In this document: one piece after another, positions 1 to 64,000 of the stretch
Layout of the letters: each line of letters begins with the position of its first letter
Numbering within the stretch: position 1 is the first letter of the stretch
Source: Rhizodiscina lignyota
Lineage: Eukaryota
DNA: 64,000 nucleotides
Direction of reading: 5' to 3'
NCBI GenBank assembly: GCA_010015805.1
Contig: ML978145.1
Coordinates: forward strand, 1-64,000
The notes under the pieces: generated by a model
What the model was told of the DNA's origin: nothing
Database searches by the model: none
What the model saw: only the letters and a program-made list of their open reading frames with translations
Translations under genes and position numbers: made by a program

Positions 1-339
1 TAAATCGGTCCGACCCCCTCCTTATCCTGCCGGCGCTAAATTTGTTAGCAGGTTCAAATCGGTTCGACTCGAACCGGTCGTGTGGTACGAGTTAGTCGAC
101 TTCTAAAATCTGACTAGGACCCTAACAAGGACCTTAAAATAGTAGCTGCTATTAGGCTATTAGACGGTAACGGACTATAGGAACTCCTTCGCTATTTAAG
201 GCTACGGTCGTTTTCTAGTAGCTCTAATACTACGTGCCGCCGCTTAATACCCTGTCTACTCTGCCTACTTAGCACGGTTATCTATATAGGCTATTCCGCT
301 AACTCTACTATAATAGGCTATAGTAGCGGCTTATAGCTA

Positions 340-3300
340 TTAACTACTAGGAAGTCGTGCTATTCTCTAGACGCCTAGTAGTAGACTCTTAGCAACGCCG
401 GCTATAGCGAGTTTAGGAAGGCCGCGTCGATACTATACGAAGCTCTACGCTATAATAGCCTATAACTACTTTACTAAGAGAAGGCTACCTCGATATCAGC
501 GCTCGCGGTCTAGTCGTTATAGCGGTTAAAAGGCTTACTAATCTACTTTACATGCTTTTCCGTAACTGCAATCGATAGCTACTAGTAGACCTAAACGCTA
601 AAAGACACTTTGTAGACGTCCTATATAAGCTTCTTTAGCGCCTTTATTAGTATATCCACCTTCTATAGCTAGCGTAGGTTGTTTAGTAAAGCGAATAGGA
701 GACAGCGCTCCTAGTCGTAGCTATAGTACGACTAATACAACATATCGACAAACGGGCGCACGTAAATAAGATAGGTAGCGATTAGCTTTAAGTCCTATAT
801 AAGAAGATACCGCGCTACCTAGAACTCGTAGTTAGTAGAGTACTAAGCTTTCTAATACCGTACGACGAGGACGATAGAGCCTTTATATATATATATACTA
901 CGTGAGGTACTTAGTCTATTATAGTACTCGATGCTAAAAAGCTTACTTACCCGCGTAGCCTGCCCGCCGCGGAGGTATATAACTAGTATAAGGTAGGTAA
1001 GAAGGTCTGCCTCCGCTTTAAGGTAGTAGCGGATAGCGCTTATATCCTACCTTTTACTCGATATTAGCCTATTAATCGGATCTAGGCATACGCGGGAGGA
1101 TAGCTTAAGGTAGGCGGTAGTAAGCTTGTTTACTAGGTCTTAGACAAAGGAGTAGCCTTACGTATTATTCGAGAACTTGTCGCGTATATCTCTAAGCTAT
1201 AGCTTAGGTATTAGCCTATATATTAACCAAGTTATTAAGTCCGTAGCTAGCTAAAGGGCGTAGTATCTAAAGTAGTATAGCTAATCTATCCGAAGCTCGC
1301 CTCTGTCCTAGGATATAGTCTCCGAGTCCTTACTCTACTATACCCGGAAGCTAGGCCCGTCTATACGGGAGAGGGCGCGGCTATAAGTACGTAGGCTTAG
1401 GAGTTCGCCTATTAGTCCCCTATAACTATAGTAGAAGTAGCGCTTACAGATCTTATTAAGCCGCCTTAGACCGCTTATACGCGGTCTAGCCCCTAAGCTA
1501 ATAGCTAGGTACGCGAACTAGGGAAGGGTTATCTCGAGTAGGTAGAGCTAGGCGTAGTAGATTAGCGTAGAGAGCTTTAAGGTAAAGGTACGTAGCCTTT
1601 TTAAGGTCGATCCTAAGTCTAAAAACCCTAGTACCCTACTAAAGTAAATTAATATAGTAGAGTCTGCATAGCTATTAGCGAACTCTTCTGTATATAGAAA
1701 TATTAAGAGCCCTACAATTAGATCCGCAAGCCTCTCTACTATAGGAGTTAGGCTAGGGTAAGATAGTTCTATGTAAATAAGGGGTTTATATTAGCCTTAT
1801 ATATATATAATAGGATAGAGTAGGTACTTATATTTATATAGAGTAATTAAGTAAATAGACTTACTCTACTTTTATTTTCGATTACGCTAGGTAAGTCTAA
1901 TAGTATCCCTCTCTCCGTTAATATTATCGTTAGTCTCGTTATAGTTATCGTCGTCGCTACTATTATCGCCGCTACCGCCGCTGCCGCCGCTACTACTACT
2001 ATCGCTACTTAAGTAAGCTTTCTCTAAATTACGCTCGCTAGTACTAGTAGCTATAGTCTTATCGCCGCTAGCGTTTAAGCTAGTCTCGTCGGATAATTCT
2101 AGCGGGCTCTTTAGCTTATTACCCTCTCTATCTAGGGATAGCGCTACTACTACTACTACTACTACTACTACTATAGTAGTAGCGGCGGCGGCGGCGGAAC
2201 TACCCTTTAATAGCCTTAAATAGCTCTAACAACAGTAGATAATTAGTCCTAAGCGACTAGAGCTCTTACTATTAGAGGCGGTAAGGGTTTCTAGGTTACG
2301 GCGCAGCGATAGAAAGTATAGGCCTTAACCTCCTATTATCGTCTATAGTAGCTAACCCGCTAGGCCGTCTAGCTTAAGTCGCGAGGCGGCTACCTATACT
2401 AGCTCTATAGCCCTTCGCTAGCTGTCTAAAAGCTGTACGCTAAGTAGCTCTCCGCGTACTCTACTATTAAGGCGATATAAGCGGGCTAAAAAGTATATAA
2501 GCCTCTTCTATAGCCCTTAGTACCTTCTTCTAGTACTCTCCTATACTAGTAGCTTAAATAGCGCCTTATACAGCCTCCTAAAGACCTAGCTTCGAAGCTA
2601 GTAGCGGGCTAAGTAGCCTATATTCTGTATAGTATCCTCGTACTAATTAAAGAAGTAGTTAATAGTACGACTAATTACGGTAAAGACCTACTCGTCCTTA
2701 GCGCTACTACAAATCTCGTCCGTGCCGGGGCGGCTAAGTAGTAGGCTATAGCCGTACGGAGTAGGAGGGTTAGTAAGGCGCTAGAGTAAGTAGTAATCAG
2801 TACTAGCAAACGTGTTAGCCTAGCTAGTCCTACGCATCTAAGTACTCGTAAAGGCCGGGTCGTCTATACTAGTATCTATTACTACTAAGTAGTCTTATAT
2901 CTTTTCTATAGCCTAATACTCCTCTTCCTCGTATAGTAGTAGAACCCTTCTCTTATAGCATAGCGAGCCGCTTACTACCTCTAGCGTAAGAGCGTATTAA
3001 CTATCTACCGCTACCGCCGCCGCTACTACTACTATCTAGTATTCTCGCATACCGTTCTAACTCTAGCTCTATAGGCTTAGACTAGTATAGAGGTTATTAC
3101 GAAGCTAGGTCTTACAGCTGCCCTTTCGACTATACCCTTTCGCTAGGTAGCGCTATACGAGGTCAAGGCTAGTAGACTAGTACTAGTAGTACTTGTAAGC
3201 CGCGCTAGATTAGACGGCAAGGTATAGGTATAGTACAGAGCCGTTAGGCCGGAGACTAAGCTTATTAGGATACAGTAGGTTTAGCGAGTTAATAAAGGTA

Positions 3301-3420
3301 TTAAGGCCGCGGCGGGCTTCGGTAGGCACTTAGTACTTCTCCTAAAGGTGCTTAGACACGGCCTTAGCAGACGGCTTAAGCGCGTACTTATACTCTATAC
3401 AGATAACAACGCGCTCAGTT
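340..3420 (-). pseudogene. DUF3505 (OrsD-like Cys/His domain) + tyrosine-recombinase-like ORF destroyed by RIP
   Basis: Literal minus-strand reads: ~3420-3140 ERVVICIEYKYALKPSAKAVSKHL*EK...; ~2840 *MRRTS*ANTFA; ~970-860 RGGQATRVSKLFSIE...VRY*KA; ~600-345 V*VY**LSIAVTEKHVK*ISKPFNRY...AFS**SSYRLL*RRASYSIDAAF...E*HDFL. Most stops sit at expected CAG/CAA/TGG codons. Confidence 0.8.
2144..2172. repeat. (CTA)n microsatellite followed by (GCG)n inside the RIP relic
   Basis: ctactactac... visible directly; probably a RIP-converted low-complexity linker of the relic ORF. Confidence 0.8.
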
Positions 3421-3552
3421 CAGTCTAGATATAGCCCTAATATAGTAAGCCTCCGGTCTTAGTCTACGCTCGTAAGAGAGTCCTAGTAGCCGGATAGCTT
3501 AGTTTTATCGACAAGGGCTTAAAATATTATTCTTAAGAGATAATAAGCTTAA

Positions 3553-3584
<32 letters not shown>

Positions 3585-3617
3585 AGAGAGCGAGCGAGCA
3601 AGCGAGCGCGAGAGAGA
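3553..3617. repeat. (GA)n / GAGC microsatellite
   Basis: agagagag... then gagcgagcgagc visible directly. Confidence 0.9.
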
Positions 3618-3740
3618 TTAAAAAAGAGATTAGTACGATTAGATTAATAGTATAATAGTAGTTAAAGTAGTTATTATTAAGTACGGACGGGCGCGCAGCG
3701 TACAGGCTATATAAGCCCAGATTTAGGGGGAGAGGGATTC

Positions 3741-3951
3741 GCGACGGGTTCCTAGAGGGCAGTAAATCGCGACGCGATCCGTACGCGTAACATAGGGGGC
3801 AGGCAGGTGAAATTAGGAAGGCGACGCGTTCCTAGGTGTCAACAAGGGGGTAAAATAGGGCAAGTTGCGGGAAGGCGACGCGTTCCGGAGTAGAATACTT
3901 GAGTAGGATGCCTAATGTTAGGTCGCGGAAGGCTTGTTCGCCTACTTGCCC
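3741..3951. repeat. Sub-terminal short direct and inverted repeats of the element
   Basis: GCGACGCGTTCC-like 12-mers at 3741, 3769, 3821, 3875; GGGCAAGT (3858-3865) inverted as ACTTGCCC (3944-3951). Confidence 0.7.
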
Positions 3952-4480
3952 CTGGGCGATATCAAAAACGGCCTCGCACATTGGCCGCCAGGTATCAACA
4001 ACGACAGTGCTCAGCTGGTGATGGTGGATACTGGATGCCTGCGCTGATCATTGCGTTCCTGTCGCCGTGTGGACTGTTTGAAAGAGCTGAGCTGTCATTT
4101 GAATGACCGCTAATGACTATATCGAAAGCTTTCATTAAGTCTTCGCACCGTTGGATTAAATCTCCGCACTACTGAAGCGCTGCTTCTATCTCACACTTCA
4201 GATTCGAGTCCATAATCAGTAGCTACCGTTCACGCGTCGCAAGATTCGCCTGACACGTTTCTGAATGCTAGTTAGTGAGGATGTAAGTTTTTCACAATCG
4301 CCTTCAATTGATGCATCATGCAGTTTATATCGCCAGCAGAAACCTGCATTTCATAACAGCAAAATTCCGTCACCAACGCTACGCAAAGCGAAAACATCTG
4401 TCCGTCATCCGCAAATCAACTGCCGTCTCTGCACATGAAGAGGGAGGCTTTACTTAGCTCCTAGCCAGCATATGGAGGTT

Positions 4481-4820
4481 GAGCTTTAATTTGATCACGC
4501 GCAGCTCCTTGCCTTTTACTTTGCACGCATTGCTAGAGCGTTAGTACGATTATACACGGATACTTGACTTTGAATTTGCACGCATTGCTCGAGCTTTAAT
4601 TCGATTATACGCAGGTGCCTGACTTCGAATTTACACGCATAAGTCGAGCTTCCGTCTGATTATACGCAGACGCCTGACTTTGAATTTGCACGTAGGGATC
4701 GAGCTTCAGTACAATTATACACGGACGCCTGACCTTGAATTTGCAGGTATGGGTTGAGCTTCAGTTCGATTATACGTCAGCTCTTGACCTGAACCCTGCA
4801 CACACAGGCTGAGCTTCAGT
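4481..4820. repeat. Degenerate 55-bp tandem repeat (6 units plus a partial one)
   Basis: Units start GAGC at 4481, 4536, 4591, 4646, 4701, 4756, 4811 (exact 55-nt period); consensus about GAGCTTCAGTTCGATTATACGCAGGCGCCTGACTTTGAATTTGCACGCATTGCTC. Confidence 0.9.
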
Positions 4821-5285
4821 TTCCTTGTACATATCGAGAGTATATCTAGACAGCAGAGAAAAATTAGTGACCAGCCCAAGGAAACTTGGTTTCGATGCGA
4901 ATCGAAAACTTTCTGTTGAGAAGAGAAGGGCAGTAACGATGAGTATAAATACCCGTTTCGAACACTCCCAGTCGGAAAAACTGTAGCCCGAACTAGCTTA
5001 GCCTTTGGACAATAGCTGAGCTTGTAGTGATCAGAGTGCGACACGGTGTTAATCACGACAGTCTCGCTGCAAGTCACTCAAGAGATTGCAATTTCGAGCG
5101 ATGGAAAATGGTCGTGATCATGTCGTATCTTGCTGTCGACGAAGAACAGAAGCCAAGCTCAAACAGAATAAAACAGCTATTGGTAGTAGTCTAAGACCGA
5201 TATATGTACATTTTCGGCGGATATTAAAAGAACACAAAGATTAACGAGTTGATTGAGAAGGAAACTTTGTGGGAGTACGCCGACT

Positions 5286-6555
5286 CTATACGCGCTCTTT
5301 CTTCAAGAAATCAAAGACCATCTGAAAGGCCTTTGGAGCAATATAGTGCAGGTTGAGGTCGTGTCTGGGAAGAGTTAGCCACAACATCTCTCTGCGGTTA
5401 TTGGAAGAAAACTCACCCTGCGGGAAGATCATCGACATATTGGACTCTTTTGGAATTGTTGAACAAGGTCGCAGTAGTGTTTATCAGGCCAACACAATCA
5501 CCACCGCACGCTGAAACGTCAAACTGACCCTGTAGGAGGAGCACTGGCGCTTTGATCTTCGAGTAGTCGATCGTAGTCTCGAGCACGGTTGGAAGCTCCC
5601 CGATGGCAAAGGGCTGGCTGGCGACATTATATGTCCACTCTGCAACATCATGGCTAAAGTGTGGAGCAGCAAAGTACACATACGTCTCGGCAAAGAGATC
5701 AGAACTCGTAATATAGCCCGAGTCAAGGTCGCCCCATCGGTATGGCTGCTGGAGCCTTGCTATGCGGAATCCGGTGCCAGCGACAAAGGGAGCGAAATTG
5801 GCAAACGAGCCCGAGTAACCCGTCAGGATAAGTGCGTCAACTTCAGTCTGGCTCGCAGACAAAGCCGAAATGTAGGAACCGTAACTGTGACCGAAGAGGG
5901 CGACCTTCTCAGCTTTCATAGTCTTTCGTGCGTACGACACGAGTTCGTCAAGCACTGCGCCTTGCACTTGGAATTGAGCGTCTGTGCTGGAGTTTACTCT
6001 ATCGGCGAATACGTTAGATCATCGCGCATGCTTTCAGCAGACATTGGCTTACTTTGAGGATGTTCCAACGCCGATACGGTCATAGCTGAGAACAGAGTAA
6101 CCGGCAGCAAGTGCGGCTTTGACGAAACTGTACTTGTCACCGCCTAGGAAATCTGGGTCCCAGTACCTGAAGACATTAACGCGCGAACCCTAAATAAATG
6201 GTGCAGTGTCGTACTTCTTAGATTCAATGATGCCGTGCGTAAGTACCAGTGTTGTGCGTCCGGTGCCACATAGTGTCGCGCCAATTGTATAGGAGCTTTT
6301 CACTGCCTTGGACGTTGACCCTGCGACCGGGAGGGGATCTGAACTGGTGCCAGAGTCGCGACGGGTGAGGGCCAAAGTCAACGCCGTGGCGTCCCAGTCA
6401 TTCTCGATGGTCGTGTTAAGGATAAATCGTGGCACAGAGACTTGCACTGGGATTTGGACTTCTCGACAGCCCGAGGTGTGTGAGGTGTAGTCGAATCCGT
6501 TCGGCAGCGCGCAGGCGACCGCAGCAATGCCCAGGGTCAGCAGTGAACGATACAT
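5286..6555 (-). CDS. Secreted alpha/beta hydrolase (3 introns)
   Basis: Signal peptide MYRSLLTLGIAAVACA; oxyanion THG, YDRIGVG, nucleophile GHSYG, last exon GHDLNLH with catalytic His; stop at 5286-5288. Confidence 0.85.
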
Positions 6556-7612
6556 CTTTCCCAAACGAATGTGAGAAACAAAACAGCTTCAAGATGTGGT
6601 GTGCATGTACTTGAAGCAATCTGAGCCCGCCTTATGAAGGAAGAGCAGAGACTTTAGCGTGCTGATAAATTGTTACAAGCACTACGCCGGTTGAGGTATC
6701 TAGTCCCAAAGTCTCCACATCGTGGCAGCGCGTGCTATTCTGCAGGCTTCTGCCAGAATCAAGGGGAATGATGAATGATTAATCAGGCGTACTAGCTTGG
6801 CTGCGCAGTTCAGAATTGATCGAAATTTGATTGAGGACCGATTTCCGTGCAAAGACTAGTCGGTGTCGTTGAATCCTAATCTGCTGGGGCACGTGGAGCT
6901 ACTTGTGCACAGAGCTGCGAAACAATTAAACCTGCTTTACAATCATTTGAGCAATTGACAATCTGACGCTTGAATGCACGGTCATAATCAATCATATCTG
7001 CTTGAGGAGGCTTATATCAAATTACCTTTGGTAGCATACTAGTTCTCTTAGGAAATCCAACCAGGGTTTTATGCATATCTCACAGAGTTCAAGCGCGCAT
7101 AGCAATAACATTCTACGTAGACCATAGAATCTATCAACACCCATATTGACGGCGTTCAGGATTTGACAAATAGCTTGTTTGCTCAATTATGAATCATCGA
7201 GTTGCACATATGAGGTCGAATGGAAGGGCTCGCCATGGACAGAGCCAAATCTTTCAATGTCTCGATCACCCTCACATTGCACGCTTTGAACGCCAAATTT
7301 GTTTATACTGTTGATTATACGCGAGTAGCTCTTCCCTATCGTAATTATTCTCAACCCTTTTGCGAGTGCGCAATGAACATTTGTCTTCGCCAAGGTCGCG
7401 GCGAAAGCTGTCCCAAAAGGGAATAAACCCCCGAATGCCGCAAGCCGTGATGGATCGTCGACATCCGCAACCCCTCACGCGCCGAGTTATTAGACCCAAG
7501 AACTCTCGCGCTTCGGTCGCCGAAGCCGACGAATATACACAGGAATTCGACCTGCAAGTTCATTTCCTGCATCATTACACCTACATTACATCAATCGCTG
7601 ATCACTTCAAAG

Positions 7613-8677
7613 ATGCCAGAAACAATGCAAGCCTGGGCTGTCGTCGAGCACGAAAAGCCCCTTCAAAAGATCGAACGACCAATACCCGAACCAAAGGGAA
7701 CAGAAGTGCTTGTCAAGGTCACACACTGCGGCATATGTCACTCTGATCTTCATTTCTGGCATGGCTACTATGAACTCGGTGGTGGAAAGCGATACTATTT
7801 GAAAGAGCGCGGAGCAAAACTCCCACACGCACTAGGGCATGAAATCCTCGGTACAGTCGCCAAACTCGGCCCTGATGCTGATAACATCCCCCTCGGAGCA
7901 AGCCGCATCGTCTACCCATGGACTGGCTGCCAGAAATGTCGTCGCTGTCAGGAAGGAGACGACAACCTGTGTCTTGCACAGCAGAGTCGCGGAATTCATG
8001 TCGACGGAGGCTTCGCTCAATACGTTCTCGTCCCTCACGCAAAGTACCTGGTAGACCACGAAGGAATCGACCCCGCCATTGCATGCACATTCGGTTGTTC
8101 AGGTCTTACAGTTCTGAGCTCAATTCAGAAGCTGATGCCTATACACCCGCAAGATCCTATTCTCCTCATCGGCGCGGGTGGCTTGGGGCTCGCGGGAATA
8201 GCCATGCTTCGGGCACTTGGTCATGAGAAGATAATAAGCGCCGACATCTCTCCCGAGAAACTCCAGACGGCGCTCGACGCAGGAGCAACAGCTGTTGTGA
8301 ACAGCGCGGACGGCGATGCAGTCAAAGCCGTCATTGATGCAGCTGGCGAACCCGTATTTGGGGTGCTGGACTTTGTGAACAATGGTCCGACAGCAGAACT
8401 GGGGTTCGCAAGCATGGCGAAAGGAGGGAAGATGGTAGCTGTTGGAATTCTTGGAGGACGACTTGATCTCTCCTTGGTGAGCATGATTTTCAGAAGTCTC
8501 ACACTCCAAGGCAACATCACCGGTGCGCTTAGACATCTCGAGGAGGTCACTAAACTAGCAAAGGAAGGGAAATTCACGCCAGCTCATTTTACAGAGGTGC
8601 CGTGGGATGAAGCAAGCGACGCTTTGATGCGTCTGAAAGATGGCAAAGTGACCGGGCGTTTAATTTTGGTACATTGA
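7613..8677 (+). CDS. Zn-dependent medium-chain alcohol dehydrogenase (6-hydroxyhexanoate dehydrogenase-like subfamily), intronless
   Basis: CHSD, GHE, structural Zn CxxCxxCx7C, GAGGLG; insertion GYYELGGGK...RG.KLP typical of that subfamily. Confidence 0.9.
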   Translation: MPETMQAWAVVEHEKPLQKIERPIPEPKGTEVLVKVTHCGICHSDLHFWHGYYELGGGKRYYLKERGAKLPHALGHEILGTVAKLGPDADNIPLGASRIVYPWTGCQKCRRCQEGDDNLCLAQQSRGIHVDGGFAQYVLVPHAKYLVDHEGIDPAIACTFGCSGLTVLSSIQKLMPIHPQDPILLIGAGGLGLAGIAMLRALGHEKIISADISPEKLQTALDAGATAVVNSADGDAVKAVIDAAGEPVFGVLDFVNNGPTAELGFASMAKGGKMVAVGILGGRLDLSLVSMIFRSLTLQGNITGALRHLEEVTKLAKEGKFTPAHFTEVPWDEASDALMRLKDGKVTGRLILVH

Positions 8678-8841
8678 TTCGCTCTCCGCTACCTGAGAAA
8701 GGAGAACCCCTAAAATCTTAAAAGGAAAGCTAAACTATTCAAAATTATTCGTCATTGACACCTTTATGGGAAGCATGGTGATCTCCTTCCCCTTTGGCCT
8801 ATTTATATCAACAGCCGAACTCTTGACAATCGAACTCACCA

Positions 8842-11431
8842 TCATCGTAAAGCTATGTCTTTGAAGCATCTGTCTGCCTTGACCCACTTACTCAACAAAA
8901 TCCGGCCAATTCCAAGTCGACAACTATATCCGCAATTATCATTTCCGATAAGCATGACATCAACAACTGGAATTCTACCATCGTAGTCGACAAGAACCTT
9001 CCCGCTGCTGTCCACAAGAGTGTAATCGGATGTTATATCGGAAATTGTTCTCGTAGGGCCCAATTCGCTGTGTCTCATTCTCTCCACCCAGTACAGGACA
9101 TTCGCTGGAATGATATCTCTAAGCTCAGATGACGTTATGATCACATCACTAAGAGACAGCGCACGTCGCTATGATTGGACAAGTCTCCTAGCTGTTCCTG
9201 GAATATCGGCTCAGAACGGCTGTATGATCCAACAATTTCGCGTTGCCCATTAAGGATAAGTCCTTCTCGCTCCCGCGTGGAGACATCAAAAGTCGCGGAC
9301 TGAACTCTTCCAAAGAGGACACCTTCACTAGCGCTTATATCGCATGGAGTTCGAGTAGAGCTGAATGCCTCTTTGAAGAAGGCTTTGCATGATTTCCATC
9401 TGTGGTTTGCTTTTTTCTTGAGTTCGGAGAAAGTTTCACGACGCAAATCGTGGGGAATCGGGAGTTTTGGTTCAAAACAACCATAAATCCAAGCTATTGC
9501 CATCAAAGCCAGGCTGTTCGACGATCTGTCCTGTTCCAGTTCACTGCAGACAGTTATACTCCGAGGACAAGTATCCGAGGACAAGTATCCGTCTTGTCGA
9601 ATTCTAGCCAATTCACCAAAGCTCCACTGACTACAGGTGCATTGACCGCAAAGAATGCATAAGATTTGCGCTTGATACTGATGTGGCCTCTTATAGAAGC
9701 CCACGACCATGAGGGGATAATCACATCATTCGCTTTGCGTATATCATGACTAGCTTTCTCATCCCTATCCTCTCTTACGAAGACATCCCAGAGAATGGCC
9801 TTCTCAAAGTCTACGAAAGGGAGACCGAAAGTCGTCGATTTAGACCCATACAAGGCGTTTGTTATGCCGTCGAAAGCGTTGAATATGTCAGTAGCCGAGC
9901 TTAACGAAAGGACACTGTATGCGGAAAGATGTCTCTTATAATCTTCCCACTGGGTGTTGCCATTCTGCTTTGACACACCGTCGGTAGAGTGGTCCGGTCC
10001 ATTGGTATTCCCAACTTTGTGAAGTATCTTCTCTCTACGAAAATGAGCGGCTGAGAGAGACTCGTACATTATGGCCTCCTGGCATTCAAACCAGACTTGG
10101 TTGTCCATGATGTACAGCTTGCGTCTTGGCAGAATTGACTCTTGATAAGTCCAAGCTCGCGTCCGCCATTTAGTACTAGCCAAACTCTTCCAAGGAGAGT
10201 CAACAGGATCCGGAGGCTGTGCACGATCCTGGGACACGCCTGGAATAGGAGTGTTCATGTACTCTCCGGTGGCCACAATCAATGCAAAAGTCGTCTTTGC
10301 ATAGATCTGGGCCATTCAGTTGATCTGCTCCTTTTGGTCTACGGCATCATCTTGCACAACGCATAAAGAGTCGACCCAAAGAAACCTTTGGTCCAGTCTT
10401 TTACATATAGTGATTGCATCTTCGATCGTAGCGGGAAGATGCTCTGATTTCAGCGAACCTAGCACGTGCAGATCTGTGATATTCGATCTGCTTGCCCTGA
10501 GTTTAGACGAGTGTACAGCATCGCCCCAAACATAGCTTAGAGCTACGTAGCGATGATGCATGGTGGTAGCCGGGATAAGTTTCCTTTCAAATGTGTCGAT
10601 GAGACAAATCTGGACTTCCTTGTCATCGTGGTGAGGCTCACATCTCGTATGTTTCGAGCGGCAGTCAGCGAGCCAATATTGAGCTAAACTCCAGTCAACC
10701 CTCCTTGAATTGAAAATTGTGAACTCTGCCCCGAAATAATCTTCCCCTTCCACGCAAGTCGAAGGATCTTGGTGAAGGGTCCGATCACAGGCGTCGCCAC
10801 ACAGCAAATGTTCGAAACAGACTCTTGCATCTACACTCTTAGCTGTAGTAGATATCTGTAAGAATGCAGGCTTAAATCGACGGTGGGGTTCGTGCCGAAT
10901 CCTGAGTTTTTCATCTCCGAGTCCAATCAAAAATTCTTCAGCCTCACGACAGAGAACACATTCAGGCTCTTGTCGAAATCTTTCAAGGATCTGTGCTCTT
11001 GTACCTAATGGGATATGAGGGCCCTGCTCTTCGTGTGATATACAAACATTGTAGTGCCGAAGCCTTAGGTGACGACAAAATTCGCAGACTGGGCTATATG
11101 GATATCTATCACACCGACATGGAGTATGAAAATACATTTCACAGATTTCCCAAGTGAGCCGGTCAGAGTGACCAATCCGTACATCGTTTGCGCTCATCAG
11201 AATTTTGCAGTGAGGGCAAGAACGAGCTTCGTTATCATCGATAATTGATGGACTACTAGAAGTCGAAGACACGCTTCTATCGTCTTGCAGGTGGTCTACA
11301 TCCAGCTTGTGCGTGAGGATGGAGAGTTCGTTCGTGCTTTTGTCATAATCATGGGCCTCAGCCTCGCCCTGAGTTTGACGACATTCATCTAAGCTGTTGC
11401 TTCGCTCAACCTCTTGAAGTCGCGGAGGCAT
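8842..11431 (-). pseudogene. HET (heterokaryon incompatibility) domain gene with one nonsense and two frameshift lesions
   Basis: YVALSYVWG, LPATIEDA, FLWVDSLCVVQDD, QIN*MAQIY, WRTRAWTYQE, PSWSW, C-terminal VMLI...RLGIG; in-frame TGA 10316-10318; 14-bp duplication 9561-9588; 5-bp duplication about 9140-9149. Confidence 0.9.
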
Positions 11432-12185
11432 GTTGGCAACCCAAAAGACTAAGGAGCGCAGGCGGTGATAGTCGCTGAACCCTATCTCTGCCGCTAAATA
11501 AGATTGAGAATGCGGAAACCTGTCGACAAGACAAAGTGTCGCTGCAAGGCTATCTATTATCTGAAGACGCAGAGATGCAGCGATAGAGGCAGGCTGTGGG
11601 GCCACGTAGGCTCTAACAGCAGCCTCCCTCACAGCAGACGGCGTGCTTCTTCCGCTGAGTCACAACGTACTCAATGCGGCATGGCTACATTTCTTCAGGT
11701 CTGATTGCTGGATAATTAAATTTCTCCGGCTTTGATGTGCAATAGCAAACAGAGATTGATGCATGAAGGCTTTGCTGATTGTTTAGTGACTGAAGACGCG
11801 TGCTTTCGCGACATTTTCGTATCGCGGGTAAAGCGGCAGTCGGCTCGAGCTCATCTATGAGTGCTATGATACGGGTGGTGATCTGGTCATTGATTTGAAA
11901 ATGCGCACCTTGGGCTATCCACTACCGTATTGGCGAAGCAAAGCTTAAACAAAACTCGCATTATTTACACATAAATAAGGCAATAGGAAGGCAGCAAGGC
12001 CTGGCTGTGGATCGGTGAAGAATTCAAACATTCGATTCACACTATTTGGCAAAGTATAAAGAGAGGTTAATTTGATTTTGTTCCCCCTCTCGCGTGAAAA
12101 CTCAATTAATCATTTCGCGTCAAAGGTTTTATCAACACCAAAATTGTACCCCTCACATCTTCATCGAATCTTCAAACTAACCATA

Positions 12186-12660
12186 ATGCCCAAGTTTATC
12201 GTTCTCGTCCATGCTTCTTAACTTCTTAAGGAGTCTGAGGCCGGTCAGATCAGGAGAGCACAACTCTCACTCCACTTGATAACCCATCTGAATAAATACA
12301 CATCTCATTAAATGCCGACGACAGAAGAACTTGGGAAATGGGCGCTTTTAACAAGCCGTTCCGGGATTTCGGGATTCTGCTCGAAGCTGGTGGTTTGCTC
12401 CCATCTTCCAAGGGTGCTCGTATCAACTTCGGCGAAGATTTCGAGCCAACATTCAAACGCGGACCGTTTGAACTCGAAAACTTGATTGCCGGGTATTGGA
12501 TGACTAGAGCCGGCTCTGTAGAATAGGTGATAGAGTGGGCAAATAGGTTTCATTTAAAAAGGCAGCGTCGAGATTTGAAAAGCAGAAGAGTAAGACTTTG
12601 GTGGCGACGATCGAGAAGCTTGAACAGCAGGAGGAGAATAAAGAGCAGGAATTGTCGAAG
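12186..12660 (+). pseudogene. YCII/DGPF-family pseudogene
   Basis: MPKFIVLVHAS*..KESEAG / MPTTEEL..MGAFN...LLEAGGLLPSSKGARINF...GPFELENLIAGYW...SVE*VIEWA..GSVEI*; several stops and frameshifts. Confidence 0.8.
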
Positions 12661-13457
12661 CATCCCAACTGCTCAAGTATTGACCAATTGCCTCTTATTG
12701 AGATCTGCCCCAGTGCCGTCGTGCAAGGAGTGCGAGAATAGCATATGCATTCACCGTTTTGGGTCTTGACTTTGCGGAACCTTGCCAATATGGACACAAG
12801 CTTTGAACAAGCTTTCGACAAGCTTTTCCTAGTTTTAGGCATCCGTAAGAAGATCGATTGGGTGACTGACGGCGTACGAGTGGGACTGCGGCCGCCGTGT
12901 CCATGTCACCAATCAAGACTCTCGTATCCAGCCGGCCCAAGGGTGTTCCCTTGCTGCAGGCTGACGTCTCTTTCAAAAGAAAACATCGTCATGTCTGCTT
13001 CTCCACCATCTGGAACTGCACAAATCCTAAATTGTCCCCACCGCATGTGTCATCATACGCGGCACTTTTTGCAAAGTGGACCTGAGCAGTGCCCAAATGG
13101 ATTTCGCATTGCATCGGAATCCTGCCAACGGTCAGCCTTGCAATCGCATTGCGGGTTTCGCTATCATGCTCTAAAATTCTGGTTCCCCTTGTAGGTTATG
13201 ACTCCACTAATAAAAACCAACACAAGGGATTCGGACTCCGATGAATTCCACTTCAATTCTCCTTCATGTTGAGTCCTCAAGGCAATCCAACAGATGACAC
13301 GCAAAGTGGATAAAAGAAACAAATACGGACAATGGTCCGCAACAAAGTCCGCTCGACTTCAGGATGGTAGAGATTCATCGTATATAAGTGCAAGGCAAGG
13401 CTTTCGCGATTCAGGACAGAGCCGACAGCATCGTCCTCATTAGCTCAAGTTTCAACA

Positions 13458-14552
13458 ATGCCTCACGTCGCAGTCTGGATTGATGAAGAATCAAACCTCG
13501 CCCCCCAAACCGTTGAAGAAGGATCATACCATCCAGGTGAATCTGAAATACTCGTCAAAGTCATTTATTCTTCAATCAACCCGGCCGACCTCAAACATGC
13601 CGTCTTTTCCAAAGGCTCAAGGAATACTATTTGCGGTTATGAGTTCTCTGGAATTGTAGAAGAAACTGGCGCCGGATCAAAGTTTAAAGTTGGCGACAAA
13701 GTATTCGGCACAACCCCTGTCGACTACACCGGGAAGGGTCGAAAGCCAGAATGGGGTGGCTACCAGTCGAGACTGGTTTGTCCAGATGTCCTTGCAGCTC
13801 ACGTTCCCGACTCACTACCGCTTTCTCATGCGGCTGGAATTTCCCTCATCGCGAGAACGATGGGTGACGCCATGTTCAATCTCTTCAAGTTCCCATTTCC
13901 CCCAGAAGACCGCCCGCATGCAATTGGAACACCATTCCTGATCTGGGGTGGTTCCAGTGCCCTTGGACATATGACCATTTGGGTTGCGAAGCTTCTTGGT
14001 CTCCATCCCATCTTGACAACGGCATCCCCGCATAATGCCGGAAGACTGAAAGGTGCTGGGGCGACGGAAGTCTTCGACTACCACTCGGACACAGTCACGG
14101 CTGATATCCGCGCATACATGGACCAGTATTTTGACGGACGACCGATCATGCAGGCATTCGATGCAGTTAGCATACCAAAACCTCGTCATACCGTCGAGTT
14201 GGTCGAAGACTGCTGTGCTCCAGATGCAATCATTTTATCCGCAGGAAGACATCCACGCCATGATGGACCTTTTGGAGAGCGAGAGTACGATTGGCCAATC
14301 CTCTTGCCCGATGGAACACTTCAGGTAGTTCGGCATAAGAGTGATGAAGGTGCAGCAATGCAGAGACGTGTTGTCGATTGGGCAGCTGCCAATTACGGTT
14401 GGCTATGGAAGCTACCACCTCTGAAAATCGTAAAGGGTGCACAGGCTGGGATTGAAGAGAGCAAAAGAGTGGCGTTTCGAGGTGCTGGATTCGAGAAGGT
14501 AGTGGTTGAGCACGAAAACGCAATGAAATCTTTGAAGGCCAATGGATGGTAA
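13458..14552 (+). CDS. Zn-independent MDR oxidoreductase, trans-enoyl reductase (LovC-like)
   Basis: SINPADLKH, GYEFSG, LIWGGSSALG, TTASPHN, GATEVFDY; no Zn ligands; intact, intronless. Confidence 0.85.
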   Translation: MPHVAVWIDEESNLAPQTVEEGSYHPGESEILVKVIYSSINPADLKHAVFSKGSRNTICGYEFSGIVEETGAGSKFKVGDKVFGTTPVDYTGKGRKPEWGGYQSRLVCPDVLAAHVPDSLPLSHAAGISLIARTMGDAMFNLFKFPFPPEDRPHAIGTPFLIWGGSSALGHMTIWVAKLLGLHPILTTASPHNAGRLKGAGATEVFDYHSDTVTADIRAYMDQYFDGRPIMQAFDAVSIPKPRHTVELVEDCCAPDAIILSAGRHPRHDGPFGEREYDWPILLPDGTLQVVRHKSDEGAAMQRRVVDWAAANYGWLWKLPPLKIVKGAQAGIEESKRVAFRGAGFEKVVVEHENAMKSLKANGW

Positions 14553-14775
14553 TACCAAGTTGGAGATGTAGGTATGGAGTTGCGCTTGATACTTTAGAAT
14601 TCTAGTCCTTGGAGGAGTGACATGGAATACACAAGCCGGAATGAGCAGAGACCCTTACATTATACACTCATTTCCGCAACATATCTACTCGACCAGATGC
14701 CAGAGCAAAAATTGGAACCCTTTCTTATCCAGACTATGAAAATATACAGGCTAAATACATGTCATCGCATAGCTT

Positions 14776-16144
14776 TCATATCTCTTCCGCGTTCTCGCGA
14801 GACAGATAGCTTCCCACCGCCTCTTCCGCATTCCAGTCATGCACAGTCCGTGCGAACCAACTGGTGAAATACTGCATCTTCAACATGATGAACATTGCTG
14901 CATATACGACACGCGTCATGAACCAGCTCATCGGCATTTTCGGGTCCTTGAAGCGTAACGCATTATCCTTCATACTCTTCACTCTTTGAAAACGCACATC
15001 TTATAACCCCTTGACGGATCTTTCCACCGCCTGTGCAACAATGTCGTCTCGGTTGATTGCTGGATTGTTGAAGCGGGGCCCCGAAAGATGTTCTGCAAGC
15101 AATAAAGACAATGTCTGCGCGTCTTCAAAAGCCTGGCTAGAACCTTGTCCAGTCTTTGGAGGCATCGCGTGTGCAGCGTCACCAACAAGAACGACACCAT
15201 TCTTTCCCCAAAATGGGACATCCGGCACGATGAATATTGGATAGATGTTGCCGAGCTCGGCATTCTGCAAGCATTTGTTGATCAGTGGATCTGTCCAATC
15301 CTTATGGCGCCCACAAAGTTGTTTGGTAATGAGCTCATGGTCAAGCTTGAGGTTCCTGTCTGGCACTTCACCCGCAGTATCATAGATGGAAAAATACAAC
15401 AATTTGGTTTGTATCAGACTTGGTCAGACCGCAGTAACCAAAGACGCCGGTTGAGCCCATGATGAATGTGATGCTAGGATCTTTTATGTAGTCTTCCGGT
15501 AAAGCCATATCGAGAACACCGCCGACAGCGCATATTCCACTGCGAATGTAAGCAAGGATCCAGATCATGTAGAGGACCTCAAATGTTGCAGCTCACAGAT
15601 ATTCGGGACGATATTTGCTGTCGTCACCAAAAAGAGAGTGCCTGACAGGGCTTCGAATCCCATCTGCACCGATTACAAGATCCGCAGTTTCATCCGGCGA
15701 TCCATCTTCGAATTGCACTATCGGGCTCTTGCCTTCTCGAATGACGACTCTCGACACGGTTTTGTAGCTCACGAAATCCGTTGGTAGAGAGTCCTGGAGA
15801 CATTGGATGAGAATTGGACGCGAAATAGGAAGGATGTCTTGGTAGTCATGACCAAGGAGGAAGTCGCTTGCTGTCTTCCATGTAAAGTGCTTGCACGGAT
15901 AACCTGCGGAGTAGACTCGTTCTCCAAGAGCTGGATCCAATTCGCGCAAAACACGCAAGCCGTTGGATTGAAGGCTGATTGCAGCACCCTGATTCTTTAA
16001 GCGCCGGTCTGATTCGTCACTAGAGCCATCGTGTGGATCGGTCTTGTCGTAGATTTTAATCTCGAGTGGTTGGCTGAGGTATTTTCGAAGAGCAATCGCG
16101 GTGCTAAGACCGCTTAGGCCGGCACCGACGATGATGACCTTCAT
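14776..16144 (-). pseudogene. FAD-dependent monooxygenase (salicylate hydroxylase-like), disrupted
   Basis: GAGLSG, IGADGIRS, LVGDAAH motifs; intron about 15541-15596; +1 frameshift near 15405 (DTN|KLLYFSIY) and in-frame TAA at 15001-15003 (KGL*DVRFQR). Confidence 0.8.
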
Positions 16145-16903
16145 CTAGTACGGTCAAGTGAACTTGAACCAAAGCCGCCTGCTAGTAGAAACTCGACGAG
16201 TTTGCTGCGCCGGAAAATTCGACGTGCCAGAATCCACAGGTCTCCACCCTGTGCAACCTCTGAGTCCCTTCGCCTTCGCCTTTATCGCACGGCCGAAACG
16301 CCTCCTTTTATTTAGTGAAACAGCTGTATCTAAACTCCTCTGAAATGCTTTGCTAGCGCCTCGACACTCGCATTCGATCACTCATTTCCGTGCATAGCTA
16401 TTTTTCATCGTCCACAAGCAATGTGGAACGCTGTAAAGCAATCTGAAGAGAAAAGTTATGCTCGAAGCAGGAGAATGATTTGCTTCTCGCAAAGACTTGG
16501 CCGTCTTTCGTGCCGTCAATTTGCTTATGATTGTGTTGTAAAGAGAGTTCCATTTGAGCTGCTGCCTGGCAGAGGCCCGACAGAACGGAACAGAACGGAA
16601 CGTGGAGAGCCGAGTCTTTTCTTTCCCTTTGATCTTTGCGAAACTCGAAACGCATCTCTACACACTCCAAAGCAGAAATGGCTCAACAGAACAAGTCAGC
16701 GAACCATTGCTCTCTACCGTCGCAAAACGTCATTAACCGAAAATTGCCGTTGAAGATGCGCCTCGTACCCGGTAATCCACGGTCACTGAATGCGGAGAAG
16801 GCCAAGAATCTTCAGACGAGGGGGGTCGAACTTGAAGACTTCCGAGACTTTGAATGAATTTGAGTTGTTCGTATTTTATACAGATTCCTCTTGCATAGAC
16901 GGT

Positions 16904-18645
16904 ATGGTGGGATATTCTGCGGAACTGTTTACTGGATCTTCTCTTGGTCTCCTAGCACATTTCATATTCAAGCGTTATGAACCTTCCGTTCTTCAATTTG
17001 TGTTCACTGCGGCCTTGGTTGGCATAGCAGAGTCTGTATTCTTCACTATTGCGCAAGTTGCTATATCAACAGTCGCATTTCTGATCGTCCTGTCCTCGTC
17101 CATTCTCTATTATCGTGTTCTCTCGACGAATCATCCACTCCACCACATTCCTGGTCCGCTAGCAGCACGAGCCTCTCAATTATGGCTATTCTGGTCGCTC
17201 TACAGGGGACATCCACGGCAGATTCAAAAAGACATGCACGAAAGATACGGACCCGTTGTCAGAATTGGCCCGAACGAGGTATCAATCGCCGATGCAGCGA
17301 GCTTGAACGTGATATACGGCGGCAAGCCATGGCTCAAAGGCAAGAGCTACTCATTCACTGCAAGCGGAGGAGCTGCAACACACGAAGTTGCACTCTCTGC
17401 GATCCGAGACCGTACGTGCACCACCCACAATTGAAGCGCTTGACGATACTGATGATTCGCAGCAAAGGAGCATGCCTTCAGACGAAAGATTTGGGATCGC
17501 GCATTCTCTATTGCTTCGTTAAAGAATTACCAGCCCTTCATTACGAAGCGAGTTGAGCAGCTGTGCGAACAACTCGATCGGCGCTGCTCCGCAGTCTCTA
17601 TAGACCTGTACCAATGGCTCAGTTATCTAGTCTTCGACGTCATGACAGATCTGGCATGGTCTGGAGGCGGTGATGCTGTACTCAAAGGCCGAGATCCAGA
17701 TGGCGCTATTGCTTCGGCTCGGTATTCGCTACACATCGCTGGCATGACAAAAGTACTACCATGGCTTGCAAAACATCTGCTCGGACTTCCATGGATTGAC
17801 AGCAAGACTTTAGAATTCCGCCGCTTTTCCAGCGACATGTTTGTGAAAAGGATGAATGACAAGAACAACACCGACAAAGAATCTCCGAAGGACGTATTCT
17901 ATCATCTATTGAGTGAAGGCTCTGAAGACGGGCGGCAATGGAGCATCAATGCGCTTCAAGCAGATTCGCGACAAGTAGTCACTGCTGGAGCGGACACGAC
18001 AGTCTCTGCCATTGCTTACTTATTCTTTTGCCTTCTCCGCTCTCCAAATCACTACAAACGACTCCAGAAGACGATTGATACGGAATTTCCACATGAGCGG
18101 CCGTTGGAATACGATGCATTGGCAAAGCTGACTTTGCTTGACGCATATGTCAACGAAGCATTGCGAGTATGCATCTTCTTTTCTTGTTCTCATCATTGGA
18201 TACTGACCGAGTCCTCTTTCAGCTTGAGCCTCCAATCCCATTCCAGAACCAGCGCATTGTCCCAGAGAGTGGCTACAGCATCAATGGAATCTCTCTTCCT
18301 CCAGGAACTCATGTTCGAGCGGCTCTCTATGCAATCGCTCGTTTACCAAACGAGTTCAGCAGTCCCGACGAATTCCGACCGGAGCGATGGTTGATAGGCG
18401 AGAGAGTTCCAAATGAGCGGTTCAATGCAAAAGCCTCCGCCCCATTCATACTAGGTCCGTATCACTGCGTGGGGAGAAACTTTGCAATGCAAGAGATGAG
18501 GTATACAGTCGCTTCCTTGGTGCGGCGATACAACATGCGATTTGCGGACGGTTTCAATATTCAAGAGTTTGAGAAGAGGATCGAGGATCGGAGTGTACTT
18601 GAAATTGAACATCCGCTAGAAGTTATCATTGAGAGAAGACAATAG
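16904..18645 (+). CDS. Cytochrome P450 (2 introns), intact
   Basis: N-terminal TM, IPGP, YGPVVRIGPNE, AGADTT, EALR, PERW, heme FILGPYHCVG; introns 17412-17462 and about 18168-18222 keep the frame. Confidence 0.9.
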
Positions 18646-20160
18646 TCATTCGTTAATCCGATTGATGTTTGAGGTCCAGCCCCTTGGCACATCATTTTGG
18701 GAGCAAGTCAGAGCTCGCTGTCCTATCATTCCATGAATCCACGCCTTGTCAAACACCCATTACTCCCAGCAAAATGCAGGTATTACTACAGTCTTCCTCT
18801 CCAGCGGGTTTCCAAACTTCTCGAGTGTGCCACATCTGATCTTCTGGTGAAACCGTGTCGCGTGCGCATCGTCAGAGAACAGAAAGACTGTCTCGGCGCT
18901 GTTCGACTCTCGGGATGAACGGGAATATACTCTCTCTAACCCCTGAGGCAGGTCAAACTTGATAGAGCTGAGATTTCTGTTCTCAGTGTGCGTATCGGAG
19001 GTGTTTCGGGATTCCAAGTCGATATTATTAGAGGCGCCGAAGGAAATGAACGCTCTGAGATAGTTCGGCATGACTTTGTGTACCTTGGTTTCGGGAGAAA
19101 GAATTCAATTGGATAGGATGATCGTGATTGAGCTATTGATTGGGATGTTTTTGCAACCGATTTGCTGAAGGACATCATAATTTCAAAGGAAATGCAGTAA
19201 TCTTCTTACACGACCTTAAGTACTCTTCGCATTCTCAGCAGCTCATCACGCTACCCTCGTGCGATTCAGACACATGAATACCGGTTTGAACGGCGTGGTC
19301 ATGTGGTGGCGTGTTCAATGATCCAGCGGCGGGTACCGAGCGATTGGTGGTGTGAGACACATCACAGTCAGACCGGGAAATGGCATCGGCGTTCAACATG
19401 AAGCATCGGCGAACAGATCTTAGTCATCATCCTTTTACTCAAACGCCTCATCTCTGTATGAATCCGATGGGGACTTTGTCGACAGTTATCGACTTCTCTG
19501 CGAATCAGCCAGATCGACACATCAGTGACGTTTGCCGATCCCCTTTTCATCTACAAATCCCATTCTCTCTCTAGCATCACCGATCCGAAGCTTTATCGTA
19601 CCGACAAGGGACTCTTATTCTGCGACAAAATCATTTCAGATGTCCTGTAAATTCACAGGAGCAAGCCTTTGCCTGGGATTGCAGGCATGCATTATGAGCT
19701 TGAGACGATGGCTCCGCTCCAAAATATTAAGGAAAGTATTCTGCGTGGAATTTTCAAGCAATTGGCAACAGTGCCAAAGCCAGATCTAGAAAAGGCTGTG
19801 CTTTCGGACAATCGGCACTGCGGCCTTTGCTGCAAAGGAGCAATTCCCTGATTCTTTGTATCTCGCCCCGGGACCGCTAAGGGTGAAGTAATGATAATTC
19901 TGCTTCTGTTGTAGATGATCTCTACTACTACTACCGATTCTGCTAGCTTTAGTTCAGAGTAAAAAATGAGGCATATCCTGCCTAGCAAAAGTTCCGCAAA
20001 CGTCGACAAAATAATGTTTGGTTCCACAGAACCGAGCACTTGTGCAGTATAAAAACAGATATGCTATATCCGAATCTCGTCATGACCTTATTGCAACACT
20101 GCAAGAATGGCTCCGCAATCTCCGCCTCGCTATGCAGAAAAGCAGAAAACAAGCAAAATG

Positions 20161-21899
20161 TCAATCCGAAAATGTGACTCTTTTCAGTTTAGAAAATTCT
20201 CGCGGCGCACCAGCACGACTTGGAAGACTAAAGTCAAAATCGAGTCGCCGCTTCGAAGGTATAATTGACGGAGGCGTCTGTGGTTTTGTGTCACTATCAG
20301 GTAGTTCGGACGGGTCGTCATTGGGAACGATGGGCGAGTCAACTACCTCCATAGTCTCTGCTGGCTTTAGATTGTGCGCAGATGATGACCCCGTCTGACT
20401 TTGCGCTGGTATTTCCGCAGGAGCTGAAGTGTCTCGAAGCGTAGGTAACAGGTGTACGGCGCCTCGACTCTGGCTCCTGTCAAACACAGAGTCTGGAGAT
20501 AATGTCCTCTCCAGACTCCCAGCACTAATAGCTCTTGTTTGTTTCTTTTCAGCCTGCCTGTTCTCAGCCTGTATCGCGTCCTGTGCAGTAAAGGTTCCTG
20601 GCACATCCTCATCACAGTCCTCAATGAATCCCCAGAACTGAGCCCAAGTAGGAGGATTCATCATAACGTCCATGAACTTTCCCCTAATCATCGTACGCAT
20701 GCGTCTAATGTCGCTAAGCAGCTCGACATGAGTCTTCCTCAAACTATGCCTGCTGATAAGTGCTGAGACAGCAACGACTTCTATGGGAGCGAATCTCTTC
20801 GACCTCGCGAACGCATGTCCTTGAAATGCTTGTGGATCTTGGACTAGCAGTTCCGTGAACGTATTGAAAACTCTTGCGAGATGACTCTTAGTCGCATCTG
20901 TGAAAGCCGACGTGTCGTTTATAAATTGATTCAGGCCCGGCACAGAACATCTGAACAAAGGTTTACCAGTTGAGCGGGAGCTCTTGTCGCTACTGAACTT
21001 TTGACATTCGACAATCTGTGCGAAGCAGAACAGAAGCAAGCGGAACCCACTTGAGCGCTTAGTATCAGTCAGGTTGATAACGGTTCGGAAATCTTCCTCA
21101 AAAGTCCGCGCAAAGTCTTGCCATAGCCCCGTTGTAGCTCGTAACTTTTCCGCCGGTGTGAGTTGAACGCCTTTCTGGACACGCGCAAATAGATCTTCCT
21201 CCTGGTCCGGCGCAAGGTCGTTGAATTCGTAGCACACAAACTCCTTATTTCGAAAGTCTTCTCGGTTCTTATCTGATAAGACCTTCCGATGTTTTACTTT
21301 ATCAATATCTGCCTCGGTGCAATACCACCTGTGAATTAGTTAGTTGATTGAGTAAAGACGGCGCTAGATGGAAGAGCTAAATACCAACTGACGCCCTTCC
21401 TATCCTTAACCGGAATCTTGCCCTGTATAAAAGCTCTGACAGACGACAGTCTCTGCTTGCCATCGACGCACACGCGTTTCCATCTACTCGTCCCATCCTC
21501 TAGTGTGACCTTCTGCCGGTTGAAGATAATCGGCGGGATGTAGTAATCCTCAAGAATGGAATTGATTAGGCCGACCATCCTCTTCTGGTCCCACACAACA
21601 TCACGCTGATACTCCGGGTTCAGTTCAAGCCATGGTGTATCGAGCAGATCCATCAGGCTTTGCAGATTGCGCTTCACGACGAGCGCAGGTCGCAGCTTTT
21701 GGCGTGGGTGGAACGCGCCATCGTCATCTTCGTCGTCAGAACCGGCAAAGTCGTCCTCGTCATTCAATGCATCGTCATTTTCAAGTGGATCCCATTCCGC
21801 GTCTGCTCGTGACTTTTCTGAATATCGTTGTGCTTTAGATTGGTTCTTCACTCGAGTACTTGCCCGCTTCAGCGGGATACAGATAGGTTTGGGGGCCAT
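20161..21899 (-). CDS. DUF262 (ParB/Srx-like, GmrS-type) domain protein
   Basis: PEYQRDVVW, LINSIL..YYIPPIIF, VDGKQRL, LFARVQKG.QL motifs; acidic N-terminus; intron 21329-21384. Confidence 0.85.
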
Positions 21900-22315
21900 T
21901 TCACATGTCGCAAAGACAAGTTTTAGATTGACGAACGCATCTGAGAATGGATAGAGATGAGATGCTGCACGTTAGCACAAATGTTGAAGTTTTGTTTGCG
22001 TCGTTGTTCGCGAAGTGGCGATTTCCCGAATATCAAGTTTCAACTCAACGTCCGCGCTAACCCAGTTTGGAAATCGGTTTGAAGCCAGACCTGAAAGTTG
22101 AGCAAGAGAATCTGCAACGGATCACGTTAAGGTTGGATTTAATCATGGGGCAAAATCGCATGAAATATTTGTTCTGCGCTGGCGGTGTGATGTGCGCTGG
22201 CAGCAGTGATAAGTCCCCGCCGTCACTTTCTTCAGTGACAGTCGCAAGACGGTTCCATCACACGGGCTTGCTTCGTTTTGGAGTCTTCTTAAATGTGGTG
22301 AGATTACATTGCAAT

Positions 22316-23516
22316 CTAGCCTTCATAGCCTTCTAGCCCATCTCTAATAGCTTTCTCCAATGCTTTAGCAGCTCTGCCTACTTCTCCCTGCTCCTTCTTC
22401 GCCCATTGCAAACCCATCTCAATCGAGCCCTTATGTCTCCGCACAAACATTTCCTGGCGCTCCTCACGGTCCTCATAAGCAGCACCATCCTCATCAAGAG
22501 GCGCACCAAATAAATTCAAATAGCCAAAGGCATTCGATCTAGTAGCAATCATGTGCTGCGCGGTCTGCGTCAAAGGGAACCATGCCTGTGCGTCCACAGC
22601 TAATCGCTTTTCAAAGGCATCACGATCCGGCGGTGAGAGTGCAGCTGATATGAAGAGTGCGAATGACTGCAGAGTCTTGCCTGGGAGTTTTGGGTCCGTG
22701 GCAGGCTTCGATAGCGCGGTGCTGGACCAGCCTCCTGCACTTTGGGTGGCCTGCTTCACGGATGGATGGGAACCTTTCTCAATGTTCCATGCTAAAACAC
22801 TGATGAAACATTTGAGTGTTCGCACATATCCTCCGGCACTGGAGACGACATCCTCACCAGCAGTAGATAGTAGCCAATTCAGGACATCAAGGCCAGAAGA
22901 GCGAATATCGGCAGCCATGTGTGTCATCGCAGCATGAGTCCAGAGCAATAGTTCGTGTGCGTGACTAGATACATCTTGAGTCGGTAGAGCCTGAAGGAGC
23001 TTGAGAAGCTGGGTTCGGACGCTGTTGGATCCGTCGACGATCAGGTGCTTGACCTTCGGAATGATCAACGCGACAGGCAAGGGAAGATCCGCATCTGGAG
23101 AGCGAGAGTTGATGGCAGAGGTGAGATGCGCAAGTGATTCGCGTTTTTGATCAGATGACTTGTGATTAAGCAATGAGAGATGATGCTCAAACTGAGACTG
23201 CCCTGAAGGTGCAACGGTACTCAGAGACTGTTGCGCAAGTACAATGGCTGTGCCTAGTGGTCAGTACAGTATCTTCGGAGCGAGTCACGACAATGCATAC
23301 ACTTTGCTTTGAAACTTGTATCGGTGAAGTTGGAAGCCTTCGGTCTGGTTTTGCCAACCTTTAACTTGGGTTTCTGCTCAATGCGATTAGCCTTAGCACA
23401 ATGGCACATATTTCAGGAAGGAGAGCTGATTGTATACAGAGATGTTCTGGAGTGCCGTGAATGCATACCTGGAAGTCTTTACGTTTCTCTTTCTTCTTCT
23501 TCGCACTCGATCCCAT
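22316..23516 (-). CDS. IPI1: Pre-rRNA processing protein Ipi1 (Rix1 complex)
   Basis: MGSSAKKKKEKRKDFQ|KPKLKVGK...NFTDTSFKAK; HLSLLNHKSSDQKRESL; AAMTHMAADIR. Confidence 0.9.
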
Positions 23517-23797
23517 CCTGGCTCACCCTGCCTCAATGATCTGTATTTGATTACTCCTGCGGGCAGCAAGTGGCATGAAGACGCTTCCGTGAAGAAATCA
23601 GGAGTTCAAAGTCTCTTTACCGAGTAGTGAGAGCAGGAAGTAGACGATTGAATGCCAGGGTCCGCGATATAAAAATTTAAGTGGGGCAATCTCGTGGCGC
23701 CTGGTCCCTGCGTGCGATCCTCGTGTTTCCTCCGCGAAGTTCGAACAGAAACAATCCATCATCAACCTTTTCGATTCAGAACTTTAGAGCTTCAAAG

Positions 23798-24262
23798 ATG
23801 GAGCAATCAGCATCCGAAGAAACACTCAACCACCTAACCCGCCTCAGCCAAAAACCCGGCGTCCAATCCACTCTCGTGCTCTCCCGCGAAACGGGTGCCA
23901 TCGTTCGCACGTCGGGACTCATATCGAACAGCAGCTCTGCCAACCCCAATTCCACCCTGCCTCCGTCTGGCGATAGCACCACAACGGCTGACGGATATAC
24001 AAATGGCACACCTGGCGGCACACAGAGTGCAGAGGACGTGGCAAGGCTGGTGTGGACCTTTGTGACCGCAGCGGGGACGATGGTCGAGGGGTTGGATGGG
24101 AAGGATGGGGAGGTGAAGCTGTTGAGGGTGAGGACGAGGAAGAATGAGTTGGTTATTGTGCCTGGTACAATATGTGATTGGAAATTTCGGAGCAATACAA
24201 GCTAATGAAAGGCAGATTCGAAATTTTTGCTCGTTGTCATCCATGACACTCCACCAGCCTGA
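23798..24262 (+). CDS. Dynein light chain roadblock/LC7
   Basis: LTRLSQKPGVQSTLVLSRETGAIV...VKLLRVRTRKNELVIVP|DSKFLLVVIHDTPPA*; intron about 24165-24215. Confidence 0.9.
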
Positions 24263-24409
24263 TACCACTCTGCATTGTTTGGTTCTTATCATACATTGCA
24301 AGCCATTCGCCATAGAACGGAAGGTTTATGGACGTGGAGCACTACCAGCCATCTCTTAAACTCTCGAACAACAACCTTTGAACAGGCGTTGTTCTCGAGT
24401 ACGGGTCAA

Positions 24410-25017
24410 TCACCAATGCTTCTCAGCAATCGGAACGGTATTAACATCGACACCATCCTTGAACCACCTCTCACCCTCCGAAATCTCGAGATCGTTACCG
24501 CTCATCTGCCTCTTCCTCATCTTTCCATCAGGAGCAAACGTCCAGTCCTCAAGACCGTAGCAACGCTTCCACTTCATTCCATCGTCCGCATCTTGGTACT
24601 GCACTCTTTATCAGCCTCCAACTTATATCACTTTCTGGAAGCGTGAAGAATGATCAGGAGGGAAAGAAGATGGAACATGGAAGACGGACCTCATACCAAA
24701 ACTGCACGGCAATCTTGTTATCGGTAAAGGCGAACAGCTCCTTGCGCAGGATGTAGTTCTTCTCGCGCTGCCACTTCTTGCTTAGGAAGCCGGCAATCTC
24801 ATCCGTGCCAGTAAAGAACCAGTGACGGTTACGCCAGATGCTGTCGGGCGTGTATCCCTTGTTGGCAATGTTCACAGGGTCCCTGCACAGAAAGATGGTC
24901 AATTGCTATTCTGGATATCAAGGAGCGAGAGAGTATTTACTGAGTATTCCACAGATCCTGGGCGGCCTTGACCTTCTTGTGAGCAGTTTCAGCGTTGAAT
25001 GGCGGAGCGAGAGACAT
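24410..25017 (-). CDS. DUF1348 (NTF2/SnoaL-like) protein
   Basis: PPFNAETAHKKVKAAQDLWN, YTPDSIWRNR, LRKELFAFTDNKIAVQFWYE, YGLEDWTF...MRKRQMSGND; 2 introns. Confidence 0.9.
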
Positions 25018-25602
25018 CTTGACGATTGAGGTTGAAGACGAATTCCAAATTCATTGGCATAATGCAATTCAGCTCTGCCCTTAAGTAGCATATGTACCAA
25101 GGCGCTCAGTCAGCAATTGGGTTAGGAATATCACTGTCTCAGGTCAAGTTCCATGGAGATGGACACATTTCTGCGTGCGGCCCGCGTGCGGCGCATTCCG
25201 GGTTCCCCAGCTTTAATCTATCGCGCGAGAGCCAACACGATGGCGATCAGTCGACCAGTGAATCAGAGGATTGTGATTTTGTTTGACTCAATTCTGTGGG
25301 CTGTAGCGTGCGGCCGCACGTTCAAAGAGCAATATCAAATGGCTGTTCTAGAGCTGACATGCTTGCGAAATCCTTCGGCATCTCGACCGAGGCAGTAGAG
25401 TGACGTGATTAGATACTCCGATACCCCACCATGATCGAGACAGCAACTCTCATGAGCGCAAGCGGCTTTCTTCCGCCAATTCTCTACTCCAGTGGACTCC
25501 AAGAAAAATCGTGACTTGGCTACCCAATTGACTCAAACATACTTCTCCACGTTCATCACCGCTTACCAAATCCTCTCCTAATCGCATCCCAGTACTTTCA
25601 CC

Positions 25603-26336
25603 ATGGCACCTCTCCAGGTAGGAGATAAATTCCCCGATGGGGTGGTCTTCACGTACGTCCTTTCCTTCTTCCGAAATCGGCAATCTATTGTATACTACAA
25701 ACCTGCGCATTGCTCCTCAAAATGATGCCGCCACGGAGAAGTTTCGCTCGAAGACCGAATCACATGTTAACATGAGTTGATTGCTGACGCGTTCTGGTAA
25801 AGATGGGCGCCTTATGCGGACTTGGACGCGACGGCATGCGGCAGGCCGGAAGACTTCAACGCCAGTGAGGCGTTCAAGGGCAAGAAGGTTGTGCTCGTGA
25901 GCGTTCCTGGTGAGTGATGTTGTCCAGATTATTCCCTTTCACTTTCCATCTTTGATAACTCCAGATCTGAATATACTGATAATACCCAGGCGCCTTCACG
26001 CCCGGCTGCCAGGCCCTCCATCTCCCTCCGTATATCCAGAAGCTCGATGAGCTGTCCGGCAAAGGCGTCGACATGGTCGTGGTGATTGCCAGCAACGACG
26101 CGTGGGTCATGTCCGCATGGGGCAAGGTCAACCAGGTCTCTGGTGATAGCAAGATCAAGTTCATGTCTGACACCAAGACATTCTTCTCCAAGAGCTATGC
26201 CTGGTCGGGTATGGGCGATCGCAACGGCCGTTGGGCTATGGTCATCGATGACGGTGTTGTCAAGTATGCCGATGCGGACACGAAGCCAGGTACGGTGACG
26301 GTCAGTGGTGTGGATGCTGTGCTTGCGAAGCTTTGA
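25603..26336 (+). CDS. Type II peroxiredoxin (Prx5/Ahp1/Asp f3 family)
   Basis: VGDKFPDGV, ACG, KKVVLVSVP|GAFTPGC, NDAWVMSAW; 2 introns. Confidence 0.9.
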
Positions 26337-27011
26337 GAAATGATAACTGGACGGGGACGATACTACGAGGGCAAGGTCGATGTCGAGGATACTAGACTCG
26401 TATTCTGAAAACTTGATAGGGATAGTCAGCATTATGGAATGCAAAGAACCCTTCCTAAATTACTTCTAGCCAAGATTACAAGGCTGAATTGTGAGTCCAT
26501 ATGGATATCATGGGTGCTGTATTCCCCTTTAAGTCAGAACAGGTGGAGCCTCGCGCTCGGTCTCTAAACAACGCTTCGAGCTAGGACAATCTTCTTCAGA
26601 GTAAGAAAGAGTAACAAAGTGACCATCATAAGGTGATCAGTGGTATGTCCCGTCTCATTCGAACCGCTCATTCAGAGTGTAAACATCCAGAGCGGTAGAT
26701 ACTGGACGATAAGCTCTCTCTCACGCGCCATCGAAGAACAGTGAAGCTCTCCACATCAATTGACAGCGCATCAGAGGAATGAGAAGTGCTGTAGGTGGGG
26801 ATGGGCGCGGTTGGAATAAAAGAGAGAATCCCCTGTTGTCTTGAAATTTTATGGAATCACGGTACGCCGCGTGATGCCCGATTAGTCATTTCTTACCTAA
26901 TATTGACCTTACATGTACACCAGATGATATTGATGGCTGCAAAAGCTTCATCGAGCTTCAACATCGTCATACAACTCTTGCACGACAAGTCCATCTCTCG
27001 AGAGGGTAACC

Positions 27012-28976
27012 ATGGACTCCCTTGAAGGGACGTTGTGGGATGTCGTGCTATATGGCACCGGCATCCGACAGTCCCTTCTCGCACTGTGAGCACTTTGATT
27101 ATCATTCGCCATGCATCGTCTAACTAACTCAAGTACCTAAGAGCTCTATCGCGATCCGACAAGAAAATTCTCCATATCGATTCTCATCAATGGTATGGCG
27201 GTGCAGAAGCAGCGTTTAGCTTGCAAGAGGCGAAGACGTGGGTGGAGGGCATACAGCATGAACTAGGTATACGATATCACATGCTGCAACGACGTTAATC
27301 ATATTGACTCTCACAGAACACCCGCAATTCAAAAAAGCCAGTCTGCATCACCCAGAGCGAGATGACAGCCAAACCGATGCGCCAAAGCTCTCATACCCTC
27401 GCGCGTACAGTCTGGCTCTTGCGCCGCAGCTCATTTACGCTCGATCCGACCTCCTCCGCCTCCTCGTCTCTTCCAAGGTCGAAAAGCAGCTAGAATTCGT
27501 TGCTATTGGCAGCTGGTGGGTATATCAGAGCGCGCTAGCACCGCAAGGCTCGTCAGATGATGGTACAGCGGATGGCGGTGAGAGTTCGCGCAGTTCTCTG
27601 CTCCGCGTCCCCAGCAGCCGAGAAGACGTATTCGCAGACACCACTCTCGACCTCAATGGCCGAAGAAAATTGATGAAATTCCTCCGCTTCATCGCCAGGT
27701 TCGAAGACGAGCCGGACACATGGCAACAGCACGCGTCCAAGCCGTTTCCAGAGTTCCTCGAGCAGCAGTTTGGTATTCCAGTTGCCATTCAGAGCCCTCT
27801 CATCGCTCTCACCCTATCTCTTAAGCCTCCATCCGAAATCACGACGGAATTTGCTCTGTCGAAAATTGCGACACACTTGAGATCCATCGGCGTCTTTGGA
27901 CGAGGTTTTGGCGCTGTCATACCAAAATGGGGAGGGCTTTCCGAGATTGCGCAGGTTGCCTGCAGAGCGTGTGCCGTTGGAGGAGGTGTGTACGCTTTAG
28001 ATAACAGCATTATAGACAATGGTGCCTATGCTGCGGAAGAAGAGAGCCAGGATGGAGCAGATTCATCTTTCAAGATCAAGCTAAGCTCTGACGGAAGGGT
28101 CTCGACAAGATGGCTTGTTGGAGATGTGGAGGATCTTGGACTTGGATCAATGAAAGAAACATCTATCGGCGGAGGCGATTCCAGATCCGATACTGCGATA
28201 ATCGCCTCTCGATCAGTAACCGTGGTCTCGTCACCGCTGGGCTCGCTCTTCCCGCCTGTAGCAGAAGGCTCTCCACCACCCGCTGGTGCCGTCGTCTTCT
28301 TCCCCTCTGGTTCTCTCTGCACTGCTGGTTCTGAAGAGATCTCTCAGAATCATTCACCAGTCTACATACAAGTCCACTCGAACGATACAGGGGAATGTCC
28401 GAAGGGTCAAAGTAAGTCGCAACCCTCTCATGACTCCACGCTTCATGTCGCTATTCCATTTCCCAAGGATGATTCAACCTATGAATACTTATCTACATTA
28501 TCTGCAATTTGTTGATGAAACATATCTCTGACAACCTGATTCGGGATCTTTTAATTCTTTTGCTACCCGAAACGGAAAGAGTTCAGCGGAACTGACCAGA
28601 TACAGGTGTTCTCTACACCTTTACCGCCGAACTGGGCCCACCAGGCTTGCAGCTCCTCACGAATGCTATGACCGGGTTACTCGCGGCGGTGGAAGAAGAT
28701 CCGACTCCAATCGCGCTCTGGCAGATGCAGTACGAACAATCCTCGCAATGGGCAGATGCAGATCCACCGCATACTCTTCATGCAGTCAACAACGACCGGA
28801 TCATCTGTCTACCATCATCGTCGCCAGATCTGTCGTTCGACGATGCAATCATTGAAAACGTGCGTGATGCGTGGAAGCGTATTATGGGCGACGAAGTTGA
28901 CGATGCTTCGTTCATGGTATTCGAGGATCGTGAGGAGATGGCTGGAATTGATGAGGATGATGATGACTTGGGATGA
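27012..28976 (+). CDS. MRS6: Rab escort protein (Rab geranylgeranyltransferase component A, GDI family)
   Basis: MDSLEGTLWDVVLYGTG..QSLLAL|ALSRSDKKILHID..YGG; RVPSSREDVF; EIAQVACRACAVGGGVY; TGECPKGQ; acidic tail. Confidence 0.9.
28461..28546 (+). ncRNA. Intronic box C/D snoRNA, probable snR62/U34 homologue
   Basis: In intron 28412-28605: C-like AGGATGA 28466-72, guide CTTATCTACATTAT + D'-like CTGC, C' TTGATGA 28512-18, D CTGA 28536-39, terminal stem TCCC/GGGA; guide complements the LSU rRNA stretch AUAAUGUAGAUAAG as recalled. Confidence 0.75.
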
Positions 28977-29394
28977 GTTCATTAGTTACGTTAACCAAAC
29001 GTATTATGGATGATGAAGGCAATGATAACTTTGGATGATCGGCTCTACGAGGTGATGTAACGAGCATATGTACATTATGTGTACATTACGCAGAATCGCA
29101 CACGCTACATGATCAAGAGCAATTGAACACTATAACTGCAAATCCCGTTACCATGCCAGGCCAAGGTTTCGAGACACTGAATATTTATAATGTAAAGCAT
29201 CAATACAAAACAAATTACTCGAGTTTCCAATTGGTGGCTACTTTGAAGAAGAACAATTGCTCCTCCTTAGACGTTACACTTCGCCGCACGGTCAAGTATC
29301 ATATCAGGGTTAGACGGACATTTATCCATAAAACGCTTCAACCTGAACAAAGGAAAATGCTTCGAAATTCCACCCCAAATGACAAAATGAAAAG

Positions 29395-32300
29395 CTAATA
29401 ATACAAGCTAACAGTCTGACAGCTCTCCAACCTCATCAAATTAAGCAACTGCAAGCTACAACTCGTTGTCGTGCTCGTTGTGCTCGCCGCCCTCATGCTC
29501 GTCCCCACCACGCCCGCCGAATTCGTCGTCCTCACGTATGTTGTGACTAACCGCGCATTCACTATCGTCGCCGCCGCCGCAGTACTGTAGGTCAGCGTCG
29601 GCCCGCGCAGGTAACAACTCTTCTGATCTGTCAGCCATACCATCGCCGCACAGGGTGTTGTTGCGGTTGTGCGTGTCGTGCCGGATACTATTGTCGTGCC
29701 GTAGAGGGAGACGGTGGCACATCGGTCGATGCAGGCGGAGTAATTGGGAAGGGAGACGACGTAGTTGTTTGCGAGGTTGCTGCCGATGTCGGAGGAACAG
29801 CCGATGCGCCAGACACCCTTGGTGTTTGTATAGTATGATGCGTCGATGAGGGGGCAGGTTGTTGTTATTGGGGCGGTGGTGCTTGGGGATACGATGGCGG
29901 GGGTGGATGTTGCGATGGATGTGATGCTTGATATTGGTACGACAGGGGTGGATATCGCTGAACTGGTTGCTGGAATGGATGTTGTGAATAGCGTCGATGA
30001 TGAGATCATAGCGACCGCGGAGGAGGATAAAGCTACAAGTGGGATGCTGCTTGACTGTGGGGTGCTAGAGCTGGCCGGAAGAACAACCACGCTGCTTGAT
30101 GACTGTATAATGCTCGATACCGGAACACTGCTTGCCGGTGGCACGCTGCTCGATACTGAAAGACTTGTTGACGCGGGTAGACTTGTCGATGCAGGTACAG
30201 TGCTCGAGATTGGGACATTGCTGGACGCTAGAAGAATACTCGACGACTGGATGTTGCTTGTGGCTAGCACGCTGCTCAAAGCAGGCATACTCGTGGGCAC
30301 CGGTATGCTACTCGATGCTGGTAGATTTGTCGATGCTGATACACCGCTCGACACTGGTACGCTGCTTGATGTCGTGATACTACTTGAAGGTGCAAGACTG
30401 CTCGAAGCTGGTATGCTGCTCGAAATTGAGGAGCTTGATAGTCCGACTTGCGAAGAAGAACTACTTGGCATAGCACTGGAAGTGGAAGTATACTCCAAGC
30501 TTGATGACTCTAGTGTGGTGTAAATGATTGAAGTCTCCTCCGAGGAGGCTGAGGTGTTTGGCGCTGGAAGAGAAGTAGAGACCAGTGAGCTGCTCGCCGC
30601 TGTGGTAGAGCTGCTTATCTCCTGGGATGCTGAAAGCTCAAAGGCGCTCGACATCGACACCGGGAATGCGGACGCGGATTCAATAGATGAGGTGGAAATA
30701 CCAATGCTAAGTGACTCTTCGATAGAGTTCGGCAGCGTAATGGACTCAGATGCAACAGTAGAGCTTGCCTCGGAGCTGATTAAATGTTCCGAGGTTGTGT
30801 TAATCAACGAGGACAGAACTTCGCTTGTGGCGGCGACATTCGTGGACTGTGAGAGCGAGACATACGATTCGGATGTCTCAAGAGAAGAAAATGAGCTCAG
30901 CAGTATGCTCTCTAGTTCAGATGTAGAAATGCTAGATGTCGCAGGGACCTCAGACGTTTCAGACGGGGTGGGGCTTATCGGGAACCCAAATGACGAAGAT
31001 TCCATTCCGAGAGAAACTGTTGTTGACTCGATGTTGGGAGACGCTGAAGTTTTAATACTCAGCGTTACAGTTTGTATGGGTAAGGAATAGAGCTCTTCCG
31101 ATGAAAGAACGCTGAGTTCGCTGGGCGAGCTACGTTCTTCAGAAGCAGATGCGGTGATGAGTGCCGCAGTACTTCCTGTTTCCATGGAGAAAACGGAAAT
31201 ACTGGTAATATAGTCAGCGCTTGTGGCTTCGAAGATTGCATATTCCGAGCTGGACAGAGATTCAAGGCTCGAAAATAACATTGGGGCACTAGATGAAGAC
31301 TCCATGGTAGAAAACTCGGATGTTGGCGTCAAAGCAGACAAGCTCAGTTCCGAACTTGGACTGCTAGTAGAGAGCGTCGTGGTAGACTCTGTCAATAATT
31401 CCAAAGAGGAAGATGGTGATGCGAAACTCTCGAGCGACTCCATTGCGGACAATGAGAAGGACTCTTCCATTCCAGAAGTTGACAGGGACAAAAAATTGGG
31501 AAACCCTTGCGGTGTATTAGCGGTGACCGCAAGGCTAGATGTAGAGTACTCCGAGTCCGTTATTACTGGGATCGTGGGTTCAGTCCTCGAGGGAAGTTCG
31601 TTTGAAAGCTCAAATGAGACCTCAAAGCTCAGCGATGGGATTAACATTGTAGCACTCGACAGTTCAACAAATGCAGTATCCGCAGAGGATATGTCTTCCA
31701 AAGATGAAGCCATCTCTACAGAAGAGGTAGCCGCCATGGAAGACATTGTTTCGGAAAATATTTGAGCTTCCGAAGATAGGACCGTCTCCAGAGATGAGAT
31801 GACAAAAGTCGAAGTGCTTTCCTCAGATGATATGGCTTCCGAAGCAACGGAACCTTCGGCGGTAACTCCAGAGGAAGAGACAGCTAACTCAAAGTACGTC
31901 CCTGACGATTCCAGTCCCAGGGAGGGCGTCAATTCGGGAGAAGAAACCAATCCTGTAGAGGTCAATTCAAGAGTCGAAATCGGTTCCACGGAAGACGACT
32001 CCACTTGAACTGTCGTGCTCATTATCGCTGTGGTTGAATACATACCACTGTCGGGAGCTAATATTTGAATCGAAGACGGAGAGAAAAAAGATGATGCTGT
32101 CTCAAGAGGCTCAATGGAAGTACCGACGAGATTCGTGATGCTTGAAGCGACCTCGTTCGACATCATTTCATCAGAGCTCCCCGTGGAGGTCAGTGACAAT
32201 CCAGAAGACACGGTACTTAAAGGTGACTCGAGGCTCGAGCTTGGTTCTTCAGAGAGCGGCTCACTAGAACTCGTTGTCGAGACAGCCTGGGAACTCTCCA

Positions 32301-35300
32301 AGCTCTCCATTGGAGACAGCACAGAAGACAAGCTCAAGTCTGCTGAAACGGAAACCGAACTAAGCACCGGAGACGCTGCCGATGCTGCTGTTGAGAGGAT
32401 ATTGCCGGGCCCGTTCAAGATCCTGGGTCCGTGAAAAGCGTTCACGGGGCCATTGATGACCACCGTTGTTTCAGACGATAAATCCGTGGGTACCGATGAT
32501 GACATACTCATCGATTCAGTTGTTGACGTTATCGCGAGCGACAGAATTAGAGATGTGCTCTCCACAGATGACAAAGAAGAGCTGTCCGCAGTGACAGTCG
32601 AAGACGAAATCGCTTCAAGCACCGCCGAAGCCATCTCTGACTGGGACAAATCCGTAAAGGAAGACAGTGCCTCAGACATCAAGTAATCGGATGTAACCGC
32701 ACTGCTTGGTAGGGAAAGTATCGTCAAAAAACTGAGAGTTCCGGAAAACTCAGTTGGACTGCTCAGCGGGAGGCTCGCTCCAGTAACAGTTGTAACCGAA
32801 GAATTTGTGCCAATTTGTTCAGAGCTAGATGCAGACCCCACAATCATGCTGCCTGAGGACACCGATTGCTCTGTAGAAAAGGTAAACGGCGTGACCTCCG
32901 ACGCGCTAGATGTAGCAATATTACTTTGGTCGAGGCTGTAAGACAGCTCTGAAGCGGCTGAGGAGAATGATACCGCGATGGAAATGATGGACGTCTGTCC
33001 CGGACTAAGTGCGGTGGGAATCTGGCTGTCCGCTCCACTAAATGGAGACGAGAGTCCAGGACTTTCCACACCAGTTCCAATGGAGGCTAGTAGCGATGAT
33101 ATCGATTCAGGCGTGACTTCGAAGAATGATTGTATAGCACTGGAAGAAATGGATATGATTGAGTCTGTGATCAGCGCAGTTGGTAGGGAAGCTGGGGTTT
33201 CGGACAAGGCTGGCGAAGTTTGTTGCGTAAGCGGGGTATTGATTGTAGCTGCTGGCGATGCAGAGTACAAGCTGAAAATTGAATTGGAGATAATGGTTGT
33301 CAAAGTGGTAAGTGAAGCCAGTTCTTCGGAATTTGTTGTGGTTGCAGATTCCGCAGAGATAATAAAATTGCTGAAAGCTATGGTAAACGTTTGGGATTGC
33401 TGAGTAGGAAAGGTCGTCGTAACGAATGGAGACGTCAATAGAAATATCGAAGGAATGGCTGTCATCGGTTCAGAAGACAGCAAATATGAATAAGCAGTGC
33501 CCGGGGTCAAAATTGAGCCGCCACTGCTGAATTCAGATTCGGGCAACGTGAAACCGATCGACGTTACTGTAGCTGATACTATGGCTGTGGTGGTGGTAAC
33601 TGGGGGTGTTATGAGAGTTGGTAGAACAGTCGAGGTCATTGCTGATGATGGCAGAGGGCTTTCTAGGCTTGTAGTCGATGGAGTTGCGGATGGAGCACTA
33701 GCGGTCGAGGGCGTCGTGATTGAAACGGTATCCGGGGCGATATAACTTGAAAGGGCAGCAGTGTATTGAGTTCCGGCCGTGGTACCCACGGTGCCGGTCA
33801 AGACTGCATCCATGTTGTAGGATGATGAGAGCAAGCCTGGCCCCACTGTTGCCTCTGCCGCTGTGGAAGACGGAGGAACCGACTCGGTCGTTGCCTGTCC
33901 ATCTCTTATGAGATGAGCATCTGTCCGGGTTGCATCGATGGTGATCGTAGGCAGAGGAGCGCGACGAAATCTCCGGTGCGCTGATACTGGCGGAATCACG
34001 ATCACCGAAGTTGCCAGGCCCGAGGGGATATCCTTCAGCTCACAGTTACAGGTTGTTACTGGATCCAAGGACAATGATGCTCCGGTATCACCACTGGCCT
34101 GTCGCTTCATGTGGAGGAGATGCAGAAGGCCCAAATGTCTTCGATCCAATCGGAATAGGCGTCGACCTCCCTGGGCATCATTTCCAGTCTCCGAATAGGA
34201 AACATCGGTGCAATTGGGTGTGTTGCTACAATTTTGCATGCAAATGTCGAAGCCGCATCCAAATGTCGTCGTAATGTTACTCAAAACAGTCCCCGATCGG
34301 ACGATATAGCAGTTTATCTGGTATACGTCCCCAGCGACTGTCCAGTTTGACCCGCTGCTTTGGGGACAAGTTGGCCCTTGGTCCGACGTGGACAATGTCC
34401 CTGACCCACTCTCGCTGGTAGTGTTAGTCTCGTTGGTAGTGTTAGTCTCGATGTTGGCCGTGACTGGGAGAGTCGGCACGGGACTTGCAAGTGAGCCCGA
34501 AGAGCTTGAAGAGCTTTGGAAGGAGACCGTGGAACTCTGGGGGGAGCCCGTAGAATTCTGGGAGACTGTGGAACTCTGGGAGCTCGTGGAACCCTGGGAG
34601 CTGGTGGAACCCAGATTGTCTGATAGACGCCTCACAGACCATACAGAGTTAATTAAATATGCACCATAATCAGAATCCCTCATATCGCACGACCCCGGAC
34701 TGCCATCAGAGTATGCGGCATCGATACAGTTCGACTGTGATCCACAAAGCTGGATGCAATCACTGAAAGAGGACGCCGGAATCGTTCCAATATGGTCTCC
34801 AATTCGATCGATATAGCACTCAACAAGGAATGGCCCTCCATCCGTGGCCACCATCGTTCCGTTTGCGTCAGGACAGGTGAGCTCAAGCGATGTTGAGTTA
34901 GATGTTGAATTAAGCGATCCAACAGAAATAGACGTCTGCAAACTCAACTGCGAGGTCGCTGAGAGCAATTGTCCACTTGACTGTGGCGAAAAGAAAGTGT
35001 TTGCACTCGAAGAGACTCCTTGTCCACTTGACTGTGACGAGAAGAACGTGCTTGTGCTTGAAGAGACTCCTTGTCCAGCTGGCGACGATATCGGCATGGG
35101 TAAGGGGCTGGCCGACAACGAGAGCGTAATTAATGCGCTGATACTTTCAAACATTGGTGCTGTTGTTGTCTGAAAGATGTTGCTCGAGCTAATTGATATT
35201 GAAGAAATCTCGATGGTAACAAAACTCCCTGTGGATGGCGAATATGTGGGGTTGGAGCCAAAGTTCGACGAACCAAATGGAGAGCCAGATGAAGAGCCAG

Positions 35301-36767
35301 ATGAAGAGCCAAATGGAGAACCAAATGGAGAGCCAAATGAAGCACCAGATGGAGAGACAGATGAAGAACCAGAATTCGATGAACCAGATGAAGACCCAGA
35401 TGAAGAGCCAAATGGAGAGCCAGACGAAGAGCCAGAATTCGATGAACCAGATGGAAAATCAAATGAAGAGCCAGATGGAGAACCAGATGGAGAGCCAGAT
35501 GATGAGCCAGATGGAGAACCAGATGGAGAGCCAGATGATGAGCCAGATGATGAGCCAGATGATGAGCTAGATGATGAGCCAGATGATGACCGAAATGATG
35601 AACCAAATGGGGAACCAAATGGTGAGCCAGATGATGACCCAAATGGTGAGCTAAATGGTGAACCAAATGGAGAGCCAGACGATGAACCAGAATTCGATGA
35701 ACCAGATGAAGAACCAGATAAATAACCAGAGCCAGAAGTCGGTTGTGGTTCTGAAGCGGTCTTTGAAGCCTCAGCCGCAGCAGATTCGATTGCTTCAACT
35801 ATCCCTTCTGCATTCACGCTTGTCATAGTTTGTGCAGATGCCGATATGAGTGAGCCGCTACCAAGTAATAGCGACTCTGAGACCGAAGGAAAACCAGGAG
35901 TTTGGGAGCCAAATAAAGAAAGGCTCCAAATTCCGTTACTAGTTCGGAAACGTACAGGTGGAAGGCCAGCGCCCATAACCATCGCAGTACTAAGTGTGGA
36001 TCCTCCAACCACACTTGGAGAGCTGGGAGATATCGTCGCTTCATTGAGCGTGCTTAATGTTGTTCGCCCCAAACTTTGAGACTGATCTTGACGTACTACG
36101 AAGGTCGAGAATCCATTGAATGGCACAGAGGGCGAATCAGTCCCGGATATCGCCACTTGGTCAAGGAGGTATATTACGCCTTCAATGTGTTCCCAGTCTT
36201 TGCTCTGCAGGTCTATGGTTTGCTGCGCAACCATTTGATTCTCGCCTGTTCTTGTCGCGTAGAGGATAATTGGAGATAGAATCGCAACTGTCACGTCCAC
36301 AAGCCTGGTGGAGAAGGATGTGTCTCCAAAGACTGGCTGTGCAAGGGTATGTGGTGGAAAGACGGGTGAAGTAAGCGGAGATCCGGCATTTTGCGGCAAG
36401 ATCCTGTCGTCGGCATTGCCTTCATTGTTCTCTTCACTAGAAGCCACTACCGTTCCAAAGTCGTATCGGTCCTCATCCAGCCTCATATTTTGTATCCCAA
36501 GTAAACGTGGATGCGACGAAATGGATGGCATATTCGAGTACGCGGCCGGCGTAGAAGTTTCGACATCCTCGACGCGAGGCGAATCGTCGATGTGTGTTTC
36601 GTAAATGGTCGTCCATACTGTAATGGTCGATGTTTTGCGATGCTCGCAAGCAGGGAGCGAGCCTGTCCTTCGTGTTAACGCCAGAAATCGGGCGGGAGCC
36701 GTTTTCACTCACTTCTAGCAAAGCTGGTGAGAGCCCCCACTATGAGCCACACAAACCCAAGGTTCAT
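29395..36767 (-). CDS. Very large secreted Ser/Thr-rich mucin-like protein with three Cys-rich Apple/PAN-like domains
   Basis: Signal exon MNLGFVWLIVGALTSFAR (ATG 36767), intron 36663-36712 joins it to the 2437-aa ORF; CP...C..D...CI..C...C modules near 34870, 34370 and 29855. Confidence 0.8.
35250..35720 (-). repeat. 12-bp coding tandem repeat (SSSG/SPFG/SPSG) within the mucin
   Basis: gatgagccagat / aatggagagcca units repeated dozens of times. Confidence 0.9.
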
Positions 36768-37651
36768 ATCGCGAACGGCATGTTTGCTGGATACCGCAAA
36801 GCATCTGCAGTTCCTCCACACGTGATCCCAGCGCTAATCTGTGTCTCGCATTGTGAATTGGGAGTCGGAGGACGCGATTTATTGTATTTCGACGACGCGA
36901 GGTGGCTTCCGTGCTTGATAGGTTGCTGGGACGATAGTAGAATAGGAATTTTGGCTCTGGAGTTCTTCACGAAAAAATTGCATGGCACCGATTTGAAGCG
37001 AACATTCCTGGGCTGGAGAACAAAGAACATGAAGTCGAGGAATGCAACGTAGCCAAGACAGAGAACTACAACCGCTCAACGAAGAGAGCTGTCGAGAGTC
37101 AAAGTAGTAGCAAGAATACCATACCTACTACGTTGGACGGTCAACGAATTGATAATTCCTGTACGATTTCGAGACATGAGCTGGTTGATGCCAACGCGTC
37201 GCGTCTCGGCAGCCACGTGTGGCATTCCGTTCAATCATGGACAACATCCACGCCAACTGGGCTCTCGCAGATATGCCGAACATGGTGACATTTGTAGCGG
37301 CTGGCGAAGGAGGAGTATGAGGTTAAAAACGTCTGCTGCTGGGGCAAAGTTCCTTATATAGAGGATAGTTGGGCATTCGACCACGCGACAAGCGACCAGA
37401 GGATAAAGGGAAGGAGAGACGGTGAAATGCTTTTCCTCCCCGACACGAGCTCCTGGCTAGGCAGGGGGCCGATGCCGATTCCACATCCACCTGCAGGTTC
37501 GGTCATGCGATGGTGATTCCTTTAAAAGGGCAGGACTGTGGCCCTCGAGCATATGCATCTGGATTGCTCAGAGCTTGTGATTTGGTCATATTCAACAGTA
37601 TAGAGGAAAATTAGGAGAGAATGACTGACGGAACAAAATCCAGCGGCATCA

Positions 37652-40600
37652 TTACTCGAACACCATCAGAACATCTCCTGCGTTGACCATAGTGCCTGGC
37701 TTCTTAATTATTGCCTTGATCTTTTTCCCTTTCGCTTCCGTTGGGGCATAAACATTTATTTCCATTTTCATAGCTTCCAGAATTGTCACCAGGTGGCCAG
37801 CCTCCACGGTATCTCCAACGGCAACCTCCACTTTCCAGACATTAGCAGCCATTGGAGCCGCAACAGTAATCGAGTTCCTCAGCATGTCATTTAGATGCGA
37901 CTCATCGACCGGCTCGTCATCTGCTGTCTCCGCCATCCACTCTTCGTATAGCGTCTTTTCGATTGCTGCTTGCTGGTTCAATGCCTTTAGCTGGCGATCC
38001 TTGTATGCCATTACGTCCGGATCTTTCTTTGCTGCTTGGAACAGGCTATACGCTTGTTCAACATCGAAGACTCCTTCTCTCACATCCCACTCGTACTGGC
38101 CTGCTTGATACTCGGCATCCAAGCGATCATACTCTTCCACGCTGACCTCGTCAAACTTGATCAGATCGTACGGTTCAATAACCCAAGGTCTTTCGGTGGT
38201 GAATCCGGGCTTGTTTCCGAATGGATCAAACATTTCCAACGTCCGTGCCAGCATCATATAGCCACCGGGCTGTTCGATAGGGTAAAGCGAAAGAATGGAT
38301 CCACCAACTCCGACTGTCCCTCCGGGAGTGGAAACGCTACAAGCCATTTCATCAGCGTTCCTCGAGGACAGCATGATGTAAGATACTCACCGCGTTGGAT
38401 TATATTTCTGAGCAAGAAATGCTTTCGGCTAATCATTATCAGCATTACATACGGTTGACATGTACTCTAAACTTACTGCTAACGGGAAGAGCATTGGTGC
38501 TCCGCAAAGAAATCCCACAGCGACAACAACGAACTCGGTCTTGGTGAGGATTTCAAAAGCCTGGCGTCGACTTTCCATGGCATTTGCCTTCTTCAGATAT
38601 TCGACATTGTCGGGAAGATAGACAGCCTTGTTCCTCGTCGTGTCCATATATCTCTGGATGCACTCGTTTATGGCAGGATGATCGAGCACAACAGGAAGAC
38701 GAATCTCCCGACAGGGGATCTTAATGCTTACATTCGCCTCGATCGATGTCTCCAGTCCATCTATGAGACTGAGAAGGCTGCTCTGTGAGATCTTCTCGGG
38801 TTCATACTCGATCGTCAAACAGCCGATATGAGGAGTGAGAAGAAGGCCAGGCGCCTTCTCCAACTCTAATTTCTCTACAAGTAAGCGGATCCGGGAGACA
38901 ATACCAATATCGGCTGATTGTTCCCCAAATTCAACCAAGATGAAGGCATCGCCACCCTGGACGCATTAGCATGAAGAACTTGGAAAACACCGTCTTCTCT
39001 CAACACACCTGTCGATACACCACTCTGGGTCTAAGGGTACCGTTGGATGGAATCGACTTTAATATCGCAGTCGTATCACCGATGTCACTTCGTAATTGTT
39101 TAGTGCTCATGTTACTCGCTGGTGTTCCGTTCACTGTTCCGTTTATCATTATCCCACTCACTGTATTTTCAACAGACTTGATGTATGTCGCCACTACATG
39201 TTTCTGCTTGAGAGCTGATTCCAGAGAGATTGGAGTGAGAGCGACTTTGTCATCGGGGCGCAGCTGGCCAAGCTTCCACAGATCAGCTGTGACAACGGTG
39301 GAAGAGCAGATGAGTCCACCAAAATTTGGAGAATCAAATGCCAGGATCGTCGAAGCGTCTCCTCCCCAGTTCATTCCACCGGGAGAGGGATATCCGAAGC
39401 TGTTCTGATTGTCAGCCGGAAGCCCAGGTCAACGCATTGAAGCAGGCCATACTCCAGGTAGTTTGACGGGTGCGAGCCGGCCTGTAGCAGAATCAACAAT
39501 ATTCTTCACCCCAGCACTGCATAGATGAAGACTTACTTCGCCACCGTCAGAGCGCGCCCATTTCGGTGCAGGCCCGATGAGTTTGATCCCTGTTCGGTTG
39601 GAATTGTGCCCTACCCTCCAAAGGGTGTTGTACAGCATTTCCCGATCTTCAGCTGTCATGATGTCTGCGCTGTCGTGTGGGCCCTGCATGACATATACTT
39701 CCTTGATGTTGAAATCTGGTATCAATTCAACAGGGAGCGAAAACGCTTCGAATTTCTCCGCCCAGTTTGGACTTTGTTCAGAGAGTTCCAGATAGTCTCC
39801 TGCACGCACTTGGCGGCCCTGGGTCCCTCCGTACTTCAAGCTCGGCGTTGTCGCTTTGGAGCCAAATACCAGCGGAATATTTGGGAAGCCACCCTTAACA
39901 GCGAGGTAACATCGAATACCGGGCCCTTTCAGGAAACCGATCATAAGTTTCTGGCCGGCATCGATCCGCAGTCTTGACCACATTGGAACTTCTTTGCCAT
40001 CAACCGATACTGGCACTGCAGCGCCACATATAGCAATTACGGCTGCAGCGTTGAAAACGAGCTCTGGCCCGTCTAACGTAATTTCAAGAAGATCAAGGTC
40101 TTGATCATTACCGACTAGTATATTCGCAATCCGAGCGGATATGGAATCCATCGGCCCGCTCTTCGGAATACCGTGTCCCTTTTTTGGCCTTCCAACATCC
40201 TGAACGGTAGTAAAAGCTCCAGCCGAGAGGACATCAATCGCGCAAGGCCTGTATGGAAATGTATCCAGAAACGTCGTTAGCGTATTCCCTTTCCCAAAGT
40301 CGCTTGATGCTATAATCCTTTTCACGAAATCCAGGTTATTTGCGGGACCTTTAAAGGACACCTTGTATGCGAGAGCAGCTGTCATCTGAATGATTGTCTC
40401 AGCTCTTGTTGAAGCGTGCACCATCACTTTGGCAATCAATGGATCTTGGATGTGTCAATACGACTGACCTCCTCGTTGATACGACTTTCGGAGTGTACTT
40501 ACCGAAATACGATGTGATCTCTTGCCCGGACTTGACCCAAGTGTCGACTCTCAAGCTTCCATCCACAGGAATCACAACCTCCTGCAGGATACCCGGGCTG

Positions 40601-41842
40601 GGTGCAAAATTCCTTGATGGATTCTCGGCATATATCCGCACCTCGATTGCACTTCCATCAGGGCCATCTTTCACAAGCAGTCTCAGGCTTTCGATCGGAA
40701 TGCCGCCTGTTCCATGCCGTTCTCCGTCCGCTTGCAGAAGCATCAGCTCCACGAGATCTACTCCGTAGCAGAGTTCGGTGATTCCATGCTCCACTTGAAG
40801 TCTCGTGTTCATTTCCAAAAAGAAGAAGCTCCCGGTCTCATCGTCCACGAGAAATTCTACGGTACCAGCTGACTTGTAGTTCAGTGCCGATGCGTAATTA
40901 ACAGCACAGGTTGTCAGTTTCTCCCTCATTCCCGGCTTAGATTCAACAAACGGAGATGGACATTCCTCGATCACCTAATATTTTCAGCATCACAGTCGCT
41001 CTCAAACGAAAATTCTGCCCGCATACCTTCTGGTGCCTTCGTTGGATGCTACACTCGCGCTCCCCAAAGTGTACGACCTCATCGGCTCCGCCGAAGACTT
41101 GGACTTCAACATGTCTGCTTTTGGAGTAGTATTTCTCTAAGAAAACACCAGCATTCTTGAAAAGCGTCTCGCCACGACTCTGGACGCTCTTGTACTTGAC
41201 CCTGACATCTTCTGCAGAGAAGCAAACTTGAAGACCCATGCCACCTCCGCCACCAGTAGCTTTCAGCATGACCTGACAGAATCAGTAGGAACAATGAAAT
41301 CATGCACCCGAGAGAGCATACTGGAAATCCAAGCTTTTCGGCCTCTTCCACTGCAATCTGTTCACTCTCAAGCAGCTCGGTACCAGGCACAACAGGAACA
41401 CCCGTTGCAATTGCAAGTTCACGAGCGCGATGCTTCAGCCCCATAGCTGTAATGCTCTCCGGAGAAGGTCCAACGAAGACCATACCAGCATCTGCCACCT
41501 TTTGCGCGAAGCTAGCATTTTCGCTGAGAAAGCCATATCCTGGAATAACTGCGTCGACATTGTGCGCCTGGCAGATTTCGATGATGTTATCGCTGTAGTC
41601 TGTCAGAATCTTCAGCTTCGCAACAGGCTACTTTTGAGTGTATACACATCAAGATATCCGGCAACGCCTTCGGTTTTCAGCAAAACAGATTCATCTGCGA
41701 GACTGACATGGAGAGACGTTGAATCTGCAGGAGTATATATCGAGACACTTTGCAGTCCGAGCTTCGAGCATGCCCGAATGCAGCGCGCTGCTATTTCGCC
41801 TCTATTGGCCACTAGAACCTTCCGAATACTCGAAAGCCCCAT
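37652..41842 (-). CDS. lamA: LamA-type urea-carboxylase-like protein: biotin carboxylase + AHS2(PxpC) + AHS1(PxpB) + biotin carrier
   Basis: KVLVANRGEIA, PGYGFLSEN, KATGGGGGMG, ECSIQRRHQK, EMNTRLQVEH, TTVQD..GPMD, KYNPTR, EAMKM; all 9 introns read by eye keep the frame. Confidence 0.85.
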
Positions 41843-42375
41843 GATTAGACGAAAATATGGGCCAAAGCCGCCAAACACAACTTCAGGAAGTTGCAGGATT
41901 CAGTCGGTTTGGGAGTGAACTAATTCGTCATACGATACATCAGAAGCATACCATTGCAAAACGAGTAAGGCATCTTACTATGATCCGCATTCCAGTTTCA
42001 CCTCCGGCGTTGATGAGCAAACTTCCTGCGGTCTGCCGAAATGGCTTATCGCTCGGTGCAGCGGGGGGCGTTCCGCCTCACGTACAAGGATACTGTCATA
42101 TCTTTCTTGCCGAGAACTGTCCGCCAGACATGGAAATTGTTCACGATCTACATATCCGCGGTTGTAAAAATGCGGAGACGAGGAGACGAGGAATATGTGT
42201 CACTCATCAATATCGTACTCTTACATAATAGCACTACCTGCCCGATTGGGCAGATGCTGACCGTCAACATCTCCAAAGGAGAAAGGAAAGATAGATATTG
42301 GACAGGTAGCAATACCTATTGCGAATGCTAATTTTTGGAAGATAAAGGTAGACTATTTGTTATCAACATATACAA

Positions 42376-43245
42376 CTACGACCATCCCTTTTCGGTGTTG
42401 ATCTGATCAATTGCTTTCCGACACGCCTTCGCGTTATCCAACGCCGTCGGCATATCCGAATGAATACATATGGAGAATGGCTTTCCCTTGAAATCCAGTT
42501 TCACCGGCACGCCTTCAAAGCCGATTACTGAATTCTCCTTACCAATCGACATTGTCCGAGTGTAGACATCGTCTGGAGTAGCTAGCTTGCCCTGCCCAAC
42601 GCGGACGAGCTTCTTGTTATTGTCAAAGAAGATATCCACGTACGCTTCTTCAACAAAGATGAGGCCGTACTTCTCACACAGCGCCTTCTCTTCGTCGGAT
42701 CCAATGGCGCCATAAACCGGCACGCCAAATGTGGCGCATGCTTTAATGACAGCTTCGCATATTGCGAGGTCGCGCTGCATGTAGAAGAAGAGTTCCCCGT
42801 GCGGCTGCTTCGTGTTTAGTTCAATTCAACTGGCCGGAGAGTGAAAATACCTTGATATGATTCAACGGCACACCCTCGGCCTTGAGAAAAGCAGTGAGAG
42901 CTCCAACTTGGTAGAGAATCATCGCATACATGTCCTCAGGGTCAATTTCTACCTTGCGACGTCCAAATCCGATGAGGTCTTGAAGACCAGGATGGGCACC
43001 GATCTTGACTCCGTGCTCTTTAGCCAACTTCACCGTTTTGCGCATAATAGATGGATCGCCTGCGTGAAACCCACAGGCGATATTTGCGACATCTGCTAAT
43101 TTCATGAGTTCCTCATCCGGTCCCTGTTCATAGCGTAAGTTAGCATGACCGAAGCCGAAGTCAGGCTGGCTCATACCATCTTCCACCGCCCGAACCCCTC
43201 ACCCATATCGCAATTAATTTCGAGCTTCTTCACGATATTCTCCAT
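42376..43245 (-). CDS. lamB: LamB/YcsF (PxpA-like) lactam utilisation protein
   Basis: [27 protein letters not shown]...GFGRR, HIK|PHG, SICIHSD; 2 introns. Confidence 0.92.
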
Positions 43246-43972
43246 GATATGTGGCCTGGTTAGAATTGGATGACGCTTGCAGAATGTTTGGTGTCTCACG
43301 TTGCTGCGGAGTATTGGAGGATGTCGGCATCTTGGCCCGTTCGCAATGGAGTGAGACTCCGTCGCACCGAACGTCACCGCGAATTTCTCTCACGTCACAT
43401 CCTCAATTCTTATTTTCAACTCACGGACACCGTTCCGCGTTTCAATCCATGTTCTCCAGCACAGATGGCTTTCTCCGGTTCCAGCTGGACGTCTCTCTTT
43501 CCCGGTGCAGTCAAAAATCCCCGTTGAAATTCCGGCTAACTACGACCCTTGCTTCCGATCGCCACATCAACAGATAAAACGTCTTATCGTCCATCCTCGG
43601 ACAAATCGACCATTAACTTGAACGTACAGTACCCTGGGGCTGATAACACCTTGAGTGATGCCAAAATGTGATGCGAAGTCAGGGCTTACATTGTTCAAAT
43701 CATTGCGGGCAAAATTGGTAGGGGAACATGCAGCCGATGCACGTACATGGAAAAGTGCGCAGTATCAATTCAAGGAAGCTTGCGACATCGTCACAATGAA
43801 GAAGATGTGCAAGGTTCTGTACACTATGGTCTGGATTCCTTGTCGGACAATCCGACCTGTACCTGTACTCCTTGTTGTACCTCCGCGTTGTTTCCTCCTT
43901 TCCTCCTTCATGGCTTGAATCAATGTCAGAGCTGCTAAACAAACATCTCTTTCAATTTCTATATTCGGCACA
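43246..43972. promoter_or_regulatory. Bidirectional lamB/transporter promoter with GATA (AreA-type) and SYGGRG (CreA-type) sites
   Basis: GATAA 43573, TTATC 43584, CTGGGG 43634, GATAA 43642 within about 75 bp. Confidence 0.5.
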
Positions 43973-46334
43973 ATGGCAGGCACTTTGTTACCTCAAGGCG
44001 CTGGATATGGCATCATCATTGGATTTGGGGCCCTTTTCGCCCTTGGCATGTGGGGACTCGCAGTGCTTCTCGCCAAATTCCACAACGAAGTCCAAGGGTC
44101 GGAGATGTTCATGACAGCGAAACGCTCCGTACGAACTGGACTTGTAGCTTCTGCAGTCGTGAGTTCGTGGACGATTGCGGCTACATTACTCACATCCTCT
44201 ACATGGGCGTTCGAATTTGGAGTCTCGGGTGCGTATTACTATGGAGCGGGAGCAACTGTGCAAATCTTCGTCTTTGCAGGTATGGCCTTCTACGTCTGTC
44301 CGTGACGTGACATGGACCTTATAAAGCTGATTAGAAAAGTTGCGGCAATTGAGATGAAGCGACGAGCTCCCGGTGCGCATACGTTCCTCGAGGTGGCGCG
44401 CATAAGATACGGTACAGCAGGTCACATTATCTTCATCATCTACTCCACCATCTATGCGATTATCAACTGTGTCAACATTCTGGTTGGAGGATCGGGAGTT
44501 TTCACTGCTTTGACTGGCATGAATGTAATTGCCGGTGTCTGGCTGTTACCGGTCGGCGTTGTGATATATACTTTGACCGGTGGAATTAAAGCAACCATCT
44601 TGACAGATTACACTCATACCAGTAAGTAAATGCCCATTGCCCTACGATTTATTTTCATTCAAAGATACGTCCGTTACAATAGCGAGACTAACTTCTTCTC
44701 TAGTCGTCATCTATGCGATGGTCCTCGCGGGACTGTTCGTCGTATACACTAGCAACGATGTTCTCGGAAGCCCAGACAGAGTCTATGATCTCCTCCGCGA
44801 CGCGGCAAAGACTGCGCCGGTACCTGGAAATGCTGGCGGTGAATACGTAACAATGCGATCACAGAGCGGCGTGCTCTTGGGTGTCGTCTTTTGGTGCGCC
44901 GTGTTTGGAACAACAATCGATGTGCAGCTATTTCAGAAGGCTGTCAGGTATTTCTTCCGTTGATGACTCTAAGCTCATAATTGACTTCCTCATAGCGCGG
45001 ATCCTGTCAGCACCCTTCCAGGTTACATGATTGGAGGATTGGCATGGTTCAGCATCCGTGAGTATCTTGAACTGTGGGATTCCCAGCTGGTACTAATGAA
45101 TTTTGTTAAGCATTCTGCCTTGCAACAACATTTGGCCTCGCCGCTAGAGCACTGCAAGGATCACCGGGAATGCACACGCTCGATGCCGACGACATATCCC
45201 ACGGCTTGGCTTTGCCATACGCGGCACAAGCTCTTATGGGCAAGGGTGGATCATTCTTCGTCCTTCTCATGACATTCATGGCATGCACGTCTGGATTTTC
45301 AGCAGATATCGTCTCAATCGCGGCCGTATATACGTACGATATTTACAGTGCATACATCAGCCCGACGACATCTGGCGGGAAGCTTCTGCGGATGTCTCAT
45401 TTTGCTGTCATTGTTTGGGCTGTGTGCATGGCAGTGATTGCCACTGGTATTTCTCAGACATCGATCGGTGTCAATTATCTGGTTACTTGCATGGGTATGG
45501 AATGAAGGGTAGCACTAATAACATGATGAGCTGACTGCCCGACAGGCGTCTTCACCGGCTGTGCCGTGTTCCCGATATACAGTACGCTTCTGTGGAAACG
45601 ACAAAACAAAATCGCAATCACTGTAGCCCCAGTGCTCGGTAGCATAACCGCAATCGGCTCATGGTTAGGCAGCACACATGCTCTGGAAGGAGCAGTGACT
45701 GTCGCGAGTACTTCACAGACGATCCCTCTTGTAATCGGAAATGCGGTATCGCTGTTCAGTGGCGCGATATACTCCATTATCCTCACTTATGCATTCGGCC
45801 CGGATGACTTTGATTGGAGTCGATTAAAGACGGATATCATAGTCGTCGACGACAGTGACATTCAAGGTCTCACTGCAGAACAGCTAGCCGAGCAGAATGC
45901 GGCAGAGCTTCTGACTCCCGAAGCTGACAGAGCACTGAAGAGGGGGAAGTGGCAAGCGATGCTGATCGCAGCTATTCTTTGCGCCATCTTTGTCATTCTC
46001 TGGGTAAGTTACACTTTTCTGAGCAGCAGTGAGGTTGGGAACGTACTGACAGGGCTTGAAGCCGATGCCAATGTATGGCACAGACTACATCTTCTCGAAG
46101 CCATTCTTCCGCTTCTGGGTCGCATTAACATTTTTGTGGGCCTTTGGAGCTACTCTGATAATAACGCTTATGCCGCTGATCGAGGGAAGGAAGACAATTG
46201 CCATGTTCTGGAAATTTGCAACTGGCAGGCGTGTTTCCAAACCGGAGATGGTAGAAGGAGAACAGCAGCCTTCAGATTCTGACGAGAGAGTTGCTCAAAT
46301 CAATGTGAGTAAAACAGATATGGAAAAGGTCTAA
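43973..46334 (+). CDS. Sodium:solute symporter family transporter, DUR3 (urea/polyamine)-like
   Basis: LPQGAGYG, EMFMTAKRSVRTGLVASAVVSSWT, AYYYGAGATVQ, KRRAPGAHTFLE, GGIKATILTDY, PMPMYGTDYIFSK; 6 introns keep the frame. Confidence 0.9.
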
Positions 46335-46774
46335 GAGAGCTTTGTAGAAATAGACGACACAATCGATATCCACTTACGCTACGTTAATGTGCTCCGTTTC
46401 CTGCGAGGAACCACAGATTAGCAGGTCTTGCTCATCTGTCAAGCTGACCCGCGGAAGCTCAACAAATCCAATACAATATTACTCAGGAAATCTCACAGGC
46501 GTCAGGTTGAGCAGAAGTTTCGTGTCTTCGTCTCATAAGCTTTCTCGTATATTAATCACGGCCTCTCAGGAGCCGGAGAGGCAAGATCCGTTGATGACAT
46601 AATACAGCGCAAACCGCGGCTGCTTTCCGCGGCTCAACCCCGACCCCCCGCAACCTCCTTCTCCTCTCCATTTGAGAGTCCGTGCAGCTCTCATACTCAT
46701 ATCAGGGCTTCCATCCGCGGCCATGATCCAGGCAATAGAGTTGAAACCCTACCGCATCGGACGACACCGCGTGG

Positions 46775-48849
46775 ATGCCGGAGGACACAGAAAACGGCCC
46801 AAGAAGCAAGAAACCGAGACTCCAGTCCGGCCAAGCATGTAGTAATTGTCGACGGAAGAAACATCGCTGCGATGGCGAACGACCGAAATGCTCTGGATGC
46901 CGGAGTCGTGGAATCACGTGCGAGTATCCCCTCGACAGTGTCAATTTGCTCTCCATACACGAGATAGAGGCCCTTGTTGAAGCCAACAGGAGGAAAGCAA
47001 GTGATGAGCGTGTGACGAACCAACATCGTAGCAGCTCAATCAATTCTCCTCATCCTTCCGATCCGAGTCATAAGACTCCATCAATTCCTGCTGTTGAACC
47101 AGTCCAAAGCCAAACCGCTTCCAGCCCGACTGGCTTCTTCGGTGGCTCATCAACCTTCAATCTACTCTCTACAATTCACCCAAGTAATGGAGAGGAGCAA
47201 AGATCTGAGCATCGTCCACATGCGACACAATGGTCCGAACGGGACGGATCCGGTATTGATTTTGACAATTCCCGATATCAGTTTCCTACTCGTGCTTTTG
47301 CCGATCAACTGGTAGATGCGTACTTCGAACGTGTGCACATTCTGTATCCGTTTCTTCACGAGACCACGTTTCGTGCAGATTACGAGCTGATGTGGTCGCC
47401 TGAAACATCCCATGCCCTGAAGAGCGACACCGCGAAGTCGGCAATCTTGAATATTGTTTTCGGTTATGGCTGCGAATTTAGTCACGCGCTGCCCGAGCAT
47501 GACATTTTCGACAAAGCTTCTCCTTTTGTGTCGCGAGCCCGTAACATCATCTTCTCTCACGTTTTTAAGAATACGGACTTGGCTCTGGTGCAAGCAATGC
47601 TACTTCTGTCTCATTATTTGCAGGGCATATTGGAGCTGAATGAGTGCTGGAATCTAGTAGGCCTGATGATACGAAGCGCCATTAGCATCGGACTTCACCA
47701 GAATCCCTCTGAGGATAAGAGCTTAACGCCTGTGGAGAAGGAGATCCGCAAGCGCGTCTGGTGGGGTTGCTTTATCTTAAACCGGACGCTAAGCATGAAG
47801 TTTGGGAGGCCACCGTCGATTATGGTTGATGATGCACTCAACGTGGATTTGCCATTTGACGTTGATGATCAGTATATCACTGAGCCTTCTGCTATTCCAC
47901 GACAGCCATCTTCCAGACCATCTCGAACCACATTCTTCACTCAAACAGTATCTCAACAGCGGAAAGAACCGCATCAATAAAGCCTCCAAATTATCGCAGC
48001 TTCCTGGAACTACCGAGTCGATCATCTTGGGAAATGCAGTTGTTCTTGATGGCAATCTGCAAGCTTGGTGGAACAGTATGCCGGCACATCTGCGACTGCT
48101 ACCCACACTGCCAGATGGCCCTGATTTTCAAAGACAGCGTTGCGTAATCCGCATCAGGTAAATTCTACAACTCACACTACATTCTACAGATATAGTGAAG
48201 ACCTTGCAGATATATAAACATGCGAGTGCTCTTACAACGAGCTCCATTTCTACATTTCAGCCGCCATCGAATTGACGACAGCTGCCTTCGAGCCGTTGCT
48301 GTTGCTTCAGCGAAGACTTGCTTGGAAGCGGCCCGAGACGCGATTCGGCTAATAAACGAGCAATATGAGGATCGGATGCTCAATTCACTGTGGTATATCT
48401 GCACTGTGAGTAATCTGTGTTTGTTGCGATTTTACTGGCTTTGGGAGCGATCGGGCAAGCATCGGAAATGGTGTTCTCCGCTAACCGATACGATAGACGT
48501 TTTCACAGCAATTGGTGTCTTGCTATACCTGCAGACGATGGACAGAGCGAGACTGGAACTGCTCGGTGAACCGTTGGGTGATGACACTCTCGAATGTGGA
48601 ATGCGCTTCTTGCGCATGGCAAGTCGCAGTAGCAAACTCGCTGCCCGATACTTGGAAATGCTCGAGCACATTTTGCATTCGACCAATTCACGATTGCGCG
48701 ATACAAGTCAAGCTGCAGGGACCACAGGGAGAATCAATCGAGCGATTACCTCGGATCTTCCAACGATTCCAGCATACAGACCGACACTGATGACCGCCAT
48801 GATAATCCAAGCGGTTCCGTACGAAGTAGCGTGTGCAAATGGGAGCTAG
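46775..48849 (+). pseudogene. Zn(II)2Cys6 transcription factor with fungal TF middle domain, frameshifted and 3'-damaged
   Basis: ACSNCRRKKHRCDGERPKCSGCRSRGITC; YFERVH..YPFLH; RKRVWWGC..LSMKFGRP; frame change at about 47948 with no usable intron; 3' end runs into the MFS gene. Confidence 0.7.
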
Positions 48850-50503
48850 AACAGCATCAGTATGAATGCAAGACGAACAGAAGCAATAGAAAGGAGGCTG
48901 ACCATGTAGAAACCCAATGTAAAGGAGAATGTCAAGCGGCCGAAGTTGAGAAGGGTGGAGATCTCTGCCGACTGAGGTCTGTAGCGGTCTGCCAAATATG
49001 CAAAGATGTTTGTCGAGATGATCTGGAGACCGAAGCACCCGATCCCCATACCCATCACTGGACCCATCCAGTGTGTTCGATGCTGAAAGCACACTTCTTC
49101 GATAATCACACCTGCTGGAAGCAGGATCAATCCAGGCCACATAACATGGAGCCGTGTCTCGGGAGGCGATTCGCCATTATGCCGCCTGTTGGACCACAGA
49201 AGCAGCAAATCGCTGACCGGACCAGCTGCAAGCTCACCTATGATCGATCCAATAGTTGTTGGGACTCCGATGGCAAGACCGACTTGCGCAGTGTCGAATC
49301 CGTAGATGGCGCTAAATGACGCAGATCCTGTTACAGCGAACAAGACGGTCCCAATGCCAAAGGCATAACTGTAGTAGATGGTGGTGAGCAAGACTGAAGG
49401 GTACTTGAGCATGATGAAGCAATGGGTAAGGTCCCAGAGGCGGAGATGGCGTTTGACTGATTTCGGCCAAGGCCTGAGAAGGCGAATCCAAGAGCGCAAA
49501 TTCATCTGTGTATCTCCTGCGACTTGATCTCGGTGGTCAACATCTCGATGAAAGATCGTCTCTGGAAGCAAAAACAAGTTGAGAACCCAAGTAATTCCGA
49601 GGGCAATACAAGGCACCCAATAGCACCATCTCCAGCCGACATCTTTGGCAACGAATCCGCCGACGAGTACTGCGATATGAGCACCGTTTGTAGTACTTGG
49701 TCATGATCAGTATCACAACTCAATTCTCAACATGGCTGGCAGGTACTGACAAAATAACGTAGATACCCATGTACCTGGAGCACCATCAGCATCCCGTGAA
49801 AACAACAGAATTATCCGCAACATACTTTCCGCGTTCATGCATGAAATACATGTCGGACACAACAGATGCACCGATTCCCATGCCTGCTGAAGTCCCAACT
49901 CCAACGAATACACGAGCGACCAGCAGATTTTTCCAATGCGTGGAAATTGCGGACCTAGCACCAGCCACAATACCAATTATGCAGCTGAAAATGTACACTG
50001 GCCTACGACCGTATATGTTTGCTAATGGAGAGTAGAAAAGGGGAGCGACACCGGCCAAGACAATTGCAAGTGTCGTATTATACGAAGCTTCCGTGATTGT
50101 GATTCCCATGAATTGCGATAGAGGTCGATACGCGGAGTTCTTCCAGACTCTGTCAACAGGACTCTCCTTTCCGGCTCATTATTATATGGTACTCACAATA
50201 GCGCCTTGTGAGAATGGTCCCAGAAAGCCTAGGAAAGAGACCTGCAGCAAGACGAGAAGCTTGATCCATCTATTCCAATTGAGAGGATCTACGTAGTCTC
50301 AATTGGACGTCAAGATGGAGAATTCGGAAAATTGTCGACTCACCAAGAGGACTATCTGTCGGCTGAGGGCGGAGAGGAAAACCATGCTTATCAAGCTTCG
50401 GTTGACTCTCTTGGTTTGAGCGCGCTTCTGACTCTCCGATGATTTCTTGCTTTTCGGACTCCCACCTCTTCTCAATATCAGTGTGAGCTGCGGCGCCTTC
50501 CAT
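48708..50503 (-). CDS. MFS transporter (DHA1-like) with aberrant C-terminus
   Basis: PQPTDSPL|DPLNW, PLANIYGRRPVY, DMYFMHERGK, GWRWCYW, LPET; last exon LPFAHAT...LYAGIV runs antisense into the TF to TGA at 48708-48710. Confidence 0.8.
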
Positions 50504-50995
50504 CTTGAAGAACGGAGAATGTTCGTAACGATATCGTCAAACGCAACAGAAGCAAGATTTTAAGAAGGAAAGGATCAGATGCAGGGAAAGGAGAATAACC
50601 AAGTTGTCGGAAGTCCTGGTTTTACAGTGCTAATTCAAATGGCCTCGACCGCGTTCCTCCGCCATCCCGCGGGCTTTGGCCGCAAGCCACGCGGCATACC
50701 CCATGAGATCCAATTCCCCAGAATCTCACTATTTCCCTACGGTGATGTTCCTTGGATCTGGGGAAAGCCTGTATTTCGTGAGGGGAAGTCGGAATGCTGC
50801 CGCGGTTTCACACCGAACCTACCAACTCATTGCTTCCTCACATCAGCCTGTACAAATATACTCACATAATTCTCATTTGAGATACGGCTCTTAAACCTCC
50901 GATTCAACATTCTTCGCACACTATAGTATCCTCTGAGTATCTCGCAATCTCTTTAGTTCTCAAGTGCGGTTGGTTTTCATCGCCGAGATCTCACA

Positions 50996-52560
50996 ATGTT
51001 AAGCCTCGTTGGATTTGTCGCAGTCGGAGTTGGCCTTTTCCTTTTGGCTCAGTATACCTATTCGAGCTGGCGCCAACCCCAGCTCCTGGACCACATCCCA
51101 ACTCATACGTTCGCGGACGGCAACAACTCTCGCCAACGGTATCTCACAGACCTCAAAACGTTGCTTGAGTCTGGCTACCGAAAGTACAGTGGTGCATGGT
51201 CGACCATTCAAAGTCTCCATTCCCGTCGGAGGGTACTCTGTGAAATACCGGATCATCCTGCCGAAAGACTACCTCGAAGAGATCAAACATCTCTCGAACA
51301 ACGACTTTAGCTGGCAACTGGCATCTCGAATCATCTTTGCCGGGGACTACACTGGAGCTCCAGAGCGAGGCCCTTGGTCCGGCAAAGCTCTGCGCGTTGG
51401 TATTCACCAGAACCTTGGAGACATTAACAAAGTGCTGGAGAAGCGGATCGATGATTATTTCGCGACACATCTTCCTCAGAAAGCTGGCGAGCTGCCATCC
51501 GAGCATTTGATGTCGTTCTTTGTTCCTGCGATCGCATATGTTATCAATGCCATCCTTGTTGGCCCAAAACTGGCGTCCGATCCAGAGTGGGTGCGGCGAA
51601 CTTCTGAGTTTGCAGTGGATCGCTACATTGCCGCAGATGATGTACGACGATGGCCGCCATACTTGGCTAGTGTTGCTGCACCGTTCATTCCAAGTGTACG
51701 CAGATTACGTGACAGCAGGGCCTATGTATTAGAGAAGTTGAGACCGATGTATGAAGAGTTGAGGGCAAGACCCGACAGTGAGAAGCGCCAAATGCGGAAG
51801 GGTAGCTATGGGTTCGAATGGCTGTTTGGCGGAGCTCCAGAAGATGTCAGTCTCCAAGACTTTGCAGACACAATGATGCGCACAATCATTGCGTCTATTC
51901 ACACATCGGGAAAGACAATTAGCGTGGCCTTCATTGACCTTTTGACGCACCCAAAGTTATTGAAAGAGCTGCAAGATGAAGTACAATATGCGGCAGTAGA
52001 TGAATCGATCGATTTGGACAAGCTCGTAAACTTGGATCGTTTCCTTAAGGAGAGCCAGAGGCTGTCACCAGTTTTTCTCAGTGAGTAAAACACGTCTACA
52101 TTGATCGAATCGAACTAACGGTTGGACAGTAACGATGAACCGAGTCTTCACGCGAGACTACATCTTCAAGTGCAGCGGCGTAAAATTCCCTAAAGGCTCA
52201 ATGACAAGTGCAGCAGCCGCTGCTGTCGCCACAGATCCTGGAGTCTTCACAGATCCGAACACCTTTGATGGATACCGCTATCGGCGTCTCCGTGAAGAGA
52301 ACAAGGAGTCTGAGAGCTCCTTAGTGATGGGAATGCCGACAATGGACTCGCTTGGATTCGGGCTTGGAAATCAGGCATGTCCGGGAAGATTCATGGCTGT
52401 GAACAATCTGAAATTCATGATGTCGAAGCTATTGAGAGGCTGGGATTTAACGCTGGAGAAGAACGGTCAGCAATATCTTGGGCCGAGGCCGGAGATGCAG
52501 TACAACGATTTCTCAGTTGTAGCTCCGGCGGAATTTAGTATGAGGCTGCGAAAGTTGTGA
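50996..52560 (+). pseudogene. Cytochrome P450 (ent-kaurene oxidase-like clan) with +1 frameshift
   Basis: TM N-terminus, ASIHTS, KESQR, FDGYRY, heme FGLGNQACPG; frame shifts at about 51191 (TAC AGT G GTG CAT); intron 52082-52129. Confidence 0.75.
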
Positions 52561-53025
52561 AGAGAAGCGGCAACTGCTGAGTATCCAGGCCCTGCTTATG
52601 AGCATTGCATATCTGAAAGAGTCTGGCATGGGAAATAGAATGTGAGCCAACTTGTAGATCTTATCGTAGCACGTAAGTGCCCTTTAAAGCATTCTTCAAT
52701 CTGGCGGTACAGAAGAAACACATGAGGTTGTAGTGACACTGTAATATGAGATACAGACGATGCTTTGGAGTCGGATCTCCGGTGGAATTGAGTCACGTGC
52801 AACCCCAGCTTCTCACCCCAAAAAAGGAAAAGTTCCATATTGCCGGAGATCGCAGTTCTCCCCGCGTGATGGAAGTAGATGAACCGCGGCTGCTTTGGCA
52901 AGCACCACACACCCGCGCTATGTCCGGCCATTCACCGAAAGCCAAGGCTAGCTCTAGCTTCCAAATACCTTCAATTGAACCCCCTTAGACCTCAGTAGAG
53001 CCGTTGCGGCAGTCCCTAACCCACA

Positions 53026-54585
53026 ATGTCCATACGCATAGCGCCCACCAGGGCAGCACGCGCTCTCAACCTCCTCCGCACGATACAAGCTCATCCCCCG
53101 CAATGTCCATGCCACTCCAACCCAGCCGAGCACGCACATAACCACATCCATCCTCATGGCATGAAGAACCATGTCCGGCGTCTGGCGACTCCGATCGACA
53201 CCTCGCAGCAGAAGGAGTATGCGTTCGAGATGGCGGCGTCGTCGATCCGCTTCGGACGCGGGGTGACGCAGGAGGTGGGCATGGATGTGAAGAACATGGG
53301 CGGGACGCGGGTGATGGTGGTGACGGACAAGACAGTGAGCAAGCTGGACGCGATGAAGCAGGTGCAAGAGGCCTTGGGCAGGGAGGGCGTCGAGTTTAGG
53401 GTGTATGATGGGGTGAGGGTGGAGCCAAAGGACAGCAGTGTCAAGGACGCGATTGAGTTTGCGAAGCCGTACAATCCAGATATGTTCGTGGCTGTTGGAG
53501 GAGGGAGCGTGATCGATACGGCCAAGCTGATGAACCTGTATACCTCGTTTCCTGGTGCGTGACTGGAACTACCCCCGAGCGCTCGAGGTTCGGCTATGTG
53601 CTTTACGAGATAGGACTGACAAACGACTGCAGAAGCTGATTTCCTCGACTTTGTCAATGCTCCATTGGGCAAAGGCTTACCAATAACGCACAAGCTGAAG
53701 CCTCTCATCGCCATCCCGACCACTGCAGGCACTGGCTCTGAAACTACCGGCACTGCAATCTTCGATCTTGTTTCAAAGCGCGCAAAGACGGGTATTGCCC
53801 ACCGCAATCTCAAGCCAACGCTCGGCATAGTCGATCCCATCAACACGCGCACGATGCCATCTCAGGTGCATTCCAGTTCCGGTCTGGATGTGCTGTGCCA
53901 CTCGCTCGAGTCCTGGACGGCGATTCCTTACACAGAGAGAGTTCCGCGTCCCGATAATCCCATCAAACGACCAGCATACCAGGGTGCGAATCCGATCAGC
54001 GATATCTTCAGTCTGCAGGCCTTAAAAAGTACGGTCAAGTATCTGCCACGAGCAGTGAAAGATCCCGATGACCATGAGGCACAGGAGCAGATGTTGCTAG
54101 CTGCCACGCTTGCCGGTGTTGGGTTTGGAAATGCGGGTGTGCATTTATGCCACGGAATGTCTTATCCAATCTCCGGTCAGAACCCAGGATACAAGCACGC
54201 AGGCTACGAAGTGGACAGTCCCATCATTCCTCACGGCGTCTCTGTTGCGGTTACTGCTCCAGCAGTCTTCAGATTCACCGGACCTAGCAACCCAGAGCGG
54301 CATCTCGCAGCCGCAGAGTGCTTCGGCGTCGACACGAGCCGCGTCAAGGCCGAGAGCGCTGGTGAGGTGCTTAGCGAGGCATTATCGGAATTTTTGGTGA
54401 AGCTTGGAGACCAGCCTCGGGGTTTGAAGCCATTAGGCTTTCAGAAGAGCCACATCAACGACTTGGTCGAAGGAACCATTCCACAGGCCAGGGTTCTGAT
54501 GCTCGCGCCATCGCTGGACATTAGGAATTTGGATGTTGAGCGGGAGCAGTTGACTCAGTTGTTTGAGGAAGCCCTGGAGTATTGA
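53026..54585 (+). CDS. ADHFE1: Mitochondrial hydroxyacid-oxoacid transhydrogenase (Fe-ADH family)
   Basis: CPCHS, EYAFEMAASSIRFG, GGGSVIDTAK, PTTAGTGSETTG, HLCHGMSYPI; one intron about 53555-53631. Confidence 0.92.
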
Positions 54586-54760
54586 TCTGATTCCGGATTT
54601 GGTTCTACCAAATTGTAAATATGTCTGGCATATGAAAGGGTGACAGCGGGTTGATGGACTTACAAAACTGCGAAGGTATCGAGCGCGTGGCTGCTTCGAT
54701 GTATCAATATCTCGTTTGCCCGAAATAGTCGAAGCACAAGTAATGCCAGTGATGCAAAGA

Positions 54761-55906
54761 TCATCCACTCCGTTTTTCGTTCTGGCCCTTCGTTTTGCCA
54801 TAAGCACCCCCGGCAAGCTTTCTCATTTCCAAGGCTCTCTTGTATGGTGGTGCTGTCGGTGGCTGTACTGGGTCTAGACTCTTGTAATCCTTTGGGAGAT
54901 GGTACGTAGCATCAGAATCATACGACGACAAATCTCCACAAGCAAGGAATGGAGCTATCCAACGGGGATCGACATCTTCTTCACCTTCACTGTCGTCGCC
55001 AAAATCGAGCTCCGTGATGCCATCTGCCCTCACAGTCATGCTCGGCTGGTCCTTTTCACCCATATGCGGTGAATCCATGGGAAGTTTTGCTCCAGCTCCG
55101 AGTGCATTATCTAAACTCGCATGGAAATCCTTTGGCGGCTTAAACCCCTGGCACACAATGAATGCCTCGATACTACTCGCTCTCGAACTTCTCGGTTTCG
55201 CAATCGTGACTTTTTCGAACACCGTGCCAAATTGCGCATACAGCAGATCGACATCCCGTCCACGAAATATCTTCGCGACGAACTTGCCGCCAGGTTTGAG
55301 TACGCACAGCGCGAGATTCAGCGCGGCCCAGAGGAGCTGTGATTGCACGTAAATGTCCAGATCATGCAGGCCGGTCACATCTGGTGCGCCGTCGGAGATG
55401 ATGAGATCGATAGGATGAGAAGCAATCGTTGCGGACGGATCGAATGTCTCTGGATCGAGAGCTTTGAGAAGCAATGGAACAGTTGATGGGTGTGTGATAT
55501 CTGCTTGTAGCATCGTGATACCTTCGAGTGGACTCATCGGCTGCAAATCAACAGCGACAATCTTGACATTTTCCCTTGGATTTCTCTGCTCTTGCATATT
55601 TGCATTTTCTTCTGCTCCACTCTTCTCGTCCAGTTCCGGCTTGAGCCCCAAAATCTTCATCCGATCTTTCGCCTGCTGATCCACCCATGCGGCTCTCCCG
55701 AATCTCTCGCCCTTGATCAAGACGCGCGATAGTACTTGACTCCAGCTTCCCGGTGCGGCGCAGAGATCCACAACTCGCGTGACGTTTTCGAACAGATTGA
55801 ACTCTTCGTCGAGTTGGAGGAGTTTGAAAGCGCTGCGGGCGCGCCAGCCTTGTTCTTTTGCAAGACGGTAGTACGCATCGCGTTTATCTTTGGAAGATTT
55901 TCCCAT
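54761..55906 (-). CDS. TRM7: tRNA C32/G34 2'-O-methyltransferase (FtsJ family)
   Basis: [59 protein letters not shown]. Confidence 0.95.
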
Positions 55907-56121
55907 TGCGAAGTCACTATGTCTGGCTTCCTTTTGAAGGGGAAGAGGTTGTGCAAGTGGTAGATTTTGATGAGTGATGACAGATTAGATTAGATTGCGT
56001 AGATCGGAGTTCGCGAGTCAGATTTTTACAGCATCTGAACTTTTCTGTGTCATGCAGTTTTGAATTTTCCACTACATATTTCACGACGAGCATCTTAACC
56101 AGATACTTTTTCTTTTCAACT
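55907..56121. promoter_or_regulatory. Compact bidirectional promoter of two RNA-processing genes
   Basis: 215 bp between divergent ATGs; PAC-core GATGAG near 55969 and RRPE-like TGAATTTT near 56061. Confidence 0.45.
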
Positions 56122-58380
56122 ATGGCGCCGACTTCCAAGAAGCGTAAATTCTCCCGCGATAAATCAACCCCTCCAACGAATGCCAAGCGCCAAAAGAAAC
56201 ACACCAATGGCACCGCTCCCACCTCGAAGCAGAGGCGCAATGCCCGCGTAGAAGACCTGGCCTGGAGAGAAATCACCATCCCAGGAGATTTAGACGACTA
56301 TGAGGGCATATATGGGCTTGAAGAGGTGGATGACGTAGAGGTGGTTCGTGATCCCGGAACGAATATTGTGTCGTATCGCACCACGGGCGAGGTGGAGGAG
56401 AATGAAACGAGTACAACACACTTTGGCCATGGAAGGCAAGATGAGGAGGAGGGTGATGCAGAGGAGTGGAATGGTTTCAGCTCTGAGAATGATACAAAAG
56501 GTGGTGCTATGGATGTGGATGAGAAGGACGGCGCGGATGAGTGGGAAACAGAGGAAGATACAGACGAGTTGGAGCAGTCCGAGAGGCCCCAGAAGGACGA
56601 CAGACTGCAAGGACTGGGAGAAATACCATTTGCAGGCCTGGAGGAGGAAAACCTGGATGATGAGGATGGGATAGACCTCAGTGCATGGTCTAACCTTGAA
56701 CTGTCTCCGGAGACGTTGTCCTCGCTCTCAAAACTCAAGTTTGCGACACCTACGCCCATACAATCGGCTGCGATACCAGAGATACTGGCCGGGCACGATG
56801 TGATTGGTAAAGCTTCTACAGGCTCTGGAAAGACTCTTGCATTCGGCATTTCGATTCTGGAACACTATTTGGCATCAAGCAACGCGCAAGCCAAATCAAG
56901 CCGTGAGAAGAATGCGAAGTCACCAGTGGCATTGATACTATCACCCACAAGAGAACTAGCACTTCAGATACGAGACCATCTAACCGCACTATGTTCACAA
57001 GGCCGGTTTGACGGGCCATCTATTGCTACACTCACGGGCGGCTTGTCCGTCCACAAGCAACAACGCCTCTTGTCGAACGCAGACATTGTGATTGGCACTC
57101 CCGGCAGATTGTGGGAGATCATGAGCAGCGGTCAAGGCATTATGGATCGTCTCAAGAAGATCGACTTCCTTGTGGTCGACGAGGCAGATCGTCTTCTGAG
57201 TCAAGGCCATTTCAAGGAGTTGGAGGAGATTCTCACAGCCCTCGACAGGGAGGAAGATCCTGAAAATGGCGACAAGAAATATATAAAGCAAGCTGCAAAG
57301 AGAAACCGCCAGACCCTCGTATTCTCTGCAACATTCCACAAGGGCCTGCAGCAGAAACTCGCAGGAAAGAGCAAATACACCGGCGATCTCATGGACCAAA
57401 AAGAATCAATGGAATACCTCCTCAAAAAACTCAATTTCCGCTCCTCAAAGCCAAAATTCATCGACGTCAATCCAGTCTCCCAAATGGCAACGGGTCTGCG
57501 AGAAGGCATCCTTGAATGCGCCGGCACAGAGAAGGATCTCTTCCTCTATACACTACTCATCATGCATCCTCAGACACACACCTTGATCTTCACGAACTCC
57601 ATCTCAGCAGTCCGTCGTCTCACTCCTCTACTGGCGAACCTCGACCTGCCAGCGCTGCCGCTGCACTCGCAAATGCCACAGAAAGCCCGCCTCCGCTCTA
57701 TCGAGCGCTTCACCGCATCCAAGAGCAGCATACTCGTGGCCACCGATGTCGCTGCGCGTGGGTTGGATATCCCCGGAGTTGAGCTAGTACTGCACTACCA
57801 CGTACCTCGAGCAGCAGACGCATATGTGCATCGCTCTGGCCGCACTGCGCGCGCAGGATTACAGGGGAGCAGCGTGCTACTCTGCTCACCAGAGGAGGTG
57901 AACGGAGTGAGGAGGCTAGTCGCAAAGATCCACGCCGGTCAGTCTTCTGCTGGCCGCAGTCTAACGTCGTTAGACGCAGATCATCGTGTGGTAGCGAGAC
58001 TCAAACCGCGCGTACATCTCGCAAAACGCATCGCGGACGTCGCCCTGGCGAAAGAGAAGAAGAGTTCTGGCGACGCATGGATGCGGCAAGCGGCGGAGGA
58101 TCTCGGCGTCAACTACGATAGCGAGGAGATGGATGCAGCAGGCGGAGGGCAGAGGGGTAGAGGTGGAGGGAGGAAGAAGAAGGAAAGGGCGGATAGGGAG
58201 GTGACTCGGGATGAGGTTAGGGCGCTGAGGGCAGAGTTGAGAGAGTTGCTGGCGAAGAGGGTGAATGTGGGTGTTAGTGAGCGATATTTGACGGGTGGAG
58301 GGGTGGATGTTGACGCGTTGCTTAGGGGTGAGAGGGGAGAGTTCTTGGGAGGGGTGGCGCCGTTGGGGTTTGATGTATAG
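56122..58380 (+). CDS. MAK5: DEAD-box RNA helicase Mak5
   Basis: PTPIQ, ASTGSGKT, PTRELA, DEAD, SAT, HRSGRTAR; TLTGGLSVHKQQR and GHFKE typical of Mak5/DDX24. Confidence 0.92.
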   Translation: MAPTSKKRKFSRDKSTPPTNAKRQKKHTNGTAPTSKQRRNARVEDLAWREITIPGDLDDYEGIYGLEEVDDVEVVRDPGTNIVSYRTTGEVEENETSTTHFGHGRQDEEEGDAEEWNGFSSENDTKGGAMDVDEKDGADEWETEEDTDELEQSERPQKDDRLQGLGEIPFAGLEEENLDDEDGIDLSAWSNLELSPETLSSLSKLKFATPTPIQSAAIPEILAGHDVIGKASTGSGKTLAFGISILEHYLASSNAQAKSSREKNAKSPVALILSPTRELALQIRDHLTALCSQGRFDGPSIATLTGGLSVHKQQRLLSNADIVIGTPGRLWEIMSSGQGIMDRLKKIDFLVVDEADRLLSQGHFKELEEILTALDREEDPENGDKKYIKQAAKRNRQTLVFSATFHKGLQQKLAGKSKYTGDLMDQKESMEYLLKKLNFRSSKPKFIDVNPVSQMATGLREGILECAGTEKDLFLYTLLIMHPQTHTLIFTNSISAVRRLTPLLANLDLPALPLHSQMPQKARLRSIERFTASKSSILVATDVAARGLDIPGVELVLHYHVPRAADAYVHRSGRTARAGLQGSSVLLCSPEEVNGVRRLVAKIHAGQSSAGRSLTSLDADHRVVARLKPRVHLAKRIADVALAKEKKSSGDAWMRQAAEDLGVNYDSEEMDAAGGGQRGRGGGRKKKERADREVTRDEVRALRAELRELLAKRVNVGVSERYLTGGGVDVDALLRGERGEFLGGVAPLGFDV

Positions 58381-58787
58381 AGACGTGTGCATATGAAATG
58401 TGAAAGATGGGGAACGTAGACTGATGATGGGGTTTGGATGGGTGGATGTGATCCGGTCTTACTGAGACGAAAGGAAGTGGAGCTTCGGTATTCGCAGGCT
58501 CATCTCGGCACATGCTGAAGGATGAAGGTCGAGAAGCAAGATTCCGATTCCATTTTTGGCCAATACGATATTCCTTTCCCTCCGCTGCGAAAGTGCTGAG
58601 CAGTGATGAAGAAGTGCTGAACAAGACGTCGCGTAAGTATCGGAGCAAAGTCCCAACAACCTCTCAGAGTGAGGTATATATGCTCGTTTCATCTTCGACT
58701 CCGGGACCGCCGAAGGTTCATAGCTCAACGTTGTCTTGAAGCCCTGAATCAGCGTCGACTTCGGCCCTCCGGATCTCATCTTGAATT

Positions 58788-58800
58788 CGGGCCAAACCGG
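58788..58800 (+). promoter_or_regulatory. CGG-N7-CGG candidate AcuK/AcuM (AOD2/AOD5) site upstream of PEPCK
   Basis: CGG GCCAAAC CGG about 1.26 kb upstream of the PCK1 ATG. Confidence 0.35.
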
Positions 58801-60061
58801 CCAACTTGCACTGCCTCAGACAAGCAAACATGCACAGTAAATAATAAAGTGGACCCTGGCGCCCTAATAGACAGATTAAGAAATCCAGAAGCACGGGAGA
58901 TCAGCAATCGTCGTGGCGGAGTGCCACGTTCCGTGGTGCAGTTGAGGGAAAGACTCAGGAACCCTGACGACACGTTCTCGCGACGTAGATGGCGCTGAGA
59001 TAGGAAACGCGGAGAGTAGAAGGAAGACAGATGATTCGCCTGCTACGCTCGCTGGAAAGTGAATTGTGCTCGTGGGCGGAAGTAGTTATCCTGTATACGC
59101 GACGATATCATCCCGACAGTCGCGCGGCTGCTTGAAGAGACGGAATTCTTTTGCGCTCTTCTCTTTTCTGCTGTGCCTGTTTCTTCCGCGCCGCAGACTG
59201 CTGTTGAAGATTTGCCTCACGCCGTGCATACATACGAACCTTACGCATAACGTCGGATGTCTCACCAAGAGCCTCGTCATCGGCACGCCGCGCGATTGTC
59301 GTTGGACGTGTTCTAGGCCCGAAGTACCTGTGTAGCTGAGCGTGACTTCACGCGACATTCAGCTTGCCATACGACGAGGCCTTGCCACGATTGGCAGCGA
59401 TGGGGGCAGCTGCAGCAAGAGATGAACCTTTCAGGGCGGTCGGAGCAAGCAGGCCTCCACTGTCTGCGGCGCAATTATGTCATTGCCCAACGAACGAAGC
59501 GATTGGGCCGACAGGCATGGAGACATGGAGGCATAGAGCGGAGAGGCAGTCGTCTGGAGGGCGGACGGTGGCACGCGTCGTGATGGTGATGAAAGACGGC
59601 GGGCGGCAGCGAATGGCAGCTGGGCATTATGTGATTTTGAAGCAATTCACCTGCTTCTGGACTGCGGAGAACCTGGGGGACGTGTGCTATGTCGCTCGTG
59701 ATCTCCAGCCCCCGCCTGCTGCTGCTTTTGGGCGTGATGTCCCGTGCTTTTTGCAACAACATCGTCATAGCAGTCTCTTCCGATATTATCATCGTATCCT
59801 TTTCGCCGCCGTGCTCAGTGCTCAACATAAAAGGGCGTGCCTTGCCTGCTCAAAAACACACTGGCCATAGCCATTCCCACTCGTCTGTCTGTGCTCTGCC
59901 CTGCCCGACGTCTGTCACTGCTGAGCCGTGCTTCTCCGATCCTACATCGCCCGAAAACTGCACACGGAAGCGCCCCTCGGCTGCCAATCACCGCTGCAGA
60001 GCGAATCTGGGGTCAGGACTATCCAAGAGCGTTGCTGAGCATTCTTCCGAGCGCCTCAGAT

Positions 60062-61189
60062 ATGGCCGGTATTAAAGGAGATGCGTTTCCTGCGCCTGTC
60101 AGGACTGCTTCTCCCGGCCCACTCCAAGAAGACTTTGCCCGCCAGCAGATCTCCAAACAGCAGAGATCCAACTTCCATTCCTCGTCCCTCACTACCTCCC
60201 TTTCCGCCATGAATATCAACAGCGTCAACAAGACTGCTCTGCACCCGGGCGGCGTCGCGTACGTATACCGAGCTACATTCACATGATACCATACATCGGG
60301 CACGAACACTAACCGCAACACCCTGCAGGCCCCAGGTCGAGCATACTGAACTGGAAGAGGAGCTTCACGAGCGCGCACACATTGACTATGACCGCGTTGC
60401 AATTGTACGGCCCATTATGCCAGCCCTACGTCACAAGCTAATCGGCACCGAACAGGTAGCAAACCCATCAGTAGCAGCCCTATACGAGGATGCCCTAGTC
60501 TACGAAACTGGCTCGGCCATCACGTCGACAGGTGCCATGTCGGCCTACTCTGGCGCAAAGACTGGTCGCTCACCATCCGACAAGCGTATCGTGAAGGAAG
60601 AGAGCTCAGAGAAGGACGTGTGGTGGGGGCCTGTGAACAAGCCGATGTCTCCAGATGTACGTTTTCTGATTGATGCTCACCTACCCTACCACCCCTGAGC
60701 TATCTAAGCTCTTCTATTTGCATTTGGGCCCTACCCCGCAGTGCTTCCTCCCCCGTAACCGCGGCAGACGTCACTGCACGCCTCTGCATTGCCGAGAGCT
60801 CGCATGTTTCGATGCGGCCTGCACAGAATCGTGCGTGCGTGCAGGCGGCCGGATCGAAGGGATTCGAGACTGCTGGCGGAAACTCCCCGCCTCGCATTTC
60901 CGGCCCATTCCCGGGTCACGTGGTGTCTTTGAGATTGAATTTCGCTGACTTTCCTCGTCTTCAGGTCTGGCGGATTAACAGAGAACGTGCGATTGACTAC
61001 CTGAACACGCGAAACCGCATCTACGTGATCGATGGCTACGCCGGTTGGGACGAGCGATACAGGATCCGTGTCCGGGTCGTCTGCGCCCGCGCGTACCATG
61101 CCCTCTTCATGCGAAACATGCTTATCCGGCCGTCGCGAGAAGAGCTCGCCGGCTTCCATCCCGACTATGTCATCTACAATGCCGGTGCC

Positions 61190-61221
<32 letters not shown>

Positions 61222-62363
61222 GTCGTCGACGTCGGTAGCCATCAACTTCTCCGAGAAGGAGATGGTCATTCTCGGCACGGAGTATGCGGGTGAGATGAAG
61301 AAGGGCATCTTTACCGTGCTCTTCTACGAGATGCCTGTTAAGCACAACGTGTTGACGCTGCACTCGTCCGCGAACGAGGGCAAGGAGGGTGATGTGACTG
61401 TGTTCTTCGGCCTGTCTGGTACTGGCAAGACGACTCTTTCTGCCGATCCCAAGCGTGCTCTGATTGGAGACGACGAGCACTGCTGGAGCGACAAGGGCGT
61501 CTTTAACATTGAAGGTGGCTGCTATGCCAAGTGCATTGGTCTGTCTGCCGAGAAGGAGCCAGATATCTTCGGCGCCATCCGATTCGGCTCCGTCTTGGAG
61601 AATGTCGTTTTCGATCCCGTTACGCGTGTGGTCGACTACGACGATTCCACCCTCACGGAGAACACGCGCTGCGCCTACCCAATCGAGTATATCGAGAACA
61701 CCAAGATCCCCTGCATCTCCTCCAGCCACCCGAAGAACATCATCCTCCTTACCTGCGACGCACGTGGTGTCCTCCCTCCCATCTCCAAGCTGAACTCTGA
61801 ACAGACCATGTTCCACTTCATCTCCGGCTATACCTCCAAGATGGCCGGCACCGAAGTCGGCGTCACAGAGCCACAAGCAACCTTCTCCTCCTGCTTCGCC
61901 CAACCCTTCCTTGCCCTGCACCCCATGCGCTACGCGAAGATGCTCGCAGACAAGATCTCCGAGCACAACGCCAACGCCTGGCTGCTCAACACCGGCTGGG
62001 TCGGTGCTGGTGCGGCAACCGGTGGAAAGCGCTGCCCGCTCAAGTACACCCGTGCCATCCTCGACGCCATCCACTCTGGCGAGCTCGCAGACGTCGAGTA
62101 CGAGACGTACGAGACATTCAACCTGAGCGTACCAAAGACCTGCCCTGGTGTGCCGGATGAGCTTCTCAACCCTGCCAAGTCATGGACTGGCACTGCCGAC
62201 TTTAAGGAGGAGGTCACCAAGCTTGGATCGCTCTTCTTGGACAACTTTAAGAAGTATGCGGATGAGGCGACGCCAGAGGTTGTCGCTGTAAGTTACTCCA
62301 TCCACCCATGAAGGACTGAATCGATTGCTAACTATAGCGCAGGCTGGTCCTCAAGTGAAATAG
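60062..62363 (+). CDS. PCK1: Phosphoenolpyruvate carboxykinase (ATP)
   Basis: [56 protein letters not shown]; 4 introns including one of about 309 nt. Confidence 0.97.
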
Positions 62364-62923
62364 ACTTTTCCTACGTTGTAGCATTTACAAAAGCCATTTG
62401 GAAAGAGGGAAGACGGTGAAGAAGATTGATGACGATGCTGTGAAGCTAATAAGCCTCATTGCAATATGCATGAGACGAAGATATGAGCGCGACGTGTGAA
62501 TGCAAGCCTGCCTTCATTCTTGCTGTAACTTACTGGATGGGAGCTTTTTTCGGGATATGGCAGGTTTGCTGTAACTGTACATAGCCGTTGGCGTAGGGCT
62601 GAGAATGAAAAAGACTGGAAATGAACGAGAATTAAACAATATTTACAGCGTGATATTGCAATTTCCCATTCACAAATGTGGTGGCCCAGATATAATTGAA
62701 AGTCGCTTCTGATTGGCCAGGATTCGTGAAGCCGCCGTACCACGCACCTCCGAACTGTGATGCTGCAAAACAATTTCCCCGCCAACAACGCGTCTTGCCT
62801 CTCCCCTTTCCTTCCAAACTCTTTTTCTCTCGCTGCCTTGAAGCGAGCCATGTATTCATCGCCAAGCCACTGCTCCAGGTCGGGAAAGCGAAAGCAATTC
62901 AGCCTTGACACCACCTGAGCACA

Positions 62924-64000
62924 ATGGAGGCAGACTGGGACGAGGTATGCCCCCGTGGAGCTTCAAAGGAACTCTAAGCCTATTTGCACACTTTTCTCGG
63001 CCATTCAAAGCTATTATGAGGGGATTGTACGAGACTGACGCGGTCTACCTCACAGGTCACCCTCATCCCGCATCCACCACCTGGAGTGCTTGCTGCTCCC
63101 ACACCCGTTACGACACTCGCGTTCGATACACAACAAGAGCTTCTATGGGCCGGCAACGACTATGTGAGTACGTTGCTTTTCGCGTCGATCCTCCCTATCC
63201 CTCTACGAGCCGCCAAACTCCGCATTTCCTTGTCCTTTCGACAATATGCTGATACTGGATATATCAGGGACGCGTCGCCTCCTTCTACGGCGCTGAGCTC
63301 CAGAAATACACTTCCTACAAGGGCCACCTAAGTTCTGAAGGCGCAGTCAAGCAGCTTCTCTTCTGCGACCGTGGCGTGCTAAGCGTATCGAGTCGCAGCG
63401 TGCATTTGGCGAGTCGAAGGGGCTTGACGCAGTGGCATTTGACGTGCGTACCTTACAATTAGGTATTGTGTTATGTGGGGATGAAGCTGATGAGAGAATA
63501 CCTTAGGAATGACGAATTCAAAGACTTACGATGCATGAGCTTCACGAGCAAGGGCACGCATGAACTGCTGATTGCGGGATGCCAGGATACGATGTTTAAG
63601 ATTGATGTGGAGAAAGGCACAATAGTCCAGACTGTGAGTTGATTGTTCGATGAGGGTTGAATAGTGGCTGAATGGTGTGCAGATACAAATAGAAGACCAA
63701 TATACCCTCATGAAGCGAGGAGGACAGTACATTTGTGCTGCGACAACAACCGGCACCATCAACCTCCTCGACCCCTCCACCTTCAAATTGATCAAGGCTT
63801 GGAGGGCGCACAATGGCCTCATCAATGACATGGATGCAAAGTCGGATTTCCTGGTGACTTGCGGCTGGTCATTGAGGCAGCAGCAAGGATATATGCTCGA
63901 TCCTCTGGCGAACGTCTTCGACCTAAAGACTCTCATGCCACTACCTCCCATTCCTTTCCAGCCTGGCGCAGCTTTCGTCAGGATGCATCCGAGGATGTCC
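62924..64000 (+). CDS. PAN2: PAN2 deadenylase subunit, 5' part (WD40 region), truncated by window end
   Basis: MEADWDE|...LAFDTQQELLWAGNDY|GRVASFYGAELQKYTSY...DFLVTCGWSLRQ...DPLANVFDLK...PPIPF. Confidence 0.92.

What the first reader, a model, noticed from the sequence alone, without database searches (positions are those of the whole stretch)
37652..52560. lamA-lamB (biotin-coupled PxpABC-like) catabolic cluster with its own SSS importer, regulator, MFS and P450
Seen: an intact BC-AHS2-AHS1-BCCP gene in tandem with an intact LamB/YcsF gene, a DUR3-like transporter divergent from lamB, then a Zn2Cys6 TF, MFS and P450. No amidase-family allophanate hydrolase, which a urea/guanidine carboxylase pathway needs, is in the window. 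Established: A. nidulans lamA/lamB are needed for 2-pyrrolidinone use, and YcsF + AHS1 + AHS2 are the subunits of bacterial 5-oxoprolinase PxpABC. Inference: LamA+LamB form an ATP/biotin-dependent lactam (cyclic amide) ring-opening complex and the 'urea transporter' imports that substrate. The chemistry and the extended cluster look poorly characterised, and automatic annotation would call it urea amidolyase + urea transporter.
Basis: partly seen in the sequence, partly recalled or inferred. Interest (0 to 1): 0.82.

Follow-up and report, generated by a model that had tools for sequence, protein, structure and literature searches.

The report
Fungal biotin-driven lactam-opening gene pair
Two intact neighbouring fungal genes, a biotin enzyme labelled 'urea carboxylase' and a LamB hydrolase, most likely spend ATP to open a small ring amide rather than to break down urea; this is a known gene pair with unproven chemistry, and most of the 'extended cluster' beside it is damaged and was not found next to the pair in other fungi.

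Summary
The core is real; the extended cluster is not supported. lamA (37652-41842, 10 exons, 1238 aa, identical to a Rhizodiscina lignyota 'urea carboxylase') and lamB (42376-43245, 3 exons, 256 aa) are intact. The pair is linked in at least 10 other fungal genomes. LamA keeps the biotin lysine and the carboxyl-transfer lysine. It lacks an aspartate found in every bacterial urea/guanidine carboxylase examined; 100 of 101 fungal relatives share its G-F motif. Bacterial LamB loci carry biotin carboxylase plus carrier in 10 of 32 cases. Best reading (about 0.6): LamA N-carboxylates a lactam and LamB hydrolyses the activated ring; nothing here shows this directly. The DUR3-like transporter is intact and has lost three essential urea-binding residues, but it was absent from both informative fungal loci. 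The P450 is frameshifted. The regulator and MFS look damaged (inferred). This is a new member of the Aspergillus nidulans lamA/lamB kind; a Trichoderma version is in print. This scan noted the same module before on other DNA (six notes, fungal and bacterial).

The parts
37652..41842 (-). lamA: biotin carboxylase + carboxyl-transferase (AHS2, AHS1) + biotin carrier, 1238 aa, 10 exons, intact. Keeps K1201 (biotin), K1006, D708, Y711, N718; has G986-F987 where urea/guanidine carboxylases have G-D-V
   Evidence: identical to P0001
42376..43245 (-). lamB: LamB/YcsF (PxpA-family) hydrolase, 256 aa, 3 exons, intact; conserved D13, E16, H43, H67, K114, H116, H229, D231
   Evidence: fold of homologue P0122
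43973..46334 (+). DUR3-like SSS transporter, about 672 aa, 7 exons, intact; AtDUR3 urea residues W95, N305, Y315, Y461 replaced; W93, Y117, Q124, D312, W338 kept. Link to lamA/lamB unproven
   Evidence: (alignment made with the 74% identical P0173)
46775..48849 (+). Zn2Cys6 / Fungal_trans regulator, probably damaged: frame change near 47948 and 3' end overlapping the MFS antisense
   Evidence: damage inferred
48708..50503 (-). MFS transporter, about 506 aa, 6 exons; C-terminus probably clipped; not the orthologue of the lamA-linked MFS of Fusarium/Trichoderma
50996..52560 (+). Cytochrome P450 pseudogene: +1 frameshift near 51191, after codon 65

Best explanation
LamA and LamB form a two-step, ATP- and biotin-dependent lactam hydrolase built on the same plan as urea carboxylase plus allophanate hydrolase. 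Step 1 (from homology and intact motifs): the BC domain uses ATP and bicarbonate to carboxylate biotin on K1201. Step 2 (inferred): the carboxyl-transferase domain moves CO2 to the ring nitrogen of a small lactam, with K1006 as base. Step 3 (inferred): LamB, a probable metal-dependent amide hydrolase, opens the activated N-carboxy-lactam; the carbamate loses CO2 and leaves the omega-amino acid, for example GABA from 2-pyrrolidinone. The working unit is these two genes. The intermediate may simply diffuse between them. The exact lactam is not known. The transporter may feed the pathway but this is unsupported; regulator, MFS and P450 are decaying neighbours.
For: Both genes intact. K. lactis K1605, the reported general base (PMC5770610), is kept as K1006 and is K in 100 of 101 fungal rows. 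The G-D-V aspartate (K. lactis D1584) is present in 12 of 12 and 39 of 39 bacterial urea/guanidine carboxylase rows and replaced by G-F in 100 of 101 fungal rows; G-F is also the PxpB state in 25 of 26 rows. No LamB in 80 loci (977 kb) around bacterial BC or urea carboxylase genes, but BC plus BCCP within 6 kb of 10 of 32 pxpA genes. Four of those 32 loci carry a split carboxyl-transferase with LamA's signature (K, D, Y kept, G-F), three with their own BC and BCCP, and two of them hold the best two of 32 bacterial matches to this LamB. lamA-lamB linkage by near-consecutive accessions or locus tags in 10 fungal genomes, two merged gene models, and 2 of 2 informative metagenome loci. LamB fold: Z 27.7 to a LamB structure (rmsd 2.5, 235 aligned), then Z 15.2 and 14.2 to a ChbG-like protein and the deacetylase ChbG. 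In print: lamA/lamB are lactam catabolism genes (PMC8016842); a P. putida pxpABC paralogue is needed for butyrolactam (bioRxiv 2021.12.09.472016); mycobacterial PxpC/B homologues bind BCCP-biotin in a carboxylation-ready position and lack urea carboxylase activity (PMC13012033).
Against: No activity, expression or knockout data for this locus. LamA keeps four urea carboxylase active-site residues and scores 1224 against the TIGR02712 cut-off of 1303.85, so urea activity is not excluded. 22 of 32 pxpA loci have no BC or BCCP nearby, ordinary PxpB has Arg at the lysine site in 22 of 26 rows, and the literature assumes PxpB/C phosphorylate the lactam with ATP (PMC13274462; PMC8453981). The role of D1584 is recalled, not read (Fan 2012 was not held). 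The window's LamA lies in a different sub-clade (D708 type) from the Aspergillus proteins P0087/P0098 (E type, 38-40% identity), so its substrate may differ from 2-pyrrolidinone. A shared fold does not show LamB's function.
Confidence: 0.6

Rival explanations
1. LamA/LamB open a lactam, but by O-activation: carboxyphosphate or carboxybiotin activates the lactim oxygen (phosphorylation or O-carboxylation), as proposed for caprolactamase and assumed for PxpABC, and no N-carboxy-lactam forms.
For: Assumed PxpABC mechanism (PMC13274462); mechanisms A-C for caprolactamase (PMC8453981); most pxpA loci lack BC and BCCP (22 of 32).
Against: LamA keeps the full urea-carboxylase carboxyl-transfer set-up, including the base that acts on a substrate N-H, and an intact biotin carrier.
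Confidence: 0.12
2. LamA/LamB N-carboxylate and hydrolyse a different amide-type substrate (substituted cyclic amide, cyclic urea, ureide or polyamine-derived compound). The DUR3-like transporter imports it or its amine precursor, so the three intact genes are one unit.
For: Distinct LamA sub-clade. The transporter is intact, starts back-to-back with lamB and has a changed pocket. A copper amine oxidase is merged with a lamA model in Penicillium herquei (P0038). DUR3 paralogues are linked to polyamines (PMC7772357, search listing only).
Against: No SSS gene in 2 of 2 informative fungal loci. The named close relatives of the transporter are in Friedmanniomyces, Elasticomyces, Fomitopsis and others that are not among the listed lamA hits. 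Fusarium and Trichoderma use an MFS instead.
Confidence: 0.17
3. LamA is a true stand-alone urea carboxylase as annotated, with allophanate removed by an unlinked amidase or by LamB, and the SSS gene is a urea importer.
For: Database names; Strope 2011 treats these fungal proteins as urea carboxylases (PMC3073912); K1006, D708, Y711 and N718 are kept, and Asn is the urea-type residue (PMC12186494; mapping to this position is mine).
Against: The aspartate seen in all bacterial rows is lost. The transporter lacks W95, Y315 and Y461, each essential for urea transport. These fungi generally have urease, and amidase genes are unlinked (PMC3073912). The constant neighbour is LamB.
Confidence: 0.07
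4. The six genes from lamA to the P450 are one co-regulated catabolic cluster that works, or recently worked, together.
For: Adjacency; lamA/lamB sit with some regulator and transporter in other fungi (Trichoderma, PMC8675399; a Zn2Cys6 and a P450 beside lamA in L088).
Against: P450 frameshift; probable damage to regulator and MFS; neighbours elsewhere are not orthologues: MFS 24-27%, L088 regulator of another family and its P450 not matched by the window P450.
Confidence: 0.1

Closest known systems
Aspergillus nidulans lamA/lamB (AmdR-controlled lactam utilisation genes)
   Same: A stand-alone urea-carboxylase-like protein of about 1240 aa linked to a LamB/YcsF gene (size from PMC3073912; lactam role from PMC8016842; that P38095 is LamA, and the 2-pyrrolidinone to GABA genetics, are recalled).
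   Different: Tandem here, divergent in A. nidulans (recalled). The window's LamA is in another sub-clade from the Aspergillus proteins retrieved (38-40% in the carboxyl-transferase region). The A. nidulans sequence itself was not retrieved.
Trichoderma 'UC + LamB + MFS + regulator + NADPH dehydrogenase' segment (PMC8675399) and Fusarium lamA-MFS-lamB
   Same: lamA-type and lamB genes clustered with a transporter; same broad D708-type clade.
   Different: Different transporter (MFS, 24-27% identical to the window MFS) and a different regulator class; the authors left the function open.
Urea carboxylase / guanidine carboxylase (TIGR02712; K. lactis Dur1,2 UC, PDB 3VA7)
   Same: Identical domain order; nearest solved structure (E 5.5e-254); K1605, D1321, Y1324, N1330 equivalents kept.
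   Different: D1584 equivalent lost; below the TIGR02712 cut-off; partner is LamB, not allophanate hydrolase or carboxyguanidine deiminase.
Prokaryotic 5-oxoprolinase PxpABC and its butyrolactam-specific paralogue in P. putida
   Same: Same three domain families (LamB, AHS1, AHS2), G-F motif in AHS1, lactam-opening role.
   Different: LamA carries its own BC and BCCP in one chain, keeps Lys/Asp/Tyr/Asn where ordinary PxpB/C mostly have Arg/Ser/Ile/Gln, and scores far below the PxpB, PxpC cut-offs.
Split bacterial LamB + BCCP + BC + AHS1 + AHS2 sets (loci L145, L146, L150; L143 without BC)
   Same: Same five modules and the same active-site signature as LamA+LamB; best bacterial matches to this LamB (44-46%).
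   Different: Separate polypeptides; no characterisation found in the searches run.

Membership tests
lamA/lamB locus | Stand-alone BC-AHS2-AHS1-BCCP gene without amidase domain | tested here: met
lamA/lamB locus | Linked LamB/YcsF gene with intact conserved residues | tested here: met
lamA/lamB locus | Orthology to A. nidulans LamA itself | tested here: inconclusive
   A. nidulans sequence not retrieved; same fungal clade as Aspergillus P0087/P0098 but another sub-clade
lamA/lamB locus | Needed for growth on 2-pyrrolidinone; AmdR control | not testable with these tools
   needs knockouts and expression data
Urea carboxylase (TIGR02712) | Score above curated cut-off | tested here: not met
   1224 against 1303.85; bacterial control L001 scores 1787. 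The model is built for prokaryotes.
Urea carboxylase (TIGR02712) | G-L-G-D-V aspartate (K. lactis D1584) | tested here: not met
   G-F in the window and 100 of 101 fungal rows; D in all bacterial rows. Its catalytic role is recalled.
Urea carboxylase (TIGR02712) | General-base lysine K1605 and biotin lysine | tested here: met
   K1006, K1201
Urea amidolyase pathway | Fused or adjacent allophanate hydrolase | tested here: not met
   no amidase hit in 61 window frames; the rest of the genome was not available
Guanidine carboxylase | Asp at the specificity site and neighbouring carboxyguanidine deiminase genes | tested here: not met
   N718 in 118 of 118 fungal rows; no DUF1989-type hit in the window frames scanned
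PxpABC 5-oxoprolinase | PxpA, PxpB and PxpC homologous domains present | tested here: met
PxpABC 5-oxoprolinase | PxpB/PxpC family cut-offs and residue pattern | tested here: not met
   PxpC 137.6 of 500, PxpB 44.1 of 145.55; residues differ
PxpABC 5-oxoprolinase | ATP-dependent 5-oxoproline to glutamate activity | not testable with these tools
   needs assay
DUR3/UreA high-affinity urea transporter | Urea-binding residues W95, Y117, Y315, W338, Y461 (AtDUR3) | tested here: not met
   W95->I, Y315->L, Y461->V; Y117 and W338 kept

The most novel reading that the evidence does not exclude
The fungal stand-alone 'urea carboxylases' as a family are lactam N-carboxylases, a third substrate class for this biotin enzyme fold after urea and guanidine, and LamB/PxpA is the matching N-carboxy-lactam hydrolase. 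The same chemistry would then explain bacterial PxpABC, which would use a dedicated or borrowed biotin carboxylase and carrier. The LamB-linked, aspartate-less form may be the ancestral state from which urea and guanidine carboxylases arose (suggested by one FastTree tree, not tested further).
Probability: 0.5. Interest if true: 0.72.

Novelty: new member of a known kind. Interest (0 to 1): 0.42.

Why it matters
The locus itself is an ordinary member of a widespread fungal gene pair. The value is in the open chemistry: how PxpABC-type enzymes, which have no obvious ATP-binding subunit, spend ATP to open lactams. A single-chain fungal LamA with its own biotin carboxylase and carrier, plus one small partner, is the simplest system in which to test biotin-dependent N-carboxylation of a lactam. 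A positive result would re-annotate many fungal 'urea carboxylases' and bear on 5-oxoproline repair and on industrial lactam breakdown. This particular locus is a poor model for regulation or transport, because its neighbours are damaged or unlinked.

Tried and rejected
Complex prediction of the Xylaria LamA carboxyl-transferase region with its LamB: no verdict, alignments not used; not counted either way. Sequencing runs: no RNA holder listed, so splicing and expression were not tested. No whole genome is held, so allophanate hydrolase, urease, 5-oxoprolinase or second lamA copies elsewhere in this genome were not checked. The genome-contig scan with full LamA returned mostly plain biotin carboxylases (68 of 80 loci); 12 full-length hits served as controls. 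No fused LamA-type (G-F) protein was found among the loci returned from 552 bacterial genomes searched with P0043; only 39 loci were inspected, with 1.5 kb flanks. Reading the regulator through its break with X did not extend the Pfam match beyond profile position 205: inconclusive. The ESM Atlas gave only generic Zn2Cys6 clusters. A CCG-N4-CGG scan gave 9 matches against 9.8 expected: no regulatory signal. Look-ups of earlier findings by sequence and by relatives were blank. Papers not held: Katz and Hynes 1989, Richardson 1992, Fan 2012, Niehaus 2017, Lin 2016, Tong 2013. Rejected: lamB starting at 43174 (that ATG is intronic); assembly error as cause of the lesions (though that run is probably the source); the neighbouring HOT gene as a cluster member (no support found).
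Full report
1. What is there. The window is fungal DNA with short GT-AG introns. Splicing ten exons at 41842-37652 (-) gives a 1238-aa protein without internal stops that is letter-for-letter P0001, named 'urea carboxylase' of Rhizodiscina lignyota. Its domains are BC, AHS2 (CT_A_B), AHS1 (CT_C_D) and biotin carrier, with the BC motifs and the EAMKM biotin site intact. lamB lies 533 bp upstream on the same strand: three exons, 43245-42376, 256 aa, 62-79% identical to the 14 best fungal LamB hits printed. A DUR3-like SSS gene of about 672 aa starts 727 bp from the lamB start on the other strand. Zn2Cys6, MFS and P450 genes follow. No amidase family was hit in 61 frames scanned across the window. 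No whole genome was available.

2. The right-hand genes are not intact. Intact P450 relatives read through the region after GYRKY in one frame; the window needs frame 1 and then frame 2, one extra base near 51191, with no room for an intron. The regulator's long frame closes at 47980, and coding-like sequence resumes in another frame at about 47948. Gene models can bridge this with an intron, but all three candidate introns lack a branch-site-like motif that 18 of 19 other introns have; the one other exception is also in this gene. The regulator's last frame runs antisense across the final MFS exon, and the MFS ends soon after its last hydrophobic stretch. I read this as a deletion that clipped both genes. 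This is inference, since no close homologues of these two were available. The only public run holding the DNA, probably its source, agrees base for base.

3. LamA's active site. Against K. lactis urea amidolyase, LamA keeps D1321 (D708), Y1324 (Y711), N1330 (N718) and K1605 (K1006), but the G-L-G-D-V aspartate D1584 is gone (A-V-G-F-L). K1605 is the reported general base (PMC5770610, passages); the roles of the other residues are recalled. Of 120 listed homologues (214 found), 101 cover this site: 100 have G-F and one is a merged mis-model; 19 fragments were left out. All 12 full-length bacterial relatives and all 39 loci (37 distinct genes, two repeating earlier ones) have G-D-V. The Asp/Asn switch between guanidine and urea enzymes (PMC12186494, passages) shows up as D in 31 and N in 6 of 38 bacterial rows, and is N in 118 of 118 fungal rows, so LamA is not guanidine-type. 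It scores 1224 on TIGR02712, under the cut-off of 1303.85. Fungal proteins form one clade apart from bacterial urea and guanidine carboxylases, with two sub-clades; the window's protein is not in the one holding the Aspergillus proteins (FastTree).

4. LamB. Ten charged or His residues are invariant in 24 fungal LamBs, and most are shared with bacterial PxpA. A model of the Xylaria homologue (pLDDT 88) matches a LamB structure at Z 27.7, then DUF610 (16.7), a ChbG-like protein (15.2) and ChbG (14.2), with CE4 deacetylases at 10-12 among unrelated barrels. This fits a metal-dependent amide hydrolase but does not prove it.

5. Which neighbours are conserved. lamA and lamB have consecutive or near-consecutive accessions or tags in Xylaria FL0933 and FL0043, Hypoxylon trugodes, Eremomyces, Thozetella, Lasiodiplodia mahajangana, Clonostachys rosea and C. 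solani, Fusarium oxysporum Fo47 and Penicillium herquei; these pairs were picked because both genes had been retrieved, so this is not an unbiased rate. They are merged into one model in Chlorociboria and Exophiala. Of 8 fungal metagenome loci, only L081 and L082 extend upstream of lamA; both have lamB in tandem, and neither has an SSS gene in the 2.9 and 6.4 kb beyond it. Their neighbours are an AA9 enzyme, a proteasome-type ATPase, folliculin and a helicase; L085 has RTA1; L088 has a different Zn2Cys6 family and a P450 not matched by the window's. In Fusarium an MFS sits between lamA and lamB; it is about 71% identical to the Trichoderma one and 25-27% to the window's. The Trichoderma segment is in print with function left open (PMC8675399, passages). 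The SSS gene's named close relatives (60-82%) come from fungi absent from the listed lamA hits; these searches are incomplete, so this is weak evidence. Its pocket lacks W95, Y315 and Y461, each essential in DUR3, and N305 (PMC11840088, section 7). It is probably not a urea carrier, but nothing ties it to a lactam except adjacency.

6. Bacterial context. Among 32 pxpA loci from 26 of 121 sampled genomes, PxpB and PxpC were both detected within 6 kb in 26, BC plus BCCP in 10, and all four in 9. No LamB was found in 80 loci around BC or urea carboxylase genes. Four loci (L143, L145, L146, L150) encode a split carboxyl-transferase with LamA's signature; three have their own BC and BCCP. The window's LamB matches L145 and L146 best of 32. 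In a concatenated tree these split sets are sister to urea carboxylases plus fungal LamA, with ordinary PxpB/C outside (FastTree, midpoint root, no clade test). Against a general biotin mechanism: 22 of 32 loci lack BC/BCCP, ordinary PxpB has Arg at the lysine site in 22 of 26 rows, and published accounts assume lactam phosphorylation (PMC13274462 and PMC8453981, passages). For it: mycobacterial PxpC/B homologues hold BCCP-biotin ready for carboxylation and have no urea activity (PMC13012033, section 11), which shows that a carrier can be borrowed.

7. Mechanism. Shown here: intact BC, carrier and catalytic lysine; loss of the aspartate; steady linkage to LamB; LamB's hydrolase-like fold and residues. 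From the literature: lamA/lamB serve lactam catabolism (PMC8016842, passage; the 2-pyrrolidinone to GABA genetics are recalled), and a pxpABC paralogue serves butyrolactam (bioRxiv 2021.12.09.472016, section 11 part 1). Inferred: N-carboxylation of the lactam by LamA, hydrolysis by LamB, loss of CO2. I put this at 0.6. A stable complex is not required, since allophanate diffuses between the two activities of urea amidolyase (PMC5770610).

8. Novelty. The pair is a known kind. I found no paper testing biotin dependence of LamA/LamB or PxpABC in searches, but the library misses most subscription journals, six key papers were not held, and no supplements were read. Other papers consulted as passages without adding support: PMC3199775, PMC10176493, PMC11647477, PMC9783183, PMC8844935 (reference list only). 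Earlier notes of this scan describe the same module in fungi, a yeast and bacteria; they are leads, not evidence. Verdict: core observation right, interpretation of the core plausible and testable, extended cluster not supported. Interest 0.42.

Noticed in passing
window 53020-54585 (+): Iron-containing alcohol dehydrogenase family gene that looks like hydroxyacid-oxoacid transhydrogenase (name recalled). It would act on 4-hydroxybutyrate, chemically near the GABA route, but it sits with housekeeping genes (FtsJ methyltransferase, DEAD helicase) and was not seen at other lamA loci.
   Followed up: partly
window 29395-36708 (-): A 2437-codon Ser/Thr-rich open frame directly downstream of lamA, with Cys-spaced motifs and SSGSP-type repeats; no Pfam hit. 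Looks like a mucin-like surface protein.
   Followed up: no
window 46745-52560: Three adjacent genes (regulator, MFS, P450) all carry lesions or probable lesions, suggesting a decaying acquired segment. Several of the P450's closest relatives are also short or partial records.
   Followed up: partly
window 43973-46334; P0163-P0193: The SSS gene belongs to a DUR3-like sub-family with a shared changed pocket (WTI/WTL, WCAVFGTT.D), found in Dothideomycetes and in brown-rot basidiomycetes (Fomitopsis, 66% identical). Substrate unknown; the patchy range may reflect transfer.
   Followed up: partly
L143, L145, L146, L150: Bacterial LamB-linked split carboxyl-transferases that keep the urea-carboxylase Lys, Asp and Tyr but lack the G-D-V aspartate; best bacterial matches to fungal LamB.
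   Followed up: partly
P0038 (Penicillium herquei gene model): A lamA model merged with a copper amine oxidase, five locus tags from lamB, hinting at an amine-to-lactam route.
   Followed up: no
window 5416-21971: A run of catabolic or secondary-metabolism-type genes: alpha/beta hydrolase, two zinc dehydrogenases, HET domain, FAD monooxygenase, a second P450, and a GmrSD-N domain gene.
   Followed up: no
P0149, P0150, P0154, P0156: LamB homologues occur in budding yeasts (Brettanomyces, Pichia, Scheffersomyces, Lachancea), a group where Strope 2011 reported no stand-alone urea carboxylase.
   Followed up: no
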